NCBI GenBank assembly: GCA_043744215.1
Contig: JAYTVC010000049.1
Location: 1,051 to 65,050 of the forward strand
Direction: 5' to 3'
Origin: Pseudomonadota bacterium
GTDB taxonomy: Bacteria > Pseudomonadota > Gammaproteobacteria > Burkholderiales > JBEEJL01
DNA: 64,000 nucleotides
In this document: positions 1-64,000 of the stretch, in pieces
Numbering within the stretch: the first letter of the stretch is position 1
Layout: each line of letters starts with the position of its first letter
Position numbers and translations under genes: made by a program
Notes under the pieces: generated by a model
Databases searched by the model: none
The model's input: the letters and a program-made list of their open reading frames with translations, nothing else
Told to the model about the DNA's origin: nothing

Positions 1-7
1 GAGAAGC

Positions 8-277
8 ATGAAACACGAAAATCGCAAGAAGCAATTTGGTCAAGGGATGATGGAATATCTCATCATCGTGGCAGTGGTCGCTATCGCGGCAATTGGCTGT
101 TATGGTTTTTTCGGCAAAACAGTCCGTAACTCGATGGCAGGTTTGGCCAAAGAAGTGGCCGGCCAGGATTCAGCAACGCAAATTACCGCCGCCAATACTG
201 CTGCAACCGGTGCCAATACCGCAGCGACTACGGCCGTTGGTCTTAATAACTACGGCGCAGCCAACCGCGCAAAATAA
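8..277 (+). CDS. flp: Flp/Fap-family type IVc (Tad) pilin, copy 1
   Basis: An 89-aa protein with a basic leader, then KKQFG|QGMMEYLIIVAVVAIAAI. This fits the Flp G|XXXXEY prepilin motif followed by a hydrophobic helix. It is the first gene of a Tad-type locus. Confidence 0.85.
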   Translation: MKHENRKKQFGQGMMEYLIIVAVVAIAAIGCYGFFGKTVRNSMAGLAKEVAGQDSATQITAANTAATGANTAATTAVGLNNYGAANRAK

Positions 278-282
278 ACCGA

Positions 283-1854
283 GTGGCAGTCGCGAAAACC
301 AGTTCAACGACGATGAAGAAAGAGATCATGATGAAATACGTTCGTCCCTTTCAACAGCAAGGTCAAGCCATCGTGCTGACACTGGTTTTCGCGGCTGCGC
401 TTGTTCTTATCGCGTTTTTTGTTTACAACACATCGCTGTTGGCCAATAACAAAACCAAATTGCAGGATACGGCGGATGCCGTCGCCTATAGCGCAGCCGT
501 ATTACAGGCGCGTGACCATAATTTTTCTGCCTATACCAATCGTGCGATGGTGGCCAACCAGGTGGCAGTAGCGCAGGTTGTAGGGCTTAAATCATTTTTT
601 GAAGATGCAAAGAATCAGATCGACCGGTCAGAGGGGTGGTGGCTGAAATTTTGGCGCTGGATGGCCGGCGATATGACCAACCTGACTTGGGATATTCCAC
701 TCGCCCTTGCAAAACCCTTGGTAAATGTGGCCAACAATGAAATCAATTCATCCGCAAGAGGCCTTGCCACCGGGCTGGATGTGCTAATCGTAGGGCTTGA
801 AAAAGCACAGAATTTACATCATGACTTTACTGGCGTTGATATGTTGTTGGCGATGTCAAAAGTGACGTCCGAGAACGATCCGGACATCCAGGTTTCCAAA
901 GGAACTTTTCAGATCGGGAATATGCCGATACGCATCAAGAAATGGCGCGACTATACGGCCAGTCGTCACGCGAACGATAATTCGGAAGACCGGTTTGCGA
1001 ATGTGACGGTTGATTCTTTGGATCGATTTTCCGTAAACCGCACTTCGCCGCGTTTCGTTCCATCGCTGCTGGCTTTGGGCGCGGGAAACATGGGTGTGAA
1101 GCTATGCGTAGGAGCGACATTTTCTGCTATTGGTTTTACATCCGTGCATGGCGGGGGTACGCAACTTAGCCGAAACAAAAAGAAGTGGCGTGCCCTGGAT
1201 GCGACCGAAGGTAGTGGCGCATGGGTTTGTGTTTACGGCTGCGGTTTCCCTCCCTGTGGTGCGACAGTCGGTTCACCTATATTAGAGCTCGGAGGCAGCG
1301 GCGGCGCGATGGTAGGCAGCGGGTCGGGTTACGGTGGCGAAGTAAACGGATTTACCCGCAGCGGCTTCAACAATGGTTATGGGTGGGCGCTGTTTAATCC
1401 CCTTGTCGCGGTTCCAGCATGGTACAGGTTTGGCGTAACAGGCACAGGCGGGTCCCTCGATAATTCAGCACGTGGCGGTTTGCAAGATACTTATCGTGAT
1501 TTGGCAGATGTATCCAAGCTTCCAAAAGATCGGTCTGCCGAAGCCAATAGCGCACCCTACATTACAGTCGAATTGGAAAAAGGTGCGACAAAAAATAGAA
1601 CGTCCGATGTCGTGATGCCCGGCAGTAATGCGCTGAAGCTGGCTCCTGATCTCAAGGGGGGCAAGATGAAGACGCTGAGTTCTGCGCAAACCTATTTCAT
1701 GCGCCCAAACAACAACAGTTCCATGACAGGAACCGGTTGGAAAAGGCTTATTGATAACAAAACCGAGTATGCCAATTTATTTAATCCTTATTGGCAGGCC
1801 CGTTTATCCAAAACCCCGGACGCAGAAAAAGCCGCTTCCGCTCTGGCGCAATAG
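283..1854 (+). CDS. TadG-like pilus-assembly protein / large pseudopilin
   Basis: The N-terminus FQQQG|QAIVLTLVFAAALVLIAFFVYN followed by TADAVAYSAAVLQARDHNFSAYTNRAMVANQ resembles the TadG-like N-terminal domain. The C-terminal part is Gly/Cys-rich. The start is ambiguous: GTG 283, ATG 313 or ATG 328, the last preceded by gaaagag. Confidence 0.65.
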   Translation: MAVAKTSSTTMKKEIMMKYVRPFQQQGQAIVLTLVFAAALVLIAFFVYNTSLLANNKTKLQDTADAVAYSAAVLQARDHNFSAYTNRAMVANQVAVAQVVGLKSFFEDAKNQIDRSEGWWLKFWRWMAGDMTNLTWDIPLALAKPLVNVANNEINSSARGLATGLDVLIVGLEKAQNLHHDFTGVDMLLAMSKVTSENDPDIQVSKGTFQIGNMPIRIKKWRDYTASRHANDNSEDRFANVTVDSLDRFSVNRTSPRFVPSLLALGAGNMGVKLCVGATFSAIGFTSVHGGGTQLSRNKKKWRALDATEGSGAWVCVYGCGFPPCGATVGSPILELGGSGGAMVGSGSGYGGEVNGFTRSGFNNGYGWALFNPLVAVPAWYRFGVTGTGGSLDNSARGGLQDTYRDLADVSKLPKDRSAEANSAPYITVELEKGATKNRTSDVVMPGSNALKLAPDLKGGKMKTLSSAQTYFMRPNNNSSMTGTGWKRLIDNKTEYANLFNPYWQARLSKTPDAEKAASALAQ

Positions 1855-1860
1855 GCGAAT

Positions 1861-2718
1861 ATGGGAGTGAAAATGCAAACAGTTACAGCACGCGCAGGCA
1901 ATAGGAATCATCGTATTCATGGCCAAGCCCTGACAGAATTTCTGGTAGCGGGATTATTTTTTATTGTCCCAATTATTTTGATTATCGCCACGGTGGCAAA
2001 GCTATCGGATGTGAAATATACGGCGATTCAAGCATCACGCTATTCAGCCTGGGAAAAAACGGTTTGGGCGAACGATGAATCAGCATGGATGGCCAGCCAA
2101 AAACCGAATTCAAAATCTAATGCCAATATTCGCAATGAAATTGCGACGAGGATGGTGACCGATCGAAGGAGCGGCCTAGTGTTCAAAAACACGGATAAAA
2201 CCGCCACCTCGTTCGTAAACGGCAGCTCATTCCTGTGGAAGGACCCGGAAGGAAAAAAATATCTGGAAAAATATGCTGACTTAAATGGCATTGATAACCG
2301 TAAAAAATCCCCCGATATTTTGAGCAAGGCTATCGGCGGCCTGGGGAGCATAACGGTGCCCGGTTTGGGAGCGATCGGGTTGGAAGTGCCGTCGCAGAAT
2401 CTGCAATCGCAGATCGTTTCTTTTGACGTAGCCCAATCCAGCAGTTCACTGAAGCGGCTGTTTAAGGACACACCCGGTGCATGGACCGGAATGAAGATTA
2501 GCGATACCTCGTCCATCTTGACCAATACCTGGATGCCGAACGGGGCCAACAACAATCGCGACCTGGTCAAAGGTCTTGCGCCCATGTCCACCACAGCGGC
2601 ACAAGTGCTAGCAGCGCCGCTCTATGCCGGTATGGGCGTCATGGATCCGGTGACACTAAGTGGTTTTGATTTAGGCAAGATCGATATCGATCGAGTGCCG
2701 GTGGACCGGCTTAAGTAA
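1861..2718 (+). CDS. TadE/TadF-like pseudopilin
   Basis: The leader ends RIHG|QALTEFLVAGLFFIVPIILII, a TadE-like prepilin motif with Glu at +5. An alternative start at ATG 1873 has a gggag RBS. Confidence 0.7.
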   Translation: MGVKMQTVTARAGNRNHRIHGQALTEFLVAGLFFIVPIILIIATVAKLSDVKYTAIQASRYSAWEKTVWANDESAWMASQKPNSKSNANIRNEIATRMVTDRRSGLVFKNTDKTATSFVNGSSFLWKDPEGKKYLEKYADLNGIDNRKKSPDILSKAIGGLGSITVPGLGAIGLEVPSQNLQSQIVSFDVAQSSSSLKRLFKDTPGAWTGMKISDTSSILTNTWMPNGANNNRDLVKGLAPMSTTAAQVLAAPLYAGMGVMDPVTLSGFDLGKIDIDRVPVDRLK

Positions 2719-3458
2719 TGGGAGTGATGATGAAAATAGCCTGCCAGCCTTTGCGCATGTGTCGACTGAAATATGTTGTTCCCAGTCTGTGCTTGTACCT
2801 GATCAGCGGCGGCATCATGGCTTCGGCTGCAACCTGCGACGTGAAAAAAAATGAGGTGGCAGCCGGCGCCTGGATCGCTCCCGAAGTGACGGCCAACAAA
2901 CTTCCGTTGTCGATTATGGAAGTAAAATCCAATCAGCCGATGAAATTGCTGCTTGATGAGTTTGTCGAGAAATGGAAAAAGGAAGGCGCGAAAACACGCC
3001 AGTATGATGCGGCAGGCTGGAAGGTTGCCGGCGCATTGTACGGTGATTGTTTTTATACCTTACAGTTGATCGAAGATGCGACGAAAGGTGCCAAATCCTA
3101 CGGCTATCTTTCAGCAAGCAAACTCAATCAGATGTCAAAGTCTTACGATAAATTCAAAAATTTGCCCGTACTGGCCGGCGCGGAAGTCGTGTCGGATGTG
3201 GAATCCAATGATAGCGGTAAATTAGGCCGGACCATCGTACTAACGAGCACCACATCGCCGTTGAAAGTGAATGATTATTACGTCACGCAGCTTTACAAGG
3301 AGGGCTGGGGTTTCAGTGCCAACCAAACCCAGATGTTGGATAAAAGTAATTCGGTGCATTTAATTGTGGCAAAAAAAGCCGGTGTCGAAGTCGATATGGT
3401 GATTGCCGAGGCCGAAGGCAAAACCGTGATCACTGCCGTCATGACAGATAAACCCTGA
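2718..3458 (+). CDS. Hypothetical exported protein in the Tad locus
   Basis: The start overlaps the upstream stop (TAATG). There is an N-terminal hydrophobic signal-like segment, and I recognise no family. Confidence 0.5.
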   Translation: MGVMMKIACQPLRMCRLKYVVPSLCLYLISGGIMASAATCDVKKNEVAAGAWIAPEVTANKLPLSIMEVKSNQPMKLLLDEFVEKWKKEGAKTRQYDAAGWKVAGALYGDCFYTLQLIEDATKGAKSYGYLSASKLNQMSKSYDKFKNLPVLAGAEVVSDVESNDSGKLGRTIVLTSTTSPLKVNDYYVTQLYKEGWGFSANQTQMLDKSNSVHLIVAKKAGVEVDMVIAEAEGKTVITAVMTDKP

Positions 3459-3528
3459 TTCAACCTGCTATCAGCGTTCAGGCGCACCAGTACCCATTCA
3501 AAGTTGTTTCCCAGCGCTTTCAAAATAC

Positions 3529-3544
3529 TGTGAACCAAATCACA
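3529..3544. promoter_or_regulatory. Candidate CRP/Vfr-type binding site
   Basis: TGTGAACCAAATCACA has perfect TGTGA-N6-TCACA half-sites. It lies about 105-120 bp upstream of the flp2-cpaB operon start. Confidence 0.45.
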
Positions 3545-3574
3545 GTCAAAGGTTACTCATTAGTATGGGTGGAT

Positions 3575-3601
3575 AATATTTTTATATAAATCAATAGGTT
3601 A
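3575..3601 (-). repeat. 27-bp AT-rich intergenic motif copy (weaker distal half)
   Basis: The reverse strand reads taacctattgatttatataaaaatatt. The plus-strand core AAATCAATAGGTTA matches WATCAANNNNTTR. It lies 47-62 bp upstream of flp2. Confidence 0.45.
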
Positions 3602-3647
3602 TATAAAGACAGTATTTCACCCCAAGTGGCCATACAAGACGGTATCG

Positions 3648-3845
3648 ATGAAAGGAAAGCAGATGAGCACGATCAATCTCGCTAAACAATATGGCCAGAG
3701 TATGTCGGAATATCTCGTTGTTTTATTTTTTTCTGTCGTGGTGTTGATAGTGGGCGGTAATTCTTCAGTCATGCAACAAGTCATGTCGGCTATTAAGGGA
3801 TTTTTCAAAGCCTACGCGTATGCCATGTCTGTTGTGCCCATCTAA
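3648..3845 (+). CDS. flp: Flp-like pilin, copy 2
   Basis: A 65-aa ORF with AKQYG|QSMSEYLVVLFFSVVVLIV, the Flp G|XXXXEY motif plus a hydrophobic helix. The more likely start is ATG 3663, which is preceded by aggaaa. The gene sits directly upstream of cpaB. Confidence 0.75.
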   Translation: MKGKQMSTINLAKQYGQSMSEYLVVLFFSVVVLIVGGNSSVMQQVMSAIKGFFKAYAYAMSVVPI

Positions 3846-3919
3846 TCCCGGCCTGGAAAAATTATTTTTGAGATGCGAAATAGAATTCAATTCATTTTAA
3901 TCAGCCCAAGGAAAATATT

Positions 3920-5020
3920 ATGGCAAGCCCGCTAAGAATTGCAGCAAAATTGAACAACCCTTGGGTGTTGTTGGTATGTGCCGGCATATTGGCGTTGCTT
4001 ATGTCTTTCGCTGCCATGTCCTATCTGCAAGATAAAGAAAAACGGCTTCGCGAAGAAATCGCACAAAAAGCCGGCAATGAGCAGACACCCAAAATAGCGG
4101 TCGTCGTGCCGCCGAAAGATGTCAAGCCAGGCACCGTCATTTCATCTGCAACGTTCGTGGCAAGAGAAATTGATGCGGATCTCGTTTATGACGACATGGT
4201 GAAAGCGTCGGAATTCAACTCCCTTACCGGCCTGAAGTTGACACAGGGCGTACAACAGGGCCGGCCGCTCAGGATGTCCGATATCCAGCCGGAAAAAGTA
4301 TCTGATGTCTCGACCATTATCGCGCCGGGCAAGCGCGCCATCACGATTGAAATAGACAGTAACAATTCCATGGCGCAAATGCTGCGCGCTGGCAATACGG
4401 TGGATTTGTATTTGATCGCCAACGAAGTGCAGCAAAAAAAGGAAGCCATTGAAGACGGTGCACCCAGTCTAGCGGCCAAATTATTTCTGCAGGATGTGCT
4501 GGTGATTGCCACCGGTAAAGACTTTCGCAAAACCGAATTGACCCAGGATGGCGGCACAAAAGCAAAAAAACCTAACGGGGTATTTGAAAATGAGAAGGAT
4601 GATAAGTACGACAGCATCACTTTGCAGGTTACCGCGAATGAAGCGGCAAGTATTGCGCTGGCGCAAAAAGTCGGTTCGCTTCGTGCAGTATTACGCGGCG
4701 AAAACGATAGACAGGCTTTGCAATTTACTTCGATTAATGCCCGAAAATTATTGACCGGCCGTGATAGCTTGCCTACGCCAAAGCAGGAAGGTGGTGTTGA
4801 AATGATACTGGGTGGCAAGGGAGCAGCAGGCGGCAAGGCGATGCAGATTCCCCAAATGTCTGATTTCTTGAAGGCGCTCCCTATGCCCGATATGAAAAAA
4901 CCGCCAGTGCCAGTCGAAGGAATCATGGTGGATAACGTACCGGCTGCGGAGCCAGCGGTTCGGCCGGGCAATTCGCCGATCCCCGCGTTGGCAAAAATGG
5001 CAGGCCAAGAGAGAAAATAG
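3920..5020 (+). CDS. cpaB: Flp pilus assembly protein CpaB/RcpC
   Basis: It has an N-terminal TM anchor, then a SAF-like segment (VVVPPKDVKPGTVISSATF) and an RcpC-like core (GKRAITIEID, GNTVDLYL, VLVIATG). It occupies the canonical position before the secretin. Confidence 0.8.
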   Translation: MASPLRIAAKLNNPWVLLVCAGILALLMSFAAMSYLQDKEKRLREEIAQKAGNEQTPKIAVVVPPKDVKPGTVISSATFVAREIDADLVYDDMVKASEFNSLTGLKLTQGVQQGRPLRMSDIQPEKVSDVSTIIAPGKRAITIEIDSNNSMAQMLRAGNTVDLYLIANEVQQKKEAIEDGAPSLAAKLFLQDVLVIATGKDFRKTELTQDGGTKAKKPNGVFENEKDDKYDSITLQVTANEAASIALAQKVGSLRAVLRGENDRQALQFTSINARKLLTGRDSLPTPKQEGGVEMILGGKGAAGGKAMQIPQMSDFLKALPMPDMKKPPVPVEGIMVDNVPAAEPAVRPGNSPIPALAKMAGQERK

Positions 5021-5081
5021 TTTTTAGGAAATTTAAAAACCGATATTTTTAAATCGAATTCAGGAATAAGGACGGCAAATC

Positions 5082-6863
5082 ATGAAAGCATTCAACCACT
5101 ATTCAGCAGGAATTATGTTCACATTGTTAGCAACTATGGGCAATGCAAACATTGAAGCCAGCGCTGCGGACAACAGGGTTGCGGCATTGTCCGGGGTTCA
5201 TGCGAGCCAATCTGAAGCCGTTGAAAAAAGTCGCCCGCAGAAAAATATTAGCTTGCGCGTGGGCGAAACCAGCGCCTTTCGTGTTGAAGGCGCCATCAAA
5301 CAAGTCGTGATGGGCAAAAGCGGCTTGGTCATAGCGCAATCCAATGATAATCAAATATTGCTGTCCGGCCAGATTCCGGGTGAAACCAATCTGCATGTAT
5401 GGACTACCACGGCTCTCTATGTTTACAAACTGACGGTGTCCGGAGAAGTCAGTCCGGCGGCAAATTATTCCACCGCGAGTTCCATGCCGACCGCTCCCGT
5501 TGCCCAGGTTTCACGCGCAGTGATTCAAGAACAGCCGGAATCCCGCGCACAGGCCCACTACGCTGCTCAGCCGGAAAAAACATCTTTCCAGGCGGTGTCT
5601 GATGAGGTGGCGGCGACAGAAAAAATGACGCTGTATAAAGGCCAGATAAGATCCCTTCCGGTGGAAGGGAAAATCAAACGTATCGCGGTTGGCAATAGCG
5701 CATTGCTGACAACCACAGCCGTTGATAATCAGGTGTTGCTGATTGGCGAAGACACGGGCGATACCAGTCTGTATATCTGGACGGCGACCAATCATTACCG
5801 TTACAAAGTTACCGTCGTGCAATCGGATCCGGCCGATCTTGAGCGCCAATTACAAACGATTTTGCGCCGCTCACCGGAAATTGCGGTGGAGCGATCCGGC
5901 GGAAGATTGATTCTGACCGGCGTGACCCATACAGATAATTTGTCTATCGTAAGCAATGCGGTCAAAAACATGGCGGGCGTGGTGAACTTGCTTAAGGCGG
6001 ACGAAGGCCAGCCGCTGAAAAAGACAGTCATGTTCAAAGTGCAATTGGTTGAAGTGTCCAAAAATGTTTTGCAGGAGATTGGCGTGCAGTGGGATAAAAG
6101 CCTACATGGCCCACAGGGTGCTGTTCAAGGCGTGCTGGGTAAAGGTGGCGTATATGGCACCTTGCCTCAAGGCCAACCGGATTTTTCCAAATTGCCCAAT
6201 ACGCCATTTAGCGTGGGTGGCGCGATCAATGGCGCGTTTGTCGGCATCACTTCCGCGATCACCTCAAAAATTAATTTTGCCATCAACAGTGGCGACGCCT
6301 ACGTGTTGGCAGCGCCGGAATTGTCGAGTAAGAGCGGCGGCAAAGCGTCGTTTCTTGCGGGTGGAGAAGTGCCCATCGTGAAGGCTGGCGCTTTCGGAAC
6401 GACGGATGTGGAATACAAAAAGTACGGCATTCTGTTGAATATTTCCCCTGTCATCGATGCCAACAATAATATTTCCGCCCGCATTGAGACGGAAATGAGC
6501 CAGATCGATGCATCCAGCTCGTATGGCGGGTTTCCCGGTTTCCTCACGCGCCGCACTGAATCCGATGTCAGCCTCGCGGCCGGGCAGACCATCGCGTTGT
6601 CCGGCTTGATGTCGGCGAATTCATCCAATGCCGTGGATAAAGTGCCGTTCCTCGGTGACTTGCCTGTCCTGGGCCGTTTATTCCGCTCCGAAAGTTTCAG
6701 AAAAAATAAGTCTGATTTGGTCATTTTTGTGTCACCCGTTGTGATGGATCCTGAAGCAGACAAAAATATTCGTATGCTCGAACTTGCCGCGCAAATTCAG
6801 CGCGATCAAAAAGCGTTGGAAGTTGCGAAAGAGATTCCGCCACTGAAAATCATCAACAACTAA
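5082..6863 (+). CDS. cpaC: Tad secretin CpaC/RcpA
   Basis: It has a signal peptide and two tandem pilus-formation N-terminal repeats (ISLRVGETSAFRVEG...YKLTV and MTLYKGQIRSLPVEG...YKVTV). The C-terminal secretin domain contains VPFLGDLPVLGRLFRS. Confidence 0.9.
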   Translation: MKAFNHYSAGIMFTLLATMGNANIEASAADNRVAALSGVHASQSEAVEKSRPQKNISLRVGETSAFRVEGAIKQVVMGKSGLVIAQSNDNQILLSGQIPGETNLHVWTTTALYVYKLTVSGEVSPAANYSTASSMPTAPVAQVSRAVIQEQPESRAQAHYAAQPEKTSFQAVSDEVAATEKMTLYKGQIRSLPVEGKIKRIAVGNSALLTTTAVDNQVLLIGEDTGDTSLYIWTATNHYRYKVTVVQSDPADLERQLQTILRRSPEIAVERSGGRLILTGVTHTDNLSIVSNAVKNMAGVVNLLKADEGQPLKKTVMFKVQLVEVSKNVLQEIGVQWDKSLHGPQGAVQGVLGKGGVYGTLPQGQPDFSKLPNTPFSVGGAINGAFVGITSAITSKINFAINSGDAYVLAAPELSSKSGGKASFLAGGEVPIVKAGAFGTTDVEYKKYGILLNISPVIDANNNISARIETEMSQIDASSSYGGFPGFLTRRTESDVSLAAGQTIALSGLMSANSSNAVDKVPFLGDLPVLGRLFRSESFRKNKSDLVIFVSPVVMDPEADKNIRMLELAAQIQRDQKALEVAKEIPPLKIINN

Positions 6864-6883
6864 TCGTTTATCAGGAAAAAATC

Positions 6884-8650
6884 ATGTTTAGTGTAGAAGT
6901 GATTAAAAGCGGTAAGACCATCTTTTCTGCCGAATGCGCGAATGATGCGTGCGTTCTGGGACGCGATAACAATGCCTTCTTCGTGCTAAAAGGTTGGATG
7001 ATTGGTAAGCAGCAGATCAAGCTAAGCATGCAAAAAGGGGACGTGTTTGTGGAAGACGGCGGTGGCATCACCGGCCTTTTCGTCAACGGCAAATCCATCA
7101 ACCGTTACGGCCCTTTGCATGCGACCGATGTGATCGAAATTGCCGACTATAAAATCCGGGCGTATGCGGCGGAGTCGTTCGCCAAACCGCAAAAGAACGA
7201 AAGCAAACTATCAGGTTTGGCGGAATCTAACAACGCAGACAATCCCAATCAACCGAAAGCGAATCCCATTCAATCAGGGAGCCAGGAGCGCGGCGAAGTA
7301 CATTTGGTGGATACAGCCTCGGGTATTGCGCTGCGGTTACGTATACATAAAAAACTGATTGAAATGATGGACTTACGTAGGGTTAACGTCGCTCGTATGA
7401 GCGATGAAGAATTGCGACAAAGTGTCAGCACCCTGATCGATGAAATCATCACAGCAGATTCCAGCTTCCGTGAATTTCAAGGCGCGCGCGAAGATTTACG
7501 AGATTGCGTATTGAACGAAGTGGTAGGGCTTGGCCCGTTAGAGAGTTTGCTTGCTGATGAAAGCGTTACTGAAGTAATGGTAAATCGATACAACGACATT
7601 TTTATTGAAAAAAATGGCAAGCTGATGCGCTCATCCATCAGCTTTTCCAACGACGCTGCAGTGCTGTCGGCCATTGAGCGGATTGTCGCTCCGTTAGGCC
7701 GCCGCATTGACGAGAGTTCACCGATGGTTGATGCGCGCTTGAAAGATGGCTCCCGCGTCAATGCCATTATTCCGCCCCTGGCCATCAAAGGGCCTTGCAT
7801 TACCATCCGTAAATTTTCCCGGCGTCGTTTGCACGATGCAGATTTGCTCAAGTTCGGTTCCATCTCCCGCGAAATGCTTTTGTTCATGAGAATGTCCGTT
7901 GAGCAGCGTGCCAATGTGGTGATTTCAGGCGGCACAGGCTCCGGCAAAACCACTTTGTTGAATGTATTATCGAATTACATCCCTGATGACGAACGCATCG
8001 TGACAGTAGAAGATGCCGCTGAATTACAATTGAACCAACCCAATCTGGTTTCCCTCGAAGCACGCCCGGCAAACATCGAAGGGCGTGGTGCCGTTCCAAT
8101 CCGTGATCTGGTCAAAAACTGTTTACGTATGCGACCGGATCGTATCGTGGTCGGCGAGTGTCGTGGCGGCGAAGCGCTGGATATGTTGCAGGCCATGAAC
8201 ACTGGCCACGACGGTTCGCTCACTACCGCCCACGCCAATACGCCCCGTGATTGCCTCTCGCGTTTGGAAGTGATGGCGCTGATGTCCGGTTTGGATATTC
8301 CGATTTCCGCCATCCGCGATCAGGTGGCATCGGCAGTCGATATTATTATTCAACAGACGCGTTTTTCCTGCGGCAGCCGTCGGGTGACGCACATTTCTGA
8401 AGTCGTCGGCATGGAGCAAGGAACGATTCAATTGCAAGACATATTCCTGTTTAAGCAAAATGGTTTCGGGGCCGATGGAAAAATCCGTGGTGAATACGTG
8501 GCTACCGGCCATATTCCCGATTTCTATCACAACCTGATGGAGCGCGGTCTTGAAGTGGATATTTCCATTTTCCACAACAACACCGTAAAACCGGTGATAA
8601 AACCTGAAGCTAGTGCGGAATTGAACCAGGAAGTGAGGGCCGTTGCATGA
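6884..8650 (+). CDS. cpaF: CpaF/TadA secretion ATPase with N-terminal FHA-like domain
   Basis: Walker A is GGTGSGKTT, Walker B-like is DRIVVGECRG, and the His box is GHDGSLTTAHAN. An N-terminal extension of about 100 aa (CVLGRDNN...LFVNGKSINRYGPLHATDVIEIADYKIR) looks like an FHA fold. Confidence 0.85.
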   Translation: MFSVEVIKSGKTIFSAECANDACVLGRDNNAFFVLKGWMIGKQQIKLSMQKGDVFVEDGGGITGLFVNGKSINRYGPLHATDVIEIADYKIRAYAAESFAKPQKNESKLSGLAESNNADNPNQPKANPIQSGSQERGEVHLVDTASGIALRLRIHKKLIEMMDLRRVNVARMSDEELRQSVSTLIDEIITADSSFREFQGAREDLRDCVLNEVVGLGPLESLLADESVTEVMVNRYNDIFIEKNGKLMRSSISFSNDAAVLSAIERIVAPLGRRIDESSPMVDARLKDGSRVNAIIPPLAIKGPCITIRKFSRRRLHDADLLKFGSISREMLLFMRMSVEQRANVVISGGTGSGKTTLLNVLSNYIPDDERIVTVEDAAELQLNQPNLVSLEARPANIEGRGAVPIRDLVKNCLRMRPDRIVVGECRGGEALDMLQAMNTGHDGSLTTAHANTPRDCLSRLEVMALMSGLDIPISAIRDQVASAVDIIIQQTRFSCGSRRVTHISEVVGMEQGTIQLQDIFLFKQNGFGADGKIRGEYVATGHIPDFYHNLMERGLEVDISIFHNNTVKPVIKPEASAELNQEVRAVA

Positions 8651-9495
8651 ATATCTATGTGATCGCCGCGCTGGGTTTTGTCTCGTTTTTTGCCATGCTG
8701 GTCATTATCTTTCGCCAGGGTGGCAATTGGTTTGCCAAGAAGCAAAAAGTGCAAGCCAATCACGCGGCCGATTCCCTGGAAGGCCTATTTATTTTTACCG
8801 ACTCCAGCAACATTATGTTGATCAACATCGTCGTCATGATTTTGATGCCGATATTGGCGTGGTTTATATCGGGAAACTTCATTATCGTTGTCGGGAGCGC
8901 GATATTGGCTTTCATGTTACCGAAAAAAGTGGTGCGCCATTTGATGAAGAAGCGGTTAGAAAAATTTGAACTGCAATTACCGGATGCGTTACTCATGATT
9001 ACAGGCGCACTTCGAGCCGGAGCCAGTTTACCGATCGCGCTGGAGAGCGTAGTCAGCGATGCGGCGCCACCGGTATCCCAGGAATTTGATTTGTTATTGC
9101 GAGAGATGAGAATGGGCGTGGATTTCAGCGTGGCGTTGAGAAATCTGGAAACCCGTGTGCCATTGCCCGATCTATTAATGGTGACATCCGGGATGAGTCT
9201 GGCACGGGATATTGGTGCCAACCTGGCGGAAACGCTGGAGTCTATCGGCAAGACGTTGCGCAGTAAATTGCAAATGGAAGGCAAAATCCGCAGTTTGACC
9301 GCGCAAGGAAAAATGCAAGGCATGGTCATGGCTGCACTGCCGTTTTTTTTGATGCTGGTATTGAACGTGATGGAGCCGGAAGCCATGGCACCCCTATTCA
9401 ATCGATGGTTTGGCTGGATCACGCTGGCAATAGTGATTGTGATGGATATGATTGGTTATTTTTTCATCAAAAAAATTACGAGTATCGACGTATGA
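8647..9495 (+). CDS. tadB: TadB (T2SS-F family inner-membrane platform protein)
   Basis: There is an ATGA overlap with cpaF. The protein is polytopic with a T2SSF-like cytoplasmic domain (LPDALLMITGALRAGASLPIALE) and sits in the canonical position. Confidence 0.8.
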   Translation: MNIYVIAALGFVSFFAMLVIIFRQGGNWFAKKQKVQANHAADSLEGLFIFTDSSNIMLINIVVMILMPILAWFISGNFIIVVGSAILAFMLPKKVVRHLMKKRLEKFELQLPDALLMITGALRAGASLPIALESVVSDAAPPVSQEFDLLLREMRMGVDFSVALRNLETRVPLPDLLMVTSGMSLARDIGANLAETLESIGKTLRSKLQMEGKIRSLTAQGKMQGMVMAALPFFLMLVLNVMEPEAMAPLFNRWFGWITLAIVIVMDMIGYFFIKKITSIDV

Positions 9496-10376
9496 GCACT
9501 TACCTGCTTGCTCTGTTTATAGGCATCGGTTTTGTCTGCTTTGTGGGCATGGTGATTTACAGCGTCCTCAACCTTAAAGCTGAAGTGCCGCAGGAAGATC
9601 GGGAATACCTTGACCCTTTACCCAAGGGCTTGCGCATGGTGTGGCCCCTGGTGCGTTTTCTTGACTATCAAATCGGGAGTAGGATTCCCGAACGCATGAT
9701 TGCGCGCCCGGCTGAGATGCTGCGGCAAACCGGTTTGCTTTACTTGATGAGCGGCCGACAATTTATCTCGCTGTGTATTTTTAGTGCCATCTGTTTTGCA
9801 TTGATCAGCGCATTCTGTATCTCAATTGTTTGGGAAATGAATTATCTGGTCGTCCTCGGCGCAGCCGCATTCGGATTTGTTTACCCCAATACATGGTTGC
9901 GTAAATCATTGATTAATAGAAGAAAATTGATATTAAAAGGTTTGCCTGCTTATCTTGATTTTCTCACTATGGGCATTGAAGCTGGCTTGAATATGGCAGG
10001 TTCAATTCAGCAGGCGGTGATGAAAGGGCCGGCCGGCCCGCTAAAAAATGAAATGGGTTTGGTGCTGCGTGATTTGCGTTCCGGGCTCAATCGCGCTGAA
10101 GCGCTGCAACGTATGAACGAACGTATCGGTGTGGCAGAAGTAAGTAATTTTGTGAACGCTGTGGTGCAAGCCGAGCGGATGGGCGCAAGTTTGGGCCCGA
10201 CGTTTCGCTACCAGGCAGATCAGCGCCGAACCGAACGATTTCAACGCGCCGAAAAAATGGCGATGGAAGCGCCTGTCAAACTGATATTTCCTCTTGTCGC
10301 TTTTATTTTTCCCATAACCTTTCTGGTTTTGTTGTTTCCCATCGCGATGAAATACATTGAAAGCGGGGGCTTATGA
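9492..10376 (+). CDS. tadC: TadC (T2SS-F family inner-membrane platform protein)
   Basis: I take the start at ATG 9492 (MSTYLLALF), which overlaps the tadB stop (ATGA). The T2SSF-like domain contains LPAYLDFLTMGIEAGLNMAGSIQ. The ORF track extends upstream to 9405. Confidence 0.8.
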   Translation: MSTYLLALFIGIGFVCFVGMVIYSVLNLKAEVPQEDREYLDPLPKGLRMVWPLVRFLDYQIGSRIPERMIARPAEMLRQTGLLYLMSGRQFISLCIFSAICFALISAFCISIVWEMNYLVVLGAAAFGFVYPNTWLRKSLINRRKLILKGLPAYLDFLTMGIEAGLNMAGSIQQAVMKGPAGPLKNEMGLVLRDLRSGLNRAEALQRMNERIGVAEVSNFVNAVVQAERMGASLGPTFRYQADQRRTERFQRAEKMAMEAPVKLIFPLVAFIFPITFLVLLFPIAMKYIESGGL

Positions 10377-10738
10377 AAACGGCTACGCTAAGCGTGCAAG
10401 AAAATCGTTTCAATACGCATATTGCCATTCGCATTGCCGAATCTTATTTCGATCGGTTGCGCGGGTTGTTGGGTCGCCCTGCGTTAAAAGGTAACCAGGG
10501 TTTGCTTATCCGCCCGTGCTCATCAATCCATACGTTGGGCATGGCTTATTCGCTGGATGTCGTTTTTCTCGACAGCGAAATGAATATCATCAAGCTCAGC
10601 CCTGCGGTGCGCCCCTCGCGCGTGCGCGTGGCGGGCAAAGCCCAATCGGTATTGGAATTATCCGGCGGCACAATTGACAGGATGGGCATGAAAGTAGGCC
10701 AGCGTCTGCAATTGAACGTGAACCCAGCACAAAGGTGA
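10373..10738 (+). CDS. DUF192-family protein
   Basis: RLRGLLGRPALKGNQGLLIRPCSSIHTLGMAYSLDVVFLD matches the DUF192 (COG1430) signature region as I remember it. There is an ATGA overlap with tadC. Confidence 0.65.
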   Translation: MKTATLSVQENRFNTHIAIRIAESYFDRLRGLLGRPALKGNQGLLIRPCSSIHTLGMAYSLDVVFLDSEMNIIKLSPAVRPSRVRVAGKAQSVLELSGGTIDRMGMKVGQRLQLNVNPAQR

Positions 10739-10745
10739 GGGCAAA

Positions 10746-11507
10746 TTGAAAACTATCCATTGTTTTTATTCGTTGCCGTCGCCAAAAAAAATGGCTGGGC
10801 AAACTTTTGTCGAGTACCTGGTGATATTGCCCGTGCTCTTATTGTTATTGTTGGGAGCGATACAGTTTGGTTTTATCTACCAGGCAAAATCAACCTTGAA
10901 CTATGCAGCTTATCTGGCCGCGCGTGAAGGCGCGCTCGATGCGGGTAAGAAATCCAGTATGCAAAACGCACTGGCTAGCGGCTTGACACCGTTGTTCACC
11001 CACCAGGCGACCCCGGCAGGCGTCGTGGCGGGCAGGGCAACAGCCTTCTTTGAAACAAAACCCATACCCGGTATCAATGTCAGTCCATCCAAAATAGTGG
11101 TGCTCAATCCTACTGCCGATCAATTCAGGGATTTTGCCGTGAATAGCTTAGCGGGTGGCAGCGGCAAGGAGATTCCCAATGACACCTTGTCTTATAGAAA
11201 AACCACTTTGGGTGCCAAATCCGGCGTACCGATTCAAGATGCCAATATTTTGAAAATTCGTGTGACCTATTGTTACCAATTGACGGTGCCTATTGCAGAT
11301 AGAGTTATTCATGCATTGTCAGTAGGGATCAATAGTTTTACCGATGGCCATTCTTTGACGGAGTTTTACGGACGCGGGTCTGCTCTGGAGTATTTTCTGA
11401 AAGATCCCTGCCGTGCCGTTAACACTTTCGGTAAAGGCCACCGCATAGAAATTCAGTCAGAAGCCATTGTCCGTATGCAAACCCCTTTTCTGGAGGCGAA
11501 TTTATAA
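10746..11507 (+). CDS. TadE-like pseudopilin
   Basis: KKMAG|QTFVEYLVILPVLLLLLLGAIQFGFIY is a TadE-like N-terminal motif. The start is ambiguous (TTG 10746 or ATG 10791). Confidence 0.7.
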   Translation: MKTIHCFYSLPSPKKMAGQTFVEYLVILPVLLLLLLGAIQFGFIYQAKSTLNYAAYLAAREGALDAGKKSSMQNALASGLTPLFTHQATPAGVVAGRATAFFETKPIPGINVSPSKIVVLNPTADQFRDFAVNSLAGGSGKEIPNDTLSYRKTTLGAKSGVPIQDANILKIRVTYCYQLTVPIADRVIHALSVGINSFTDGHSLTEFYGRGSALEYFLKDPCRAVNTFGKGHRIEIQSEAIVRMQTPFLEANL

Positions 11508-12016
11508 TGGGTAAACGAATCTCGATGACAGGCGTTACCTTGCTGTGGCTGATCTTTACCGGCAGCTTAGCGGCCCAGGCAAGTGAACCTGTGCGTTATA
11601 CCAATGTCGATGGCATTGAAATGATTTCCAATGCGGGCAAGTCTCATAAAACGGTATCGCTTGAAACTAAACAAAAGGAGCCGAAAGATTTACAGCCCAG
11701 CATGGAGTTTAAGCCTGCTTCGTTATCCGTTACTGGCAGCAAAAGCAGATCGCAAGGCATGATGCCCGTGAGTTTGGATGCCAATTTTAAGGTCGATTCA
11801 GGTGTGCAAAAAAACCGTGATGCGAGCCGCATGAAAATACTGCAAGATGAATTGGAAACGGAGATGGCGCATATGAAAGACAAGCAGCTCGCCATGAAAC
11901 GCCTTGGTCCTTCAGAGCCGAAAAATGAAGAGTTGAGAATTGCATTGCTTGAAAGTGTGACAAATCACGAAAAAAACATAATGTCTCTATTGAAAGAATT
12001 GCAGATAAAAAAGTAG
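11507..12016 (+). CDS. Exported protein with DUF4124-like N-terminus and coiled-coil C-terminus
   Basis: A signal peptide (LAAQA|SE) is followed by VRYTNVDGIEMISN, which resembles the DUF4124 motif. The C-terminus is charged and helical. The start overlaps the upstream stop (TAATG). Confidence 0.45.
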   Translation: MGKRISMTGVTLLWLIFTGSLAAQASEPVRYTNVDGIEMISNAGKSHKTVSLETKQKEPKDLQPSMEFKPASLSVTGSKSRSQGMMPVSLDANFKVDSGVQKNRDASRMKILQDELETEMAHMKDKQLAMKRLGPSEPKNEELRIALLESVTNHEKNIMSLLKELQIKK

Positions 12017-12064
12017 CGGGTATAGTGAATGTAGCAGCCCCCTATGCGCCTATAAGATTTGTTG

Positions 12065-12091
12065 TAACTTATTGATTTTATTGAATATTTT
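12065..12091 (+). repeat. 27-bp AT-rich intergenic motif copy (IHF-consensus-like core)
   Basis: taacttattgattttattgaatatttt. The complement contains AATCAATAAGTTA, which matches WATCAANNNNTTR. Confidence 0.6.
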
Positions 12092-12127
12092 CTATTTCCT
12101 CGTGCTTCCGACTTTTGATTTGGAGAA

Positions 12128-12868
12128 GTGATGATATCCATTAAACCATTGCTGCAGATAGCTTTACTTTTTATGGTTGCGCTAACAGCCCATGCCGCCG
12201 ATCCCAATATGCCTCGGCCCGGGCTCTACAAACTAGAGTTCGACACTAATGTTACATCTCCATACTTGGCTGACTCAGCTGGTGGGAAAAGCGATTCAGC
12301 GACTGGGCAGATAACGCAAATTATAAATGGTAAGGCAGTCAACACTTTTCAAGGCAAACCGCAGAACATTTGTGTCGACGATCCACTGAAAATGAAAAAC
12401 CCGATTCCCAACGTAGGCAACTGCAAGGCTAAATATGTCGTCGGCATCAAAGAGACCACTATCACCAGCCAATGTGAACATGCGGATATGTTAAGCGTAA
12501 ATAGAAAAATCAGTGACAATGTTTACCAATCGGACGTTACCTTAACCCAGAAATCCATGTCGGCGATGCGCGGAATAGATGCGAGTGCAGAGGGGATGGA
12601 AGCAATGATGGCAATGGCTACTACACCGGAAGAGCGCGAAAAAATTCGTCAAGCTATGGCACAGGGTCCGAGTATTGCCGAAAGAAAGGCTCAGGCGGCC
12701 GAGATGATAGCGGCAATGGAAGCAGAACTGAAAAATGAAACTGACCCCAGTACACGTCAAGCCATGCAAAAAAACCTGGATATGATGAAGGGCAACAGTG
12801 CGCCGAGCGTCTTGATGAAGACGACCGCGCGCCAAATTTGGACTCGCATCGGCAACTGCACCAAATAG
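12128..12868 (+). CDS. Hypothetical exported protein (possibly DUF3617-like)
   Basis: It has a signal peptide (ALTAHA|AD), conserved Cys residues and a Met/Ala/Glu-rich C-terminal half. The family assignment is tentative. Confidence 0.45.
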   Translation: MMISIKPLLQIALLFMVALTAHAADPNMPRPGLYKLEFDTNVTSPYLADSAGGKSDSATGQITQIINGKAVNTFQGKPQNICVDDPLKMKNPIPNVGNCKAKYVVGIKETTITSQCEHADMLSVNRKISDNVYQSDVTLTQKSMSAMRGIDASAEGMEAMMAMATTPEEREKIRQAMAQGPSIAERKAQAAEMIAAMEAELKNETDPSTRQAMQKNLDMMKGNSAPSVLMKTTARQIWTRIGNCTK

Positions 12869-12890
12869 AATTTACCGTAGGATATTAAAA

Positions 12891-12920
12891 GCTGCCAACT
12901 TATGTTGGCGGCTTTTTTTT
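12891..12920 (+). terminator. Rho-independent terminator
   Basis: The stem is gctgccaac / gttggcggc with loop ttat, followed by T8. It lies immediately after the 12128-12868 gene. Confidence 0.7.
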
Positions 12921-13007
12921 GGTCGCGCTTCTGGAAAGCGCAATCACAGGCATGTGCAATCTATGGGATAATTCATTTAATTATCGTTCAAAAAGAAAGA
13001 GGCAAGA

Positions 13008-14045
13008 ATGAAATTCAATCAACTCGGCACCAGCAATTTGCAAGTCTCCGAAATCTGTCTCGGCACCATGACCTACGGCCAGCAAAACACGGAAGCCGAA
13101 GCGCACGAGCAGCTTGATTACGCGACGGAGCAGGGAATAAATTTTATCGACTGCGCCGAGATGTATCCCGTGCCAGGCAAAGCAGAAACCCAAGGCCGCA
13201 CCGAGCAATACATCGGTAGCTGGTTGAAGAAACAAGCGCGCGAAAAATATATTATTGCCACAAAAATCACCGGTCCCGCGCGCGGCTTTACCTGGATTCG
13301 CAATGGTGCGATCACACTTGACCGCGCCAATATCAATCTTGCCATCAATGGCAGCCTCAAGCGTTTGCAAACGGATTATGTCGATGTGTATCAAATTCAC
13401 TGGCCCGAGCGTAATGTGCCGATGTTCGGCGCATGGAAGTTTGATGCAGCGCTTGAGCGCCAATCCACGCCGATTCGTGAACAACTGGAATCGTTAGCCG
13501 AGCTGGTGAAAGCGGGTAAAATTCGTCACGTTGGTTTGTCCAACGAAACACCGTGGGGCGTGAGCGAGTTTTGTAAAATGGCTGAGCTGCATAATTTGCC
13601 GCGCGTAGTGTCTATTCAGAATGCATATCATTTGATGAACCGCACCTTCGAGCCGTATCTCGCCGAAACCTGCCTGCGTGAAAAAGTCGGTTTGCTTGCG
13701 TATAGCCCGCTGGCGTTCGGTTATCTCACGGGAAAATATTTGAAAGACCCGAAAGCCCACGGCCGTATCAATTTGTTTGAAGGTTTTCCGCAACGTTACA
13801 CCAAACCCAATGTGCAGCCGGCCGTCAAAGCCTATGTTGAGTTGGCAGAAAAATATAATCTCACACCAACCACGCTGGCCTTGGCATTTGTGCAAAGCCG
13901 CTGGTTTCTCGCCAGCAATATTATCGGCGCGACGACCATGGCGCAGTTGAAAGAAAATATCATGGCCTGCCAAACCAAATTGCCCGACGAAGTGCTGAAA
14001 GAAATCGACGCGCTCCATCTTCGCTTCACCAATCCCGCGCCATGA
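13008..14045 (+). CDS. tas: NADP(H)-dependent aldo/keto reductase, Tas-like
   Basis: The protein is colinear along its length with E. coli Tas as I recall it (LGTMTYGQQNTEAEAHEQLDYATEQGINFIDCAEMYPVP, LKRLQTDYVDVYQIHWP, GKIRHVGLSNETPWG). Confidence 0.85.
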   Translation: MKFNQLGTSNLQVSEICLGTMTYGQQNTEAEAHEQLDYATEQGINFIDCAEMYPVPGKAETQGRTEQYIGSWLKKQAREKYIIATKITGPARGFTWIRNGAITLDRANINLAINGSLKRLQTDYVDVYQIHWPERNVPMFGAWKFDAALERQSTPIREQLESLAELVKAGKIRHVGLSNETPWGVSEFCKMAELHNLPRVVSIQNAYHLMNRTFEPYLAETCLREKVGLLAYSPLAFGYLTGKYLKDPKAHGRINLFEGFPQRYTKPNVQPAVKAYVELAEKYNLTPTTLALAFVQSRWFLASNIIGATTMAQLKENIMACQTKLPDEVLKEIDALHLRFTNPAP

Positions 14046-14533
14046 ACGACTTTGCGCTACGCAATTATAAAGTTGGTGACATCGGCCAAATCACCGTGTC
14101 CCATAGCGCCTACTACCATGCGCACTGGAGTCTTGATTCCACTTTTGAAGTGGAGGTGGCGAGCGAGCTGGCTGAATTCGTCAATGGTTTTGATAAGAAA
14201 AAAGATGGCCTGTGGGTCGCCGAATACGAAGGTAAGTTCGCCGGTGCTATTGCCATTGCAGGTAAAAACATCGACATTGATGGTGCCCGGCTGCGCTGGT
14301 TTATTGTCGAGCAACCTTTGCAAGGCAAGGGCATCGGCCAATTGTTGATTCAACGGGCAGTCGATTTTTGCCGTGAGAAAAATTACAAAAAAATTACCCT
14401 GTGGACTTTTGCCGGACTCGATCCCGCGCGTATTTTGTATGAGCGCGCAGGCTTTCGTCTGATTGAAGCCACACCAAAAAAACTCTGGGGCCGCAGCATC
14501 ATGGACCAAAAATTCGAGTTGGTTTTAGCCTGA
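14042..14533 (+). CDS. GNAT-family N-acetyltransferase
   Basis: It has the acetyl-CoA-binding motif region (QPLQGKGIGQLLIQRAVDFCRE, YERAGFRLIE). There is an ATGA overlap with the upstream gene. Confidence 0.8.
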   Translation: MNDFALRNYKVGDIGQITVSHSAYYHAHWSLDSTFEVEVASELAEFVNGFDKKKDGLWVAEYEGKFAGAIAIAGKNIDIDGARLRWFIVEQPLQGKGIGQLLIQRAVDFCREKNYKKITLWTFAGLDPARILYERAGFRLIEATPKKLWGRSIMDQKFELVLA

Positions 14534-14548
14534 TTTATTGCGTTCGCC

Positions 14549-15355
14549 ATGCCGATCATCAGCGCAGGAAAAATCAAACTCTATTATGAATTGAACGGCA
14601 CAGGGCCGCGCTTACTCTACATCAGCGGCACCGGTGGCGACCTGCGCAAGCACCCCAACATTTTCGATAGCCCGCTGGCTAAACAATTCACGATTCTCGC
14701 TTTTGACCAGCGAGGCATGGGCCAAAGCGATAAGCCCAATATTCCCTACAGCATGAATGATTATGCGCACGATGCTGCTGTGCTGCTCGATGCAATTGGT
14801 TGGGACAGTTGCTTGCTCTTCGGGTATTCATTCGGAGGCATGGTGGCGCAGGAGCTGGTGCTGCATTATCCGCAACGTATCAACAAACTCGCGCTCGCTG
14901 CAACATCCAGCGGCGGTGCAGGTGGCGCATCTTATCCGCTGCACCAACTGCAAACCCTCGCGCGCGAAAAATACGCCGAGCGCATGATCGAGCTTGGTGA
15001 CACAAGACAAGATGCCGTTTGGCGCGCAGCACATCCAGACGCATACGAAGCATTGAAGCAGCAAATCCTCATGTCCATGCAAATCGGCGCTGACGATGCA
15101 CACCAGAAAATCGGTGCGCGTCGCCAACTCGAAGCGCGCAAACTGCATCACACTTACGATCGTTTGCCGCAACTGAAAATGCCTGTGTATATTTGTGGCG
15201 GGCGCTATGATGGAATTTGTCCGGTGGAAAATTTGCTGGCGCTGAAAAAACAAACTGCGCATTCAACGCTGGAATTATTTGAAGGCGGCCATCATTTTTT
15301 GCTGCAAGACGCTTCCGGCTACACGCGAGTCGCTGAATTTTTTCTCCAGAGGTAA
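14549..15355 (+). CDS. Alpha/beta-fold hydrolase
   Basis: It has a GxSxG nucleophile elbow (GYSFGGMVA), an HG-type oxyanion region and a C-terminal GGHHF. Confidence 0.75.
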   Translation: MPIISAGKIKLYYELNGTGPRLLYISGTGGDLRKHPNIFDSPLAKQFTILAFDQRGMGQSDKPNIPYSMNDYAHDAAVLLDAIGWDSCLLFGYSFGGMVAQELVLHYPQRINKLALAATSSGGAGGASYPLHQLQTLAREKYAERMIELGDTRQDAVWRAAHPDAYEALKQQILMSMQIGADDAHQKIGARRQLEARKLHHTYDRLPQLKMPVYICGGRYDGICPVENLLALKKQTAHSTLELFEGGHHFLLQDASGYTRVAEFFLQR

Positions 15356-15360
15356 TTTCA

Positions 15361-15387
15361 TAACTATATGATTATATTCAATAATTT
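15361..15387 (+). repeat. 27-bp AT-rich intergenic motif copy
   Basis: taactatatgattatattcaataattt. It fills the short gap between the hydrolase and KTSC genes. Confidence 0.6.
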
Positions 15388-15392
15388 GTTAT

Positions 15393-15611
15393 TTGTTCAT
15401 GGATAGAAAACCCGTCAATGCCGAGAAAATAAAATCCGTCGGCTACGATGAGAAAACGCGCACGCTCGAGATTGAATTCCGCAACGGCAGCGTCATGCAA
15501 TACGCTAATGTCTCAAGGGAATTACATCGTAAAATGCTGAGCGCCTCTTCCATCGGCAGTTTTTTTACGGATAACATTGAAGAAAATTTTTCTGCCAAAC
15601 GGCTACGATAA
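15393..15611 (+). CDS. KTSC-domain protein
   Basis: SVGYDEKTRTLEIEFRNGSVMQYANVSRELHRKMLSASSIGSFF matches the KTSC-domain pattern. The likely start is ATG 15399. Confidence 0.6.
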   Translation: MFMDRKPVNAEKIKSVGYDEKTRTLEIEFRNGSVMQYANVSRELHRKMLSASSIGSFFTDNIEENFSAKRLR

Positions 15612-15637
15612 TAATTTTTGTAAAAGGCTGTCCATCC

Positions 15638-16651
15638 ATGTCGGGTTTTGATGACTATTGGTATGTAATCGCGGAATCGGAACAGCTAAAGACGGGCAGC
15701 GTACTTGCGCGATGCGTGCTGGATGAAAATCTGGTGTGCTTTCGTTCGGCGAATGGACAGCCAACGGTTTTGCAGGATCGCTGTCTGCACCGTCATGCGC
15801 CCCTGTCGGGCGGCAGTGTACACAATGGTTTGTTGTCCTGTCCCTATCACGGCTGGACTTATGACGGCGGCGGTTGTGTTGTCTCCGTGCCATCCATGGG
15901 GTGCAGTTCAAATGGAAAAATTTCCCAGCCGTTTCCAGTGATCGAACGCGATGGCTATGTCTATGTGCGTTTGAAGCGAGAGGGGGCGGCGGAGATACAG
16001 CCATTCAACATGCCACACTACCAGCAGCCAGGATGGCACAACCTGCGATTGCAAAACCGTTTTGCCAACAACGTATCGAATTGCGTTGAAAATTTTATTG
16101 ATATTCCCCATACGGCATTTGTGCATCGGGCCATCTTCCGCGCCAGTCGCGGCGAGCGCCTGTCGGCGACGGTTACCCGCATCAACGGTGAAGTGCATGT
16201 CAGCTATCGCAACGAGCAAGCTAATCTCGGCAGCTATCGCTGGTTTCTCAATCCGCGCGGGCAGGGCATCCAACATACCGATAGTTTTTATGCGCCCAAT
16301 GTGACGTCGGTGGTGTATGAAATCGGCACCAAGCGATTCATTATTACGTCGCAATCCGTGCCGGTTGCAGCGGATGAAACCCTGGTCTATACCGATTTGA
16401 CCTATGCGTTCGGTAAACTCAATACTTTGGCGGCGCCATTTGTGCGGCGTCATGCCCAGCGTATTATCGATCAGGATATCGAAATACTGGCGGCGCAAAT
16501 GAAGGTGATTAAAAAATACGGTTGTGATTTTTCCGATACGCCAGCCGATGTTATTCACCGTTGTGTCGATTCCATCCGCGAGGCCATCGCGCGCGGTGAC
16601 GATCCACGCAGCCTGGCGCCATTAACGCGGGACATCGAGTTCACCGTATGA
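15638..16651 (+). CDS. Rieske [2Fe-2S] non-haem-iron oxygenase (alpha-subunit type)
   Basis: The Rieske motif is CLHRHAPLSGG...CPYHGWTYD (CxH...CxxH). The catalytic domain contains NFIDIPHTAFVH. Confidence 0.85.
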   Translation: MSGFDDYWYVIAESEQLKTGSVLARCVLDENLVCFRSANGQPTVLQDRCLHRHAPLSGGSVHNGLLSCPYHGWTYDGGGCVVSVPSMGCSSNGKISQPFPVIERDGYVYVRLKREGAAEIQPFNMPHYQQPGWHNLRLQNRFANNVSNCVENFIDIPHTAFVHRAIFRASRGERLSATVTRINGEVHVSYRNEQANLGSYRWFLNPRGQGIQHTDSFYAPNVTSVVYEIGTKRFIITSQSVPVAADETLVYTDLTYAFGKLNTLAAPFVRRHAQRIIDQDIEILAAQMKVIKKYGCDFSDTPADVIHRCVDSIREAIARGDDPRSLAPLTRDIEFTV

Positions 16652-17268
16652 CTTTGCGCGGGCGATTGATCAGTTTATTTCCTGCAGCCTGGCTGGCTGC
16701 GGTGGCGACATGTTTGATTCGGATTGTGATTGCGCCAGATGGCGTAAAATTTTTTCTGTTGTTCGTGGCGCTGTATTTGCTGCCGGTACTTTGCTTTAGA
16801 TTGCACAATCTGGCATGGCCGCTCACCGAGGGCCGCTCGCGTTTGGATGTGCCGACCTATTCACCCTGGTGGGGCAGCCATCAGTTGCAAATCATGTACA
16901 GCGCATTCCCGTTCCTTGAGGCGGCGCTGAGACTAATCCCCGGCGCATACAGCGCATGGCTGCGCTTGTGGGGCAGCCATATCGGGCGCAGGGTTTATTG
17001 GACACCAAGAGTTGAAATCGTTGACCGTAGTTTGCTCGAGGTAGGCGACGACGTCGTGTTCGGCCATCTGGTGGCTTGTAGCGCCCACATTATTCAACGC
17101 CGCGAAAATTCTACCGCTCTCTATGTGCGGCGGATTCGGATCGGCAATCGCGTGCTGTTGGGAGCAGGTTCCCGCATCGGCCCCGGTGTGCGCATCGAAG
17201 AGGGCGTTACGCTGGATTTGCGTTCCGACGTCATGCCCGGCCAACGTATTCGGGCCAACAAAACATGA
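16648..17268 (+). CDS. Membrane-anchored left-handed-beta-helix (hexapeptide) acyltransferase-like protein
   Basis: The N-terminal segments are hydrophobic. The C-terminus has hexapeptide-like repeats (VGDDVVFGH, IGNRVLLGAGSRIGPGVRIEEGV). There are ATGA overlaps at both ends. Confidence 0.5.
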   Translation: MTLRGRLISLFPAAWLAAVATCLIRIVIAPDGVKFFLLFVALYLLPVLCFRLHNLAWPLTEGRSRLDVPTYSPWWGSHQLQIMYSAFPFLEAALRLIPGAYSAWLRLWGSHIGRRVYWTPRVEIVDRSLLEVGDDVVFGHLVACSAHIIQRRENSTALYVRRIRIGNRVLLGAGSRIGPGVRIEEGVTLDLRSDVMPGQRIRANKT

Positions 17269-18779
17269 CGATTGCGGGTGCGCTGGCAGCGCCACTGCTG
17301 CGTATCTACTGCACGCCTCGCGCCAGGGCTTTTACTCGCGCACTCGATGATGTCACGAGTGCACAGCGATGCACACTAGCCCGTATCATTAAAGCCAGTG
17401 CTGCCACCGACTACGGACGCTCTTTACATTTGCGACGCGACGCGGGCATTGCAGAGTTTCGCGACCGGGTACCCTTGGTAGATTATTCCGTTCTCGAACC
17501 TTGGATACAAAAACAGCGCGCTGAACGACGACCGATAATTACACCTGGCCGCATCCGTTGCTACGAGCCCACATCCGGCAGTTCGAGTGCGGCCAAATGG
17601 ATTCCCTACAATGATGCCTTGCTCGGTTCCTTTCGCAGTATGTTTGCAATTTGGGCTGGCGATTTACTCGCGCATACATTGCACCCGCGTTCCGGCCGAA
17701 CTTTTATCAGCGTCTCTTCGACGGCTAACGGAAAAAGTGAAGGCTTCGATGATGACCGCGAATATCTTGGTGGCCTGTTGCGCAATTTGGTAGGGCGCTT
17801 TTTGGTGTTGCCACCCAAGGCGATGACGACGCAAAGCCCCGAACAGTTTCGTGACGGGTTGGTGCTGGCGTTGATGAACAGCGCCGATCTGGAAATTCTT
17901 TCCATTTGGAATCCGAGTTATCTGCTGGTTCTGCTCGAACATTTTCAGCGCCACCGCGAACGTTTGTTGCCCGCTTTCGCGCCGGCAAGAAGAGCGGTGT
18001 TGACGCGCACCAATGTGCAGTGGCATGAGGTATGGCCAGAGTTGCAATTGATTTCATGCTGGGCAGATGCGGCGGCGGCCAGCCCGGCGCTACAACTCAA
18101 AAGCCTGTTTCCGCAGGCCGTCATTCAAGGCAAAGGCCTGCTCGCGACGGAAGCGCCGGTCACTATTCCGCTTATTGGTAGCGGAGGTTGCGTGCCCTTA
18201 GTGGATGAAATATTTATCGAATTAGAAGACCGGTCGGGACGTTTGCATTTGCTACAGGAAGCAATTACCGGCACCGAATATGCCGTCGTTATCACGCAAG
18301 CGGGCGGATTTTTGCGTTATCGTTTGGGAGATCGGGTGAAAGTGACAGGTTGGCATCGCAATGCGCCTTTACTGCAATTTATCGGGCGCGCCGATGCCGT
18401 ATCCGATCTGGTTGGCGAAAAACTGGGAGAGGAATTTGTGGCGCAGGCGTTACGCGATCTGGCGCCCGCTGCATTTTGTACCCTGTTGCCTGTGCAAGCG
18501 AAGATGGGGGCATCCTATTACTGTTTGCTCACGGACGACCCGCGGCCGTCACTGCATCATTCTTTGGAAGCGGCCTTGATGAAAAGCTATCGCTATCGAG
18601 AGGCGCGTTGGCTAGGCCAACTGGAAGCCGTGCGAATAATTTCGCAACCGCAGATGCGCAGCGCTTTACACGATGCCTTGATTGTAAGCGGGATGAAGGC
18701 AGGAGACATCAAGGATAGGGCATTGATGACTTCCCTGACGCAAGCGCAAAAAATTTATACGCAGTGCGTGGAGAATTAA
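17265..18779 (+). CDS. GH3-family protein (putative ATP-dependent acyl-acid amido synthetase)
   Basis: YEPTSGSSSAAKWIPYN resembles the GH3/ANL adenylation P-loop-like motif. The size (504 aa) and overall layout fit bacterial proteins annotated as the GH3 auxin-responsive promoter family. Confidence 0.65.
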   Translation: MTIAGALAAPLLRIYCTPRARAFTRALDDVTSAQRCTLARIIKASAATDYGRSLHLRRDAGIAEFRDRVPLVDYSVLEPWIQKQRAERRPIITPGRIRCYEPTSGSSSAAKWIPYNDALLGSFRSMFAIWAGDLLAHTLHPRSGRTFISVSSTANGKSEGFDDDREYLGGLLRNLVGRFLVLPPKAMTTQSPEQFRDGLVLALMNSADLEILSIWNPSYLLVLLEHFQRHRERLLPAFAPARRAVLTRTNVQWHEVWPELQLISCWADAAAASPALQLKSLFPQAVIQGKGLLATEAPVTIPLIGSGGCVPLVDEIFIELEDRSGRLHLLQEAITGTEYAVVITQAGGFLRYRLGDRVKVTGWHRNAPLLQFIGRADAVSDLVGEKLGEEFVAQALRDLAPAAFCTLLPVQAKMGASYYCLLTDDPRPSLHHSLEAALMKSYRYREARWLGQLEAVRIISQPQMRSALHDALIVSGMKAGDIKDRALMTSLTQAQKIYTQCVEN

Positions 18780-19672
18780 CGCATGCTTGTGTAAAGTTGC
18801 GCGCATTCGTTCGCGTTGCAAGGTGTGAACAAACCTTTTTCCTGCAAGTTATCGATCAGCCATTCCATGCCGGGCTGGGTCATCAGTTGTCGCAGCCGGT
18901 CGAGCTTGGCTTGAGTTTGTGATTCACTTTCCAAAGCAATAAACAAACCGGCAATATCCGCCTGATTGCTTGCGCCGATAGCGCGATCGAGCGAGGCGAT
19001 GACCGATTGCGGGCCGCAGCGGACCATTTGTAAAAAAGCCTGGCTGCCGTCGACGAGAAAGCGTTTGTCCGTTTCGCTTAAACGATCCGCGCGAAATGCG
19101 GCCAGCCCTGCGGCATGATGCAACGCTTCGTCCTGCGCCATGCGCTTGAATGCGGAAGCCAGCGCCTTGTCGCGGCATTCTTTTGCTAATCCGCCGTAAT
19201 GGACAATGCCAAATCCTTCCAGCACTACTTGCAGCAGAAATGCGAGAGGCTGCGGGTTGCCATGCGCAACCAGGTCGGCAATGAACCGACTGAATGGGTC
19301 GGCCCCGCGAGCGTGCGCATCAATCCATGGTTCCAGCCATGCCGAGTGGGTGGCTTCGTCTGCGCCGATGAGGGCAAATACCCGTTGCTCATCGAGGCTT
19401 TCGGCCAGCAGGGTCATCTTGGCGCAAAAAACAATGCCGCTGCGCTCAATGCACCAGGATTCCGACAGCAAGCCTTCAGCGGCACCGGCCAGCGTGGCAG
19501 TTTGTTTTGCCCCATCGGCATCGCGAAAACGCGCTACCTGATTAAGCTTAAAAAAATCTGCGTCCCACAAAACGCTGTGCATTTCATGATTGCCGTCGGG
19601 ACGACGACTACGCAGCAGACGCTCTGCCATGCGGCGCAGCGCGTCTTCACGTTCATCGATGGCGCGGTTCAT
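18776..19672 (-). CDS. Ferritin-like diiron-carboxylate protein (putative oxygenase)
   Basis: It has two ExxH motifs (DEATH, DEALH) in helical context, plus further Glu ligand candidates. There is a 4-nt overlap with the upstream SDR gene. Confidence 0.6.
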   Translation of the reverse strand: MNRAIDEREDALRRMAERLLRSRRPDGNHEMHSVLWDADFFKLNQVARFRDADGAKQTATLAGAAEGLLSESWCIERSGIVFCAKMTLLAESLDEQRVFALIGADEATHSAWLEPWIDAHARGADPFSRFIADLVAHGNPQPLAFLLQVVLEGFGIVHYGGLAKECRDKALASAFKRMAQDEALHHAAGLAAFRADRLSETDKRFLVDGSQAFLQMVRCGPQSVIASLDRAIGASNQADIAGLFIALESESQTQAKLDRLRQLMTQPGMEWLIDNLQEKGLFTPCNANECAQLYTSMR

Positions 19673-20496
19673 GGGTGATTGGCTTTGGTCATCAGGCGGC
19701 GAAAGGTGGCGCCGATCATATTTTGGGCGAGGCTCTCGGGCAGCCAGCGCCTGAGCCGATGCATCATGCGCGAATCTGAACCCACACGGGTGCGCAGCGG
19801 CATGGTTTTTCTCTCGGCCAGTTTCACAATAGCAGCGACTACAAGCGCCGGATCGCGTCCGGGCCGCGCTAGCATGCGTGCCTGCATGGCGCGATATTGG
19901 GCGAGTTGTTTTGTTTCCATGCTGTCAGTAGGCAGCGCGCGTGAGCCCCAAAGGATATTACCGGCAAAGCGGGTGCGAAATCCGCCGGGTTCCACCAGCG
20001 CCACTTGGATGCCATGGGGTGCCAGTTCATGCCGCAATGCTTCGGATAATCCTTCGATAGCATGTTTGGATGCGCAGTAAAACGAATTCATGGGTATGCC
20101 GGTTTCGCCTGCGAGTGAAGACAGATTGATGATGCGCCCTTTGGCTTGCCGCAAGGCCGGTAATAATTCCTGCGCCAGCAGAGCCGGGCCCAACACATTG
20201 ACTTGCATCTGCTGACGCATTTGCCCAGCGGTATAGCTGGCAAACGGGCCGTTCAGTGCATAGCCAGCGTTGTTGATCAGGCAATCAAGATGCTTGAAGT
20301 TGGCAGCGGTGGCAGTGACTTGATGTTCATTTTCCAGATCAAGCGGAATAACCGTGATGTCAGCCAATTCTGGCGGTGCGTTAACGGGATCGCGCAATGC
20401 CGCGAAGACTTTCCACCCGCGCGCATGAAACGCCAACGCTAGGCCCAGCCCGAAACCGGAAGAGCAGCCGGTGATCAGCACGCTGCGCTCAGACAA
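19669..20496 (-). CDS. Short-chain dehydrogenase/reductase (classical SDR)
   Basis: It has TGCSSGFG (TGxxxGxG), NNAG and YCASK (YxxxK). Confidence 0.85.
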   Translation of the reverse strand: MSERSVLITGCSSGFGLGLALAFHARGWKVFAALRDPVNAPPELADITVIPLDLENEHQVTATAANFKHLDCLINNAGYALNGPFASYTAGQMRQQMQVNVLGPALLAQELLPALRQAKGRIINLSSLAGETGIPMNSFYCASKHAIEGLSEALRHELAPHGIQVALVEPGGFRTRFAGNILWGSRALPTDSMETKQLAQYRAMQARMLARPGRDPALVVAAIVKLAERKTMPLRTRVGSDSRMMHRLRRWLPESLAQNMIGATFRRLMTKANHP

Positions 20497-21550
20497 GTTT
20501 TCCTCCTGGCTCGCTGCGGGCGATATGTAATTTTATCGGCTGTGATTGTGCTGGATCATCGTTCCATTGAGCGAGGGGCTGGTCTTCAAGATGGCGGATA
20601 AAGGCCAAAATTGTCCGGTCTGCAGCGATAGGGTTACGCAAATTGAAGCGGATGGTTTGAAAGACGCGCGTATCGCCGTAGGCGAAGTAACGGGCCGCGA
20701 TGGCGGTGCCATAAAGCAGCGCCTTGTTAATCAGCCAGCCAAACAACCCTTTGCGCTGTTTGGTAAACGCGATGGTCTGGCCTTCAGTTTGGCCGTCATC
20801 GCCGCGCCGCAGGGCGAACATCAAATGCAGATGCAGAAAATCCGGACCGAAGGTTACGAAGCCCAAACTGCCATACCAATAGCTCATGGAATAGGTGAGC
20901 GGACCTTTATAAAACCGCGCAATCAGCCGCCACAACCTATTGCTATCGGGTACGTGCCCGGTATTGTGAAATTGAATATTGGCAGTGCTACGTACCGTCG
21001 GTTCCAGATTGAGGATAGAGCCGGGCAAATGATGCACGCTACGGAAATGTTGTTCGTCGATGGCATTGATCAGCACGACGTTTGGATGACAGCGTTTTTC
21101 AAATCGATTGGCCAACAAGCTGGCACAAGCCTGGCCCGCCAGCTCCGGCACTTCGGGAATATCGTGGGCAGGTTGTTCGCCAGTCCATAGCCATACCATG
21201 CCGTAACGTTCGGCGGTCGGCCAGCGTCGTGTACGCAGACGTGCCGCCGGTTCAGTGTCAAGACAGGGGATATCGCTGCAACGTCCGTCGGCCTCGAAAC
21301 GCCAATGATGAAAAAAACAGCGCAGCGCATTGCCTTCGACACGGCCTTCCGCAAGATGTGCGCCCATGTGAATGCAATGGGCATCGAGTGCCACCACGCG
21401 TTGATCGTCGCCGCGATAAACTGCGAGGTCTTTGCCGAGTAATTTTAGTGCCCGTACTGTGCCGCGCGGTATGTGCGAAGAGGGACAAAGCCAGTACCAG
21501 CCTTCAACTGTAACTATTTGATTATTAACAGTATTTTTTCGTTCTGTCAT
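20489..21550 (-). CDS. Rieske [2Fe-2S] non-haem-iron oxygenase
   Basis: The Rieske motif is CIHMGAHL...CFFHHWRF. I take the start at ATG 21550 (MTERKN), which forms an ATGA overlap with the upstream gene. The ORF track extends to 21634. Confidence 0.85.
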   Translation of the reverse strand: MTERKNTVNNQIVTVEGWYWLCPSSHIPRGTVRALKLLGKDLAVYRGDDQRVVALDAHCIHMGAHLAEGRVEGNALRCFFHHWRFEADGRCSDIPCLDTEPAARLRTRRWPTAERYGMVWLWTGEQPAHDIPEVPELAGQACASLLANRFEKRCHPNVVLINAIDEQHFRSVHHLPGSILNLEPTVRSTANIQFHNTGHVPDSNRLWRLIARFYKGPLTYSMSYWYGSLGFVTFGPDFLHLHLMFALRRGDDGQTEGQTIAFTKQRKGLFGWLINKALLYGTAIAARYFAYGDTRVFQTIRFNLRNPIAADRTILAFIRHLEDQPLAQWNDDPAQSQPIKLHIARSEPGGKLV

Positions 21551-22293
21551 AGTGTGGGTGACGCCAATACGCCACTTAAAAAAGCCCGACGTGCGATGGG
21601 TTGCAAGTTGTCGGCGGAGAGTTCGCACAAGCATACCAATTCGTCACCGTGGACATAACCGGGGTTGCGCGCCAGAAAAAATTCGACAGCAGGCAAGCGA
21701 AGATGCGCGTCGGGAATCTGCGCAAAAGTGTCGCGCAGATGGCCTTGCGATTGCGGAAAGCGCAGCACGCCAGCCGCAGTGTCGTAGGCTGCACCGAAAC
21801 GATCACGCGCGAGAAATTCCATCAGTTCTGCCATGGGTTGTGGTGTTATCTGATCGGGCGCAGGAAAATATTCGCGGCTGAATGCAGACAAGTAACGGTA
21901 AGTGCGATGGCCTTTGGAAATCAATAGCCAGTAAAGCGCTTGATCGGGATGTTCCGCTTTGAGGTCGCCGGCGAGGCGCAACCAGGCAAATGCCAAAGCC
22001 TGTTGCCCCCAATGATTTTCATCCACGACGGTGTCGCCAGAAAACAGCACCCGTACGCGTCGACCCGCAAACGTGCGCGCATACACGGCAAGAGTAGAAA
22101 AACCCTGCAACCCGCCCGCCTCATCGCGTAACAGCAGGACAAAATCTTTCTCAGCCAGATCCGCCGCAAAACGGGCGAACTGTGTGTCGGCATAGTAATG
22201 CTCAAACAATGCAAACATTTCGCGCTGGGCCGACTCGTCGAGCGAGTTGACGCGCTGTATTTGTGGTGTGTTTAGTTTACTTCGGGTATTCAT
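21547..22293 (-). CDS. Hypothetical protein, possibly GNAT-fold acyltransferase-like
   Basis: The protein is 248 aa. The central beta-strand/helix pattern (FVLLLRDEAGGLQGFSTLAVY...VLFSGDTVVDENHWGQQAL) is reminiscent of GNAT-like N-acyltransferases, but I see no firm motif. It is translationally coupled on both sides. Confidence 0.35.
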   Translation of the reverse strand: MNTRSKLNTPQIQRVNSLDESAQREMFALFEHYYADTQFARFAADLAEKDFVLLLRDEAGGLQGFSTLAVYARTFAGRRVRVLFSGDTVVDENHWGQQALAFAWLRLAGDLKAEHPDQALYWLLISKGHRTYRYLSAFSREYFPAPDQITPQPMAELMEFLARDRFGAAYDTAAGVLRFPQSQGHLRDTFAQIPDAHLRLPAVEFFLARNPGYVHGDELVCLCELSADNLQPIARRAFLSGVLASPTL

Positions 22294-22882
22294 GACGAAT
22301 AAATTTCCGGGTAACTATCCAGGCTAAAGGGGCAAGGGCCATTCCACCTGCTATATCCCAAACGATATGTTGCTTGGTGGTCAAGGTTGAAACAACAATC
22401 AGGCCGGGCCATAGCACCGCCAATAAACGGTCTTTACGATACCATAATGCCATAGCTGCAATTATTGCCAATGCAACGTGCAGCGAAGGAAAACAATTGC
22501 GCGGAATATCGGCGAGATAGAGCATCGACCAGGCGAGACCGGTTAACCCTGCCGGCGATGGAACAGGTCGATCGAGTTGGGTCGGCCACAAAATGAAAAT
22601 GCCCGCAGCGAAGACCGTGGCAAGCAGCATCGAATAAAAAGTCTGGCTGCGATTTCTATCGTTGCGCGCGCGCAAAATGGCAGTGGGCAGCAACAGAAAT
22701 TGACTGAGGTAAATCCACACCGACCCATCGAGCAGGGGAATGCCTCGCTCGAAAGCGCTCATTTGTAGCTGGTGCGTTTCACCCACTGCTATAGCTGCGC
22801 TGCCCAGATAGATTGCGCCAAAAGCCAGGTAGCCAAGCAACAAAGCGCGTCCCTGGTTTGACGGGTTGATAAGCGGAAGCAT
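22277..22882 (-). CDS. PAP2-superfamily integral membrane protein
   Basis: The protein is polytopic. PSLHVA and HIVWD match the C2 (SxH) and C3 (HxxxD) motifs of PAP2 / PAP2_C-type lipid phosphotransferases. Confidence 0.6.
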   Translation of the reverse strand: MLPLINPSNQGRALLLGYLAFGAIYLGSAAIAVGETHQLQMSAFERGIPLLDGSVWIYLSQFLLLPTAILRARNDRNRSQTFYSMLLATVFAAGIFILWPTQLDRPVPSPAGLTGLAWSMLYLADIPRNCFPSLHVALAIIAAMALWYRKDRLLAVLWPGLIVVSTLTTKQHIVWDIAGGMALAPLAWIVTRKFIRHEYPK

Positions 22883-22884
22883 AA

Positions 22885-25002
22885 TTATGCCGAGGTTGCT
22901 TGAAACTCGTTAAAGCGCGCGCGGACACGTTCGACCTCCGGCCAATATTTTCTGCGCAGCACCGAAAAAAACATCTGGTTCAGGCTACGTGAAGCGCGCC
23001 ACGAAAAAAGCAGGTCTCGTATATCCACATGGGAACGCTCGTACAACAAATGACCCAACAGCCCCGTGATCTGTGACAAAGGAATGAGCAAAAATAACCA
23101 CAGGTTGAAAGTGAGGGCGAAACCAATCCATGCCGTGTACATCATGCAAACGGCCATGCAATGGATCAGCACATTGCCGGGCTGCTGATGTTTGAATACA
23201 AACACATCCCAATAATTGGTGAACGGATGATCCAGCATAACATCGTCAATGCGATTGCGGTAGCGCGCGAGCACTGCCGACCGACCGCGAGCTTTTACCA
23301 TCGGTGCGAGCAGTGTGCCGCAAGGCTGCGTCCCCAATACGGGCAACGGCGATCCGTTCTGCACCACTTCCCGGCCGCCGATAAAAACACTGCGGACAAT
23401 TTCCTCCGATCCGCGTTTGACCATACGTCTGGCACCATCGAGAACCGGGTCTTCGATTTCTACAGGAGCAGGGTTCGGCTGCCGCAATGAATCCGGTTGC
23501 AGCAGGATGAGATCGGCACGTTTGCCTGCGCGTAATTCACCGCAGTCAAGATTAAACCAGCGTGCAGCCTCCCCCGTTACCCGCGCGATAGCCCGTTGCG
23601 GCGACATAAAGCCTGTTGTGACAGCCTGCCGCAGCAGTGTCAGCGCGCCGTCGAAAAAAGCAATATTGCGCGCGTGCGCCCCGGCATCGGTGAAGCCCGG
23701 CAAAATGTGGGGATGCTGCATCAAACGCTGGCGGACTGACGCACGTTCGTTGGCGCTGCCGGCCACCCAGCGAAGTTGGTTGTCATGGGTTTCCAATAAT
23801 TCCATCAGCATGGCGGTGGGATGACGGTTATTTTTATGCGCCACCTCCGCCACCGTTTGGCCAATATGCGCAAAGTCCGGCGAAGCAACGATTCGCATAC
23901 GTTGCGTATCGCGATGAAACGTCCGTAGTTCCCGCCGCTCCCAATCTTGCTTGAAACGATCCTTAAAGCCGGGCGCGGCCCAGAGCAAACGTCGGCCATG
24001 GCTGTCAATGCAACTATTCAATTCCGCCCCGGCAGAAAATTCTTCAAACAGGGGTGTCAGCGGCCCGTCGGCATAAATGGTGAACGGCTCGGTCAAGGTT
24101 TGAAAACGCAGATTGCAACCGAGCAAACGATTCATCACAAAAGTGACCATCGGAAATATTCGCCATAGCCAGGGCAAATCGGTCATGTCGAGGGCTGAGA
24201 GCACCGTGAGTCGCAGTGGCGGCCGGAAAATACCGATAGCCATCGAGCCAATAAGCAGAAATGAAAAAATATTCTGCGGGTTCGGGGTGGTTTGGAAAAC
24301 GGCATCATGATCGCGGCATACATCTGCCAGCATGCGGTATTCTCGCGCATCGGCGTAGTGGGATGGTACTGAACGCCCAGCGAAGACGCCGCTCACTTTG
24401 TGCCAGTGGACCATATCTACCGATATGCCAATGCAGCCGGCTTCCAGCGCCGCCACAGCGAGTTCGCGCATGCGCGCCAGATCGTTGTCGTTGGCGCGGT
24501 CATGTAGACTGCGTTGTAGCCCCATCACCGCTGCACGTAAAGCGCTATGGCCCACCAGCGGCGCAACGTTTGGCCCAAGCGATAAGCTGCGCAGGTGATC
24601 CAGATATTGTTGCGGCGAATCCCAGGAAACCGATTGCGACAGCCATTTGCGCACTAACACGCCCGGCAGGTTCTCCACGCGCAAAAAAATATCGGCCAGG
24701 TCAGCCGGCTTGCCCGCAGTGAGTGACAAGCTGCAATTGCCCATGACGATGGAAGTTACGCCGTGCCGCACCGATTCCGCCAGACCCGGCGATATTTCAA
24801 CTTCAACATCATAGTGAGTGTGAATATCGACAAAGCCCGGCGCAACCCATAGGCCGCTGACATCGCGAACTTCCCGCGCGGGCTGGTTGATGCAAGGGGC
24901 GAGTTCTGCGATACGGCCCGCTGCAATGCCGACGTCCTGTTGGATAGGCGGCGCGCCGGTTCCGTCGAAGACCAGCCCGCCTTTGAGCAGCAGATCAAGC
25001 AC
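22885..25002 (-). CDS. Amidohydrolase (N-acyl-D-amino-acid deacylase-like) fused to C-terminal Mpo1-like/DUF962 membrane domain
   Basis: The N-terminus (LLKGGLVFDGTG...GRIAEL...VAPGFVDIHTHYD) is typical of the metallo-amidohydrolase D-aminoacylase family. The last 130 aa or so (HQQPGNVLIHCMAV..., LLGHLLYERS) match the HxxxxNxxxH and GHxxxE patterns of DUF962/Mpo1-like proteins and contain TM helices. Confidence 0.7.
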   Translation of the reverse strand: MLDLLLKGGLVFDGTGAPPIQQDVGIAAGRIAELAPCINQPAREVRDVSGLWVAPGFVDIHTHYDVEVEISPGLAESVRHGVTSIVMGNCSLSLTAGKPADLADIFLRVENLPGVLVRKWLSQSVSWDSPQQYLDHLRSLSLGPNVAPLVGHSALRAAVMGLQRSLHDRANDNDLARMRELAVAALEAGCIGISVDMVHWHKVSGVFAGRSVPSHYADAREYRMLADVCRDHDAVFQTTPNPQNIFSFLLIGSMAIGIFRPPLRLTVLSALDMTDLPWLWRIFPMVTFVMNRLLGCNLRFQTLTEPFTIYADGPLTPLFEEFSAGAELNSCIDSHGRRLLWAAPGFKDRFKQDWERRELRTFHRDTQRMRIVASPDFAHIGQTVAEVAHKNNRHPTAMLMELLETHDNQLRWVAGSANERASVRQRLMQHPHILPGFTDAGAHARNIAFFDGALTLLRQAVTTGFMSPQRAIARVTGEAARWFNLDCGELRAGKRADLILLQPDSLRQPNPAPVEIEDPVLDGARRMVKRGSEEIVRSVFIGGREVVQNGSPLPVLGTQPCGTLLAPMVKARGRSAVLARYRNRIDDVMLDHPFTNYWDVFVFKHQQPGNVLIHCMAVCMMYTAWIGFALTFNLWLFLLIPLSQITGLLGHLLYERSHVDIRDLLFSWRASRSLNQMFFSVLRRKYWPEVERVRARFNEFQATSA

Positions 25003-25042
25003 AGTGTAGTTGTGATGAGACTTGCCGGTTTTTCAAAATAGC

Positions 25043-25657
25043 TTAGGCAACGGGTCGGCGGCGGAGCAGGGTCATAGATGCAAGCCCGATAAGCAGGCCA
25101 AGAATACCACTGCCAGCGGCGATTTTGCCCGCGTATGATTTGGCTGCTGCCAAGGCCGGGTTATCCATCAGATTGGCGGAAAAATGGATGTTGACGAGTT
25201 TCCAGGTGCCGTTGTCTTTTTGCGCGACGGCACTCCACCTTGTGGGCATGGTGCGCACCTCGCCGTCCTTAAAATGGAAAGTATCCTGGGAAGTGCCATA
25301 AGTAATGCCTGTGTTGTCACCGACAAATTGCGTCAGCTCATCGGCTACCGGCTTGGTTTCTATTTTATTGACCAGTGCACCCGGCCCTTCGAATAAGCCG
25401 AGATAATACTTTTTGAACGCGTCGGCTCCCACGAGTTTTTGATTATCTACCGTGACGACGGTGAAATTCGGATGCAAGCTGGGCATAATGCTGTCGAAGT
25501 TGCGCGTATTCAGGGCTTCAGCACCTTTGACCAACAACGCCCGCAGCGCGGCATGATCGTCCGTCCGGTCGGCCGTTTGTCCAGATGCACTGAGAGAAAA
25601 AATCAGCGAAAAAAACAGGGTAACGAAGGCAAAAAAAAGTTTTGGGCTATTCTTCAT
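25043..25657 (-). CDS. Exported SnoaL/DUF4440-like (NTF2-fold) protein with C-terminal TM anchor
   Basis: It has a signal peptide, an NTF2-like core (LNTRNFDSIMPSLHPNFTVV...WKLVNIHFS) and a C-terminal hydrophobic helix followed by RRRP. Confidence 0.6.
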   Translation of the reverse strand: MKNSPKLFFAFVTLFFSLIFSLSASGQTADRTDDHAALRALLVKGAEALNTRNFDSIMPSLHPNFTVVTVDNQKLVGADAFKKYYLGLFEGPGALVNKIETKPVADELTQFVGDNTGITYGTSQDTFHFKDGEVRTMPTRWSAVAQKDNGTWKLVNIHFSANLMDNPALAAAKSYAGKIAAGSGILGLLIGLASMTLLRRRPVA

Positions 25658-25711
25658 AATGTTGACCTCAAATAACGCTACGTGGATGAATATAGTACGC
25701 TATCAAAATAA

Positions 25712-25737
25712 TATGCCACATCGCATACTATGCCACA
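25712..25737. promoter_or_regulatory. Direct repeat TATGCCACA x2 (17-bp period) in a divergent promoter region
   Basis: tatgccaca-tcgcatac-tatgccaca lies in the 118-bp gap between divergently transcribed operons. Confidence 0.3.
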
Positions 25738-25775
25738 AGATATCGGCACAGGGCTGATGAACAAAGGAATTTCCC

Positions 25776-26507
25776 ATGACCATAGTCTGGTTGCTGCCGC
25801 TGGTGACATTTGCCGCCCTCGCGGTGCTTGAGCGCAGATTGCCATCTGCCCATGCCACATCGCCTTCAGCCCGCGCGGACTACCTTCTCAATCTCGCCGG
25901 GCTTACCGTGCAGGGCATAGGTGTACCGCTCGCAGGTTATTTTATTGCTACGGGTTTGTTGGCCGTTTACTGGCCAAACGCGGCGGGTGTTTTACACATC
26001 GGATGGCTGGGTGCCTTCGCGTTGAATTTTATAATGATTGATTTTCTTTATTACTGGCAGCACCGGCTGTTTCACCGGCTACCAGCGCTGTGGGCGTTGC
26101 ATGAGTGCCATCATGCTTCGCCGTTTGTAAATGTGTGGGCCACGTCGCGCAATTCTCTGGCGGTGAATTTTATTTTTGTGTACATGCTGTTTAATCCGCT
26201 GTTCGGCTTTTTGTGCGACCGTCCCGATGGTTTTTTTGCAGCGGCCGCCCTTACGGCAAGCCTCGACATTTGGCGCCATTCGCGTTTACCGGAGCAATGG
26301 ACATCAAATTGGCTGACGCGCATCCTGGTGACGCCCGCACGCCACCACGACCACCATAGCCCGGACGGCCAGGCGACAAATTTCGGTGCAAATTTTATTT
26401 TATGGGATAAATTATTCGGCACCGCCCGTGAATGCAGCGGCTATCCCAAGGCTTACGGAGCAGGCACCGCCCGCAGCCCGTGGCGACAATTTCTTTTCCC
26501 ATGGTAA
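25776..26507 (+). CDS. Fatty-acid hydroxylase / sterol desaturase superfamily membrane diiron enzyme
   Basis: It has three His boxes, HRLFH, HECHH and HHDHH, in a polytopic membrane protein. Confidence 0.8.
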   Translation: MTIVWLLPLVTFAALAVLERRLPSAHATSPSARADYLLNLAGLTVQGIGVPLAGYFIATGLLAVYWPNAAGVLHIGWLGAFALNFIMIDFLYYWQHRLFHRLPALWALHECHHASPFVNVWATSRNSLAVNFIFVYMLFNPLFGFLCDRPDGFFAAAALTASLDIWRHSRLPEQWTSNWLTRILVTPARHHDHHSPDGQATNFGANFILWDKLFGTARECSGYPKAYGAGTARSPWRQFLFPW

Positions 26508-26516
26508 GCTGACAAC

Positions 26517-27701
26517 ATGCACCCAGGCCTCGCACAAAACCAGACCAAATCCTTGTTGGATGACACGCCAACGGTCAAAAAACTTGAGCTCAATTTGCGC
26601 CGCAATGTTGAGCAAGACCACACTGCCCTCATAGACGACGCTGCGGCGCGTTTCCGTTACGAGGATTGCCGCAACGAATATTGGAACCCCGAATCCTACT
26701 CGTTATTGTGGGGAACGCCCGTGTGGGACCAGGCCACCGAGGCGCAGCGCGTCGTGCTCAACCAGCTTTACTGGGTGGCCTATTACGCGCAAATTATCTC
26801 GGCCGAGATTTCTACTATTTTTCTCAACCAGGTTGCGGCGGCTGGCTTGTATTGCCTCGAAGATTTTCGCCTGGTGTGCGATAACCTCGACATCGAAACC
26901 AAGCAGGAACGCGCCCATATTAACGCCTTTAAAAAAGTCAGCGAAGAGGTAGAGCACAAGCTGTTCGGCGAGCGGCTGTTCACTTATCCTATGCGCAGCC
27001 TGTATGACCACACCATGATTTTTGCCGACACCAATGCGGCAAAAACTTTCTGGCGGCGTATGCAGCTCCAGGCGTTTACGGCGCTCTCCACCAGCAATGC
27101 GTTTCTCGGCAGCCAGTATTTGCTGATACGCGGCTTACGTACCTTGAATGGCAAATTGGTGCAGCACCAGCTCTCAAATTATTATATGCAGCACCCGGAC
27201 AAACCCAATGCCCCATTACCTTCGGCCATCAGTTATTGGCACTTCATGGACGAGTCGTTCCATTTCAATACCTCGCGCCTGGTCGGGTTGGAAGTACCGC
27301 GTTCCATCGAAGCGCCCACGGCTTTCGAGCGCTGGGTCGTCAACCGTGGCGTGGCCGGTTGCCAAAAGGATCACTATCATTTTTCCGTCGTCATCAACGG
27401 CATTTTTTGGCACGAGCCGGCGACCTTCCCGGTAATTTACAAATTGTTCCGCTCGCCCACTTTCGGTATGGATCATGCCCAGGCTTTGGCGATGATGAAA
27501 CAATGCTTTACCCAGGAATCCGATGGGCTCACTGCCACCGCCACAACCCATCAGACGGCGTCGGAGTCCTATCGTGCCTTTGTCGAGCCCGTCACCTGGC
27601 TCAACCAGGAAAACCGCGACATGCGCCTGATGCGCGCCAATTCCATTCAGCACTATCTTGGGCGCAATCGGCAAGCCCTAAAACATTTTCAGCCCGCATG
27701 A
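26517..27701 (+). CDS. Soluble diiron oxygenase (AurF-like ferritin fold)
   Basis: It has ExxH motifs (ERAH, ESFH) with additional Glu residues in helical context. The size and layout are like AurF-family diiron oxygenases. Confidence 0.6.
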   Translation: MHPGLAQNQTKSLLDDTPTVKKLELNLRRNVEQDHTALIDDAAARFRYEDCRNEYWNPESYSLLWGTPVWDQATEAQRVVLNQLYWVAYYAQIISAEISTIFLNQVAAAGLYCLEDFRLVCDNLDIETKQERAHINAFKKVSEEVEHKLFGERLFTYPMRSLYDHTMIFADTNAAKTFWRRMQLQAFTALSTSNAFLGSQYLLIRGLRTLNGKLVQHQLSNYYMQHPDKPNAPLPSAISYWHFMDESFHFNTSRLVGLEVPRSIEAPTAFERWVVNRGVAGCQKDHYHFSVVINGIFWHEPATFPVIYKLFRSPTFGMDHAQALAMMKQCFTQESDGLTATATTHQTASESYRAFVEPVTWLNQENRDMRLMRANSIQHYLGRNRQALKHFQPA

Positions 27702-28000
27702 AAAATCATCGCATTGAGTTTCCCGGCACATCATTTGCTCCGGTTGAATTGCCCGATCTGACCAGCCTGCCTTTGCACCTCACCGTGCAGAATTCACCGG
27801 TTCTGTTCGGGTGTCGCAGTGGCCTATGCGGAACCTGCCTCGTTGAAGTGGAGCCTTTGACTGACGATTCACTCGAACCATCTGATAACGCCGAAGCCGA
27901 AGCGCTGGAACTTTACGCGCGGGGCAACTCCAAAGCGCGTCTCGCTTGCCAACTGCTGCTGACGGCAGACATTCGTATCCGTAAAATCAAGAGCGGCTAA
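27698..28000 (+). CDS. Plant-type [2Fe-2S] ferredoxin
   Basis: The 100-aa protein has CRSGLCGTC (Cx4Cx2C) plus a distal Cys (LACQ). There is an ATGA overlap with the diiron oxygenase. The ORF-track entry 27236-28000 is real only from 27698. Confidence 0.8.
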   Translation: MKNHRIEFPGTSFAPVELPDLTSLPLHLTVQNSPVLFGCRSGLCGTCLVEVEPLTDDSLEPSDNAEAEALELYARGNSKARLACQLLLTADIRIRKIKSG

Positions 28001-28080
28001 TTCGGCGCGCCAGCGCCCACCACCCATAACATCCGTCCATTTATCCCCTGATTTGGGCTATGCAATGCGTGCGGTAAAGT

Positions 28081-28674
28081 TTAATAGCACTCTTCGTTAC
28101 CCTCCGCTTGTCGCGGATTCGGATTAAAACCAAAGTGTGTTGCAACCTCGTCACTATTGATCACGGCAGCGGCAAAACGCTTATTGTGAAATTTCAAAAA
28201 TAAGCCGTGCCAAAAATTAGGTGGTGTTTCTGCCAGTTTCGCTAACGCATCATCACTCAATTTTTTGCCGTCGCTTGACGAAAAATGACCCAGCAGAGTT
28301 TGCAAATCCCGATCATCTACTACGCCGATGCCGTGTTCTGTCTGCAACAAAAGCTGGCCGCGTTCGTCGATCCATGCACCGGTTATCTGCGTCACTTTTG
28401 CTCTGGTTTGGGTTTCAAGATTAGTTTCATCGACGAAGCGTAACACCCACGGCGTGTAATCGAGCGTGACATACACCCGCTGCGGGCCGTTCTGGAAAAA
28501 CCAGCGGCCCTGTTCGTCGTGAGTGTAATTGCGGTCGATGAATTCAGCGACGATAGGATTGCTGATGCGCTCGCCCTTGATGCGCCATTCACCCCGCTGC
28601 GACAGCGACAGCCAGCCGAACACTGCGGGCACGTTGGGCCATTTGGCCATGGCTTGGAGAACGATGTTGTCCAT
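28081..28674 (-). CDS. Conserved hypothetical protein
   Basis: A 197-aa ORF with a coding-like composition. The N-terminus AKWPNVPAVFGWLSLSQRGEWRIKGERISNP looks like a conserved DUF, but I cannot name the family. Confidence 0.5.
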   Translation of the reverse strand: MDNIVLQAMAKWPNVPAVFGWLSLSQRGEWRIKGERISNPIVAEFIDRNYTHDEQGRWFFQNGPQRVYVTLDYTPWVLRFVDETNLETQTRAKVTQITGAWIDERGQLLLQTEHGIGVVDDRDLQTLLGHFSSSDGKKLSDDALAKLAETPPNFWHGLFLKFHNKRFAAAVINSDEVATHFGFNPNPRQAEGNEECY

Positions 28675-28688
28675 AGGCCAGTTTACTG

Positions 28689-29501
28689 CTAGTCGCGGAA
28701 CTTCGCCTCGCGCTTTTGCATATTCGCTGCCGCCGCTTCCTGCAAATCATCCGACAACAGCATGGCGGCGTTCCAGGTGGCGATGTAATTCAATCCGTCG
28801 GCGACGGTATGATCGCGCGAGTAAATGAGCATCTCTTTGGTGCCGCGCGTGGCGAGGGGAGATTTCTGCGCGATGGTTGTTGCGATTGCGGTTACGCCGG
28901 CCATCAGTGCTTCCTGGCTATCAAAAGTTTTGTTCACAAAACCAAACGACCGTGCTTCGTCGCCGGAAAATTTGCGCCCCGTGTAAGCCAATTCGCGCGC
29001 GATGCCGTCGGGAATCAGTTTGGGCAGGCGCTGCAATGTGCCGACATCCGCCGTCATGCCGATGTCGATTTCTCTGATGCTGAAAAACGCGTCAGCCGTC
29101 GCGTAGCGCATGTCGCAGCACGTCGTCATATCGATGCCGAATCCGACGCATGCACCGTGAATAGCCGCGAGTACCGGCTTGCGGCAGCGTTCGATGTTCG
29201 TCATGCAATCCTGCATATCAAGTATTTGCCGGCGCAGTTTTTCGCGCATACGCGCCTGATCTTTTTCTGCGACAAGTTGTTGCACGCCCGCGAATGAAGC
29301 GAGGTCAATGCCGGACGTGAAATGCTTGCCGCGTCCACTGAGAATCGCGACGCGGGCTTCGGGGGTTTCATCGACCCATTTGAACGCCGTGCGGATTTCA
29401 TTCCACATGGTTTCATTCAGTGCATTGGCTTTGTCGGGGCGGTTAAGCTCGATGTGGGCGATGTGGTTTTGCAGGGAGACGGCGAGAGTTTGGTAATCCA
29501 T
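28689..29501 (-). CDS. Enoyl-CoA hydratase/isomerase (dienoyl-CoA isomerase-like crotonase)
   Basis: It has the crotonase fold (NRPDKANALN, FTSGIDL, AAIHGACVGFGIDM). I take the start at ATG 29501, which has an aaggaa RBS. Confidence 0.8.
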   Translation of the reverse strand: MDYQTLAVSLQNHIAHIELNRPDKANALNETMWNEIRTAFKWVDETPEARVAILSGRGKHFTSGIDLASFAGVQQLVAEKDQARMREKLRRQILDMQDCMTNIERCRKPVLAAIHGACVGFGIDMTTCCDMRYATADAFFSIREIDIGMTADVGTLQRLPKLIPDGIARELAYTGRKFSGDEARSFGFVNKTFDSQEALMAGVTAIATTIAQKSPLATRGTKEMLIYSRDHTVADGLNYIATWNAAMLLSDDLQEAAAANMQKREAKFRD

Positions 29502-29526
29502 GTGAATGATTTCCTTTTCGATTTCA

Positions 29527-29636
29527 CCCATCCCCAGTTTAACCTTTCCCTTGAAGGGGAAGGGACTCCTCTACAGTTAAGGGAGTTATGGTTTTAGTCC
29601 CCTCCCCTTCAAGGGGAGGGCTAGGGTGGGGATGGG
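29527..29636. repeat. Composite palindromic REP-like element (family B)
   Basis: cccatcccc...cccttgaaggggaaggg ... cccctccccttcaaggggagggctagggtggggatggg. Nested hairpins are present. A related copy lies at 52746-52786. Confidence 0.75.
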
Positions 29637-29661
29637 TTTAAGCTTGAACAAACAACAAAAA

Positions 29662-30492
29662 TTATTTCTTCGCCATCGCCGCCATCATCTGTTCTGCGCC
29701 CATATTGAACAGCGCGGAGCCGGGAAGATTTTGCCCGCCGTCCGTCACCAGCAATGTGCCGGTGATATACGACGCCAGCGGCGAGGCGAGAAACACGGCG
29801 GCGTTGCCGATGTCGTCCACTGTGCCCATGCGTTTCAACGGAATGGAGTTCAATAGTTGTTCGGTGAATTTGGGATTGGTCAGGCGTTTGACGCCCTCGG
29901 TGCCTTCGATGGGGCCAGGCGCGATGGAGTTACAGCGGATGCCGTACTTGCCCCATTCCAGCGCGAGGTTGCGCATCATGTTGTCGATGCCCGCTTTCGC
30001 CGCGCCGACGTGCAATTGATACGCGTAAGGCATAAATGCTTGGCCGGCAGATATATAAAGTATGCAGCCCTTGGTTTGTTTCAATTGCTCGAACGCCGCG
30101 CGCGAGGCGTTGAATGCGCCGAGCAAATCAATGTCGATCACGGTTTTGAATCCGTTGGCGCTGAGTTGTTCCGACGGGCAAATGAAATTGCCGGCCGCGC
30201 CGGCCACCAAAACATTCATCGGGCCGAGTTCTTGCGCACTTTTTGCGAACGCCGCTTCGAGGGCCGTATAGTCGCGCACGTCGGCAACGACAGGGCAAAC
30301 TTTTGCGCCGAGTGCTCTGAGCTCAATCGCGGCGTTGTCGAGTTTCTCCTGCGTGCGTCCGCAGATGGCGATATTCGCGCCGAGGGCGGCGAAATTTTTT
30401 GCGATGCCTAAATTAATTCCGCTGCCACCACCGGTGACAAAAACGGTTTTGCCTTTGAACAAATCTTTTGCGAGATAAGAAGTAATGTTCAT
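29662..30492 (-). CDS. SDR, 2,4-dienoyl-CoA reductase-like
   Basis: TGGGSGINLG is followed by AGNF and then YxxxK-type catalytic residues (AAKAG). The overall similarity is to peroxisomal-type dienoyl-CoA reductases. Confidence 0.7.
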   Translation of the reverse strand: MNITSYLAKDLFKGKTVFVTGGGSGINLGIAKNFAALGANIAICGRTQEKLDNAAIELRALGAKVCPVVADVRDYTALEAAFAKSAQELGPMNVLVAGAAGNFICPSEQLSANGFKTVIDIDLLGAFNASRAAFEQLKQTKGCILYISAGQAFMPYAYQLHVGAAKAGIDNMMRNLALEWGKYGIRCNSIAPGPIEGTEGVKRLTNPKFTEQLLNSIPLKRMGTVDDIGNAAVFLASPLASYITGTLLVTDGGQNLPGSALFNMGAEQMMAAMAKK

Positions 30493-30514
30493 TTTTTATG
30501 CCTTTATGAATGAC

Positions 30515-30541
30515 AAATAATTGAATGTAATCAATATGTTA
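30515..30541 (-). repeat. 27-bp AT-rich intergenic motif copy
   Basis: The reverse strand reads taacatattgattacattcaattattt. It lies in the 54-bp gap between two co-directional genes. Confidence 0.55.
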
Positions 30542-30546
30542 CGTAA

Positions 30547-31266
30547 TCACGCTTTCAGCCTGCCGTCCACCAGTTTGGGTATCACATTGAACACACCAAG
30601 ACGCGCGGCAAAATCCACTTCATCCTGCATACCATTTTTTTTCATCAGCTTGCCGATGCGCGAGCGCAAGAGTGCATCCACTGGATTGGAATGTAAAAAC
30701 AAATCCTGCGCTGCCAACGCGGCATCGGAGAATTCATAACGCGATGGTTCGGCCTTGTGTAACAAATCAATCATGTATCCCGCGCCGTAAAAATCTTCCA
30801 GATTGAATCCGCCGCCGGAACCGGAACAGACAATTAACACGGTTTCGTCCTGATGTTTATCCATCACGTGTTGCATCACCGCGGCACCGTTAAGCAGGGC
30901 GGCGGCATAAACATGATCGGAAGACGACGACTTCGCCAATGCAACCGTGCCATTGGTGGTCGAGTAAATCAGTTTCTTGTCGGCGAGATCAGACTTCAAT
31001 AGTGCCAGCGGCGTCGGTGGGCCGAAGCCGTCGATATGTTTAATATTTTTTTCGCCGGCCAGCAGGTAAGTCCCCGGCGCATGCTTTTCCGCTTCGCTGC
31101 GCGCATGGTGCTCATCCAGCGCGGGAATGACTTCCGTTACGCCGTGATGAAACGCCGTGACAATGGTCGACGTGGCGAACAGGATGTCGAGCACGACAAC
31201 GACTTTGCCGGTGAGCAATTCTGAATCGAGGTCTTCTTTCTTTAGCAGGACATGGACTTTAGGCAT
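30547..31266 (-). CDS. 2-phosphosulfolactate phosphatase (ComB) family protein
   Basis: The N-terminus VVVVLDILFATSTIVTAFHHGVTEVIPA and the overall length are typical of the ComB family. Confidence 0.6.
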   Translation of the reverse strand: MPKVHVLLKKEDLDSELLTGKVVVVLDILFATSTIVTAFHHGVTEVIPALDEHHARSEAEKHAPGTYLLAGEKNIKHIDGFGPPTPLALLKSDLADKKLIYSTTNGTVALAKSSSSDHVYAAALLNGAAVMQHVMDKHQDETVLIVCSGSGGGFNLEDFYGAGYMIDLLHKAEPSRYEFSDAALAAQDLFLHSNPVDALLRSRIGKLMKKNGMQDEVDFAARLGVFNVIPKLVDGRLKA

Positions 31267-31733
31267 TAGCTTGTCGCGCCCGGATTGCGTACACGGAACA
31301 TGCCCATGCCTTCCATGGTCATCACCAGTTCGTTGTGCTGGTTATAAACGTGCCACAAACTTTTGATGATGCCGATGTCGGGTTTGCTTTGCGAGGTGCG
31401 GGCTTCCATCGTGGTGCGTGTGGCGCGGATGGTGTCGCCGGCGCGCACAGGTTTAAGCCATCGAATGTTATCGACGCCAGGTGAGCCGAGGCTCGCCGAT
31501 TCACCCAGATAACCATCAACCATCATGCGCATGACCAACCCGCAGGTTTGCCAACCGCTGGCAATGATGCCGCCGAAAAAAGATTCTTTCGCGGCGGCTT
31601 CATTGATGTGAAACGGCTGCGGGTCGTATTCGGTGGCGAAGGCGATTATTTCTTCCTTGGCGACAAGGCGCGAGCCGAGGTTGTGGACTTCGCCGATTTT
31701 ATTCAGTTCTTCCCAGTAATATTTATAAGCCAT
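31266..31733 (-). CDS. MaoC-like (R)-specific enoyl-CoA hydratase / hot-dog dehydratase
   Basis: It has a hot-dog fold with a MaoC-type segment (DPQPFHINEAAAKESFFGGIIASGWQT). There is a one-base start/stop overlap with neighbouring genes. Confidence 0.75.
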   Translation of the reverse strand: MAYKYYWEELNKIGEVHNLGSRLVAKEEIIAFATEYDPQPFHINEAAAKESFFGGIIASGWQTCGLVMRMMVDGYLGESASLGSPGVDNIRWLKPVRAGDTIRATRTTMEARTSQSKPDIGIIKSLWHVYNQHNELVMTMEGMGMFRVRNPGATS

Positions 31734-32866
31734 TACGCGGCCGTAGCGAAGCGTTCCAAATGATAGTCGGCATCACCCAAACAAAAATCAATCATGGTGA
31801 GGCGCTTGAAATAGTGGCTGACGCTCAATTCCTCCGTCATGCCCATGCCGCCGTGCAATTGAATCGCCTGCTGGCCGACGAATTTGCCCGAGCGGCCGAT
31901 GTAAGACTTGGCAGCGGAAACGGCTCGGCGGCGCGCATTTGCATCGGTCGATTGCGCATTCACCGCCGCAAGAATCGCCATGGATTTGGATTGCTCGGCC
32001 TGCATAATCATATCGACCATGCGATGCTGTAGCGCCTGGAATTTGCCAATGGGCACGCCAAACTGACGGCGGGTTTTCAAATATTCCAGCGTCGCGGCAT
32101 TCAGCGCCTGCATCACGCCGACCGCTTCCGCACATAATGCGGCGCTGGCGATGTCGCTGACTTGTTCAATCAAAGGCAGTGCGTCATCGAGTTTGCCGAT
32201 GATCGCATCGGCACCGACTTTCACATTTGATAAAGTAATCTCCGCCGCATGCAAACCGTCAATGGTCGGGTAGCCGCGCGCTGTCACACCGGCCGCTTTG
32301 CGGTCAACGATGAACAGCGAAATGCCTTTCGCGTCGCGCGCGTTGCCTGACGTACGCGCGGAAACAATCAACTTGTCCGCGCTGTCGCCGTTGAGAACCA
32401 CGGCTTTTGCGCCGTTGAGCACATAACCGTCGCTGTCTTTTTTTGCCGTCGTGGTCACGTTGTTTAATTCATAACGCGCTTTGGGTTCGCCGTGGGCGAA
32501 GGTCATCAGCAACGAGCCATCGATTATTTTCGGCAACAGGGATTTTTTTTGCGCATCGTTGCCGCCATGCTGAATCAATCCGCCGGCGAGCACCACGGTT
32601 GCGAGGTAGGGCTCCACCACCATGCCGCGACCCAGTTGCTCCATCATGATCATCATGTCGATGCCGCTGCCGCCGAAGCCGCCGAATTCATCACTGAACG
32701 GAATGCCGAGCAAGCCCATGTCGGCAATGGTCTTCCACGTCTCGCGACTGAAACCCTCCGCCGTTTTCATGCGCGCTTTGCGCTGGTCAAAGCTGTATTC
32801 CTGTGCAATAAACTTGCTCACGCTGTCTTGCAATAATTGTTGCTCTTCGCTGTAAGAAAAATCCAT
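31733..32866 (-). CDS. Acyl-CoA dehydrogenase family protein
   Basis: It has the ACAD fold (QLHGGMGMTEE signature region). The C-terminus lacks a YEG-type catalytic Glu motif. Confidence 0.8.
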   Translation of the reverse strand: MDFSYSEEQQLLQDSVSKFIAQEYSFDQRKARMKTAEGFSRETWKTIADMGLLGIPFSDEFGGFGGSGIDMMIMMEQLGRGMVVEPYLATVVLAGGLIQHGGNDAQKKSLLPKIIDGSLLMTFAHGEPKARYELNNVTTTAKKDSDGYVLNGAKAVVLNGDSADKLIVSARTSGNARDAKGISLFIVDRKAAGVTARGYPTIDGLHAAEITLSNVKVGADAIIGKLDDALPLIEQVSDIASAALCAEAVGVMQALNAATLEYLKTRRQFGVPIGKFQALQHRMVDMIMQAEQSKSMAILAAVNAQSTDANARRRAVSAAKSYIGRSGKFVGQQAIQLHGGMGMTEELSVSHYFKRLTMIDFCLGDADYHLERFATAA

Positions 32867-32874
32867 GTCTGTTC

Positions 32875-34077
32875 CTATAAGCCGAGAATCATTTGCGAAA
32901 TAATATTTTTTTGAATTTCATTCGACCCGCCGTAAATCGAGGTTTTGCGCAGGTTGAAATAGTGCGCGGCCAACGGTGCAGTATTCGCCGGGCCGATGGG
33001 CACACCTTTGTAATCCATTTCAAAATCGTCCGGATTGTAGGGCGCGGCGTAAGGTCCGATAGCCTCCATCATCAACTCGCCCAGCAATTGTTGAATCTCC
33101 GTACCTTTGACTTTGAGTATCGACGCTTCAGGCCCCGGTGCTTTGCGTTCGGCATCGGCGGAGACAACGCGAAGGTTGGTGATTTCCAGCGCCATCAATT
33201 CCATTTCCAGATTGGCGATTTTGTCGCGGAAGCGGGGGTTTTTGATCAGCGGTTCGCCGTTCATCATTTCTGCTGATGCGAGTTTTTTCAAATACGCCAA
33301 CTCGCGTTTCGAACGGCCCACGCCGGCGATGCCGGTGCGCTCGTGCGATAACAAAAATTTTGCGTAGGTCCAACCTTTGCCCTCTTCACCAACGAGATTT
33401 TGTACGGGTACTTTTACGTTGTCGAACCAGACCTCGTTCACTTCATGCTCGCCATCGAGCAGGATGATCGGCCGCACCGTAATGCCGGGCGTTTTCATGT
33501 CGATCAGCAAAAACGAAATGCCTTCCTGCTTTTTCACTTCAGGATCCGTCGCCGTTCGCACGAGGCAGAAAATCCAGTCGGCGTGCTGGCCCAAAGTCGT
33601 CCAGGTTTTTTGGCCGTTGACGATGTAATGATCAGCTTCGCGCACGGCCTTGGTTTTGAGCGACGCAAGATCGGAACCTGAACCGGGCTCCGAGTAACCC
33701 TGGCACCACCAGTCTTGGCTCGACTGGATGCGTGGCAAATAATAATTTTTTTGCGCGTCGTTGCCGAAAGCCATAATGACGGGAGCCACCATGTTGGGTC
33801 CGAAGGGCACGATGTAGGGCGCGCCGGCATCGGCGCATTCTTCATCAAAAATATGCCGTTGCACTGGCGACCAACCGGGTCCGCCGAATTGCTTCGGCCA
33901 GCCTGGTGCCATCCAGCCTTTTTTGTGCAGGGCTTGTTGCCAGCGCACGAAATCGTTTTTTTCGAGGCGTTTGTGTTCCAATACTTTGCGGCTGATGTCA
34001 GCGGGCAAGTTGTTGCGGACAAAGTCGCGCACTTCGTCGCGGAAAGCAGCATCTTGCGGAGAATAGTTCAGATCCAT
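32875..34077 (-). CDS. Acyl-CoA dehydrogenase
   Basis: It has the ACAD fold (QGYSEPGSGSDLASLKT, IYGGSNEIQKN). Confidence 0.85.
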   Translation of the reverse strand: MDLNYSPQDAAFRDEVRDFVRNNLPADISRKVLEHKRLEKNDFVRWQQALHKKGWMAPGWPKQFGGPGWSPVQRHIFDEECADAGAPYIVPFGPNMVAPVIMAFGNDAQKNYYLPRIQSSQDWWCQGYSEPGSGSDLASLKTKAVREADHYIVNGQKTWTTLGQHADWIFCLVRTATDPEVKKQEGISFLLIDMKTPGITVRPIILLDGEHEVNEVWFDNVKVPVQNLVGEEGKGWTYAKFLLSHERTGIAGVGRSKRELAYLKKLASAEMMNGEPLIKNPRFRDKIANLEMELMALEITNLRVVSADAERKAPGPEASILKVKGTEIQQLLGELMMEAIGPYAAPYNPDDFEMDYKGVPIGPANTAPLAAHYFNLRKTSIYGGSNEIQKNIISQMILGL

Positions 34078-34268
34078 ATTTCCCTCAGGTTTGATTCTAT
34101 TGAGAATTATTTATGCAATGACGGGCAGGGTTTTAGCAAATCAATAGCGTTTTTGCCGCATATAAACTGGCTTTGCACTCGGGTAAAGATTACGGTAATT
34201 TGTCAGGGGCGGCAACAGGGGCCAATCGTTGTTTGAAAATAGCCTGATCAAAATATTAACGGAATTTC

Positions 34269-35813
34269 ATGAAAATTATTACTCCCGCGCAAGCTGCGAA
34301 TTTAATTCAAGATGGCTGGACGATTTGCACCAGCGGCTTCGTCGGCGCGGGGCATCCCGAAGCCTTGAGCGTCGCGGTTGAAGAACGTTTTTTGCGCGAA
34401 GCAAAACCGCGCAACCTCACTTTGCTTTATGCCGCCGGACAAGGCGACCGCGAGACGCGTGGGGCAGGGCACTTTGGCCACGAAGGATTGTTGAAGCGCG
34501 TGGTCGGCGGCCATTGGGGCGCCGCGCCCCGGTTGGGCGCGCTGGCGGTGGCGAATAAAATCGAAGCCTACAACTGGCCGCAAGGCGTGATCGCGCAATT
34601 GTTCCGCGCCATCGCAGGCCATAAACCGGGTGTGATTTCCAAAATCGGTTTGAACACTTTCATTGACCCGCGTCATGACGGCGGAAAACTCTCGGTCCGC
34701 ACGACAGAAAATATGGTGGAACTCATTACGTTACGCGGCGAAGATTATTTGTTTTACCCGTCGATGCCGATTCATTGTGCATTGATTCGCGGCACGACTG
34801 CCGATGCACGCGGCAATATCAGCACGGAAGAAGAAGCGTTTCACAACGACATTCTCGCCATTGCGCAGGCTGCCCACAATTCAGGCGGCATTGTGATTGC
34901 GCAAGTAAAAAACATTGTCGAGGCGCATACGCTTAATCCTAATGCTGTGCGGGTGCCAGGCATTCTGGTGGATTACGTGGTGCAGCCCGATCACGCAGAG
35001 CATCATTGGCAAACCTATGGCGAAGAGTACAACCCTGCGTACACGGGCGCCGTGCGCGCCGCCGAAGATGATTTTGACAGCGTACCGCTTGAAGTGCGTC
35101 GCATCATCCAGCGTCGCGCGTTTTTCGAATTACTTAAACTTAACAACCCGGTCGGTAATCTCGGCACCGGCATTCCCGCTGGCGTGGGCGAAGTGGCGCG
35201 CGAAGAAGGCCACAAGAATTTTACCCTCACCATTGAAGCAGGCCCCATTGGCGGCACGCCTTCGGGTAATCGCTTGTCATTCGGCGCATCGACGAATCCC
35301 GAATGCATCATCGACCAGGCGGCGCAATTCGATTTTTACGACGGCGGCGGATTGGACATCGCCTTTCTCGGTATGGCCGAAACCGATGTACACGGCAATG
35401 TGAATGTGAGTAAATTTGGCGAGCGCATTGCGGGCGTAGGAGGCTTTGTGAATATTTCGCAGACAGCTAGGCACGTCATTTTTATGGGCACCTTTATGAC
35501 GGGTGGCCTGGCGGTGAAAACCGGCGACGGCAAATTAGAAATTATTCACGAAGGGCGTAAACAAAAAATCGTGCCACGTGTTGAGCACCTTTCTTTCAAT
35601 GGGCCGTACACGACAGGGCAGGGCGTAAAAGTTTTATATATCACCGAGCGCGCAGTATTCGCGTTGCGCAACGGCCAACTCACGCTGGTTGAAATCGCGC
35701 CGGGGATGGATTTGCGCCGCGACATTCTGGCCCATTGCGCGCGCGATGTGGTTGTCGCAAACGAGTTGAAATTGATGGATGCGAGAATATTTCGCGAAGG
35801 GAGAATGACGTAA
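34269..35813 (+). CDS. Family I acyl-CoA:acetate/3-ketoacid CoA-transferase (YdiF/Pct-like)
   Basis: The N-terminus is ITPAQAANLIQDGWTICTSGFVGAGHPEAL. The 514-aa single-chain fused alpha/beta layout is typical of the family. Confidence 0.75.
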   Translation: MKIITPAQAANLIQDGWTICTSGFVGAGHPEALSVAVEERFLREAKPRNLTLLYAAGQGDRETRGAGHFGHEGLLKRVVGGHWGAAPRLGALAVANKIEAYNWPQGVIAQLFRAIAGHKPGVISKIGLNTFIDPRHDGGKLSVRTTENMVELITLRGEDYLFYPSMPIHCALIRGTTADARGNISTEEEAFHNDILAIAQAAHNSGGIVIAQVKNIVEAHTLNPNAVRVPGILVDYVVQPDHAEHHWQTYGEEYNPAYTGAVRAAEDDFDSVPLEVRRIIQRRAFFELLKLNNPVGNLGTGIPAGVGEVAREEGHKNFTLTIEAGPIGGTPSGNRLSFGASTNPECIIDQAAQFDFYDGGGLDIAFLGMAETDVHGNVNVSKFGERIAGVGGFVNISQTARHVIFMGTFMTGGLAVKTGDGKLEIIHEGRKQKIVPRVEHLSFNGPYTTGQGVKVLYITERAVFALRNGQLTLVEIAPGMDLRRDILAHCARDVVVANELKLMDARIFREGRMT

Positions 35814-35820
35814 CGCAACG

Positions 35821-35898
35821 GTAGGATGGGCAAAGCGATAGCGTGCCCATCATGTACTTAAAAAAACGATGGGCACGCTATCGCTTTGCCCATCCTAC
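35821..35898. repeat. REP-like hairpin (family A) with perfect 31-bp arms
   Basis: gtaggatgggcaaagcgatagcgtgcccatc - 16-nt loop - gatgggcacgctatcgctttgcccatcctac. It lies between convergent genes and may also act as a terminator. Confidence 0.85.
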
Positions 35899-35913
35899 GA
35901 AAAGGAAGTTACA

Positions 35914-35940
35914 TAACTAATTGATTATATTGAATAATTT
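35914..35940 (+). repeat. 27-bp AT-rich intergenic motif copy
   Basis: taactaattgattatattgaataattt. The complement AATCAATTAGTTA matches WATCAANNNNTTR. Confidence 0.6.
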
Positions 35941-35945
35941 AGCAT

Positions 35946-37190
35946 TTACCCAAGCGAATATTTTTTCGCCGACGCCACATACCAAATCAATCCCAATACC
36001 TGCAACGCAAAGCAAATCGCAAACGCTGCGCGATAACCTTCGAGGGCATAAGCGTTCGCCGTTGCCGGCCACAAGTTAATTATGGCGCCCATGGCCCATT
36101 GCGTGATGAACGCAAACACGAAGACGAGCAAATTGATGGCCGTATTCACGCGCCCCGACAGCGACACATCGAATGCCGGTGTGAGAATGGAATACGACAG
36201 CGAACTGGCCGCGCCACAAAAGCCGACGACGCCCCACGCCAATAACGATTCGGGAAACCACTGGAACGCGATGCCGCTCCAGGCCAGCAAAATCAGCAAA
36301 GCATTAACGGAATACAATTTTGCCGGGGAGAAGCCGCGTTTCGCCAATGCCGTTGCCAGCGTACCCGACGTAAATTGTCCGGCAAACATGGCGCAGGCCA
36401 TCACGAAAAGATATTGGGCGATTTCTGCCCGCGACAAATGCGCCACGTCGCGCAAATAGGGTGCAGCCCACAATCCTTGTATCGACATGAATACAGCCTG
36501 TATAAAAATTGCCAACGGCGCGATACGCCAGAATTTTCCACTGGCGAAAATATTCATAGCGCCACGAATTTGCGCTTTCAACGTCACGCCACCATGGGCA
36601 ATATTTTTTTCCGGATAGACAAAAAATATCAGCGCCGCGACAAATAGCGTGGCGGCACCCAGCCCGATAAACAAACTGTGCCAATCGGTCACGCGCAGCA
36701 ACGCTTCCACGGGAACCGTGGACGTGAGCGCGCCGAGCCCACCCGATGCCAGCACAAAACCGTTCATGGCGGGCAGACGGTGCGGTGGAAACCATTGGGT
36801 AAATGCCTTGAATGCCGCCATCAAACACGCCGACACACCGAGGCCGATCAGCGCGCGACCGACGAGCAAGCCGGTCAAGCTATGGCTCAAACCGAAGATC
36901 AGCGCGCCAATCGCGGCGATAACCAGCAAGCCCGCTTCAACACGCCGTGGGCCATAACGATCAAGCAACACGCCGAGGGGAAATTGAAAACATGCGAACG
37001 CCAAAAAATACGCGCTGGTGAGCAAACCGAGGCTCGTCGCGTCCAGCCCCAAATCCGTTGTGAGGTTGGGCGAGATAACCGCGTTAATGGTGCGATATAA
37101 ATAAGAAAGAAAATAACCGCAGGCGAAAGGAATGAAAATGCGAGCGAGGAGGGTAGTGGTAATAGGTGGCGCAGCAGCGGTTTCAGGCAT
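35946..37190 (-). CDS. MFS transporter
   Basis: It has about 12 predicted hydrophobic helices and an MFS loop motif (GVLLDRYGPRR). Confidence 0.8.
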   Translation of the reverse strand: MPETAAAPPITTTLLARIFIPFACGYFLSYLYRTINAVISPNLTTDLGLDATSLGLLTSAYFLAFACFQFPLGVLLDRYGPRRVEAGLLVIAAIGALIFGLSHSLTGLLVGRALIGLGVSACLMAAFKAFTQWFPPHRLPAMNGFVLASGGLGALTSTVPVEALLRVTDWHSLFIGLGAATLFVAALIFFVYPEKNIAHGGVTLKAQIRGAMNIFASGKFWRIAPLAIFIQAVFMSIQGLWAAPYLRDVAHLSRAEIAQYLFVMACAMFAGQFTSGTLATALAKRGFSPAKLYSVNALLILLAWSGIAFQWFPESLLAWGVVGFCGAASSLSYSILTPAFDVSLSGRVNTAINLLVFVFAFITQWAMGAIINLWPATANAYALEGYRAAFAICFALQVLGLIWYVASAKKYSLG

Positions 37191-37352
37191 TGGGCGGGGG
37201 TATCCCGAATTTTCTGTATTTGGATTTTGCAGGGCGAGGTTAAAGCGATCTTCGAATGAGTCACCAACTGAGTCGTGGCTTGTTTCCTATTCTGCATCGG
37301 CATTGTCCGCCGTTGAGTGATATTGCGCAAACCTGGATAAATCAACGCGTAG

Positions 37353-37425
37353 GTCGGGAATCCTTTCCCGACAAATGGTTCTGTGATCGCTGAGGCTAAT
37401 GTCGACAAGGGATTGCCGACCTACA
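37353..37425. repeat. 73-bp double-hairpin REP unit (left direct-repeat copy)
   Basis: gtcgggaatcctttcccgac...gtcgacaagggattgccgacctaca. It is about 89% identical (8 mismatches by my count) to 38423-38495 in the same orientation. Confidence 0.8.
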
Positions 37426-37509
37426 GAGGCTTCAAAACCCCAAATGAGTTATTCTTCGCTTAACCTTTGTTGCACTTTGAAATTGAATCCGCCACTGGTG
37501 CCCTTCGTT

Positions 37510-38196
37510 TTAGTCTCCACCTTCAGTATAATAATCATACAGTTTTCGCCATTTAACTCCATCACAATAAAAAGCAAAGGTATTGCTGCCCCCATACAAG
37601 AAAAAAGAATCGTGATCAAGACGGGGCATAAGTCTTTCTGAGCGCACCCAATACTTGGTACCCTGAAGCTCTTGATCCTTCGCCTCCTCGTCACTGGGTT
37701 TTTTTCGTAATTGTGCCAATGACTTTCGCGTTTCCGATGGCCCCTTAACTTTAAGAAGCGACCCGTAGTGATCGTCCGTGGAGTCCCGCTCTTTCCAAAA
37801 GCTTGAAATTTCGTTGAAATTAATTACGCTGGCACACTTCTTGGATCCACCCCAAACAATATGGAAGTATTCTTTTTTGGTTGATACCGACATACAAAGT
37901 ACCTGCAAATCTTTTTGCCCTCGTACCGCAAACTCACCACGAGCGAGTACAAGGTAGTCTTTTTCATCGGGCTTACCAGAGACGATCTTCCTGTAGTCAG
38001 GGTCATTCTGATCCCTATAGGACGTCACCAAGCATCCAGAACCGTCCAATTGAAAAATTTCTTCATTTGTTAACTGAGCAACTTTTACGGGATTCCAATA
38101 AAATTTTTCGGCTCCAGGCGTCTTTGCTAACGAGGGTGAGCTGATAAAAAAAGCTGATAAAGTCCCTAAGATAATACGCTTTGTAAAAACAGTCAT
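37510..38196 (-). CDS. Orphan exported protein carried by the IR-bounded cassette
   Basis: A 228-aa ORF with a strong RBS (aaggaag, 8 nt upstream of the ATG) and a signal peptide (SPSLA|KT). I recognise no family. Confidence 0.6.
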   Translation of the reverse strand: MTVFTKRIILGTLSAFFISSPSLAKTPGAEKFYWNPVKVAQLTNEEIFQLDGSGCLVTSYRDQNDPDYRKIVSGKPDEKDYLVLARGEFAVRGQKDLQVLCMSVSTKKEYFHIVWGGSKKCASVINFNEISSFWKERDSTDDHYGSLLKVKGPSETRKSLAQLRKKPSDEEAKDQELQGTKYWVRSERLMPRLDHDSFFLYGGSNTFAFYCDGVKWRKLYDYYTEGGD

Positions 38197-38317
38197 ATCG
38201 GTTACTTCCTTCTTGTTATTAACTCAGTATATCCGCCCAGATATTCTGCGCCCAAGTCTAGCAGGATGCGCCCTCTACTTCGCTGCACTCTGCTGATATG
38301 CCGCCGCTGCCATCAAC

Positions 38318-38327
38318 GGGGGGGGGG
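38318..38327. repeat. G10 homopolymeric tract
   Basis: There are ten consecutive G (C10 on the coding strand of the cassette ORF). The tract abuts IR-R, about 125 bp upstream of the ORF start. Confidence 0.9.
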
Positions 38328-38422
38328 ATTCAATTTCAAAGTGCAACAAAGGTTAAACGAAGAATAACTCATTTGGGATTTTGAAGCTTAGCGTTTTCCG
38401 TGACCGTTGATTCAGTGCATTT

Positions 38423-38495
38423 GTCGGGAATCCTTTCCCGACAAATAATTCGGTGATCAATGAGGCTGACGTCGGCAAGGGATTGCCGACCTACA
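38423..38495. repeat. 73-bp double-hairpin REP unit (right direct-repeat copy)
   Basis: See 37353-37425. A third copy of the gtcggcaa(a/g)ggattgccgacctaca hairpin lies at about 45685-45708. Confidence 0.8.
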
Positions 38496-38538
38496 ACGGC
38501 TGAACTGTAGTGCGCAAACACGCCGCCACGCAACAGGT

Positions 38539-38961
38539 CTATAGTTTTTCCAGCTTGTTGATTGCATCGCGCAAAACATCCGGCACGCGGGCGGGCTTGC
38601 GCGTAACAGGATCCGCGTTCACATAAATCAACTCACCATTTACCAGCAAAGTTTCGCCGCGATAAATTTCCAGTAGAAACTGCATGCTCGAATTGCCGAT
38701 GCGGGCGACACGCAGGGCGATATCGACTACGTCGTCAAATTCTGCAGAAGCGTGGTACTCGATGGCAGCTTTTTTTACATACAAATCGCTTCCTTGCGAT
38801 GTGAGTCCTTCGGGATACGGAAAGCCTAACGCGCGCCAATATTCGGTGACGCCGATATCGAAGTAAGCAAGATAATGTCCGTTGAACACGATGCCTTGTT
38901 TATCGACTTCGGCCCAGCGGATACGTAATGGCGTAGAAAAATGGAAATCAGTGCGAGACAT
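38539..38961 (-). CDS. Acyl-CoA thioesterase (4HBT/YbgC-like hot-dog)
   Basis: RIRWAEVDKQGIVFNGHYLAYFD is the typical YbgC/4HBT N-terminal catalytic region. The protein is 140 aa. Confidence 0.8.
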   Translation of the reverse strand: MSRTDFHFSTPLRIRWAEVDKQGIVFNGHYLAYFDIGVTEYWRALGFPYPEGLTSQGSDLYVKKAAIEYHASAEFDDVVDIALRVARIGNSSMQFLLEIYRGETLLVNGELIYVNADPVTRKPARVPDVLRDAINKLEKL

Positions 38962-38987
38962 AAAAATTAAATAAAATCAATAAGTTA
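38961..38987 (-). repeat. 27-bp AT-rich intergenic motif copy
   Basis: The reverse strand reads taacttattgattttatttaattttta. It lies immediately upstream of the thioesterase start. Confidence 0.5.
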
Positions 38988-39024
38988 AAATAAATTTGAT
39001 TATTGTTAATCGTCTATTTATGCA

Positions 39025-39147
39025 CCGTCATTCCCGCGCAGGCGGGAATCCAGCAAAATAAAAAATTTTCACATTTTGTTATTGATGTGAAATTTGTACC
39101 AATGCTTATTCAAAAACACTGGATTCCCGCCTGCGCGGGAATGACGG
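39025..39147. repeat. MITE/REP-like element (family C) with ATTCCCGCG-N-CGGGAAT hairpin arms
   Basis: The arms are ccgtcattcccgcgcaggcgggaatccag and ctggattcccgcctgcgcgggaatgacgg, inverted around a 65-bp AT-rich spacer. A second, diverged copy lies at 57466-57596. Confidence 0.8.
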
Positions 39148-39179
39148 TGAGTAAAACTTCGTATTTTGCTAATGAAGCA

Positions 39180-39935
39180 TTACGCAATCGTCACGCCCCC
39201 ATCAGCCACAATCATTTGCCCAGTAATATACGCGCCCGCTTTGCTGGCGAGGAATACTGCGATGCCGCCAATGTCTTCCGGCTCGCCGATTCTGCGTAGC
39301 GGCGTTTTCATTTCGGTGGCTTTGCGCATTTTTTCGTCTTCCCACAACGCGCGGGCGAAATCGGTTTTCACTAAACCCGGCGCGATGCAGTTGACGCGGA
39401 TATTCTGCGGCCCCCATTCAACGGCGAGGTTGCGCGCGAGTCCGGCGTCGGCGGCTTTCGAGATGCCATACACGCCGATGACGGCGTTGCCGTGTAGCGC
39501 GGCGATGCTGGAGACGATGATGATGCTGCCATCTTTGCGCGCGGCCATTTGCGGCGCCACCATGTTGATCAACCAGAAGTTGCTGCGCAAATTGGTGCCC
39601 ATGACTTTATCGAACGCTTCGTCGCTGACGGACGACATCGGGCCATAGACAGGATTGATCGCGGCGTTGCACACCAGTGAATCGATGCGACCCCATTTTT
39701 CCATGGTGATATCGACCAGTTTTTGCAATTCTTCTTTGTAGGAAATATTGCACGGAATGGAGATCGCTTCGTGGCCTTCGTCGTTGATTTGTTTCGCCAC
39801 TTCGTCGCATATATCTTTTTTGCGGCTGGAGATGACGACTTTGGCGCCTGCGCGCGCCATTTCTTCGGCGATAGATTTGCCGATGCCGCGTGTGGAGCCG
39901 GTGATGAGGGCTACTTTGCCAGTGAGATCAAACAT
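39180..39935 (-). CDS. SDR (FabG-like 3-oxoacyl reductase family)
   Basis: It has TGSTRGIG, NAA and YGISK (YxxxK). Confidence 0.85.
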   Translation of the reverse strand: MFDLTGKVALITGSTRGIGKSIAEEMARAGAKVVISSRKKDICDEVAKQINDEGHEAISIPCNISYKEELQKLVDITMEKWGRIDSLVCNAAINPVYGPMSSVSDEAFDKVMGTNLRSNFWLINMVAPQMAARKDGSIIIVSSIAALHGNAVIGVYGISKAADAGLARNLAVEWGPQNIRVNCIAPGLVKTDFARALWEDEKMRKATEMKTPLRRIGEPEDIGGIAVFLASKAGAYITGQMIVADGGVTIA

Positions 39936-40030
39936 GCACTTTCCTTTTGCGGGAATGAATTTTGAATGGGGATATTGTCACATAGCTGACGTGATGTGAC
40001 CTACAAAAACTTGCGGGGTAATTTTTTGTT

Positions 40031-40061
40031 GATGGGCACGCTGTCGCTTTGCCCATCCTAC
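40031..40061. repeat. REP family A half-element
   Basis: gatgggcacgctgtcgctttgcccatcctac is a single arm of the 35821-35898 hairpin family. Confidence 0.75.
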
Positions 40062-40074
40062 AGCTTGATTAAAA

Positions 40075-41532
40075 CTAATATCCCTCCGGCACCTGAAACC
40101 CGCCAGTCACTTCAGCCATCAGCCGCGCAAATTCTATTGTCGTATAGTCTTCCAGATAGGGCCCAATAATCTGGATGCCGACGGGCAAGCCGTTTGATGC
40201 TAATCCCGTCGGCGCAACGGTGGCGGGTAAATGTGCCAGTGTGGCGAGGCTGATCCACGCGAGTTGCTCCCAGTAGGATCGTTTTTCGCCATTGACCAGA
40301 ATGGTGCGCGCATCCATGTCTTCGCTATGATCGTGGGGAAAGGCGCAGACGGGATTGACGGGGCACAGCATCACATCGTATTCGCGGAAAAACAATTCCC
40401 ATTTGGCGCGAAAATGTTCGCGTTTTTCGTTGGCGCGCAACCAGTCGCGGTGACGCTGGGTGGCGTTACGCAGCATGCGCGCGTGAGGGCTGTCGTCGTC
40501 GGCACGCTGGACATGGGCGTCTTGAATCCACTGCTGAAAAAAACCGTCCGGTAAACCGGCGGCCATGATCGGTTGTCCCAATCGGTCATAGGTGCGGGAG
40601 GCATCCGTCAGAGAAAACCCCGGCCGTGCGCTTTCGTCTACTTGCACGCCCGCCTTGCGCAATGCGTCGATGGTCTTTTCCAATTGTTTTTTTACCATCG
40701 CATCAATGGGAAAATCTTTGTCGTCGAGCCATACGCCCACATTGAATTTTTTGATGTCAGTGTGGCGCGGCGGCGGCAATTGCAATTTCCACGCGATGGC
40801 TTTGTCTTCCAGCGGGCCGGCGGTGATATGGAGTGCCAGCGCCAGGTCTTCAGCACTTCGCGCCAACGGGCCGACGACTGCGAGATCAGTTTGGCCCAGC
40901 GTGCCGGGCGGGCCGGGAATGTGGCCGCGACCGGGAATAATTCCCCAAGTGGGCTTGTGGCCATACACGCCGCAAAAATGCGCCGGTGTTCTGATGGAGC
41001 CGCCAATGTCGCTGCCGAACTCCAACGCAGTGAGTCCGGCTGCGACGGCTGCGGCGGAGCCGCCCGACGATCCGCCTGGCGTGCGAGAAAGATCCCACGG
41101 ATTATTTGTCACGCCAAAAATAGTGTTGTAGCTTTGCAAGTCGGAAGCGTAGGCCGGCACATTGGTTTTGCCCATGATGACTGCACCGGCATTCATTAAC
41201 CGTTGAATGGCAACGGCCGTATTTTTCGGAACGTGATGTGCATATTCTTTTGCGCCCGCAGTTGTGCGCAAGCCGGATAATTCAAACGTGTCTTTAATTG
41301 TCATCGGCACACCGTGCAGCGGGCCGTCGGCTTTGCCGTTTGCCAGCGCCGCATCGGCGGCATGGGCAATCGCGCGCGCGCCGTCGGGTTCCAAGCTCAC
41401 GGCGGCATTCAACGCGGGATTCCATTTTGCGATGCGCGCGAGATAATGTTCAAGCAATTCGCGGCTGCTAATTTTTTTTTCGCGAATCATGCGCGCGAGT
41501 TCGGCAGCAGAATTGAATGCAATATCAGTCAT
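40075..41532 (-). CDS. Amidase (amidase-signature family)
   Basis: It has the AS motif GGSSGGSAAAVAAGL and conserved Ser/Lys context. Confidence 0.85.
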   Translation of the reverse strand: MTDIAFNSAAELARMIREKKISSRELLEHYLARIAKWNPALNAAVSLEPDGARAIAHAADAALANGKADGPLHGVPMTIKDTFELSGLRTTAGAKEYAHHVPKNTAVAIQRLMNAGAVIMGKTNVPAYASDLQSYNTIFGVTNNPWDLSRTPGGSSGGSAAAVAAGLTALEFGSDIGGSIRTPAHFCGVYGHKPTWGIIPGRGHIPGPPGTLGQTDLAVVGPLARSAEDLALALHITAGPLEDKAIAWKLQLPPPRHTDIKKFNVGVWLDDKDFPIDAMVKKQLEKTIDALRKAGVQVDESARPGFSLTDASRTYDRLGQPIMAAGLPDGFFQQWIQDAHVQRADDDSPHARMLRNATQRHRDWLRANEKREHFRAKWELFFREYDVMLCPVNPVCAFPHDHSEDMDARTILVNGEKRSYWEQLAWISLATLAHLPATVAPTGLASNGLPVGIQIIGPYLEDYTTIEFARLMAEVTGGFQVPEGY

Positions 41533-41554
41533 GGCTTGTGTCTCGATTTATTGA

Positions 41555-41581
41555 AAATAATTGTTTATAATCATATAGTTA
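41555..41581 (-). repeat. 27-bp AT-rich intergenic motif copy
   Basis: The reverse strand reads taactatatgattataaacaattattt. It lies in the 52-bp gap between the SDR stop and the amidase start. Confidence 0.55.
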
Positions 41582-41584
41582 CAT

Positions 41585-42376
41585 TCAATTCTTTTTTGGC
41601 TGCAACGGTGCTGCGCCCAGATGCATTCCGCCATCCACTAAAATGGTTTCGCCCGTCACTTGCCCTGCGCCTTCCAATAACCATATCGCCACTTTCGCCA
41701 CGTCATCAGGCGTCGCGGTGCTGTGTAACGGTGTCGAATTGATATATTGCTGGCGAAATTTTTCATACTTCTCATCGCCCAAACCTTCGCGCAACCAGCG
41801 GCCTTCGATGAAGCCGGGGCAGACGGCATTGACGCGAATCTCCGGTCCGAGCGCGCGTGCGAGAGATTTGGTCATCGTATTCAATGCGCCTTTGGATGCG
41901 GAATACGCAACCGACGAACCGTTGCCCATCAAGCCTGCAATCGACGACATATTGACCACTGAGCCGTGTCCTTGCTTGCGCATCGCGTCGGCACAGGCGC
42001 GCACCATTTGAAATGCGCCGATCACGTTGACCGAATAAATGTCGATAAAGTCCTGCGCATCAAGGCCGTCGAGATTGGCATGATCGGTAAATTTGGTTTT
42101 GCCCGCGTTGTTGATCAGGCCGTCAATGCGCCCCCATTTATCCAGCGCCGCTTGCGCGAGTTTGCGGCAATCGGCATCGACAGCGACATTGCCTTGCACG
42201 ATGAGGGCATCGCCACCCGCCGCTTTCACATCGGTTGCAACTTGTCTGGCTTCATTTTCGCTTTTGCTGTAATTGATGATCACGCGCGCACCTTTTTTTG
42301 TCAGCAACATTGCGCAGGCTGCGCCCACGCCGCTTGAAGAACCGGTGACGATGACGACGGCGTTTTTGAGTTCCAT
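41585..42376 (-). CDS. SDR
   Basis: It has TGSSSGVG, NNAG and YSASK. Confidence 0.85.
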   Translation of the reverse strand: MELKNAVVIVTGSSSGVGAACAMLLTKKGARVIINYSKSENEARQVATDVKAAGGDALIVQGNVAVDADCRKLAQAALDKWGRIDGLINNAGKTKFTDHANLDGLDAQDFIDIYSVNVIGAFQMVRACADAMRKQGHGSVVNMSSIAGLMGNGSSVAYSASKGALNTMTKSLARALGPEIRVNAVCPGFIEGRWLREGLGDEKYEKFRQQYINSTPLHSTATPDDVAKVAIWLLEGAGQVTGETILVDGGMHLGAAPLQPKKN

Positions 42377-42548
42377 GATTTCCTTTAAATTTATTCCGCA
42401 GCGCGGTAGCTTTCATCAGAAGAGAAATGAATGTAAAGGTTTTGTTTAGTCTGCGCAAATAACTTTATTTACGCGGCAATGGCGTGAAGCTATACTGAAT
42501 TCATCCAAAAACGAACGACAAGATTCGCCAATACAGAGAAGAGAAAAC

Positions 42549-44216
42549 ATGAATAAAACATTTCGCCATTTCGATTTCTGGCCAGCGGACGTTCCGCGCC
42601 AACTCGCCATTCCGCGCACCACGATTTATTACAACCTGGACGTATCCGCCAACCGTTATCCTGAACGCGATGCGATCTCGTATTACGGCGCGCGCATGAC
42701 TTACCGCGAATTGAAAAATCAGGCCGACACGATGGCGGGATTTTTGCAGCAGCATTGCGGCGTAAAAAAAGGCGACCGCGTGTTGCTCGACATGCAAAAC
42801 AGCCCGCAATTTGTTATCGCCTATTACGCCATTCTGCGCGCCGATGCTGTCGTGGTGCCGGTGAACCCGATGAACCTCACGGAAGAATTAAAACATTACG
42901 TCAGCGATTCTGGCGCGACGGTGGCAATTTGCGGGCAGGAGCTATTTCCCCGTGTCGGGCCGTTGCTCGGCCAAGGGCTGAACAAAATCATTGTCGCTAA
43001 TTACGGCGAATATGTGGCCGATCAAACCGATGCGACGGTGCCCGATTTTATCCGCATGGCAACGCAGGATCCGAAAATTCCCGGCGTGACTTTGTGGCGC
43101 GATGCGTTGGCAGCGAAGTGCGTTCCCGCGCCTGCGCTCGCGCAATCGGACGATTTATGTGCCATGCCCTATACCTCGGGCACCACCGGTAAACCGAAAG
43201 GCTGCATGCATACGCATTACACGTTGATGGCAACGGCATCACTGTATCCAGTGTGGACCCATTCGACACCTGAGGGGGCCGTGCTCGCCGTCGTACCGTT
43301 TTTTCACATCACTGGCATGCAGGTGTTAATGAACGCAGTGATTTACGGCGGCGCAAAAATGGTGATCATGACGCGCTGGGATCGTGAGCTTGCCGCGCAC
43401 CTGATCGAAAAAGAAAAAGTGACAAGCTGGACGAATATTCCGACTATGGTGATCGACTTACTCGGCAGCCCCAATGTGAGCCATTTCAATTTTAAAAGTT
43501 TGACACATATCGGCGGCGGCGGAGCGGCCATGCCCGAAGCGGTGGCGAAGAGATTGTTCGAATTGACCGGCCTGCAATACGTCGAAGGTTACGGCCTCAC
43601 CGAAACCGCCGCGCCGACCCACAGCAATCCACATGGTCGCCCCAAGCGGCAATGTCTCGGCATTCCCATTCTCAACACCGACGCGCGCGTGGTGAACCCT
43701 GATACGCTGCAGGAAGTCGCGCAAGGCGAGGTGGGCGAAATTATTTCGCACGGCCCGCAGGTGTTCAAAGGCTATTGGAATAATCCGGATGCGACGAAGA
43801 GTTCATTCATTCAACATGACGGAAAATCTTTTTTTCGCACCGGCGATCTGGGCCGCATCGATGAAGACGGCTACTACTTCATCGTCGATCGCTTGAAGCG
43901 CATGATCAATGCATCGGGCTACAAAGTATGGCCGGCGGAAGTCGAATCGATGATGTACGCCCATCCCGATATTCAAGAAGCGTGCATCATTGCCGCGCAA
44001 GATTCCCATCGCGGCGAAACGGTGAAGGCCGTCGTCGTATTAAAAACTGCGAGCCAAGGTAAAGTGAAAGAGCAGGACATCATCGACTGGTGCAAAGAAA
44101 AAATGGCCGCCTACAAATATCCGCGCATCGTCGAGTTTGCCGACGTGTTGCCAAAAACCGCAACGGGGAAAGTGCAGTGGCGTTTGTTGCAGGAGAAAGA
44201 ACGGGAGAAAGCCTGA
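42549..44216 (+). CDS. Long-chain acyl-CoA synthetase (AMP-binding/ANL family)
   Basis: It has YTSGTTGKPKG, GYGLTE, TGDLGRIDEDGYYFIVDRLK and a C-terminal K in PKTATGKV. Confidence 0.85.
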   Translation: MNKTFRHFDFWPADVPRQLAIPRTTIYYNLDVSANRYPERDAISYYGARMTYRELKNQADTMAGFLQQHCGVKKGDRVLLDMQNSPQFVIAYYAILRADAVVVPVNPMNLTEELKHYVSDSGATVAICGQELFPRVGPLLGQGLNKIIVANYGEYVADQTDATVPDFIRMATQDPKIPGVTLWRDALAAKCVPAPALAQSDDLCAMPYTSGTTGKPKGCMHTHYTLMATASLYPVWTHSTPEGAVLAVVPFFHITGMQVLMNAVIYGGAKMVIMTRWDRELAAHLIEKEKVTSWTNIPTMVIDLLGSPNVSHFNFKSLTHIGGGGAAMPEAVAKRLFELTGLQYVEGYGLTETAAPTHSNPHGRPKRQCLGIPILNTDARVVNPDTLQEVAQGEVGEIISHGPQVFKGYWNNPDATKSSFIQHDGKSFFRTGDLGRIDEDGYYFIVDRLKRMINASGYKVWPAEVESMMYAHPDIQEACIIAAQDSHRGETVKAVVVLKTASQGKVKEQDIIDWCKEKMAAYKYPRIVEFADVLPKTATGKVQWRLLQEKEREKA

Positions 44217-44234
44217 TTTACATAATCAGGAAAC

Positions 44235-44277
44235 GTAGGTCAGGTTGCGGCGCGGCTTTTGCGCCGTTACCTGACAG
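44235..44277. repeat. REP family D hairpin
   Basis: gtaggtcaggttgcggcgcggcttttgcgccgttacctgacag. A near-identical direct copy lies at 45580-45623. Confidence 0.8.
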
Positions 44278-44495
44278 CTTTTTGTATGAATGTCGGATCG
44301 TGTTGTGTAGGCTACAAAACTCCGCGATTCCCGCGTTGGCGGGAACCCGGCGGCGCAAGCATGTCGATGAATGGCCCAGTTGCATGATAATGATTGGCTG
44401 TTGAATTCCCGCTTCCGCTCCCCATATATTTTTTGCAATGAGTGGTGCGGGTGAGACGTCCGCGCCTGACTAAATAAATTCAAGAGGCCATAACA

Positions 44496-45575
44496 ATGCA
44501 AAATAACCTGCCGCAAACCAAACCCCTCACTTCTTTGCAAAACGCCGCGCGGATTTTTTCTGGCGCGGCTTTGTTACTTTTGGGCGGCTGGCTGCTACAT
44601 GGATTTGTCATCGCGCTGGCATGGGCCGTGGTGATTGCCATTGCCACATGGCCGACCTACCAGAAATTTTCCCAACGCCTGTCGCAGAAATCAGGTCACG
44701 TTCTTGCGCCGACTTTGTTCACCTTGTTTGTCGGCGCGGTACTGATTATTCCGCTCGCTTATGCGGCAATCCAAATTACCCACGAATCAAAATTAGTGAT
44801 GGCGTGGGCGAGCAGTGTACAAAACACGGGTGTTGCCGTGCCCGACTGGGTGGCGCGCATTCCCGCCGTTGGCGCGCGCGTGGCGGAATGGTGGCAACAA
44901 AATCTGAGTGATCCGGCCGCCGCAAAAGAATTGCTCGGGCAAATCGAGCCAGGCAAAGTAGTAGAGTGGACTAAAACTTTCGGCGTGCAGGTGTTACATC
45001 GTAGCGCGATGTTGGGTTTCACGTTGCTGACATTATTCTTTCTCTACCAGCACGGCCAGACACTGGCGCGGCAAATATCCCATGTAGCGCGCAGCGCGTT
45101 GGGCGACGCAGGCGCACGATACGGTGAGCACACGGCATCGGCGGTGCAGGCCACTGTGAATGGTTTGGTGCTCGTAGGTTTGGGCGAGGGTGTGCTGCTC
45201 GGCATCGCCTATGCGGTATGTGGCTTGCCCCACGCAGCCATGCTCGGCGCGCTGACAGGAATATTGGCGATGATTCCTTTTGCTGCACCGGTTATTTTTG
45301 GTGGCGCAGCACTGGTGTTGTTTGCGCAGGGGAGTGTGACGGCCGCGATTGGTCTCGCGGTGTTTGGCGGTGTAGTGTTATTCATCGCCGACCACTTCAT
45401 CCGCCCCGCGCTCATCGGGGGTGCGGCGCGCTTGCCGTTTTTGTGGGTACTGTTAGGCATTCTCGGTGGATTGGAAACTTTGGGACTGATCGGATTATTT
45501 CTCGGCCCGGCCATCATGGCGGCGCTGATTTCGTTGTGGCGGGATAGTGTGAGCGGTGAAGTAAACGCGAAATAG
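44496..45575 (+). CDS. AI-2E family transporter (PerM/YhhT-like)
   Basis: It is a polytopic membrane protein with the characteristic C-terminal half (GLLGALTGILAMIPF..., GGLETLGLIGLFLGP). Confidence 0.75.
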   Translation: MQNNLPQTKPLTSLQNAARIFSGAALLLLGGWLLHGFVIALAWAVVIAIATWPTYQKFSQRLSQKSGHVLAPTLFTLFVGAVLIIPLAYAAIQITHESKLVMAWASSVQNTGVAVPDWVARIPAVGARVAEWWQQNLSDPAAAKELLGQIEPGKVVEWTKTFGVQVLHRSAMLGFTLLTLFFLYQHGQTLARQISHVARSALGDAGARYGEHTASAVQATVNGLVLVGLGEGVLLGIAYAVCGLPHAAMLGALTGILAMIPFAAPVIFGGAALVLFAQGSVTAAIGLAVFGGVVLFIADHFIRPALIGGAARLPFLWVLLGILGGLETLGLIGLFLGPAIMAALISLWRDSVSGEVNAK

Positions 45576-45579
45576 GAAC

Positions 45580-45667
45580 GTAGGTCAGGTTGCGGCGCGG
45601 TTTTTTGCGACGTTACCTGACAGAGCACATAAGGAAAGTCAGGTAGCCTTTCGGCAACCTGACCTAC
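45580..45667. repeat. REP family D composite (inverted pair)
   Basis: gtaggtcaggttgc...gcaacctgacctac. The first 44 bp repeat 44235-44277. Confidence 0.8.
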
Positions 45668-45708
45668 ACATTTCAAGTGCTGCGTCGGCAAAGGATTGCC
45701 GACCTACA

Positions 45709-45797
45709 AAATCACAAATCATAAATCACAAATCACAAATCACAAATCACAAATCACAAATCACAAATCACAAATCACAAATCACAAATCACAAATC
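45709..45797. repeat. Heptanucleotide tandem repeat (AAATCAC)n, 12 full units plus 5 nt
   Basis: I counted the units directly. The second unit is AAATCAT and the rest are identical. The array runs into the TAG stop (45797-45799, minus strand) of the GST gene. Confidence 0.95.
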
Positions 45798-46399
45798 TAC
45801 GCCGGCATCTCGATGTAATCCGCCTGCACTTTCACCCGCGCCATCCACGCATTGATTGACGGATACGCCGCCAAATCAAATCCGCCCTCGTGCGCCACAT
45901 GGGTGTAAGCATAGAGGCAGATATCTGCGATGGTGTAGCGGCTGCCGACAAAAAACTTGTTGGCGCTTAAATGTTTTTCCATCACGCCCAGCGCCTCATA
46001 GCCCGGCGCCATTTTACTGTCCAGCCTGGCCCGCTGTTCTGGCGGATTACCCAAATACAATTTGATATAGCGCGCCGTCGCAATATTTGGCTCGTGGCTG
46101 TATTGCTCAAAAAACAGCCATTGCAACACCTGGGCACGCTGGAATTTATCGTTAGGCAAAAATGGTGTGCCATCGGCGAGATAAAATAAAATCGCGTTCG
46201 ATTCGGGCAAATATTGGCCGGGTGAAATTTCCAGTAGAGGAATTCTGCCGTTAAAATTTCTTGCCAGAAACTCCGGCGTGCGCGATTCGTTATGGGTGAT
46301 ATCGACTTTGATGAATGCATATTGCTGGCGCAATTGCGACAACAGCAACGCCACTTTGAAGCAGTTACCGGATTTCAAATCGCCGTAAAGTTTGAACAT
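45797..46399 (-). CDS. Glutathione S-transferase
   Basis: The thioredoxin-like N-terminal domain contains MFKLYGDLKSGNCFKV...GRIPLLE, and there is a helical C-terminal domain. I take the start at ATG 46399, because the ORF-track N-terminal extension translates a REP element. Confidence 0.8.
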   Translation of the reverse strand: MFKLYGDLKSGNCFKVALLLSQLRQQYAFIKVDITHNESRTPEFLARNFNGRIPLLEISPGQYLPESNAILFYLADGTPFLPNDKFQRAQVLQWLFFEQYSHEPNIATARYIKLYLGNPPEQRARLDSKMAPGYEALGVMEKHLSANKFFVGSRYTIADICLYAYTHVAHEGGFDLAAYPSINAWMARVKVQADYIEMPA

Positions 46400-46428
46400 A
46401 GGCGTTGTCAAAATAAAATGATTCCACG

Positions 46429-46519
46429 AGTAGGATAGGCAAAGCGATAGCGTGCCCATGATGATTTAAAACATTTGATGGGCACAACCGCGAAAGGCAC
46501 GCGGGCTTTGCCCATCTCA
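46429..46519. repeat. REP family A element (imperfect inverted pair)
   Basis: gtaggataggcaaagcgatagcgtgcccat ... gatgggcac...ctttgcccatctcac. Confidence 0.75.
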
Positions 46520-46530
46520 CATAGTATTAT

Positions 46531-46557
46531 AATATATTCAATGTAATCAAATGGTTA
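46531..46557 (-). repeat. 27-bp AT-rich intergenic motif copy
   Basis: The reverse strand reads taaccatttgattacattgaatatatt. It overlaps the last codons and stop of the quinone oxidoreductase gene. Confidence 0.5.
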
Positions 46558-47521
46558 GCACAATTTTCCCTATGGCCTTACGATTCATCAAATCGTTCAG
46601 CGCGTCCGCTGCTTTTGCCAGCGGGTACGTTGCCGAGATATGCGGCTTGAGTTTGCCTTGCATGAACCACATGCCCAACTCGCGCAAACTTGCGGCGTTG
46701 TTTTTTGGCTCGCGTTTGGTGAAGTCGCCCCAGAATACGCCGACGATGGAGCAGCCTTTTAACAGCGTGAGGTTCAATGGAATCTTAGGAATCTCGCCCG
46801 CCGCAAATCCGACCACGAGCAATCGGCCTTTCCACGCCATGCTGCGCAATGCAGGCTCGGTGTAGGCGCCGCCGACTGCGTCGTAAATCACATCGACACT
46901 TTTACCGTCGGTGATTTCCTTGATGCGCTCGCGTAAATCCTGCGTCGAATAATTAATCAGATCATCCGCGCCGTGTTGTTTGCACACCGCGAGTTTATCG
47001 TCGGTCGAGGCGGCGGCGATGACTTTTGCGCCCATAATTTTTCCGAGTTCGACTGCGGCAAGGCCGACGCCGCCCGCTGCGCCGAGTACGAGCAAGGTTT
47101 CACCCGGTTGGATTTGCGCGCGGTCTTTCAATGCGTGATGCGATGTGCCGTAGGTCATGACGAAGGCCGAAGCGATGGGGAAGTCCATGCCATCGGGAAT
47201 CGGGATCAGGCGCGCGGCGTCGGTAAGCACTTCTTCCGCAAAGCCGCCCCAGCCGGTAAACGCAATCACGCGGTCGCCAACCTTTACGTTAGCCACGCCT
47301 TCGCCGATTTGTTTCACCACACCGGCCACTTCGCCGCCAGGTGAGAAGGGCAATTCCGGTTTGAACTGATATTTGTTTTGAATAATCAGCGTGTCGGGAA
47401 AATTCACCCCACAGGCTTTGACTTCTAATACTACTTTGCCTGCGCTGATCTGCAATGCGGGGACTTCTTCTAAAACCAGGGTTTCTGGTAATCCGTGCTG
47501 TTTGCATAACATAGCTTTCAT
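46547..47521 (-). CDS. NADPH:quinone oxidoreductase (zeta-crystallin-like MDR)
   Basis: It has the MDR fold with AAGGVG cofactor motif and MKAMLCKQHGLPETLVLEEVP. I take the start at ATG 47521. Confidence 0.8.
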   Translation of the reverse strand: MKAMLCKQHGLPETLVLEEVPALQISAGKVVLEVKACGVNFPDTLIIQNKYQFKPELPFSPGGEVAGVVKQIGEGVANVKVGDRVIAFTGWGGFAEEVLTDAARLIPIPDGMDFPIASAFVMTYGTSHHALKDRAQIQPGETLLVLGAAGGVGLAAVELGKIMGAKVIAAASTDDKLAVCKQHGADDLINYSTQDLRERIKEITDGKSVDVIYDAVGGAYTEPALRSMAWKGRLLVVGFAAGEIPKIPLNLTLLKGCSIVGVFWGDFTKREPKNNAASLRELGMWFMQGKLKPHISATYPLAKAADALNDLMNRKAIGKIVLTI

Positions 47522-47802
47522 AAGCGAGGCCTTTAAAAAATTTTTAATAATCAAGATGTCAGGTTTTGGTTGCGGTGCAATAGAACAGGTGCCACGAATA
47601 TATCTCAAACTAAGCAGAAACATTATTTTTGCAAAATGAGTTTAATTCTCCGGCTTTGCTACTAGACTTAACGAAATAATTTTGTTTCAAACGCGGGTTG
47701 TAATTAGCCGATTATTACCTATGGTTATCTGAAGCGTGTAATTATTTTGTTGCGGTAGCTGCTGTTTTATAAATCAGTCGGACAAATAATCAGGAGGATG
47801 TA

Positions 47803-48420
47803 ATGAAGACGATTCCGATTTTTAATTTTACTGAATGTGAAGAGCCATCGGGCGATGTGCCGAAACTCAATCTGCCGCTCACACGCCGCGAATTCCTCAA
47901 AGGCAGCGGCGTGCTGATGGGCACTATTGCGGCGGGTAGTATGCTGTCGTTTCTGGCACCGTCGTCGGTTTGGGCGGTAGAAATGAAAGTGCTTAGCGAA
48001 GCGGAAGGCACTGCCGTTTTGAAAATGGCGCAAACCTTGTTTCCGCACAAAAAGCTTGCTGATGCCGCCTACGCTCTGGTGGTGAAAGACCTGGACGCTG
48101 GTGCGGCCAGCGATGCTAAAAGCGCTAGCGCATTGAAAAATGGTGTGGCTGCATTGAACAAAGCCGCAGGCGGAAATTTTGCCAGCGCGCCGTATGAAAA
48201 GCGTCTGGAAATTATTAAAGGTATGGAAGGTGATGCATTTTTTAATGCCGTGCGCGGTAAATGCGTGACCTCGCTTTACGATAATGACATCGCCTATGTG
48301 GCATTCGGTTACCCGGGCAGCTCCTGGGACAAAGGCGGCTATATCACCCGCGGCTTCCAGGACCTTAAATGGCTGCCGGAACCGTCGCCGGAGGAAAGTC
48401 CTAAGCCGTACATGGGTTGA
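47803..48420 (+). CDS. Tat-exported small subunit of GMC-type dehydrogenase (gluconate 2-dehydrogenase subunit 3 family)
   Basis: It has the twin-arginine signal TRREFLKGSGVLMGTIAAG...VWA. It sits directly upstream of a GMC flavoprotein. Confidence 0.65.
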   Translation: MKTIPIFNFTECEEPSGDVPKLNLPLTRREFLKGSGVLMGTIAAGSMLSFLAPSSVWAVEMKVLSEAEGTAVLKMAQTLFPHKKLADAAYALVVKDLDAGAASDAKSASALKNGVAALNKAAGGNFASAPYEKRLEIIKGMEGDAFFNAVRGKCVTSLYDNDIAYVAFGYPGSSWDKGGYITRGFQDLKWLPEPSPEESPKPYMG

Positions 48421-48452
48421 TTCTAAAAAATACACTTCAGGAGGAATGCAAA

Positions 48453-50021
48453 ATGGCAACATTTCCGCAAACGGATGACGGTATCGTCGTCATCATCGGT
48501 TCTGGCGCAGGCGGCGGTACATTAGCTAATGAGTTGGCGCAAAAAGGCATCAAAGTGGTGGTGTTGGAAGCGGGGGCAGTGCAATCGCCTTCCTCTTTTA
48601 TCAACGATGAATGGAAATCTTTCGGGCAGCTGGCATGGCTGGATAACCGCACCACCTCAGGAACCTTTCGTTTAGCCAAAGATTTTCCCAATTTGCCGAC
48701 ATGGATTTGCAAAACTGCAGGCGGCACGACCACGCACTGGGCCGGTGCATCGTTGCGGCTTCAGGAATACGAGTTCCGCGCGCGCACGGTGTATGGTGAT
48801 ATTTCCGACGCAAATCTGATGGACTGGCCGCTCACGCTGGGCGAACTGGAGCCGTGGTACGCTAAGGCAGAAGATAAAATGGGCGTGACCCGCACCAACG
48901 GCATCCCCGGATTGCCCGGCAACAATAATTATAAGGTATTGAGTGCCGGTGCAAAAAAACTCGGCTACAAACAAGTACACACCGGCAATATGGCGATCAA
49001 CAGCCAGCCGCGCGACGATCGTGGCCGTTGCATGCAAATCGGTTTTTGCTTTCAAGGATGCAAATCCGGGGCCAAATGGTCGGTGCTTTACACCGAACTG
49101 CCGAAAGCGGAAAAAACCGGCAACTTTGAATTGCGCGCCGAATGTCATGTCAGCAAAATTGAGCACGACGCCAGCGGCAAAGCGTCTGCTGTCATTTATT
49201 TCGACAAAGACGGCAAAGAGCAAAGGCAAAAAGCGCGCATCGTATGCGTAGCAGGCAATTCGATTGAAACCCCGCGCCTGCTGCTGCTATCAGCATCGTC
49301 GAAATTTCCCGATGGTCTCGCCAACACTTCTGGCCAGGTCGGGCGTAATTACATGCGTCATATGACAGGCTCGGTTTACGGCGTGTTCAAGGAGCCGGTA
49401 CACATGTACAAAGGCACCACCATGGCCGGCATTATCAAAGATGAATCGAAAAACGACACCAAACGCGGCTTTGTCGGCGGCTATGAAATGGAAACCTTGT
49501 CGCTCGGCATTCCGTTCATGGCGGCATTCCTCAACCCTGGCGGCTGGGGAGAAGAGTTCGCCTACTACATGGATAATTATGCCAATTTGGCCGGCATGTG
49601 GCTGGTGGGCGAAGACATGCCGCGCGCCACCAACCGCGTCACCTTGAACGCGACGTTAAAAGACAAATGGGGCTTGGCGATTCCCCATGTGCATTTCGAT
49701 GATCATGAGAACGACATCGCCATGCGCGAACATGCGTTTACGCAAGGGCAGGCTGTCTATGCCGCTGCGGGGGCAATCAAGTCGTTTCGCACGCCGCCGT
49801 ATCCGTCAACGCATAATATGGGCACGTGCCGCATGGGCAGCAACGCCAACAACAGCGTCTGTAACAAGTTCGGACAAACGCACGACGTTAAAAATTTGTT
49901 CATTTCCGATGGCAGCCAGTTCACCACGGGCGGCTCGGAGAACCCGACGCTCACCATCGTGACGCTCGCCATTCGTCAGGCAGACTATATCGCCAAGCAA
50001 ATGACTGCGCGGTCGATTTAA
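48453..50021 (+). CDS. GMC-family FAD-dependent oxidoreductase
   Basis: It has GSGAGGG (Rossmann FAD motif) near the N-terminus and a GMC C-terminal active-site region (HNMGTCRMG). I take the start at ATG 48453, which follows a caggagga RBS. Confidence 0.85.
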   Translation: MATFPQTDDGIVVIIGSGAGGGTLANELAQKGIKVVVLEAGAVQSPSSFINDEWKSFGQLAWLDNRTTSGTFRLAKDFPNLPTWICKTAGGTTTHWAGASLRLQEYEFRARTVYGDISDANLMDWPLTLGELEPWYAKAEDKMGVTRTNGIPGLPGNNNYKVLSAGAKKLGYKQVHTGNMAINSQPRDDRGRCMQIGFCFQGCKSGAKWSVLYTELPKAEKTGNFELRAECHVSKIEHDASGKASAVIYFDKDGKEQRQKARIVCVAGNSIETPRLLLLSASSKFPDGLANTSGQVGRNYMRHMTGSVYGVFKEPVHMYKGTTMAGIIKDESKNDTKRGFVGGYEMETLSLGIPFMAAFLNPGGWGEEFAYYMDNYANLAGMWLVGEDMPRATNRVTLNATLKDKWGLAIPHVHFDDHENDIAMREHAFTQGQAVYAAAGAIKSFRTPPYPSTHNMGTCRMGSNANNSVCNKFGQTHDVKNLFISDGSQFTTGGSENPTLTIVTLAIRQADYIAKQMTARSI

Positions 50022-50032
50022 GCAATATCGCA

Positions 50033-50065
50033 AATCCGGCGCAGATTTTCTGCGCCGGATTTTTC
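50033..50065 (+). terminator. Rho-independent terminator
   Basis: The stem is atccggcgcaga / tctgcgccggat with loop ttt, followed by a T-run. Confidence 0.75.
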
Positions 50066-50079
50066 GGGAGATAGAAAAG

Positions 50080-50412
50080 ATGTGCGAATTTTTTGTCAAA
50101 GCGGACCCAATTTTGTACGAATCGCGTTCGCGCAGCATACGCATTCATGGCTTGTTAACCACGCTGCGGCTGGAAAATATGATGTGGGAAACCTTGGCGC
50201 AAATAGCGCAAGACGAAGGCCGCACGACCAACAGCCTGCTGGTGCAATTCCATGACGAGATTGTGGCGCATCGCGGTGAGGTAGATAATTTTGCTTCCTT
50301 TTTGCGGGTCACTTGTCTGCGTTACTTGCGGCGTAAATACGACCGCGTGCAGATGAACCTGCCTCGACCCGAAGCAGGGCCGACAGTTGTCAGAATGACT
50401 ACACGAAACTGA
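50080..50412 (+). CDS. Ribbon-helix-helix (RHH_4-like) domain protein
   Basis: SRSIRIHGLLTTLRLENMMWETLAQIAQDEGRTTNSLLVQF matches the RHH_4 pattern (RSvRl.G..TSl.LE..FW..L..iA). Confidence 0.6.
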   Translation: MCEFFVKADPILYESRSRSIRIHGLLTTLRLENMMWETLAQIAQDEGRTTNSLLVQFHDEIVAHRGEVDNFASFLRVTCLRYLRRKYDRVQMNLPRPEAGPTVVRMTTRN

Positions 50413-50435
50413 AGCTAATACTACTTGAGACTGCT

Positions 50436-50831
50436 ATGCCCAAAATGATTCATACCATGATCCGCGTGATGGACCTGGAAAAATCCGTGAAATTTTATCG
50501 CGAAGCATTTGATTTTGCTCCTTCGCATGCGCTGGATTTTCCTGATTTCAACTTGACTTACTTGCGCAATAAAGAGAACGACGTCGAAATCGAGCTCACC
50601 TTGAACAAAGGCCGAAGTGAGCCTTACACGCACGGTACTGGCTACGGCCATTATGCATTTGCAGTGGATAATTTAGATGCGGAACATGCGAAGTTGGAAA
50701 AACTTGGCTACGCGCCTTTGCAGATAAAAGAATTCAAGCGCGGTGATGAATTATTAGCCCGATTTTTTTTCGTTACCGACCCGGATGGCTACAAGATCGA
50801 AGTCCTGCAAAAACACGGGCATTACGTTTGA
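50436..50831 (+). CDS. VOC-family protein, lactoylglutathione lyase (glyoxalase I)-like
   Basis: MIHTMIRVMDLEKSVKFYREAF...IELT...GYGHYAF...DPDGYKIEV is colinear with GloA-type enzymes. Confidence 0.7.
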   Translation: MPKMIHTMIRVMDLEKSVKFYREAFDFAPSHALDFPDFNLTYLRNKENDVEIELTLNKGRSEPYTHGTGYGHYAFAVDNLDAEHAKLEKLGYAPLQIKEFKRGDELLARFFFVTDPDGYKIEVLQKHGHYV

Positions 50832-50863
50832 TTCAATCATTTATTTGTCATTCTTCGCATCAC

Positions 50864-50890
50864 AAAAAATTGAATAAAATCATATAGTTA
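50864..50890 (-). repeat. 27-bp AT-rich intergenic motif copy
   Basis: The reverse strand reads taactatatgattttattcaatttttt. It lies between convergent 3-prime ends. Confidence 0.55.
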
Positions 50891-50901
50891 CGAGTAATTC
50901 A

Positions 50902-51783
50902 TTATTCGATAAATTGGCGGATGAATGCATTTACCTGTTGCGGTTTTTCATGACTCACCCAATGCGAACCATCGGCGATTCGTTTCACAGTCAAGTCGCT
51001 TACGTATTCTTCCAGACCGTCAAGATTGCTGGTCAACAACGCGGTATCTTGTTCGCCCCAGATCACCAGCGTCGGTACACGCACATGAAATTGTGCCGGG
51101 TCGAGATTGAGCGCTTTCGGCCCCGGATCATTTTCTGTCGGCGGATACATCGGCGACGCGCGATAGTAATTCAAGCCGCCGGTGAGTGCGCCGGGTTGTG
51201 ACCAGGCTTCGATATATTTTGTTTTGACTTCTTCGGTGAGCCATGTGCTGTTCATGCCCATTTTCAACATGCCGCAAAGGCGCGCGAAATTATTTTCCTG
51301 CAACACTCCCTCGGCTTTGTCGGTGCGGAAAAAATTCATATAGCCGCTCGCCGCCTGCTGTGCCGGATTGTGAATCAGCTCGCGCATGAAAGTGAGTGGA
51401 TGCGGTGAATTGATGATAATAAGTTTTTCAATCAGCGCCGGATGCGCAATCGCCATCTGCCATGCCGCCGCGCCGCCCCAATCATGCGCCACCAGAATAA
51501 ATTTTTCATAGCCGAGATGCGCGGCAAGCTGGCGTAAATCCTCGACGATATGTTGCGCGCGATACTGTTTGACTTCAGTCGGCTTGGAAGAAAGATTAAA
51601 GCCGCGCAAATCCGGCGCAACGGAGAAATAGTCTTTGCCGAATTCCAGCAACTGGTTTTCCCACTCGTACCAGAATTCGGGAAAGCCATGTACGAATAAA
51701 ATCAGCTTGCGATTTTTCGCTTCGCCCGAGGCAACATAATGCAGGCGGATGTTATTGACGTCGGCGTAATGGTGTTGCAGCAT
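50902..51783 (-). CDS. Alpha/beta hydrolase, epoxide-hydrolase-like
   Basis: It has HGFPEFWYEW and the HDWGG Asp-nucleophile motif. I take the start at ATG 51783, which has an aaggat RBS. Confidence 0.8.
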   Translation of the reverse strand: MLQHHYADVNNIRLHYVASGEAKNRKLILFVHGFPEFWYEWENQLLEFGKDYFSVAPDLRGFNLSSKPTEVKQYRAQHIVEDLRQLAAHLGYEKFILVAHDWGGAAAWQMAIAHPALIEKLIIINSPHPLTFMRELIHNPAQQAASGYMNFFRTDKAEGVLQENNFARLCGMLKMGMNSTWLTEEVKTKYIEAWSQPGALTGGLNYYRASPMYPPTENDPGPKALNLDPAQFHVRVPTLVIWGEQDTALLTSNLDGLEEYVSDLTVKRIADGSHWVSHEKPQQVNAFIRQFIE

Positions 51784-51794
51784 GACTGATCCTT

Positions 51795-52580
51795 TCAAGT
51801 CTTATTAAACACCGGCGCGCGTTTTTCTAAAAACGCCGTGATGCCCTCGCCGCAATCGGGCGAATGCAGGCTTTCAACAAAATTGTCGCGCTCGCGATCA
51901 AGCTGCGCCTGAAAATCTCCGGCATAGGCCGCGTTTACCAATTGTTTGATGCGGCCCATGGAACCATGAGGGCCGCGCGCCAATTTTTGCGCCCATTTCA
52001 TTGCCTCTTCCAATGCTTCGCCCGGTGCGACAGCGCGGTTGATGACGCCTAGCGCATGCAAGCGTGGCGTGGCGACGGTTGTGCCTTCGATGGCAAGCTC
52101 TGTGGTGAGTTGGCGTGGCAGCAATTGCGCGAGCGACGCCGTGCCACCGCCGTCGGGCGTGAGGCCGACTTTCACATAGGCCATGCTGAAGCGGGCATCT
52201 TCTGCAGCGACAATCATGTCGCATGCGAGCACGATAGAAAAACCTGCGCCCGCCGCGTTGCCTTCTACCGCCGCGAGTACGGGTTTGGGAAATGATTTGA
52301 TGGCATGGATAAATCCGTGCAATTGCTCAATACCTTTTGCCGTGTTTTCCTTTGGCAGCGCGCGGCCTTTGATGATCTGGCTGAGATCGCCGCCGCTGCA
52401 AAAATTGCTGTCCGCGCCGGTGATAATTGCTGCGCCGATGTTGTTGTCGCTCGCAGCCTTTCCCAATTCGCGCGCGCCGATTTCATACATCCCGTGAGAT
52501 AGCGCGTTGCGTTTTTCCGGATTGCTGATGGTGAGCAGCAACACATTGTTGCGGCGTTCGACGAGGAGGGTGGCGGTCAT
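51795..52580 (-). CDS. Enoyl-CoA hydratase/isomerase
   Basis: It has crotonase motifs (NPEKRNAL, FCSGGDL, AAVEGNAAGAGFS). I take the start at ATG 52580. The ORF-track N-terminal extension runs into a REP element. Confidence 0.85.
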   Translation of the reverse strand: MTATLLVERRNNVLLLTISNPEKRNALSHGMYEIGARELGKAASDNNIGAAIITGADSNFCSGGDLSQIIKGRALPKENTAKGIEQLHGFIHAIKSFPKPVLAAVEGNAAGAGFSIVLACDMIVAAEDARFSMAYVKVGLTPDGGGTASLAQLLPRQLTTELAIEGTTVATPRLHALGVINRAVAPGEALEEAMKWAQKLARGPHGSMGRIKQLVNAAYAGDFQAQLDRERDNFVESLHSPDCGEGITAFLEKRAPVFNKT

Positions 52581-52745
52581 GTTGTGGCTCCGGTATTTTG
52601 TGGGAACACATCCTTGGATGGGGAGGAGGATTGCTTTCGGTGGCGTATCTCGGGACGCGCTATGCGGGGGCGGAAACGGTGCGCGGTGTGGTCGCATGAC
52701 ACAACGATAACGGTGCTAGTGCACGCTCCCGCCACTGAAACGACA

Positions 52746-52786
52746 CCCATCCCCACTCTGGCCCTCCCCTTGAAGGGGAGGGGAAG
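52746..52786. repeat. REP family B element
   Basis: cccatccccactctggccctccccttgaaggggaggggaagc. Confidence 0.75.
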
Positions 52787-52821
52787 CGCACAATCGGCTG
52801 CGTCGATATTTCATAAAAAGG

Positions 52822-54990
52822 CTACTCTGGTATCCGCAACGTCCCGCCATCAAACGAAATCGCCAAATCATTTCCTGCAACCGGCGTGATGGGCGAAAGG
52901 TTCGCATTGCTCAACTCCACCGCTTTACCGTTTGATACGGAACGGGCAACTGGTTTCACCACCTGGCTTGCCGGCAACGGTTTGCCGTTCTTGAGATGAT
53001 TCCACATCGCATCCAACGCGCTGGTGAGATAAACATAGAGCGGTACAAAACGGCTGTCGAACCCGGCAAAGCCATTGAATGCGTCGAGGTGCTGCGCGTT
53101 AGTGACTTCGATATAGCGCAATTTGCTAGCGGCGTTTTCAGCGCGCTGGTTGGCGGTGAAATAGGCTCGCGAAGCAAAGTTGGGAGCCACCACAGCATCG
53201 GCACGACCGTTGACGATGATCGTCGGTTTGCCGCGCAAATTGCCGCTGAGTTTAACTTCGCTTACGCCTTGCATGATGCGCTGGTGTTTGGCGAGGTCAT
53301 CGCCGCTGAGCGGTGCGCCGGTGGCCGTGTCCACGCCGGTGGCGAGATTGCGCAGGCACAGCGCGCCGTCGAGGTTTAAGTCTGCTCGGTTCGTCGAAGG
53401 CGAAATGGCAAAACGATCTTCCTTCGCGCCACCTTTTGACAAGTTGTAAATTAAGTTCACACCGCCCGTTGGTGGAATGCCGCTGCTGGTGGAAAATAGC
53501 GCTTCCGCAGCCGTTGCTGCGCGCACATTGCCAACCGTTGCCGCATCGACATCCTTGCCGGCTGCCACAGTCGCGCCGAAGCTGAATCCGCACAGGTTGT
53601 CTTCTACGCCAAAGCGTCCGTAGGCATTGGCATAGGTGACGACGATGGATTGATGCACATTGAACGCATAGTGCGACGGCGCGACAGCATTTTGCTCCGG
53701 CAGCAAACCGTAATCGTTGATTATTTTTTGCGCTTCAGCTGCTTGCCCTAATGCGTCTTCTGATTTCAGCAGGCCTTTTTCCTTTAATGACGCGCAGCGG
53801 TTTTGCATCAATGCTGTGGGCGTGACGTTGAACGGCGCAGGTTTATTTTCAGCGGTAAGGTTAGCGCAGGGCTGATACAAATTTTGCAGCGTGTAATAGT
53901 CAAGCAGGCTGCGGCTTTGTGTAGAAAACGACTTGCCGCCCTGCTGAATGTTGGCAGGCTGCGCGAGCGGCGCAAACACCTGCGGCTCAGATACGGCGAT
54001 GCCGGAAATCAAACCTTTGGTATCCTGCTCGGCCGCACGCAATGCTGACGCCGCACCGTTGGAAATGCTCGACGCGATGACGATAGTATTGCGCGGCGTG
54101 TACAACGCTTTGCGGCCGTCAGTCATTTTCTGGTTCAACACATAAAATGCGAATTCAATCGCGTCGAGCGTATTTTTGCCCCAGTCTTTTTCCGGATTTT
54201 GCTTCGAGTGCGCGTGTTTAAAGGCGAAGCGGTTCGGCGTCGCCTCGTTGAATTTTGCCCGTGCCGCGTTTTTTATGTCCGCCGTGAAATTCGATTGCAC
54301 GCCAGCACGCAAACTCAATACACGCTCGCCATCCATTAAAGTCACGATGTCGTTTTGCAAATCGTGGGCGCCTGTGCCTGTGCCCTTGTCGGTGTAAGCC
54401 ACGGCGCAATGGTGTTTCAAGCCCCATTCACCCGCAGTGCCCACCGCGCCATAAATGCCGCGCGAGCCGGATGAACTCGCGGTGACAATGCACGGGTTCT
54501 TTGCATCAAACTTTGCTGGCACCTGCACCATCAAGGTTACGTTTTGTTTGCCGAGGCCGTCGTCGGCGTAAGTGATGAACTCGTCGCCCGCCACCAGGCC
54601 TTCGCCCAAAGTGGGCTGGCCGTTGGCGTCAATGTTTGGGCCGTACAACACGCCGAAACCGCCCAGTGGTGTTGTATCAGTAAGCGCGCGATAGTTAGCG
54701 TGAATGGCGGCGGTGCGTAATTCAGCGGGAGAAGGAAATTTTGCATCGGCATAAGCGGGTGCCGCAGGTTTTTTCAAACCGCTGATGCCAAGGCCGCCGG
54801 TGAGAAAATCATCGCGGATACCATCGTAGGTTTTTTCGATGATGACTTTGCTTTGAAACGATTGCAGCGGAATCACTTCCATTTGCGTTGCGGTTTTGAC
54901 CGCTTGCGTTGAGTCATTGATTTGCACGGTGGTGCAGGCGGTAATGGATGCGGTCACTGCAATGGCGATGAGCCGGTTTTTTTGTTTCAT
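52822..54990 (-). CDS. D-(-)-3-hydroxybutyrate oligomer hydrolase family lipoprotein
   Basis: The protein is 722 aa with a lipobox (SITAC). FLTGGLGISGL and the long colinear architecture match the 3HB-oligomer hydrolase family as I recall it. Confidence 0.65.
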   Translation of the reverse strand: MKQKNRLIAIAVTASITACTTVQINDSTQAVKTATQMEVIPLQSFQSKVIIEKTYDGIRDDFLTGGLGISGLKKPAAPAYADAKFPSPAELRTAAIHANYRALTDTTPLGGFGVLYGPNIDANGQPTLGEGLVAGDEFITYADDGLGKQNVTLMVQVPAKFDAKNPCIVTASSSGSRGIYGAVGTAGEWGLKHHCAVAYTDKGTGTGAHDLQNDIVTLMDGERVLSLRAGVQSNFTADIKNAARAKFNEATPNRFAFKHAHSKQNPEKDWGKNTLDAIEFAFYVLNQKMTDGRKALYTPRNTIVIASSISNGAASALRAAEQDTKGLISGIAVSEPQVFAPLAQPANIQQGGKSFSTQSRSLLDYYTLQNLYQPCANLTAENKPAPFNVTPTALMQNRCASLKEKGLLKSEDALGQAAEAQKIINDYGLLPEQNAVAPSHYAFNVHQSIVVTYANAYGRFGVEDNLCGFSFGATVAAGKDVDAATVGNVRAATAAEALFSTSSGIPPTGGVNLIYNLSKGGAKEDRFAISPSTNRADLNLDGALCLRNLATGVDTATGAPLSGDDLAKHQRIMQGVSEVKLSGNLRGKPTIIVNGRADAVVAPNFASRAYFTANQRAENAASKLRYIEVTNAQHLDAFNGFAGFDSRFVPLYVYLTSALDAMWNHLKNGKPLPASQVVKPVARSVSNGKAVELSNANLSPITPVAGNDLAISFDGGTLRIPE

Positions 54991-55025
54991 GATGTCTCCC
55001 CTGAAGCGATTAAATGAAATAAATA

Positions 55026-55052
55026 TAACTAATTGATTTTATTGAATAATTT
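55026..55052 (+). repeat. 27-bp AT-rich intergenic motif copy
   Basis: taactaattgattttattgaataattt. It overlaps the stop and last codons (KIIQ*) of the CoA-transferase gene and fills most of the 48-bp gap. Confidence 0.6.
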
Positions 55053-56268
55053 TCGCATCTCGTAATGCCTGAATCTGCGCCTCATTCATATATATAGTAT
55101 CGCGCAAAACCTCGTCGGTATGTTGGCCCAAAGTCGGCGGCGCTTTTTTATATTCAATCGGCGTGGCAGAAAATTTTATCGGATTCGCCACCGTGGGAAC
55201 AGAGCCCGACAGCGAATGCGGAATATCGACACGCACATCACGATGCTTCACCTGCGGATTGTCGAATACCTGCGCAATATTGTTGATCGGCCCGCAAGGC
55301 ACGCCCGCCGGTTCCAACGCGGCAAGCCAATCATCGCGCTTGCGTTTGAGAATAATTTTTTCCAGCTGTGGAACCAAAATTTCACGATGCTTCACCCGCT
55401 CACTGTTTGTGGCAAAGCGAATGTCTTTCGCCATTTCAATCACCCCTGCGATGGCACAAAATTTTTCGAATTGATTGTCGTTGCCGACAGCGAGAATCAT
55501 GTGGCCGTCGGCGCATTCAAATGATTGATATGGCACGATGGTCGAGTGAGCGTTGCCCATGCGCTGGGGAATTTTTTCTGCGACCAGATAATTCGAGGCC
55601 AGGTTCGCCAGCATCGCCACTTGTGTGTCGAGCAAAGCCATGTCGATGTATTGACCTTCACCGCTTTGATGCCGGTGTTCCAGCGCAGCGAGAATCGCCA
55701 CCGTCGCATACATGCCGGTCATGATGTCCGTCACCGCCACGCCGACCTTCATCGGCCCGCCGCCGGGCTTGTCGTCGCGTTCGCCGGTCACGCTCATCAT
55801 GCCGCCCATGCCCTGAATCATGATGTCATAACCGGCGTAGTGTGCATAAGGGCCCGTTTGCCCGAAGCCGGTGATGGAACAATAAATCAATTTCGGATTG
55901 ATTTTTTTTAGCGACACGTAATCAAGGCCGTAATGCTTCAAGCCATCGACCTTGAAATTCTCAATAAAAATATCCGACACCAGCGCCAACTTGCGAATGA
56001 TTTCCTGGCCTTCGGGTTTGGAAATATCCAGCGCCAAAGATTTTTTGCCGCGATTGGTCGAGAGGTAATAGGCCGCTTCTTTGGTGTCGTTGCCACTCGC
56101 GTCTTTCAAAAACGGCGGCCCCCAATCACGCGTGTCATCACCCGTACCGGGTCGCTCGATCTTGATTACATCGGCGCCCATGTCGGCGAGAATCTGCGAC
56201 GACCACGGGCCAGCAAGCACGCGGGAGAGATCGAGAACGCGGAGATGGGAGAGTGCGACGGGGGTCAT
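55039..56268 (-). CDS. Family III CoA-transferase (CaiB/BaiF)
   Basis: LRVLDLSRVLAGPWSSQILADMGADVIKIE is the hallmark family III N-terminus. Confidence 0.85.
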   Translation of the reverse strand: MTPVALSHLRVLDLSRVLAGPWSSQILADMGADVIKIERPGTGDDTRDWGPPFLKDASGNDTKEAAYYLSTNRGKKSLALDISKPEGQEIIRKLALVSDIFIENFKVDGLKHYGLDYVSLKKINPKLIYCSITGFGQTGPYAHYAGYDIMIQGMGGMMSVTGERDDKPGGGPMKVGVAVTDIMTGMYATVAILAALEHRHQSGEGQYIDMALLDTQVAMLANLASNYLVAEKIPQRMGNAHSTIVPYQSFECADGHMILAVGNDNQFEKFCAIAGVIEMAKDIRFATNSERVKHREILVPQLEKIILKRKRDDWLAALEPAGVPCGPINNIAQVFDNPQVKHRDVRVDIPHSLSGSVPTVANPIKFSATPIEYKKAPPTLGQHTDEVLRDTIYMNEAQIQALRDAKIIQ

Positions 56269-56469
56269 ATGTATAGTATAGCGGCAAGTACGTATAAGGT
56301 CGCCGTGAAAAATAAAAACGTTTCAAACTCACCCAGCCCAAAATATTTCAGCCGTACCCCCTCAATTGGGATTGAGCGCTATACCGAAGTCAGAATATAT
56401 GCTGTAGTTCATAGACAGTCAGATACAGCGCCTTTAGCCTTGCTGTATTGCAAAGAATAAGACATATCT

Positions 56470-57432
56470 ATGATCATTAAACAATCCGATGGCAGGTTAA
56501 AGGACATCGAAACCCTGCAAGAATTGTTGACCCATCCAGAGGTCAGCGCTGAGACGGTGCGGAAAATCGAGCTGGAAATAAAGTTCATTCAGTCTGGAGT
56601 CAGAGGCGAAAAAGAGGCCGCCTACGAAATCGAGTTCCATTACGGCCAGTCGGAGAACTGGGCGATTATTCATGACTTGCGCCTTGTGCACGATGGGCGA
56701 GTGGCTCAAATTGACCACATTGTCATCAACCGATTTCTCGATGTGTGGGTATGCGAGAGCAAGCGTTTTAACGAAGGGGTGGCCATCAATGAGCATGGCG
56801 AGTGCGCGGCTTTCTATGGCGGTAAACCTTACGGGGTTCCCTCACCCTTCGAGCAAAACCGTAAGCACATAATCGTCCTCAAAGCGTTGTTCGACAGCGG
56901 GGCAGTCGAGCTGCCGAAGCGGCTAGGCTTCACTATCAAACCGGAAATCAAAAGCTTGATACTGATTTCCAAGAACGCACGTATCCAACGGCCAAAGTCG
57001 AATGTCGAAGGTATTGACGACATCCTGAAAGTGGATCAAATAAAGCCCCGAATCCACAGAGCAGTGGACTTCGATAACAATAGCAATGTTAAGTTTATTC
57101 AGTCAGTAGCCAAGATTATTAGCCCTAATACATTGGAGAGTTTGGCAAAGCGACTTACAGCTTTGCACGTTCCCTCTGATTTCGATTGGCATGCCAGATT
57201 CGGCCTGCCCAAGCAGATCGCAACCAAAAGCAGGCGTGTCGAGATTCAAGCTCCTTCCGCTAAGGTTGAAGTGGACAAGGTCGAGTCTAAGTCAGAAGCT
57301 GAGAAAAAATCGAAACTAGCCTGTTCCACTTGCGGAGAGGGTGTCACCTACAACGTCGCCAAGTTCTGTTGGTTTAATAAGGCCAAATTCGGGGGCAACG
57401 TTTACTGTATGGAATGCCAGAAAAAAGTGTAG
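56470..57432 (+). CDS. NERD (nuclease-related domain) protein with C-terminal zinc ribbon
   Basis: It has the NERD pattern (GEKEAAYEIEF...WAIIHDLRL...AQIDHIVINRFLDVWVCESKRF). The C-terminus has CSTCGE...CMECQ (CxxC...CxxC). Confidence 0.7.
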   Translation: MIIKQSDGRLKDIETLQELLTHPEVSAETVRKIELEIKFIQSGVRGEKEAAYEIEFHYGQSENWAIIHDLRLVHDGRVAQIDHIVINRFLDVWVCESKRFNEGVAINEHGECAAFYGGKPYGVPSPFEQNRKHIIVLKALFDSGAVELPKRLGFTIKPEIKSLILISKNARIQRPKSNVEGIDDILKVDQIKPRIHRAVDFDNNSNVKFIQSVAKIISPNTLESLAKRLTALHVPSDFDWHARFGLPKQIATKSRRVEIQAPSAKVEVDKVESKSEAEKKSKLACSTCGEGVTYNVAKFCWFNKAKFGGNVYCMECQKKV

Positions 57433-57465
57433 CGTGTGTATTGCCTGCAAAATACTTTCCGCTCT

Positions 57466-57596
57466 CGTCATGCCCGCGCAGGCGTGAATTAAAAATGCTA
57501 ACCCCTATTGATCCCCTTTTCAAAGGGAGCAGATTTTATTGGCATTAAGGCTTTTTATTTGAAAGGCGCTGGATACCGCCTGCGCGGGTATGACGG
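57466..57596. repeat. MITE/REP-like element (family C, diverged copy)
   Basis: The arms are cgtcatgcccgcgcaggcgtgaat and ctggataccgcctgcgcgggtatgacgg. The interior carries a small cccctttt/aaaggg hairpin. Confidence 0.7.
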
Positions 57597-57633
57597 GTAA
57601 GAATATATTTTTTGTTTGCAATTAAAACACCAA

Positions 57634-58836
57634 TTAAACCTTTTCAATTACCATTGCTAATCCTTGTCCTACACCGATACAAAGACTGATCACGGCGTAG
57701 CGGCCATTGCGCCGCTGCAATTCGCGCGCAACAGTTAAAGCCAAGCGCGCGCCAGAGCAGCCTAACGGATGGCCGATGGCGATGGCGCCGCCGTTGGGGT
57801 TGACGCGCTTGTCGTCGAAATCGACTTTTAGTAAATGCAAACAGCCCAGCACTTGCGCGGCGAAGGCTTCGTTGATTTCGATGATGTCCATGTCTTTCAG
57901 GGTAAGTCCTGCGCGCTGCAAGGCTTTCGGGATGGCATACGCTGGGCCGACGCCCATGATACGCGGCTCGATACCTGCGGAAGCTGCTGACAAAATTTTT
58001 GCTATCGGTTTGACGCCGGCTTTATCGCCAACGCTTTTGTTGCCGATAAATAACGCCGCTGCGCCGTCGTTGATGCCCGAGGCATTGCCTGCGGTGGTGA
58101 CGCCGCCGTCGAATAGCGGCTTCATTTTTTGCAACACGTCGAAGTTGGAATCCGCGCGCGGGTGTTCGTCCTCATTCACTACCATCGGCGGAGTTTTTTT
58201 GCCGGTGGCAACGCTGATGGCGTGAATTTCACCGGCAAAAAATCCGGCGGCTTTGGCAGCGGCGTATTTGGCTTGCGATGCCGCCGCGAAAATATCCGAC
58301 GCCTCACGAGTGATGCCAAATTGTTTCGCCACGTTGTCGGATGTTTCCGGCATGGTGTCGCCGCCGAATTGCGTGGTGATTTTGGGGTTGGGAAAACGTG
58401 CACCGATGGTGGAATCAAAAATTTTAATGTCGCGGCTGTAGGCGCTTTCGGCTTTTGCCATGACTATCGGGGCGCGGCTCATGCTCTCGACGCCACCCGC
58501 GATGTAGAGTTCGCCTTCGCTGCAGCTCACCGCCCGCGCGGCGTCGATAACGGCTTGTAATCCGCTGGCGCATAAACGATTCACCGTCGCGCCGCCTACC
58601 GCGGGCGGCAAGCCTGCTAGCAACGCAGCGTGGCGCGCGATGTTACGCGCGTCTTCGCCTGCCTGATTGGTGTTGCCAAGAATCACGTCTTCGATTTGGT
58701 CCGGCTTAAATGCCGAGCGGGCGACGAGGGCTTTGATAACTTCGGCAGCAAGGTCATCGGGACGTACACTGGCGAGTTTGCCTGCGTGGCGGCCGATAGG
58801 GGAACGAAGTCCGTCGTAGAGATAGGCGTTAAGCAT
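57634..58836 (-). CDS. Acetyl-CoA C-acyltransferase (thiolase, PcaF/PaaJ-like)
   Basis: It has the active-site regions NRLCASGLQA, GGAIAIGHPLGCSG and ISLCIGVGQG. Confidence 0.9.
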   Translation of the reverse strand: MLNAYLYDGLRSPIGRHAGKLASVRPDDLAAEVIKALVARSAFKPDQIEDVILGNTNQAGEDARNIARHAALLAGLPPAVGGATVNRLCASGLQAVIDAARAVSCSEGELYIAGGVESMSRAPIVMAKAESAYSRDIKIFDSTIGARFPNPKITTQFGGDTMPETSDNVAKQFGITREASDIFAAASQAKYAAAKAAGFFAGEIHAISVATGKKTPPMVVNEDEHPRADSNFDVLQKMKPLFDGGVTTAGNASGINDGAAALFIGNKSVGDKAGVKPIAKILSAASAGIEPRIMGVGPAYAIPKALQRAGLTLKDMDIIEINEAFAAQVLGCLHLLKVDFDDKRVNPNGGAIAIGHPLGCSGARLALTVARELQRRNGRYAVISLCIGVGQGLAMVIEKV

Positions 58837-58992
58837 ATTTTTGCTGTCCGATGTGGTTTTATCAGGCGGTTTTGATGTTTTGATGTAAGTTATTTTACTC
58901 TATTTCCATAGCGCAACTATACATTGACGACCCGCTACGCATTAGTGTCCAATGTGCTTATATAAGACAACATCAAACTATACCCATCCCCG

Positions 58993-60150
58993 TTGATACG
59001 CGACCCGCAAATTCTCGATGCATTGCTCTCCGCCGTTGCGCGCTTTGTGCGTGAACGCCTGGTGCCAAACGAAAATCTTGTCGCAGATAGCGATGAGGTT
59101 CCTCCTGTTATCGTCAATGAAATGAAATCGCTCGGGTTGTTCGGCTTCGCCATTCCCGAGCAATACGGCGGCCTTGGTTTGACGATGGAAGAGGAAGTGT
59201 TGCTCGCAATGGCGTTAGGCAAGACCTCGCCCGCATTCCGCTCACTGGTTGGTACGAATAACGGCATTGGTGCACAAGGCATTTTGATTGACGGCACGGA
59301 AGAACAAAAAAAATATTACCTGCCTAAACTCGCGTCGGGAGAAATTATCGGTTCATTTGCATTGACTGAGCCCGATTCGGGCTCTGACGCGGCATCGCTC
59401 AAAACTTCTGCCAAACGCGACGGTGAATATTACATTCTTAATGGCAGCAAGCGTTACATTACCAATGCTCCGGAGGCAGATATTTTCACTGTCATGGCGC
59501 GCACCAATGCAGATATCAAAGGATCTGGCGGCATCTCGGCTTTCATTGTGGAAAAAAATACGCCGGGATTATCGCTCGGCAAAAATGATAAAAAAATGGG
59601 CCAGCGTGGCGCGCATACTTGTGATGTCAATTTCGACCACTGCCGCATTCCCGCCAGGCAGCTTATTGGTGGCAAAGAAGGCGTCGGTTTCAAAACTGCG
59701 ATGAAAGTTTTGGATAAAGGGCGTTTACATATTTCTGCCGTCTGCGTCGGCGCGGCAGAACGCATGCTGGCTGACGCATTGAAATACGCCATGGACCGCG
59801 AACAATTTGGCCAACCTATCGCGGATTTCCAATTGATACAAGCCATGCTTGCCGACAGTAAAACCGAAATTTATGCTGCGTGGTGCATGGTGCTCGACGC
59901 AGCGCGCCAGCGCGACGAAGGCAAAGACATCAGCACGCAAGCTAGTTGCAGCAAACTGTTCGCCAGTGAAATGTGCGGACGGGTGGCGGATCGCGCGGTG
60001 CAGATTCATGGCGGTGCAGGCTATATTGCCGACTACGGCATCGAACGCTTTTATCGCGACGTGCGTTTGTTCCGCTTGTATGAAGGCACGAGCCAGATTC
60101 AGCAACTAGTAATTGCAAGGAATATGATTCGGGATGCGAAGGCGGACTGA
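58993..60150 (+). CDS. Acyl-CoA dehydrogenase
   Basis: It has the canonical ACAD motifs (LTEPDSGSDAASL, QIHGGAGY, LYEGTSQIQ). The start is TTG in the ORF track. Confidence 0.85.
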   Translation: MIRDPQILDALLSAVARFVRERLVPNENLVADSDEVPPVIVNEMKSLGLFGFAIPEQYGGLGLTMEEEVLLAMALGKTSPAFRSLVGTNNGIGAQGILIDGTEEQKKYYLPKLASGEIIGSFALTEPDSGSDAASLKTSAKRDGEYYILNGSKRYITNAPEADIFTVMARTNADIKGSGGISAFIVEKNTPGLSLGKNDKKMGQRGAHTCDVNFDHCRIPARQLIGGKEGVGFKTAMKVLDKGRLHISAVCVGAAERMLADALKYAMDREQFGQPIADFQLIQAMLADSKTEIYAAWCMVLDAARQRDEGKDISTQASCSKLFASEMCGRVADRAVQIHGGAGYIADYGIERFYRDVRLFRLYEGTSQIQQLVIARNMIRDAKAD

Positions 60151-60209
60151 CGCCAAAGCAAATTGGAAACAGAAATTTTTCCTGTTGCGGGAAGGAATTT
60201 CAAGTTGCA

Positions 60210-60662
60210 GTGAAAGACATGGCGAAATCCGACAATATTTCTGATAACGAAAATCCAATCGTCGGCTTCAATGATTCTCTCGGCTTTAAGGTCGTGGAGT
60301 GGAAACCGGACTATGTCGTGATCGAATTTGTAATCCAGGGCCATCACCGCAATCGCAGTGGTCTGTTGCATGGCGGTGTGATCGCCACGTTGATTGACGC
60401 GGCTTGCGGCTATGCCGGTTGTTACTGTTCGGTGAAGGACAATATGCGGCTCGCAGTTACCTTGTCGCTGACCACCAGCTATATCGGCAGCGCGACTTCA
60501 GGCACGATTCGAGCCATCGGTAAAAAACGTGGTGGCGGCCGGAAAATATTTGCGGCGACGGCAGAAGTATTTAACGAGCAGGACGAGTTGCTGGCCGTGG
60601 GCGAATCCACTTATCGCTATTCGCCGGGCAGTGAAGATGAGGCGGGGATTGCTGTAAAATGA
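60210..60662 (+). CDS. PaaI-family hot-dog thioesterase
   Basis: NRSGLLHGGVIATLIDAACG is the typical PaaI/DUF4442-type motif. Confidence 0.75.
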   Translation: MKDMAKSDNISDNENPIVGFNDSLGFKVVEWKPDYVVIEFVIQGHHRNRSGLLHGGVIATLIDAACGYAGCYCSVKDNMRLAVTLSLTTSYIGSATSGTIRAIGKKRGGGRKIFAATAEVFNEQDELLAVGESTYRYSPGSEDEAGIAVK

Positions 60663-60703
60663 CAATATATATGAAGTGCAGCGCACCGTAAAAGGAGATT
60701 GCT

Positions 60704-61495
60704 ATGAACGACAACGTGAAACTGCCGCAATCGCAACTCGGCATGAATCTGCCGCAGCCACCCGCATTCAAAACCCTTGAAGAAGAGCGCTTGTACCGCA
60801 AACAAAAACTTGCCGGTGCGTTTCGATTGTTTTCCAAATTCGGATTCGATGAAGGTGTGGCAGGGCACATCACGGCGCGCGACCCGGAGTTCACTGATTC
60901 GTTTTGGGTGAATCCATTCGGTATGCATTTTTCGCAAATCAAGGCGTCAGACCTGATTCGCGTATCGCATACGGGCGAAGTGGTCGAGGGCAACAGGCCC
61001 GTCAACGGCGCGGCGTTTGCTATTCATTCGCAAGTGCATGCGGCACGGGCCGATTGTGTGGCGGCGGCGCATTCGCATTCGTTGTATGGCAAGAGCTGGT
61101 CAACGCTGGGGCGTTTGCTTGATCCGATTACGCAGGATGTTTGCGCGTTTTATAAAAGCCATTCGCTGTTCAACGATTACACCGGTGTGGTGCTCGACAC
61201 CAGCGAGGGCGCGCGTATCGGCAAAGCCTTGGGTGACAACAAAGCGGTGATTTTGCAAAATCACGGCTTGCTCACAGTCGGCCACACGGTGGATGAAGCA
61301 GCTTGGTGGTTTATTACCATGGAGCGTTCGTGTCAGGCGCAATTGCTGGCGGAAGCAGCGGGTAAGCCGATTTTGATCGACGATAAAAATGCATCGCTCA
61401 CCTGCTCGCAAGTCGGTTCGCATTTCGCCGGATGGTTTCAGTTTCAACCGCTCTGGGATCGCATCGTCAAGGAACAGCCGGATTTATTTGGTTAG
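60704..61495 (+). CDS. Class II aldolase/adducin-family protein
   Basis: GHITARDP..., the IHSQVHAAR.. / AAAHSHS His cluster, and QNHGLLTVG are typical of the family. Confidence 0.8.
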   Translation: MNDNVKLPQSQLGMNLPQPPAFKTLEEERLYRKQKLAGAFRLFSKFGFDEGVAGHITARDPEFTDSFWVNPFGMHFSQIKASDLIRVSHTGEVVEGNRPVNGAAFAIHSQVHAARADCVAAAHSHSLYGKSWSTLGRLLDPITQDVCAFYKSHSLFNDYTGVVLDTSEGARIGKALGDNKAVILQNHGLLTVGHTVDEAAWWFITMERSCQAQLLAEAAGKPILIDDKNASLTCSQVGSHFAGWFQFQPLWDRIVKEQPDLFG

Positions 61496-61507
61496 AAATT
61501 AAATCTC

Positions 61508-61647
61508 ACCACAGAGACACAGAGACACAGAGTAATGCAAAAAGCCTAAACCTTTGGCTAAAATTGATTGTTATGTAACTATATGATTTTATTGAATAAT
61601 TATTGTTATAGATTTTGCCTTTCTCTGTGTCTCTGTGCCTCTGTGGT
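61508..61647. repeat. REP family E inverted pair enclosing a 27-bp AT-rich motif (RIP/BIME-like layout)
   Basis: The arms are caccacagagacacagagacacagag and ctctgtgtctctgtgcctctgtggt. The 27-bp motif sits centrally at 61576-61602. Confidence 0.8.
61576..61602 (+). repeat. 27-bp AT-rich intergenic motif copy
   Basis: taactatatgattttattgaataatta. Confidence 0.6.
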
Positions 61648-61683
61648 AAAGTTTTTAAGTCAAAATAACTAACAGGAAAATCA

Positions 61684-62622
61684 ATGACCGAAATCATTCT
61701 CCACCATTACCCGATGTCGCCCTTTGCGGAAAAAATCCGCCTCATCATGGGCTACAAAAAACTCCAATGGAGCAGCGTGATCATTCCTGCCATCATGCCC
61801 AAGCCCGATGTGATCGCGCTCACCGGCGGCTATCGGCGCACGCCCATTTTACAAATCGGCGCAGATATTTATTGCGACACGACACTTATCGCGCGCGTGC
61901 TGGAAGAAATCAAGCATGTGCCCACGCTGTATCCGGCGCGTAGCAATGCGGCGGCGAATGCGGCGGCGGCTTGGGCTGACCAGCATTTGTTTGTGGCGTC
62001 TGTTGCTGTCGCCATGCAGCCTGCAGGTTTCATGGCCATGTTCAAAAGCATGAGCGAAGCGCAATTGAATGCGTTCAAGGAAGACCGCGCTGCTTTTCGA
62101 AAAGGCCCGGTGACGCGCCCGACATTATCGGAAGCGCGTGCGACGGTGACAACTACCTTGCAACAATTGGAAAGCCAATTTGCTGCGGGAGAAAAATATA
62201 TTGTGGGCGACGTGCCCAGCATTGCTGATTTTTCTTTTTATCATTGCCTGTGGTTTATTTTGCGTGCGGGGCCGATTGCCGATATTTTCGATCACTATCC
62301 GCGAGTGCATGATTGGCTCGCTCGCATGAACGCATTCGGCCATGGCGAAGCGGAAGACATGTCCAGCGCCGATGCGGTGAATCACGCGCGCAGTTCCACC
62401 CACATGGGCGATTTTGTCGGTACGCCCGATTTGCCCGATGGCGTCGCGTTTGGCGACAAGGTAAGCGTTTCGCCGTCTGACTACGGCATTGATCCGACGG
62501 TTGGCGAACTCGTGCTGGCCCGGCCGGATGAAATCGCCATTCGTCGTGTGGATGTCCGTGCAGGCGAAGTCATCGTGCATTTTCCCCGTGCCGGTTATCA
62601 GGTGAAACGCGCCGATGCCTGA
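61684..62622 (+). CDS. Glutathione S-transferase-family protein (long form)
   Basis: It has a thioredoxin-like N-terminal domain (HHYPMSPFAEKIRL...RRTPILQIG) and a GST C-terminal-like helical domain, plus an extra C-terminal segment of about 90 aa. Confidence 0.7.
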   Translation: MTEIILHHYPMSPFAEKIRLIMGYKKLQWSSVIIPAIMPKPDVIALTGGYRRTPILQIGADIYCDTTLIARVLEEIKHVPTLYPARSNAAANAAAAWADQHLFVASVAVAMQPAGFMAMFKSMSEAQLNAFKEDRAAFRKGPVTRPTLSEARATVTTTLQQLESQFAAGEKYIVGDVPSIADFSFYHCLWFILRAGPIADIFDHYPRVHDWLARMNAFGHGEAEDMSSADAVNHARSSTHMGDFVGTPDLPDGVAFGDKVSVSPSDYGIDPTVGELVLARPDEIAIRRVDVRAGEVIVHFPRAGYQVKRADA

Positions 62623-63529
62623 TATTGAATCGTCTTCGTCCACCAAAATGTATCAAGCGCACAAACTGGGCCGTTCCGAATTCATCACCATTCGCGGTTT
62701 GCGTTATCACATTCACTTGTGGGGCGATGACGCGAAACCGAAACTATTTTTATTTCACGGCTGGATGGATGTGGGCGCGTCATTTCAGTTTCTTGTCGAC
62801 GCATTTAAAAAAGAATGGCATGTCATCGCCCCCGACTGGCGCGGCTTCGGTCTTTCCGAATGGCCGCAGGATGGCTATTACTTTCCCGATTATATTGGCG
62901 ACATGGATGCCATCATCGACCATTACTCGCCCGATGAACCGATTAATCTTGTCGGCCACAGCATGGGCGGTAACGCGGCGGGTTTGTATGCCGGCGCACG
63001 GCCGCAGCGGGTGCAAAAATTTATTTCCCTCGAAGGTTTCGGCATGCCGCGCATCCGCGCTGAAAAAGCGCCGGAGCGATACGCAAAATGGCTGGATGAG
63101 TTGCGCGAGACGCCGGGCTTCAAACCCTACACAAATTTTGCCGACGTCGCCGCCCGCTTGCAAAAAACCAATCCGAAATTGCCTGACGACAAAGCCGCCT
63201 ATCTGGCGCAACACTGGGCGAAGAAAATGCCCAATGGCGATGTCGTACTCAACAGCGATCCGCGCCACAAAAACGTCAGCCCGGTGATTTCGCGTTTCGA
63301 AGAAACTTTTGCCTGCTGGAATGCGATAAGCGCACCCGTGCTGTGGGTGATCGCCAGCGACACCGACATCATCAGCAAATGGTTGAAAGAAGATGAGGCG
63401 ATGTTTGCGTTACGGAAAAAGGAAATCAAAAACTATTCTGAAGCGCTGATACACAACGCAGGCCATATGCTTCACCACGACCAGCCGGAAAAGCTGGCTG
63501 AAGTCATCGAACAATTTCTGGGTAAATAG
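62615..63529 (+). CDS. Alpha/beta-fold hydrolase
   Basis: It has HGWMD, GHSMGG (GxSxG) and a C-terminal GHMLH. The start is either ATG 62615 (8-nt overlap upstream) or ATG 62648. Confidence 0.8.
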   Translation: MPDIESSSSTKMYQAHKLGRSEFITIRGLRYHIHLWGDDAKPKLFLFHGWMDVGASFQFLVDAFKKEWHVIAPDWRGFGLSEWPQDGYYFPDYIGDMDAIIDHYSPDEPINLVGHSMGGNAAGLYAGARPQRVQKFISLEGFGMPRIRAEKAPERYAKWLDELRETPGFKPYTNFADVAARLQKTNPKLPDDKAAYLAQHWAKKMPNGDVVLNSDPRHKNVSPVISRFEETFACWNAISAPVLWVIASDTDIISKWLKEDEAMFALRKKEIKNYSEALIHNAGHMLHHDQPEKLAEVIEQFLGK

Positions 63530-63539
63530 GAATACAAAA

Positions 63540-64000
63540 ATGAAAGACCTTAAAGGTAAAGTCGCGGTCATTACCGGCGGGGCGAGCGGCCTTGGTCGCG
63601 CGATGGCGAATGTCTGCGTACGCGAAGGGATTAAGATTGTGATCGCCGATATTGAAGACCGCACCCTGCAAGCGGCTGCTTCGGAATTGCAGGGCATGGG
63701 CGCGGAAGTGTTGCCGGTGAAGGTTGATGTGTCGAAGTCAAAAGATGTAGAGCGTCTGGCTGACAAAGCCTACGAAACTTTTGGCGGCGTGCACTTATTG
63801 TTCAACAATGCCGGCGTCGCCGGCGGCAAGCGCGCGTGGGAAGCGACCGAGGCCGACTGGCAATGGGAGCTGGGTGTCAATTTGTGGGGCGTGATTCACG
63901 GCATTCGCGTTTTTGTGCCGCGCATGCTGGCAAGCGGCGAAGAAGGCTATGTCATCAACACAGCATCGGTCGCAGGTTTACTCACACCGACCCTGTCGGC
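63540..64000 (+). CDS. SDR (partial, runs off the window)
   Basis: I translated this myself from ATG 63540: MKDLKGKVAVITGGASGLGRA...NNAGV. It is open to the end of the window and so is absent from the ORF track. Confidence 0.8.
   Translation, partial: MKDLKGKVAVITGGASGLGRAMANVCVREGIKIVIADIEDRTLQAAASELQGMGAEVLPVKVDVSKSKDVERLADKAYETFGGVHLLFNNAGVAGGKRAWEATEADWQWELGVNLWGVIHGIRVFVPRMLASGEEGYVINTASVAGLLTPTLS

What the first reader, a model, noticed from the sequence alone, without database searches (positions are those of the whole stretch)
1..12016. Non-canonical Tad/Flp pilus locus: two Flp pilins, a locus-wide G|Q processing signature, and no TadZ, TadV or TadD in the window
The sequence shows the order flp1, tadG-like, tadE/F-like, an orphan exported protein, flp2, cpaB, cpaC, FHA-cpaF, tadB, tadC, DUF192, tadE-like and a DUF4124-like protein. 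Five proteins carry the same predicted cleavage context with Gln at +1: FG|QGMMEY, QG|QAIVLT, HG|QALTEF, YG|QSMSEY and AG|QTFVEY. That implies one dedicated prepilin peptidase, yet no A24-type peptidase is encoded in the window. The cpaC stop (6863) is followed 20 nt later by cpaF (6884), so the ParA/MinD-like TadZ/CpaE that normally sits there is absent. No TPR lipoprotein TadD or RcpB is recognisable either. The large pseudopilin genes sit between the two pilin genes rather than at the distal end. Together this looks like a distinct Tad sub-architecture rather than the Aggregatibacter or Caulobacter layout.
Basis: partly seen in the sequence, partly recalled or inferred. Interest (0 to 1): 0.6.

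Follow-up and report, generated by a model that had tools for sequence, protein, structure and literature searches.

The report
TadZ-less Tad pilus operon, FHA-type ATPase
This is a complete Tad-type pilus operon of a widespread but unstudied subfamily whose motor ATPase carries an FHA domain in place of the usual TadZ partner. It relies on a pilin-cutting peptidase encoded somewhere else, and in several relatives toxin genes sit inside the same operon.

Summary
No TadZ, A24 peptidase or TPR lipoprotein is encoded anywhere in the 64 kb.

Corrections:
- A third pilin gene lies 85 bp upstream of the window.
- The operon runs to 12,868 and ends at a strong terminator (12,887–12,916).
- The "orphan" protein belongs to a conserved family.

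The gene order recurs in more than 25 loci, mainly Beta- and Gammaproteobacteria. All carry FHA-CpaF, and none has TadZ or TadV within 10 kb. Across 67 loci, FHA and TadZ never co-occur (27 versus 29).

Three points weaken it:
- G|Q is not special to this locus. TadZ+/TadV+ loci of Firmicutes, Chloroflexi and Acidobacteria share it, and it mirrors archaeal EppA substrates.
- A small TadD-like TPR lipoprotein exists in 13 family members, so its absence here is lineage-specific.
- FHA-CpaF ("class III") and the TadZ-less Kil system are already published.

Seven relatives carry Sec-signal RHS or PT-HINT toxins directly after tadE; the window does not.

Verdict: a new variant of a known kind, of moderate interest.

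The parts
8..277 (+). flp1, an 89-aa Flp-type pilin with KKQFG|QGMMEY. It is a tandem paralog of flp0, which lies just upstream of the window (L001 868-1152).
   Evidence: weak Pfam Class_IIIsignal hit, E=0.005
331..1854 (+). tadG-like large pseudopilin (ORF opens at 283), QQG|QAIVLT
   Evidence: Pfam Tad PF13400, 3.3e-7; 40-43% identity to orthologs in the same position
1873..2718 (+). 281-aa pseudopilin-like protein (ORF opens at 1861), HG|QALTEF. It has no Pfam family.
   Evidence: conserved orthologs at 34-39% identity
2730..3458 (+). Predicted alpha/beta fold, weakly Mog1/PsbP/DcrB-like.
   Evidence: 13 locus homologs and 37 database homologs; AF2 pLDDT 64, with the C-terminal half at 85-94; Foldseek best hit DcrB, E=1e-3
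3663..3845 (+). flp2, a 60-aa second short pilin (ORF opens at 3648), YG|QSMSEY
   Evidence: orthologs directly upstream of cpaB in relatives
3920..5020 (+). cpaB/rcpC
   Evidence: Pfam RcpC 1.8e-21 and SAF; NCBIfam pilus_cpaB 1.3e-36
5082..6863 (+). cpaC/rcpA secretin with two N-terminal pil_N stretches
   Evidence: Pfam Secretin 1.4e-37; T2SS-T3SS_pil_N 3e-19, two stretches
6884..8650 (+). FHA-CpaF ('class III' CpaF). FHA covers residues 24-86 (nt 6953-7141), followed by a linker and the CpaF core at residues about 154-560.
   Evidence: Pfam FHA 1.1e-7 and T2SSE 1.4e-62; Caulobacter CpaF structures at E=5e-116 over residues 154-560; FHA alignment
8647..9495 (+). tadB platform protein
   Evidence: Pfam T2SSF 9e-17
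9492..10376 (+). tadC platform protein (ORF opens at 9405; the likely start is MSTYLL at 9492)
   Evidence: Pfam T2SSF 3e-17; 63% identity to the Duganella ortholog
10373..10738 (+). DUF192 protein, a conserved accessory of this Tad clade
   Evidence: Pfam DUF192 1.6e-18; present in 23 of 25 FHA-type and 21 of 27 TadZ-type loci
10746..11507 (+). tadE-like pseudopilin, AG|QTFVEY
   Evidence: Pfam TadE 2.4e-13
11507..12016 (+). p169, an exported protein whose start overlaps the tadE stop. It is a conserved distal member of the sub-branch. In relatives L002 and L087 a toxin-immunity cassette lies between tadE and this gene.
   Evidence: no Pfam family
12128..12868 (+). p246, an exported protein with a PGLY-x-(L/I/V) motif. 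It is a conserved member that sits at varying positions in relatives.
12887..12916 (+). Intrinsic terminator closing the operon (13-bp stem, 6 GC pairs, T-run)

Best explanation
The locus is an intact operon for a type IVc (Tad/Flp-type) filament machine of the FHA-CpaF ('class III') subfamily. It runs from flp0, just upstream of the window, to p246, and ends at the terminator at 12,887.

Shown by sequence and homology: two or three short Flp-like pilins and three large pseudopilins, all with class III signal sequences (G|Q, and Glu at +5 in four of the five in the window). Also present are a CpaF-family ATPase, the TadB/TadC platform, the CpaB periplasmic protein and the CpaC secretin.

Inferred:
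1. The pilins are cut after Gly by an A24 prepilin peptidase encoded elsewhere in the genome, either a TadV-type enzyme or the housekeeping PilD/GspO.
2. The N-terminal FHA domain of the ATPase takes over the docking or recruitment role that TadZ plays in canonical systems. It has lost the canonical phosphothreonine-binding residues, so it probably acts as a phospho-independent protein-protein module.
3. The secretin assembles without a TadD-type pilotin in this lineage. The lineage-specific exported proteins p169 and p246 may contribute.

The output is a surface filament for adhesion or cell-cell contact.
For: - Core Tad components are identified with strong scores.
- The operon is compact, with overlapping or short junctions and a terminal terminator.
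- All genes are intact and syntenic in more than 25 loci from many genera. This argues for a functional unit.
- FHA and TadZ are mutually exclusive. Among loci with at least 1.6 kb upstream of cpaF, 27 were FHA+/TadZ-, 29 FHA-/TadZ+, and none had both.
- On a CpaF-core neighbour-joining tree the window falls in a proteobacterial FHA clade next to Duganella and Paraburkholderia.
- In the window's FHA domain the pThr-binding Ser is Gly41 and the His is Gln44. The Arg is Lys in most of the clade. Kil-type FHA domains keep GR..SxxH..STNG.
- Canonical relatives with the same G|Q pilins encode a 170-220 aa A24 TadV next to them, so G|Q is an A24 substrate class.
- A complete 129.6-kb Moraxella bovis plasmid carries the whole operon but no A24 peptidase or TadZ. 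This shows the module travels without its peptidase.
- Published background: TadZ is a recruiting hub (PMC6668835), and prepilin peptidases are promiscuous (PMC8460266).
Against: - No peptidase could be located, because the rest of the source genome is not available.
- In archaea a +1 Gln blocks the general peptidase FlaK (PMC4371748). Processing by a housekeeping PilD is therefore not guaranteed.
- The FHA-for-TadZ substitution rests on a distribution that may reflect only one to three evolutionary events. No interaction data exist.
- The two 'Flp' pilins are not recognised by Pfam Flp_Fap or NCBIfam.
- No expression or filament data exist.
Confidence: 0.6

Rival explanations
1. The machine is not primarily an adhesive pilus. 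It is a Kil-like or T2SS-like antagonism apparatus. A short pseudopilus built from the G|Q pilins would export or present Sec-exported polymorphic toxins (RHS, PT-HINT) through the secretin at cell-cell contacts. The window would be a cargo-less copy, or one that uses cargo encoded elsewhere.
For: - Toxins with Sec signal peptides lie directly after tadE on the same strand in 7 FHA-type loci. These are PT-HINT in Duganella L002, and PT-HINT+Tox-REase-5+Imm52 in L087. RHS (DUF6531...DUF6765) occurs in Massilia L015, Telluria L016, Thauera L018 and L090, and twice on the Moraxella bovis plasmid.
- In L002 and L087 the toxin-immunity cassette lies between tadE and the conserved p169 gene, with overlapping stop and start codons.
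- An RHS HMM and a YD-repeat count found RHS proteins in none of the TadZ-type loci of the genome scan. PT-HINT toxins were not screened for there.
- The Myxococcus Kil ATPase also has the FHA fusion and lacks TadZ, and a Kil-like locus (L033) is about 50% identical over the full length.
- An RHS-Tad association was noted in Bdellovibrio (PMC3818213).
Against: - The window has no toxin or immunity gene. tadE is followed directly by p169, p246 and a terminator.
- About three quarters of family loci have no adjacent toxin.
- The proteobacterial FHA domain is degenerate, unlike Kil's, and no stand-alone FHA proteins are present.
- Polymorphic toxins often accumulate in islands.
- No experiment links any of these toxins to the machine.
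Confidence: 0.2
2. It is a canonical Tad system whose tadZ, tadV and tadD are simply encoded elsewhere in the genome as a split locus. The FHA domain would then be only a regulatory add-on.
For: The rest of the source genome could not be inspected. Tad and Kil genes are split over two clusters in Myxococcus. tadV in trans is likely in any case.
Against: TadZ sits immediately upstream of cpaF in the canonical relatives, where 29 of the loci tallied have it. It is absent within +-10 kb in all 27 FHA-type loci. It is also absent from the entire Moraxella plasmid that carries the operon.
Confidence: 0.12
3. The locus is a decaying remnant that lost essential genes (tadZ, tadV, tadD) and no longer works.
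For: Three components regarded as standard are missing. GC content is lower (0.49) than in the rest of the window (0.54).
Against: All 14 ORFs are intact, with coupled junctions. The same gene set is conserved across many genera at 25-65% protein identity. This is incompatible with neutral decay.
Confidence: 0.04

Closest known systems
Canonical Tad/Cpa pilus (Aggregatibacter tad, Caulobacter cpa, Pseudomonas aeruginosa flp-rcp-tad)
   Same: It has a CpaF/TadA ATPase whose core matches the Caulobacter CpaF structures at E=5e-116. It also has TadB and TadC, CpaB/RcpC, a CpaC/RcpA secretin, short pilins with the G|xxxxEY site, and TadE/TadG pseudopilins.
   Different: - It has no TadZ/CpaE, no TadV/CpaA and no TadD/RcpB.
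- An FHA domain is fused to the ATPase.
- The large pseudopilins lie between two pilin genes.
- DUF192 and three family-specific exported proteins are present.
- The +1 residue is Gln.
Myxococcus xanthus Kil system (PMC8460266)
   Same: The ATPase carries an N-terminal FHA domain, and there is no TadZ and no TadD. A Kil-cluster-1-like locus (L033) has a CpaF about 50% identical over the full length. RHS or toxin links exist in relatives.
   Different: - It is a single compact operon rather than two clusters.
- It has no stand-alone FHA proteins.
- Its FHA domain lacks the pThr-binding residues that Kil-type domains retain.
- It falls in a separate clade on the CpaF tree.
- It occurs in Beta- and Gammaproteobacteria, whereas Kil-like systems were reported as restricted to predatory deltaproteobacteria.
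- A TadG-like protein is present.
'Class III' CpaF orthologs (FHA-IDR-3HB-NTD-CAD; e.g. Achromobacter xylosoxidans E3HIW0; PMC12019362)
   Same: The protein architecture and taxonomic bias (betaproteobacteria) are the same. Alcaligenaceae loci L034, L039 and L080 fall in the same clade.
   Different: That paper describes only the ATPase architecture. It does not mention TadZ/CpaE (0 occurrences) and assumes pThr binding, which the residues here do not support.
Archaeal EppA-dependent (Epd) pilins
   Same: The processing site is KG|Q, with a conserved +1 Gln and +5 Glu (PMC4371748). Tad systems are inferred to derive from an Epd-like system (PMC6668835).
   Different: This is a bacterial diderm machine with a secretin. 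No EppA-like large peptidase is present. Canonical bacterial relatives with G|Q pilins use small TadV-type A24 enzymes.

Membership tests
Tad/Flp type IVc pilus system | CpaF/TadA-family hexameric ATPase | tested here: met
   Pfam T2SSE 1.4e-62; Caulobacter CpaF structures at E=5e-116 over residues 154-560
Tad/Flp type IVc pilus system | Two single-T2SSF platform proteins (TadB and TadC) | tested here: met
   Pfam T2SSF 9e-17 and 3e-17 in adjacent genes
Tad/Flp type IVc pilus system | RcpC/CpaB and RcpA/CpaC secretin | tested here: met
   RcpC 1.8e-21, Secretin 1.4e-37; NCBIfam pilus_cpaB 1.3e-36
Tad/Flp type IVc pilus system | Short Flp pilin with G|xxxxEY and TadE/F/G pseudopilins | tested here: met
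   Five motif-bearing N-termini; TadE 2.4e-13 and Tad 3.3e-7. The two short pilins do not hit Pfam Flp_Fap or any NCBIfam model.
Tad/Flp type IVc pilus system | TadZ/CpaE (ParA/MinD-like) encoded next to the ATPase | tested here: not met
   No Walker KGGxGK[ST] in the window. A TadZ HMM built from canonical relatives gave no hit. The cpaC-cpaF gap is 20 nt.
Tad/Flp type IVc pilus system | Dedicated A24 prepilin peptidase (TadV/CpaA) in the locus | tested here: not met
   The A24 HMM's best window hit had E=3.6. No GxGDxK in a plausible ORF. None within 1.2 kb upstream. The rest of the genome is not testable.
Tad/Flp type IVc pilus system | TadD TPR lipoprotein pilotin / RcpB | tested here: not met
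   No TPR hit by Pfam. The HMM of the family's own TPR lipoprotein gave no window hit, although 13 relatives have it. orph246 is not TPR.
Kil-like Tad system (Myxococcus) | ATPase fused to an N-terminal FHA domain; no second (TadZ) ATPase | tested here: met
Kil-like Tad system (Myxococcus) | Several additional stand-alone FHA proteins; genes split into two clusters | tested here: not met
   FHA was found only in the ATPase among the locus proteins, and all genes form one operon. By contrast, L033 has two stand-alone FHA proteins flanking the secretin and ATPase.
Kil-like Tad system (Myxococcus) | ATPase groups with KilF in phylogeny | tested here: inconclusive
   On the NJ tree of the CpaF core, the Myxococcota/Bdellovibrionales FHA clade and the proteobacterial FHA clade are separate neighbouring groups. 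The tree has no bootstrap support and no verified KilF sequence.
Kil-like Tad system (Myxococcus) | Contact-dependent prey killing | not testable with these tools
   The only evidence is the genomic association of relatives with RHS/PT-HINT toxins.
Class III CpaF (PMC12019362) | FHA domain, then a disordered linker, then the 3HB-NTD-CAD core | tested here: met
   FHA at residues 24-86. Residues about 100-150 are poorly conserved in alignment A2. The core spans 154-560.
Canonical phosphothreonine-binding FHA domain | Conserved Arg (GR), Ser and His (SxxH), and Asn (NG) that bind pThr | tested here: not met
   The window has GR, but Ser is Gly41, His is Gln44 and STNG is GITG. The clade consensus is GK, with Ser replaced by Ala or Gly. 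This rests on alignment only, with no structure.

The most novel reading that the evidence does not exclude
The FHA-CpaF, TadZ-less Tad-like operons of Beta- and Gammaproteobacteria are the proteobacterial counterpart of the Kil machine. On this reading they are a dedicated pathway that exports or presents Sec-dependent polymorphic toxins (RHS, PT-HINT) through a Tad secretin. Toxin-immunity cassettes would plug into a fixed slot between tadE and p169, and that slot is empty in this window. If true, this would define a new toxin-delivery route and would name candidate effector classes for Kil-type killing, whose toxin is still unknown.
Probability: 0.2. Interest if true: 0.8.

Novelty: new variant of a known kind. 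Interest (0 to 1): 0.48.

Why it matters
TadZ is treated as a core, defining component of Tad systems and as the hub that positions the machine. A large, conserved family that dispenses with it, and carries an FHA domain on the motor instead, offers a natural experiment on how Tad machines are recruited and regulated.

The survey also shows three further things:
- The G|Q pilin class is widespread in bacteria and mirrors archaeal EppA substrates, which bears on the proposed archaeal origin of Tad.
- The operon moves without its peptidase, on a plasmid for example.
- In about a quarter of relatives, polymorphic toxins sit inside the operon. This gives a testable lead for the unknown effectors of Kil-type contact killing.

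For this particular window the locus is one ordinary, cargo-less member of that family.

Tried and rejected
- A genome-contig scan with CpaB alone found no relatives. I replaced it with a scan using an FHA-CpaF alignment.
- An exact look-up of the window's CpaF found no contig. It is an NCBI contig of 65,588 bp, probably a Burkholderiales MAG.
- A word-based homolog search for orph246 returned only the query itself. Single-sequence AlphaFold was useless, with pLDDT 44. An alignment-based search and model rescued both.
- Searching 1.84 billion representatives with the FHA N-terminus (residues 1-150) gave 436 weak hits. Most were fragments or generic FHA proteins, so no family count was possible.
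- Rfam and tRNA scans found nothing in the window or in L001.
- The promoter scan was not above chance.
- I considered DUF192 as a substitute peptidase and rejected it. It is a small soluble protein of a known uncharacterised fold (3m7a, 3pjy), and it is equally present in loci that have TadV.
- I considered orph246 as a diverged TadD or RcpB and rejected it. It has an alpha/beta fold rather than TPR, no conserved lipobox, and it co-occurs with the TPR lipoprotein in relatives.
- Apparent TadZ and A24 regex hits in L014 were false positives, namely CpaB and an antisense ORF.
- Large unannotated ORFs opposite the operon in L003 and L014 had no Pfam hits, and I did not interpret them.

Full report
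**1. The observation**

The ORF list shows fourteen + strand genes between 8 and 12,868. Pfam confirms the core:
- CpaB/RcpC, 1.8e-21.
- A secretin, 1.4e-37, with two pil_N stretches.
- An ATPase with FHA (1.1e-7) and T2SSE (1.4e-62).
- Two T2SSF proteins.
- DUF192, 1.6e-18.
- TadE, 2.4e-13.
- A TadG-type N-terminus, 3.3e-7.

The two short pilins, the 281-aa pseudopilin, the 242-aa exported protein and the last two proteins hit no Pfam or NCBIfam family.

The pattern GQxxx[EL][YFT] plus 14 uncharged hydrophobic residues occurs exactly five times in the six-frame translation of the 64 kb. All five lie at N-termini of + strand ORFs in this locus. Codon shuffles gave a mean of 0.02. The cpaC stop and the cpaF start are 20 nt apart.

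**2. What is missing**

A six-frame motif scan of the whole window found no plausible A24 motif and no ParA-type Walker box. I then built HMMs for TadV and TadZ from the canonical loci recovered later. These detect their targets there at E values from 1e-16 to 1e-163. In the window the best A24 hit had E=3.6 and TadZ gave none. An HMM of the family's own TPR lipoprotein also finds nothing in the window.

**3. Upstream and downstream limits**

An identical metagenome contig (L001) extends 1,236 bp upstream. It contains a third pilin paralog (WG|QGMAEY) 85 bp before flp1, then a divergent MaoC dehydratase. So tadV, tadZ and tadD are not just off the edge of the window.

Downstream, p169 starts on the tadE stop codon. 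The 246-aa protein at 12128-12868 has homologs in related loci. A 13-bp-stem terminator follows at 12887-12916. The unit therefore ends at about 12.9 kb, not at 12,016. The locus has GC 0.49 against 0.54 for the rest of the window. No tRNA or Rfam element was found.

**4. A conserved family**

The FHA-CpaF has thousands of homologs. The best are 62-66% identical over the full length in Duganella, Massilia, Undibacterium and Rhodoferax.

Duganella sp. FT80W has the same gene order, and all five of its pilin-like N-termini read RG|Q.

A scan of species-representative genomes with an FHA-CpaF alignment returned 80 loci. In 21 of them the order flp, tadG, (pseudopilin, exported protein, flp2), cpaB, cpaC, cpaF, tadB, tadC, (DUF192, tadE) is kept. 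These include Chitinimonas, Paraburkholderia, Massilia, Telluria, Comamonas, Polaromonas, Alcaligenaceae, Rhodocyclaceae, Pseudomonas, Oleiphilus and Chromatiales. Four further close relatives and a Moraxella bovis plasmid show the same order.

None of these has TadZ or an A24 peptidase within +-10 kb.

**5. FHA versus TadZ**

I tallied loci with at least 1.6 kb upstream of cpaF:

| Class | Loci |
|---|---|
| FHA+, TadZ- | 27 (2 of them with an A24 peptidase) |
| FHA-, TadZ+ | 29 (18 of them with an A24 peptidase) |
| Neither | 11 |
| Both | 0 |

On a neighbour-joining tree of the CpaF core, four groups appear:
- A proteobacterial FHA clade. The window sits here with Duganella and Paraburkholderia.
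- A Myxococcota/Bdellovibrionales FHA clade.
- A PVC group (Kiritimatiellia, Verrucomicrobia, Planctomycetota, Lentisphaeria).
- The canonical TadZ clade, comprising Firmicutes, Chloroflexi, Acidobacteria, Actinobacteria and Shewanella.

The tree is rough: NJ, midpoint-rooted, without support values. The exclusivity may therefore reflect only a few evolutionary events.

**6. The FHA domain is degenerate**

Kil-type FHA domains and stand-alone FHA proteins keep GR...SxxH...STNG. The proteobacterial clade has GK or GR, Ser replaced by Ala or Gly, and no NG. The window's sub-branch additionally has His replaced by Gln; G41 and Q44 are invariant in alignment A2. Pfam also gives a weak hit to the T3SS YscD cytoplasmic FHA-fold domain (4.6e-5). 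I infer a phospho-independent docking module. No kinase or phosphatase is in the locus.

**7. G|Q is not specific to this architecture**

| Class | Pilin-like N-termini with +1 Gln |
|---|---|
| FHA-type loci | 53 of 67 |
| TadZ-type loci | 46 of 62 |

Examples from the TadZ class are EEEG|QGMTEY in Bacillus and relatives, G|QGLAEY in Chloroflexi and EEEG|QDLVEY in Acidobacteria. Shewanella, Oleidesulfovibrio and one Lentisphaeria locus use other +1 residues.

The canonical G|Q loci encode small A24 TadV enzymes. The signature therefore marks a broad pilin class cut by ordinary A24 peptidases.

It also matches archaeal EppA substrates (KG|Q, +5 Glu). EppA requires the +1 Gln, and FlaK cannot cut such substrates (PMC4371748). 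Tad systems are thought to derive from Epd-like systems (PMC6668835). G|Q may thus be an ancestral trait. Whether a housekeeping PilD accepts it remains open.

DUF192 is likewise shared by both classes: 23 of 25 FHA-type loci and 21 of 27 TadZ-type loci.

**8. TadD**

Thirteen FHA-type loci encode a 144-183 aa lipoprotein with TPR repeats between DUF192 and tadE. It has a lipobox, and Pfam TPR_16 scores 7e-14. Its HMM weakly matches the TadD-position protein of Shewanella.

The window, Duganella, Paraburkholderia and the four closest metagenomic relatives lack it. Most of these instead share p169 and p246, often together with an OmpA-family protein that the window does not have. 'No TadD' is therefore a trait of this lineage, not of the family.

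**9. The hypothetical proteins**

All four have signal peptides or a class III signal, which excludes a cytoplasmic TadZ or a polytopic peptidase.

The 242-aa protein has at least 37 homologs. With that alignment AlphaFold gave pLDDT 64, with 85-94 in the C-terminal half, and an alpha/beta fold. The best Foldseek matches are DcrB, PsbP, PA94/EagT6/SciW and LpqN at E >= 1e-3. This is a weak Mog1/PsbP-like resemblance and not TPR.

**10. Peptidase in trans**

The complete 129.6-kb Moraxella bovis plasmid NZ_CP087831.1 carries the whole operon, with a major pilin reading NQRG|QGMTEY. It carries no A24 peptidase, TadZ or TPR lipoprotein, by HMM over about 120 kb and by annotation of the whole record. 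The module is evidently mobile without its peptidase.

**11. Toxins in relatives**

Sec-signal polymorphic toxins lie directly after tadE, on the same strand:
- PT-HINT plus PoNi-type immunity genes in Duganella L002.
- PT-HINT+Tox-REase-5 with Imm52 in L087.
- RHS (DUF6531...RHS...DUF6765) in Massilia, Telluria and Thauera and in L090.
- Two RHS proteins plus a lytic transglycosylase on the Moraxella plasmid.

In L002 and L087 the cassette lies between tadE and p169, with overlapping junctions. In the window tadE and p169 abut directly.

An RHS HMM and a YD-repeat count found RHS proteins only in FHA-type loci of the genome scan and in no TadZ-type locus. PT-HINT toxins were not screened for in the TadZ-type loci.

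The Bdellovibrio hit-locus paper had already noted RHS proteins next to Tad genes (PMC3818213). Searches for a described Tad-RHS secretion route found nothing further.

**12. Comparison with the literature**

The Kil system has an FHA-fused ATPase and lacks TadZ, TadG, RcpB and TadD. It was reported as restricted to predatory deltaproteobacteria (PMC8460266).

A 2025 CpaF structure paper defined 'class III' CpaF with an N-terminal FHA domain, 'mostly found in betaproteobacteria'. It does not discuss TadZ (PMC12019362).

The ATPase architecture is therefore known. I did not find the following described: the conserved TadZ-less and TadV-less operon in Beta- and Gammaproteobacteria, its degenerate FHA domain, its accessory proteins, or its embedded toxin cassettes.

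**13. Verdict**

The locus is an intact member of a widespread, experimentally unstudied variant of the Tad system. Its most likely mode of operation is a Tad-type filament machine. The FHA domain would stand in for TadZ, and an A24 peptidase would be supplied in trans.

The more novel reading is a Kil-like toxin-delivery machine. It is not excluded, but this window offers no direct support because it carries no toxin.

Noticed in passing
L001 868-1152 (85 bp upstream of window position 8): A third Flp-type pilin gene (94 aa, LWG|QGMAEY) is tandem to flp1. Beyond it lies a divergent MaoC dehydratase. Relatives L088 and L089 also have two tandem major-pilin genes.
   Followed up: yes
window 12887-12916 (+): A strong intrinsic terminator (13-bp stem, then a T-run) sits 19 nt after the stop of the 246-aa gene.
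   Followed up: yes
L002 14619-18901; L087 14705-19357; L090 14871-21701; L015, L016, L018; L083 18940-29725: Sec-signal polymorphic toxins (PT-HINT, Tox-REase-5, RHS/DUF6531/DUF6765) with immunity-like genes (Imm52, PoNi_C) lie directly after tadE. In two loci they lie between tadE and the p169 homolog. RHS proteins were found in none of the TadZ-type loci.
   Followed up: partly
L010 13710-14144; L006 13784-14269; 11 further loci: A small TPR lipoprotein (a TadD-like pilotin candidate) lies between DUF192 and tadE in 13 FHA-type loci. It is absent from the window's sub-branch.
   Followed up: yes
L083-L086 (Moraxella bovis plasmid NZ_CP087831.1): The whole FHA-type Tad operon sits on a 129.6-kb plasmid. 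The plasmid also carries Dot/Icm-type T4SS genes, giant DUF2235 (Tle1-like) proteins, an RHS cluster and a Fic protein. It has no prepilin peptidase.
   Followed up: partly
window 5082-6863: The secretin has two pil_N stretches and is about 100 aa longer than its Duganella ortholog, which has one. This looks like a lineage-specific domain duplication in a lineage that also lacks the TPR lipoprotein.
   Followed up: no
L025 4068-6176; L058 9074-11287; L078 9071-11287: These CpaF ORFs of 700-740 aa have N-terminal parts that hit the TadZ HMM (E from 1e-14 to 1e-32). They may be TadZ-like or receiver-like domains fused to CpaF, in Elusimicrobia and an unclassified bacterium. ORF starts were not verified.
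   Followed up: no
window 1-14000 versus 16000-64000: GC is 0.47-0.51 across the Tad operon and 0.52-0.57 in most of the rest of the window. No integrase, tRNA or repeat boundary was seen, so an island origin is unproven.
   Followed up: partly
L087 4737-6595; L088 1127-2943 (-); L089 1957-2958 and 15007-18125; L004 15410-16840; L013 14587-15531: OmpA-family proteins, usually next to p246-family paralogs (PPPGLY motif), recur in or beside FHA-type loci. The window has p246 but no OmpA partner.
   Followed up: no

Follow-up and report, generated by a model that had tools for sequence, protein, structure and literature searches.

An amidohydrolase fused to an Mpo1-like (DUF962) membrane module in a conserved 13-gene cluster of a Pseudomonadota bacterium

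The window analyzed in this study was a 64,000-nucleotide stretch of DNA from a Pseudomonadota bacterium (GCA_043744215.1, JAYTVC010000049.1:1051-65050). Within it, a conserved 13-gene cluster carries a gene whose GTG-started translation of 705 aa contains no internal stops and joins an N-terminal amidohydrolase module to a C-terminal Mpo1-like module (Table 1). The SnoaL/DUF4440 protein encoded by the first gene of the same operon has an N-terminal signal or anchor and a C-terminal transmembrane helix (hydropathy segments 4-26 and 179-198), and its gene was syntenic in most loci. A gap of 2 nt separates the fusion gene from the PAP2_3 gene that follows it and is translationally coupled to it; the two genes overlapped in Tahibacter, Blastocatellia, and an alphaproteobacterial MAG, and PAP2_3 likewise followed the fusion gene in Tahibacter, Blastocatellia, alphaproteobacterial, Accumulibacter, Chitinimonas, and Planctomycetota loci. 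Proteins of the divergent operon (25776..28000) were 53-80% identical across loci, and the FA_hydroxylase gene was syntenic in most non-cyanobacterial loci. The link drawn in the initial annotation between the fusion protein and the adjoining His-box hydroxylase and PAP2 genes was therefore upheld.

Table 1. Features of the fusion gene and its neighbors, with positions counted from the first nucleotide of the window.
Feature	Position	Strand	Basis
Amidohydrolase/Mpo1-like fusion gene	22885..25002 (incl. stop codon)	-	Single ORF, full-length homologues
Amidohydrolase module, aa 1-567	23302..25002	-	Pfam, AF2 model, Foldseek
DIHTHYD motif, aa 59-65	24808..24828	-	Translation, invariant in 32 homologues
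Cys90 within GNCS, equivalent of D-aminoacylase Cys96	24733..24735	-	Invariant
DAGAH motif, aa 439-443	23674..23688	-	Translation, invariant
Variable linker (fusion junction), aa 568-577	23272..23301	-	Alignment, split-gene boundaries
Mpo1-like (DUF962, PF06127) module, aa 578-705	22888..23271	-	Pfam, hhalign, AF2 model
Mpo1-like motif 1, YWDVFVFKHQQPGNVLIH, aa 597-614	23161..23214	-	Invariant W598, H605, N610, H614
Hydrophobic helical hairpin, aa 608-654	23041..23181	-	AF2 model, hydropathy
Mpo1-like motif 2, GLLGHLLYE, aa 647-655	23038..23064	-	Invariant G647, H651, E655
Rieske/VanA_C oxygenase	15638-16651	+	Pfam
Hexapeptide-repeat acyltransferase	16648-17268	+	Pfam
GH3-type amide synthetase	17265-18779	+	Pfam
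Ferritin-like (putative di-iron) protein	18776..19672	-	Ferritin_2 E 2.8e-5
Short-chain dehydrogenase/reductase (SDR)	19669..20496	-	adh_short E 6.5e-43
Rieske non-haem oxygenase	20489..21634	-	Pfam Rieske E 1e-22, syntenic
Conserved 248-aa protein, no Pfam match	21547..22293	-	Syntenic
PAP2_3 membrane phosphatase/phosphotransferase-family gene	22277..22882	-	Pfam PAP2_3 E 9.9e-12
SnoaL/DUF4440 (NTF2-like) protein, first gene of minus-strand operon	25043..25657	-	Pfam
FA_hydroxylase/sterol-desaturase-family His-box enzyme, divergent operon	25776-26507	+	Pfam
CylC-like di-metal carboxylate protein, divergent operon	26517-27701	+	Orthologues with PF28091 CylC-like
2Fe-2S ferredoxin, divergent operon	27698-28000	+	Pfam

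Among the 25 fused loci with full flanks, the FA_hydroxylase, CylC-like, Fer2, two Rieske, SDR, ferritin-like, and GH3 genes were syntenic in 13-20, the ferritin-like gene in 19; the latter was also syntenic in 14 of 15 separated loci. The trio of Rieske/VanA_C, acyltransferase, and GH3 genes recurred in alphaproteobacterial, gammaproteobacterial, Chitinimonas, Elusimicrobia, and cyanobacterial loci. The minus-strand Rieske non-haem oxygenase gave a weak SdmA-like match, and its translation probably begins at the ATG at position 21550. The 248-aa protein matched nothing in Pfam or NCBIfam, and its 1827 homologues were all named "hypothetical" save one with a UniRef name beginning "GNAT famil"; it is possibly GNAT-like. 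Matches to the PDB for the 248-aa, ferritin-like, and CylC-like proteins were at chance level only, and a promoter scan of the divergent intergenic region returned one consensus-level match, no better than those in shuffles.

Pfam searches of 15638-28000, the 12.4 kb spanned by the cluster, identified two Rieske proteins, an FA_hydroxylase, a CylC-like protein, and Fer2, and no PP-binding or AMP-binding domain. This composition places the cluster in the orphan "Rieske-containing" type of CylC-homologue cluster described by Eusebio et al. (2021, BMC Genomics 22:633, PMC8406957), which is defined there by one CylC homologue, 2-4 Rieske proteins, a sterol-desaturase-family protein, and no carrier protein or FAAL. 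According to the same description, this type is the most abundant of seven CylC cluster categories, its substrates are probably fatty-acid-derived, and it also has non-cyanobacterial members. As set out in that report, the type has in common with our cluster a CylC homologue, Rieske proteins, an FA-hydroxylase-family enzyme, a ferritin-like protein, and acyltransferases, again with no carrier, and the Nostoc, Calothrix, and Microseira loci that we found via the amidohydrolase are of this type. The available text of the report makes no mention of the amidohydrolase or the Mpo1-like gene, and relative to that text the proteobacterial version adds the fused gene, PAP2_3, GH3, and SDR. A literature search for later work characterizing Rieske-containing CylC clusters found none.

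The presence of a GH3-type ATP-dependent amide synthetase together with an OlsE-like His-box hydroxylase resembled the OlsH/OlsI system of Singulisphaera acidiphila, in which the bacterial GH3 enzyme OlsH makes N-acyl amino acids from free fatty acids (PMC12493201). However, neither protein is an orthologue, as the GH3 protein scored 54.5 bits against the OlsH model (cut-off 620) and the hydroxylase scored 52.9 bits against the OlsE model (cut-off 475), and no OlsI-type partner was conserved in the cluster. A sphingolipid, ornithine-lipid, or sterol-demethylation cluster was rejected because matches to the KDS-reductase (160 bits for the SDR, cut-off 400), OlsH, OlsE, and SdmA models were all far below their cut-offs and a serine palmitoyltransferase-like gene was absent.

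The initial annotation had placed both domains on one polypeptide, and the single ORF bore this out, with the motifs that it quoted sitting where expected in the translation. Although the modules are truly separate genes in many cyanobacteria, the notion that two genes had been wrongly joined in this contig by an assembly or annotation artefact can be dismissed with near certainty: an independent Logan assembly (SRR23617271) gave the identical 705-aa protein, the fused ORF was uninterrupted at 34 loci in at least 8 phyla from unrelated projects, and the linker aligned with its frame unchanged in 32 homologues. The fusion was thus confirmed as a genuine single gene, and its full-length homologues were 53-74% identical. 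The linker was the most variable and most gapped part of the homologue alignment, and it was at the matching position that the separate cyanobacterial genes end and begin. The architecture is not new, as had been supposed, and is already in databases: more than 100 homologues among the matches listed carry precomputed PF06127, PF07969, and PF01979 together, and NCBI names some fusion members "Mpo1-like protein". Our literature search found no experimental work on the fusion architecture or its cluster.

Both modules were found at 68 loci, half of them (34) with the single fused ORF, 15 with adjacent genes, and 19 with the two genes on one strand at a distance of 0.9-5 kb. Culturable carriers of the fused gene or the split pair include Chitinimonas viridis CECT 7703, C. 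prasina, Tahibacter, and Calothrix sp. PCC 7716. Adjacent split genes occurred in many cyanobacteria, including a Microseira locus (L058) with a 4-nt ATGA overlap, and in Nostocales the two genes were separated by 1-5 kb. The stand-alone cyanobacterial amidohydrolases were 567-579 aa long and the stand-alone Mpo1-like products 136-139 aa. The single ORF thus represents the joined version of two genes that many cyanobacteria keep side by side, and this pattern indicated that the two activities work together.

The assignment of the N-terminal module to the amidohydrolases, with an HxH motif, was supported by Pfam (Amidohydro_3, E 6.5e-15; Amidohydro_1, E 2.1e-10) and by structure. The AF2 model of the full two-module protein (pLDDT 88, pTM 0.89, with the linker region at about 88-90) contained a (beta-alpha)8 barrel with a flanking beta-sandwich, and Foldseek against the PDB placed it in the D-aminoacylase structural subset, with 9g5m, 1m7j, 3gip, and 9kb1 as matches (E 6.6e-28 to 1.6e-25, TMt 0.72-0.79) that have the same barrel and split beta-sandwich. 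No N-terminal hydrophobic segment or signal peptide was detected by hydropathy in the fusion protein, and the module would therefore be cytoplasmic. The N-terminal 195 residues aligned with the D-aminoacylase subset (E 1e-35), and the HxH, Cys, and Asp positions and the GHSxLR motif were common to both. H61 and H63, invariant in 32 homologues, aligned with SHTH of 1m7j, whose histidines are the alpha-site HxH ligands His67 and His69 at the end of strand 1 of D-aminoacylase, and the GNCS containing Cys90 aligned with GNCG of 1m7j and 3gip, where the metal ligand Cys96 follows strand 2. D439, an invariant residue in FTDAGAH, aligned with the GSDG region of 3gip, was also kept in unfused actinobacterial homologues, and is likely the equivalent of the catalytic Asp366 that follows strand 8.

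However, identity to the D-aminoacylase subset was only 18-22%, and sequence alignment failed across the central part of the barrel (aa 200-460). The fusion family has motifs of its own that are not those of D-aminoacylase (HTHYDxExE, FEEF, FHRD, and GF[ST]DAGAHxRN), has a larger beta6-beta8 insertion, and has a membrane module as its fusion partner or gene neighbor. In D-aminoacylase, His220, His250, and Cys96 form the beta metal site, which is catalytically essential, and two of its residues, out of six metal ligands in all, were absent across the whole family. His220 (strand 5, THMRDE) was replaced by Thr239 in TPNP, a position to which the hhalign alignment with D-aminoacylase fragments extends as far as the residue just before, and no family member had a His there. 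His250 (strand 6, ISHHK) would correspond to Ala270 in VLSALD by strand position and spacing, and the absence of the His itself was seen directly, with no conserved His in aa 202-362 of the homologue alignment, H363 excepted. The D-aminoacylase comparison set consisted mostly of fragments and sufficed for His220 and His250 rather than for a whole-domain profile. Candidates for taking the place of the missing histidines are H152, H363, H443, D272, and E320/E321. The description "D-aminoacylase-type" in the initial annotation thus held for the fold only. Without the beta-site histidines, N-acyl-D-amino-acid deacylase activity cannot be assumed, and the hydrolase may use a different metal arrangement or act on a different substrate class. 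A remodeled site in a distinct amidohydrolase subfamily bears on metal-site rearrangement in the superfamily. Among the closest solved relatives, PpOngB (9kb1) is a carbohydrate de-N-acetylase, and the acyl group removed could therefore be something other than a fatty acid.

The C-terminal module scored 22.2 bits against PF06127 (E 1.6e-4), below the gathering score of 24 bits; the stand-alone Nostoc orthologue reached 35.3 bits. The DUF962 assignment was nevertheless secure, as all 32 diverse full-length homologues matched PF06127 at E <= 0.01 (best 5.9e-11) and the C-terminal alignment matched, along the whole bacterial DUF962 domain (110 columns), 20 stand-alone DUF962 proteins in hhalign (probability 99.8%, E 4.8e-29), every one of which matched PF06127 (best E 7.4e-39; the first scored 83 bits). 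W598, H605, N610, H614, G650, and H651 aligned with the invariant W13, H20, N25, H29, G65, and H66 of the stand-alone proteins, so that the Trp, three His, Asn, and Gly-His...Glu motif were common to both, as was a two-helix hydrophobic hairpin. Three His (H605, H614, and H651), N610, and E655 were invariant in the module and constitute a putative metal site. In the AF2 model, which reached pLDDT 90 for the module alone, the hairpin consisted of helices 608-631 and 634-654 with a loop of about 2 residues; hydropathy identified aa 611-653 as the sole strongly hydrophobic stretch of the protein, and the tail (aa 655-705) contained 10 K/R. The hairpin is thus predicted to be a membrane anchor, which would put the His/Glu site where the membrane meets the cytoplasm. 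Relative to the rest of the family, the query's module belongs to a divergent subfamily and is covalently attached to a 567-aa hydrolase. A profile of this subfamily gave only 203 matches in 1.84 billion representatives, and the subfamily was found elsewhere fused to SDR, asparagine-synthase-like proteins, and an SBF transporter. Because of this divergence and these other partners, its chemistry may differ from that of yeast Mpo1, which was described as an Fe(II)-dependent 2-hydroxy fatty acid dioxygenase acting in sphingoid-base degradation (PMC10398889). We found no structure of a DUF962 family member and, in the literature, no measured activity of a bacterial member; in the searched literature, demonstrated function was confined to yeast.

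Taken together with the neighboring genes, these features tentatively suggested a two-module inner-membrane enzyme that hydrolyzes the amide of an N-acyl compound and then carries out Mpo1-like C1 chemistry. We consider this reading possible and prefer it, and the earlier idea that one polypeptide deacylates a substrate and then processes the released hydroxy fatty acid is a reasonable hypothesis. The first module would be a cytoplasmic, metal-dependent amidohydrolase of the D-aminoacylase fold with a remodeled metal site, and the hairpin of the second would lie in the membrane with His605, His614, His651, Asn610, and Glu655 at the cytoplasmic interface beside it. The target of the amidohydrolase would be the amide bond in an N-acyl compound that is associated with the membrane and is produced or modified by the neighboring gene products (GH3, acyltransferases, His-box hydroxylase, Rieske, CylC-like, ferritin-like, and PAP2_3, or GT2 in cyanobacteria), and the freed, perhaps hydroxylated, fatty acid would be handed directly to the Mpo1-like metal centre for O2-dependent C1 chemistry, as proposed by likeness to yeast Mpo1 on 2-hydroxy fatty acids. 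Against this reading, the core of SnoaL, fusion, and PAP2 genes is also present at some loci that lack nearby oxygenase genes.

A somewhat unlikely alternative is that the amidohydrolase is a biosynthetic deacylase that removes a small N-acyl group, such as N-acetyl, from a polar head group installed by the adjacent GT2 (in cyanobacteria) or PAP2_3 (elsewhere), with the Mpo1-like module altering the lipid tail independently. Glycosyltransferase/deacetylase pairs of this kind are known in PgaC/PgaB and HpnI/HpnK, and in 27 cyanobacterial and Obscuribacterales loci the amidohydrolase gene was immediately preceded by a GT2 gene, with PgaC/IcaA as the best NCBIfam models of the latter (E 1e-29) and HpnI matching more weakly. 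The solved PpOngB, a de-N-acetylase of a sugar acid, further indicated that the fold could accommodate such a reaction. However, the GT2/deacetylase pairing is an analogy, non-cyanobacterial clusters contain PAP2_3 and no GT2 although their amidohydrolase is still 54-57% identical, and this scheme would not account for why the hydrolase is so closely joined to an oxygenase module of fatty-acid type.

It is rather improbable that the Mpo1-like module acts mainly as an anchor or targeting device, or as a metal or redox module whose chemistry has nothing to do with 2-hydroxy fatty acids, making the protein a membrane-tethered amidohydrolase. The diverse fusion partners of the subfamily, the query's score below the Pfam cut-off, and the want of a family structure to define an active site would fit such a role, but three His, Asn, and Glu are invariant across phyla in fused and unfused forms and coincide with the sole invariants of stand-alone DUF962 proteins, which is far more constraint than an anchor requires, and the module also survives as an independent gene.

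Catabolic salvage appeared comparably doubtful. Here the core genes (SnoaL, fusion, and PAP2) would break down an existing amide lipid, such as a ceramide-like lipid, an aminolipid, or a lipid A-derived N-acyl sugar acid, by dephosphorylation, amide hydrolysis, and alpha-oxidation in turn. PAP2 enzymes are commonly lipid phosphatases, and in Blastocatellia, Planctomycetota, and a gammaproteobacterial MAG the core stood with no oxygenase genes around it; the degradative role of yeast Mpo1 noted above would also be in keeping with salvage. Against it, the genes are found widely among photoautotrophic cyanobacteria, neither a transporter nor a regulator of catabolism was conserved in the vicinity, and the usual clustering with ATP-dependent amide synthetase and acyltransferase genes points instead to the making or remodeling of an endogenous compound.

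A further, improbable reading is that the cluster tailors fatty acids on an amino-acid (amide) handle rather than on a carrier protein or CoA. GH3 would couple the fatty acid with an amine, the tethered chain would then be altered by the oxygenases (His-box, Rieske, CylC-like, and ferritin-like), and the amidohydrolase/Mpo1-like enzyme would free the chain and trim it oxidatively at C1. If true, this would imply an undescribed lipid or lipid-derived metabolite of cyanobacteria, Accumulibacter, Acidobacteria, and other diderms, and the first CoA-independent enzyme for amide release plus alpha-oxidation. Our findings add two conserved genes, amidohydrolase and Mpo1-like, to the orphan Rieske-containing CylC cluster, and these genes hint at a way in which a fatty-acid-derived substrate without a tether could be retained and then set free. 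For a bacterial branch of the Mpo1-like family, the fused and split forms offer a concrete hypothesis of partner enzyme and substrate class. The fusion gene also exposed an annotation gap: as the query falls just under the Pfam cut-off, automated annotation calls the protein only an amidohydrolase.

The fusion gene formed one reading frame which, on translation, contained every motif quoted in the initial annotation, and the 32 homologues aligned with its product shared its start position, opening with M-[LFY]-D-L. Against Pfam, the product matched Amidohydro_3 (E 6.5e-15), Amidohydro_1 (E 2.1e-10), and the Mpo1-like family PF06127 (E 1.6e-4). As the last score, 22.2 bits, fell below the curated cut-off of 24 bits, the precomputed annotation of the protein (database entry P0001) holds amidohydrolase domains only; most homologues additionally list PF06127. 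P0001 is an example of a real domain hidden by the Pfam gathering threshold.

Features of the fusion gene, its product (aa), the window and fetched relative loci (L-numbers)
Feature	Location	Strand	Remarks
Fusion gene	window 22885-25002	-	single ORF, 705 codons, GTG start
Amidohydrolase module	aa 1-567
DIHTHYD motif	aa 59-65		confirmed by translation
Linker	aa 568-577		variable
Mpo1-like module	aa 578-705		DUF962, PF06127
YWDVFVFKHQQPGNVLIH motif	aa 597-614		confirmed by translation
GLLGHLLYE motif	aa 647-655		confirmed by translation
Rieske genes, three types	window 15638-16651; window 20489-21634; L035 14065-15069		best NCBIfam model SdmA
Overlap of Rieske and 248-aa protein genes	window 21547-21634		88 nt
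GT2 genes (examples)	L050 8483-9793; L035 6655-7935		directly upstream of amidohydrolase
AAA_21/DUF4276 and DUF4365 genes	L035 8024-9914, 11791-12744		Nostoc sp. NMS2
N6_N4 methylase and RE_CfrBI restriction enzyme	L002 1611-4006		Blastocatellia
Flanks	window 3920-12016 and 28689-35813		genes unrelated to the cluster

Consistent with its earlier assignment to DUF962, the C-terminal module proved to be a true and complete domain of the Mpo1-like family. PF06127 was matched by 32 of 32 diverse full-length homologues with 53-74% identity to the query (best E 5.9e-11). When 1.84 billion cluster representatives were searched with a profile built from the C-terminal 131 residues, fusion fragments were retrieved first and then stand-alone proteins of 110-160 aa. 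All 20 stand-alone proteins aligned matched PF06127 (best E 7.4e-39), and hhalign comparison of the two alignments gave a probability of 99.8% (E 4.8e-29, 110 columns). Only one Trp and three His were invariant in the stand-alone set (n = 20), with an Asn and a Gly near-invariant; these positions paired with W598, H605, H614, H651, N610, and G650 of the query, and E655 was likewise invariant across the fusion family in the homologue alignment. Modelled alone, the module was all-helical (pLDDT 90), with two long hydrophobic helices separated by a two-residue turn. The sole strongly hydrophobic stretch of the fusion protein by hydropathy was aa 611-653, followed by a tail with 10 Lys/Arg, and no solved structure similar to the module was found by sequence or by fold. 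Because the N-terminus carries no signal peptide, the hydrolase is presumably cytoplasmic, and we infer that the hairpin dips into the inner membrane, with the His/Glu cluster at the cytoplasmic interface.

The reading of the first module as a D-aminoacylase-type amidohydrolase held for the fold and the HxH, Cys, and Asp positions, but not in the enzymatic sense. The best PDB matches to the full-length AlphaFold model (pLDDT 88, pTM 0.89) were N-acyl-D-amino-acid deacylases (9g5m, 1m7j, 3gip) and the carbohydrate de-N-acetylase PpOngB (9kb1), at E about 1e-27 and target-normalised TM of 0.72-0.79, with sequence alignment to these enzymes confined to aa 2-195 and about 462-510. His67, His69, Cys96, and Asp366 of D-aminoacylase correspond to H61, H63, C90, and D439, all invariant in the fusion family. 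However, His220 is replaced by Thr239 within a conserved TPNP, and His250 (strand 6) by Ala270 within VLSALD, the latter pairing being deduced from strand position and spacing. Profile comparison with retrieved D-aminoacylase fragments carrying the THMRDE (His220) and ISHHK (His250) motifs gave 100% probability, the alignment ending one residue before His220, and apart from H363 no conserved His was found at aa 202-362 of the family alignment. Unfused actinobacterial relatives (38-40% identity) had identical substitutions and the same private motifs as the fused family (HTHYDxE, FEEF, [FW]HR, GF[ST]DAGAHxRN), which therefore represents a distinct amidohydrolase subfamily. The D-aminoacylase fold is kept, the metal site is incomplete, and the JGI label "N-acyl-D-amino-acid deacylase" is valid at fold level only. 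Unfused homologues in Nocardia, Rhodococcus, a Pseudomonadota MAG, and a Leptospiraceae MAG (L080-L085, L073, L075; 38-44% identity, about 570-583 aa) shared the private motifs and the loss of both beta-site histidines, and no cluster genes lay within 10 kb of them.

Scanning a single genome for each species yielded 589 relatives, and fused and split forms were counted in the 68 fetched loci holding both modules. An uninterrupted fused frame occurred in 34, from Accumulibacter and other Beta- and Gammaproteobacteria, Chitinimonas isolates, Tahibacter, alphaproteobacterial MAGs, Blastocatellia, Planctomycetota, Elusimicrobia, Obscuribacterales, Myxococcota, Berkiella, and a few cyanobacteria. 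Another 15 had two adjacent genes (a 4-nt ATGA overlap in Microseira, a 47-nt gap in Calothrix sp. PCC 7716), and 19, all Nostocales, had same-strand genes 0.9-5 kb apart. In split forms the Mpo1-like gene encodes the conserved RNRI...DHPF helix, which places the junction in the linker. This pattern of fusion and fission strongly supports joint action of the two activities. The initial annotation had regarded the architecture as new; it is already in databases across many phyla, with the NCBI name "Mpo1-like protein" on Accumulibacter and Tahibacter members, and a literature search found no paper mentioning it. Some loci have unrelated genes inserted into the conserved cluster. In Nostoc sp. 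NMS2, a DUF4365 gene lies between the amidohydrolase and Mpo1-like genes and AAA_21/DUF4276 genes also flank or split the pair; such insertions may have caused the separation in Nostocales. The Blastocatellia methylase and restriction enzyme lie between DUF4440 and the fusion gene. Some record titles (L011, contig CAZKHE010000022.1; L067; L068) are taxonomically unlikely for this cluster: an "uncultured Enterobacteriaceae" MAG (protein 72% identical to that of the window), a "Streptomyces griseus" MAG, and a "Clostridia" MAG; they may reflect binning or labelling errors.

The fusion gene lay in a tightly packed minus-strand operon ordered SnoaL/DUF4440 (with a signal/anchor and a C-terminal TM helix), fusion gene, PAP2_3 (2 nt downstream of it), a 248-aa protein that matched no Pfam family, Rieske oxygenase, SDR, and ferritin-like protein. 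A divergent operon encoded FA_hydroxylase, a CylC-like di-metal protein, and a 2Fe-2S ferredoxin, and a convergent operon a Rieske/VanA_C oxygenase, a hexapeptide acyltransferase, and a GH3 amide synthetase. The proposed link to the neighbouring His-box hydroxylase and PAP2 genes was upheld, as the neighbours recurred in Tahibacter, alphaproteobacterial MAGs, and many other loci, each in 13-20 of the 25 fused loci with full flanks. The minimal conserved core was SnoaL, fusion gene, and PAP2 (Blastocatellia, Planctomycetota, one gammaproteobacterial MAG). The loci from cyanobacteria correspond to the orphan "Rieske-containing" CylC-homologue clusters of Eusebio et al. 2021 (PMC8406957), which that paper describes as having no known product and no carrier proteins, probably fatty-acid-derived substrates, and non-cyanobacterial relatives; its accessible text nowhere uses the term "amidohydrolase", and a literature search for later characterisation of these clusters found none. 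The orphan cluster is widely conserved, and the fusion within it is a bifunctional pairing, so far uncharacterised, whose hydrolase has a remodelled metal site.

The analysis established that the two metal-enzyme modules have conserved ligands and are coupled either physically or through an operon, that the protein contains a hydrophobic hairpin, and that its gene neighbourhood is conserved and of lipid type. We tentatively favour a mechanism in which the hydrolase would cut an amide bond in a membrane-associated N-acyl compound and pass the freed (hydroxy) fatty acid to the Mpo1-like centre, where O2-dependent C1 chemistry would follow, like that of yeast Mpo1 on 2-hydroxy fatty acids (PMC10398889). 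Because a bacterial GH3 enzyme converts free fatty acids to N-acyl ornithine (PMC12493201), the neighbouring GH3 is a possible route to such amides, and the His-box hydroxylase may provide the hydroxylated chain.

It is rather unlikely that the amidohydrolase is instead a biosynthetic head-group de-N-acylase partnering GT2 or PAP2_3, a reading consistent with the solved sugar de-N-acetylase of D-aminoacylase fold and with the PgaC/HpnI-like GT2. In cyanobacteria PAP2_3 was absent and this membrane GT2 glycosyltransferase lay directly upstream of the amidohydrolase (27 loci, cyanobacteria and Obscuribacterales), its best models being PgaC/IcaA, with weak HpnI/HpnB and Glyco_transf_21 matches. 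GT2 takes the place of PAP2_3, which follows the amidohydrolase in other phyla, and the pair may represent alternative enzymes for the head group. That the Mpo1-like module is an anchor, or performs other chemistry, appears improbable. Fusion of its divergent subfamily to other proteins elsewhere favours this reading, but the invariant His/Asn/Glu set counts against a mere anchor. These fusions (P0202, P0218, P0233, P0211, P0189) involve an SDR (N-terminal module, 405 aa), asparagine-synthase/GATase proteins (C-terminal module, about 800 aa), and an SBF bile-acid/sodium symporter-family transporter (413 aa); the module looks like a membrane add-on that can be reused. A catabolic salvage role is similarly doubtful. 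An assembly artefact is hardly conceivable, as the independent Logan assembly of SRR23617271 contained the identical 705-aa protein with the same neighbour genes and 34 loci carry an uninterrupted fused frame; the fusion is genuine.

Candidate assignments as a sphingolipid locus (KDS-reductase model far below its curated cut-off, no serine palmitoyltransferase-like gene), an ornithine-lipid locus (OlsH and OlsE models far below theirs), and a sterol C4-demethylation locus (SdmA model likewise) were rejected. For SdmA, a sterol 4-beta-methyl monooxygenase, the cut-off is 600 bits, and the three Rieske types reached only 72-76; together with the adjacent SDR, sterol-desaturase-family, and NTF2-like proteins, they loosely recall polycyclic-lipid tailoring. 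The longest frame of the Rieske gene overlapping the upstream 248-aa protein gene starts at ATG 21634; an in-frame ATG at 21550, directly after the stop codon of that gene, gives about 353 aa (orthologues, 340-348 aa) and is probably the true start, which would mean translational coupling. The upstream flank is occupied by a pilus locus of the Tad/Flp type (RcpC, secretin, T2SSE ATPase, TadE), and the downstream flank holds beta-oxidation-type genes (enoyl-CoA hydratase, SDR, two acyl-CoA dehydrogenases, CoA transferase) and a 2-phosphosulpholactate phosphatase-family gene.

Follow-up and report, generated by a model that had tools for sequence, protein, structure and literature searches.

A lone gene enclosed by long inverted repeats, which lies in the spacer between a thioesterase gene and an MFS gene, is probably (at roughly 60%) part of a decayed and immobilised islet flanked by IS30-family copies; in the simplest case, the islet would be a composite transposon whose two IS copies are inverted. 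The window, as the whole stretch of DNA that was analysed is called here, measures 64,000 nt. According to this model, the gene would have stood between two copies of one IS, each turning its right (inside) end to it, and the islet would have carried this gene, which encodes a secreted protein, into the spacer between thioesterase and MFS in the window's lineage. The bodies and the outer ends of both IS copies would later have been deleted separately, leaving 62 and ~92 nt, and the deletion junctions would now lie at resident REPINs (Table 1). With neither a transposase nor outward-facing ends, the islet is immobile. A DR-IR-gene-IR-DR layout that seems unclassifiable thereby becomes a familiar one, in which an acquired gene was stranded after the flanking IS30 copies decayed. 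So read, the locus is a commonplace relic of horizontal gene transfer among host REP repeats, neither a new kind of mobile element nor a switch, and it is a new example made of known ingredients: the debris of IS30 copies, REPINs and a cargo gene that is orphan-like.

Table 1. Features of the islet and of its borders, in window positions.
Feature	Position	Strand	Description
12-nt direct repeat, left copy	37321..37332	+	TATTGCGCAAAC; outside all other features
REPIN-L	37342..37431	+	two inverted GTAG-tagged REP hairpins, 26-nt spacer; GTAG at 37349, CTAC ending 37424
Left IS30-family right-end remnant	37429..37490	+	last transposase codons (..FKTPNELFFA, stop) and terminal inverted repeat GTTGCACTTTGAAATTGAATCC
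ORF	37510..38196	-	228 aa, ATG start; predicted secreted protein of a rare uncharacterised family
ORF upstream region inside the islet	38197..38325	-	129 bp; RBS AGGAAG
Right IS30-family right-end remnant	38326..38417	-	~92 nt; ..ALNQRSRKTLSFKIPNELFFV, stop, then terminal inverted repeat
REPIN-R	38412..38501	+	same orientation as REPIN-L; CTAC ends 38494
12-nt direct repeat, right copy	38508..38519	+	TAGTGCGCAAAC; 1 mismatch to the left copy

The arms of the inverted repeat (37429-37493 and 38323-38387) extend over 65 nt with 95% complementarity, and alignment of their 62-nt core (37429-37490 and 38326-38387) gives 96.8% identity, that is, the two mismatches reported when the arms were noticed by a sequence-only reading of the window as 62-bp near-perfect inverted repeats. 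Nothing like this arm pair was matched in shuffled sequence (0 matches, n=100). The outer edge of the arm reads GCTTCAAAAC.., and only 38326-38387 of the right remnant is shared with the left arm. IS-derived sequence runs ~30 nt past the right arm (38388-38417) and not past the left arm, which makes the repeat asymmetric, with 62 nt kept on the left and ~92 nt on the right. The GTDB representative genomes and a metagenome collection were scanned with the inner-arm 20-mer GTTGCACTTTGAAATTGAAT. This 20-mer ends IS30-family elements or remnants in contigs L005, L007, L008, L017, L019, L021 and L022, where it sits 3' of the end of an IS30-family transposase gene, both in betaproteobacterial MAGs including Nitrosomonas (L005, L007, L008, L022) and, likewise, in metagenome contigs (L017, L019, L021); examples of the transposase 3' ends that precede it are ..RKVLGFRTPFEVFFGKTVRYTRSPLGVAL, followed by the stop codon, and ..RKCLGFKTPHEVF... 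A complete element is found in L017, with a 343-aa transposase that matches NF033563 ('IS30 family transposase', E=1.4e-75) and 25-bp terminal inverted repeats at 1139-1163 and 2290-2314 that include the arm 20-mer, and the transposase fragment of L005 also matches NF033563. When nine such ends are aligned, the 20 terminal nt are invariant, GTTGCACTTTGAAATTGAAT(C/T)C, and in the same alignment the outer part of the window arms pairs with transposase codons for FKTPxEVFF. Read in the transposase frame, the left arm gives the residues and stop codon listed in Table 1, and translation of the right arm together with the 30 nt beyond the repeat gives ..ALNQRSRKTLSFKIPNELFFV and a stop codon, in which 11/19 residues are identical to LNHRPRKVLGFRTPFEVFF of the L005 IS30 transposase (BLASTP, E=9e-7). 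Of the transposase gene, no more than these ~20 C-terminal codons are left.

Based on the terminus alignment and the C-terminus match, the arms are assigned as right-end (IRR) remnants of two 97%-identical IS30-family copies. Each arm almost certainly comprises the 3' end of an IS30-family transposase gene and the right terminal repeat of the IS, and each carries an IRR-type terminal repeat of the 20-30 bp class that is common to family members. The parent IS was not found at full length in the window, in the GTDB representatives or in the metagenome collection. Similarly, a paired copy of the arms was found neither among the GTDB representative genomes nor in the metagenome collection, and no further arm copy occurs elsewhere in the 64-kb window. 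The extended right arm had no match among plasmids (blastn), and two patterns derived from the inverted repeat gave 0 matches in viral contigs. The duplication of one pre-truncated remnant, with an internal deletion and a truncation point common to both arms, was considered and was rejected in view of the intact short C-terminus and the longer right remnant; the translated ends indicate that the parent IS simply has a short transposase C-terminus. As a separate observation, right ends of this IS30-family group that stand alone and carry decayed transposase 3' ends are common among betaproteobacterial MAGs, those of Nitrosomonas included (L005 2307-2786, L007 about 7000-7428, L008 7729-8000, L018 about 480-548, L021 907-956), and in L018 the IS terminus lies 13 nt from a GTAG-REP.

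The orientation of these ends determines how the locus is to be read. The IS termini, at ~37490 and ~38326, point inward, toward the ORF. Since the transposase stop codon precedes the terminus, the two termini face each other across the ORF, and the ORF is therefore flanking DNA for both remnants; a transposase acting on these ends would see the gene as flank, not as cargo. Judged from the translated frame, the outer arm edges are truncation points within the transposase reading frame instead of element termini, and the difference in retained length (62 vs ~92 nt) implies that the two copies were truncated separately. A tblastn search with the IS30 transposase fragment found no transposase in the 64 kb, in agreement with the absence noted earlier; with no transposase ORF there and with the left ends absent, the window holds no intact autonomous IS30 element. 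Two copies of one IS around a cargo gene, as in a composite transposon, are represented by the inverted, 97%-identical right-end remnants, whereas outside ends and a target duplication are absent, the outside ends having been deleted. A TSD of 2 bp is the norm for the IS30 family (PMC5821093), and since the locus has lost the outer IS ends along with their 2-3-bp duplications, transposition as a composite unit is inferred rather than shown.

Insertion into the spacer is supported by synteny and by composition. In relatives whose thioesterases are 81-86% identical (L009-L016), the gene order of AMP-ligase, SDR, amidase, SDR, thioesterase, MFS, CoA-transferase and acyl-CoA dehydrogenases is kept, and the thioesterase-MFS spacer measures 48, 90 or 315 bp, in comparison to 1,348 bp in the window. 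None of the L009-L016 spacers contains the ORF, the arms, or IS or REP sequence of the window kind. The segment is thus absent from the same site in these relatives, and the synteny comparison at this junction that had been proposed as a check reveals empty sites, which are not base-precise given the divergence of the relatives' thioesterases (81-88% aa identity). For the closest thioesterase relatives (88% identity), the contigs are too short or too diverged for a base-precise empty site. The interior had been described as AT-richer than its surroundings, and its GC content of 0.45 (37491-38325) against a window mean of 0.52 confirms this, placing it in the lowest 3% of 835-bp windows. In addition, GC3 of the ORF is 0.42, in comparison to 0.53-0.69 in the neighbouring genes. 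Together, the empty sites and the deviant GC3 support the view that the window's lineage acquired the segment horizontally. In some relatives, the thioesterase-MFS spacer contains unrelated small palindromic repeats of the CCCTTCCC...GGGAGGG type (L016 5427-5741, L025 778-900), and for this reason the spacer appears to accumulate small repeats again and again.

The gene itself begins with an ATG that is preceded by AGGAAG at a distance of 8 nt, consistent with the well-formed minus-strand ORF and RBS seen at first reading. Its hydrophobic N-terminus (..SSPSLA/KT) is Sec-signal-like, as the previously suggested signal peptide would require, and residues 1-27 have low pLDDT. A consensus sigma-70 promoter was not detected in the upstream region that lies inside the islet. 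Scans of the ORF against Pfam, NCBIfam, PHROGs and PADLOC returned no family, so that its description as a protein of no recognisable family holds, and the ORF is the sole member of its 90% cluster. A HMMER scan of 1.84 billion representatives retrieved 16 relatives, 11 of them at E<1e-10, and a profile search retrieved 15. These relatives are about 225 aa long, begin with a signal-peptide-like stretch and share conserved positions for Cys, Trp and Gly. The AlphaFold2 model of the ORF is a mixed alpha/beta fold (mean pLDDT 79.7, pTM 0.75), for which Foldseek gave no match in the PDB at E<=0.001. No homologue of the ORF was found by tblastn in plasmid and phage collections. The family is real but very rare, with 15-16 clusters in public data, and its members are predicted to be secreted proteins; the cargo is of interest for this rarity and for a fold that is confidently predicted and has no counterpart in the PDB. 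The genomic contexts of the homologues are unrelated to that of the window. Homologue genes directly follow one that encodes an 11,475-aa protein, with DUF3467 and GAF/HlyD-like (BSH_CzcB) genes coming next; in another lineage, they follow the gene of a 764-aa WD40 protein. Flanking inverted repeats or IS30 ends were not found at the examined homologues, which indicates that the repeats belong to the locus and not to the gene family. The homologue loci (L027 1-8687, L030 95-4781, L028 1596-6226) may provide a clue to the function of the protein.

The direct repeats outside the arms are 90 nt long and 83% identical, with a 73-nt core (37353-37425 and 38423-38495) that is 89% identical, as expected from the two same-orientation 73-bp copies of about 89% identity recognised in the sequence-only reading. 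Each unit forms a hairpin with 25-nt arms around the spacer, and each of these arms is itself a hairpin with an 8-bp stem (for example, GTAGGTCGGGAATCCTTTCCCGAC ... GTCGACAAGGGATTGCCGACCTAC). The inverted, GTAG-tagged hairpins and the short spacer substantiate the earlier description of these repeats as REP units. The GTAG tag is present in three of the four REPs, at 37349, 37424(-) and 38494(-), and is lost at 38419 in the left REP of REPIN-R (CATTTGTCGGG..). By their sequence, the direct repeats are classified as REPINs, that is, GTAG-tagged REP doublets. GTAG is the defining REP tag (PMC3733652), and a REPIN is a doublet of REPs that is thought to be mobilised by RAYTs (PMC3337134). The window units share inverted hairpins, GTAG/CTAC, a short spacer and an intergenic site with the REPINs and GTAG REP doublets of these studies, and differ from them in that one of four REPs has no GTAG. 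About 2.5 copies of this REP type (GTAGGTCGG(G/C)AATCC) are present in the 64 kb, along with other GTAG-REP families; further doublets at 35821-35898, 40004-40061 and 45580-45709 are intergenic and belong to at least two other sequence families. The genome appears to host several REP/REPIN families, and these doublets are resident host repeats. Two additional repeats of the window were recorded: a tandem array of the heptamer AAATCAC (45710-45797, about 12 copies) directly downstream of the GTAG-REP cluster at 45580-45709, and, between the thioesterase and SDR genes, a pair of 37-nt inverted repeats (39017-39155, 95%) with ATTCCCGCGCAGGCGGGAAT cores, whose palindromes form a family distinct from GTAG-REPs.

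Each IS remnant has a REPIN at its truncation point, and the two REPINs point the same way, an arrangement that the simple composite-transposon model does not predict. The presence of REPINs at both IS truncation junctions is a hint that REP hairpins shape IS decay. Additionally, the 8-mer AATCAACG at 37340-37347 corresponds to the N-Q-R codons of the right remnant (38408-38415, minus strand), with P about 0.02 from a search that was chosen after inspection and gives a lead, not proof. This shared 8-mer, to the left of REPIN-L, suggests that the REPIN may interrupt the left IS remnant instead of bordering it.

Among known systems, the closest comparison is with derivatives of Tn6330 (ISApl1-mcr-1-ISApl1), many of which have lost one or both ISApl1 copies, while some keep the last 42 or 90 bp of ISApl1 with an intact IRR (PMC5821093). 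The window locus shares with these derivatives the IS30-family copies around a cargo, the loss of the IS bodies, the retention of tens of bp of the right end and the immobilisation of the gene. The retained right ends are also of similar scale, with 42 or 90 bp in Tn6330 derivatives and 62 and about 92 nt in the window. In Tn6330, however, the IS copies are direct repeats and the kept IRR is an outside end, whereas the copies in the window are inverted and the inside ends alone are kept. Here, the cargo is an uncharacterised secreted protein of an environmental betaproteobacterium, and REPINs occupy both truncation junctions, which represents a further difference. The geometry of inverted IS copies with inside ends toward the cargo is that of Tn5 and Tn10; these belong to the IS4 family and not to IS30, and the window has lost the outside ends and both transposase genes.

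One further feature does not follow from the composite-transposon model. A 12-nt direct repeat brackets the entire REPIN-to-REPIN unit, and because IS30-family duplications measure 2-3 bp, it is not an IS30-type duplication and is left unexplained by the main model; a target-site duplication and a microhomology are candidate origins. The repeat's P value of about 0.007 by shuffling (about 0.015 for the exact 9-mer within it) comes from searches chosen after inspection, and is to be taken as a lead and not as proof. The repeat raises the alternative that the whole 1.18-kb unit moved as one, with the REPINs serving as IS200/IS605-type ends for a RAYT, or, in a variant, that an unknown transposase made a 9-12-bp duplication; in either case, the IS30 remnants would be passengers from the donor site. 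This alternative, which is unlikely, would be in line with the single TTTGCGCAA in the thioesterase-MFS spacer of L009 and with the GTAG-proximal REP stems lying 16 and 13-16 nt from the 12-nt repeat. Single-strand Y1 transposases (IS200/IS605) require directly oriented ends, and the REPINs are indeed in direct orientation. Against it, IS200/IS605-type transposition produces no target duplication. Moreover, identity is only 83-89% between the REPINs as against 97% between the IS arms, a weak RAYT probe gave no match in the window, and we know of no second copy of the REPIN-to-REPIN unit. It is quite improbable that the unit at 37333-38507 is a mobile cassette that carried the gene and the IS debris into a TTGCGCAAAC site by means of a RAYT-like single-strand transposase or another enzyme; if true, REPINs would here be seen for the first time to mobilise a protein-coding gene. 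Two related schemes, a 90-bp target duplication of the REPIN and a Campbell-type integration via REPIN homology, were rejected on the basis of the same identities (REPINs 83-89% vs arms 97%) and of the outer 12-nt repeat, which is out of register.

It is also unlikely that the arms act as a switch, either through inversion of the segment between the 62-bp repeats or, at the RNA level, through a 62-bp duplex serving to clamp or process the transcript. A length of 62 bp at 97% identity suffices for RecA-dependent inversion, and the repeats are thus long enough for it. No recombinase gene is located nearby, the neighbours encoding MFS, thioesterase, SDR, amidase and CoA-transferase proteins, and an inversion would not uncouple the promoter: the 129-bp upstream region of the ORF lies inside the segment, so that inversion would have no obvious regulatory effect. 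The locus therefore offers neither the adjacent recombinase nor the change of partner on inversion that define an invertible switch. Regarding the RNA duplex, the ORF and its flanking genes are all on the minus strand, read-through from the thioesterase gene is conceivable, and the arms are predicted to form one long helix when a 1.19-kb RNA is folded in silico, although this stem forms only where one transcript spans both arms. On the minus strand, the DNA upstream of the right arm yielded no sigma-70-like promoter, and the Rfam scan gave no family, only a sub-threshold snoRNA-like match. For both forms of the switch, the arms are already accounted for as IS debris, and the homologues of the ORF do without such repeats. 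Passive inversion between the arms is conceivable but unsupported, and so is an RNA stem formed when transcripts read through both. Under the composite-transposon model the arms have no designed function, and can still undergo rare RecA-dependent inversion and pair in a read-through transcript.

The sequence-only reading had also considered the insertion of a non-autonomous element with a passenger gene. The mobile origin and the insertion stand, given the empty sites and the foreign composition, but the terminal-inverted-repeat form of the element does not, as the termini point inward. Such a MITE-like element would be bounded by the 62-bp repeats, would carry the ORF as a passenger and would be mobilised in trans, and this is very unlikely here. 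The arms do derive from a transposable element, with an intact-looking 25-bp IS30-family terminal repeat, and the segment is missing in relatives. A TIR element or MITE, however, needs its termini at the outer ends, which is the opposite of the geometry of the window, where the outer arm edges fall in transposase coding sequence at a different position on each side. Furthermore, no target duplication abuts the arms, no other copies occur in the window, and no paired copies were found in the GTDB representatives or the metagenome collection. The resemblance to MITEs is limited to IS-derived terminal repeats without a transposase; the inward termini (37490 and 38326), the carried gene, and the target duplication and other copies that were not found set the locus apart. 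In this case, the direction of the termini is enough to tell a fossil composite transposon and a MITE-like element apart. For genome scans, the lesson is that long inverted repeats around a lone gene should be compared with IS ends and the direction of the terminus read.

Finally, a chimeric join through the repeats in a draft or MAG assembly is the least probable origin of the layout. The independent Logan contig for the MFS gene (L033) matches 35870-37375 with full identity and ends within the REP at 37375, as a multi-copy repeat would lead one to expect; it carries no information on orientation and leaves the junctions beyond without independent confirmation. Against an artefact, the two REPINs disagree at 11-17% of positions and the two arms at 2, which renders the paths distinguishable by k-mers, the arms continue straight into unique sequence, and truncated IS ends beside REPs are common in other genomes.
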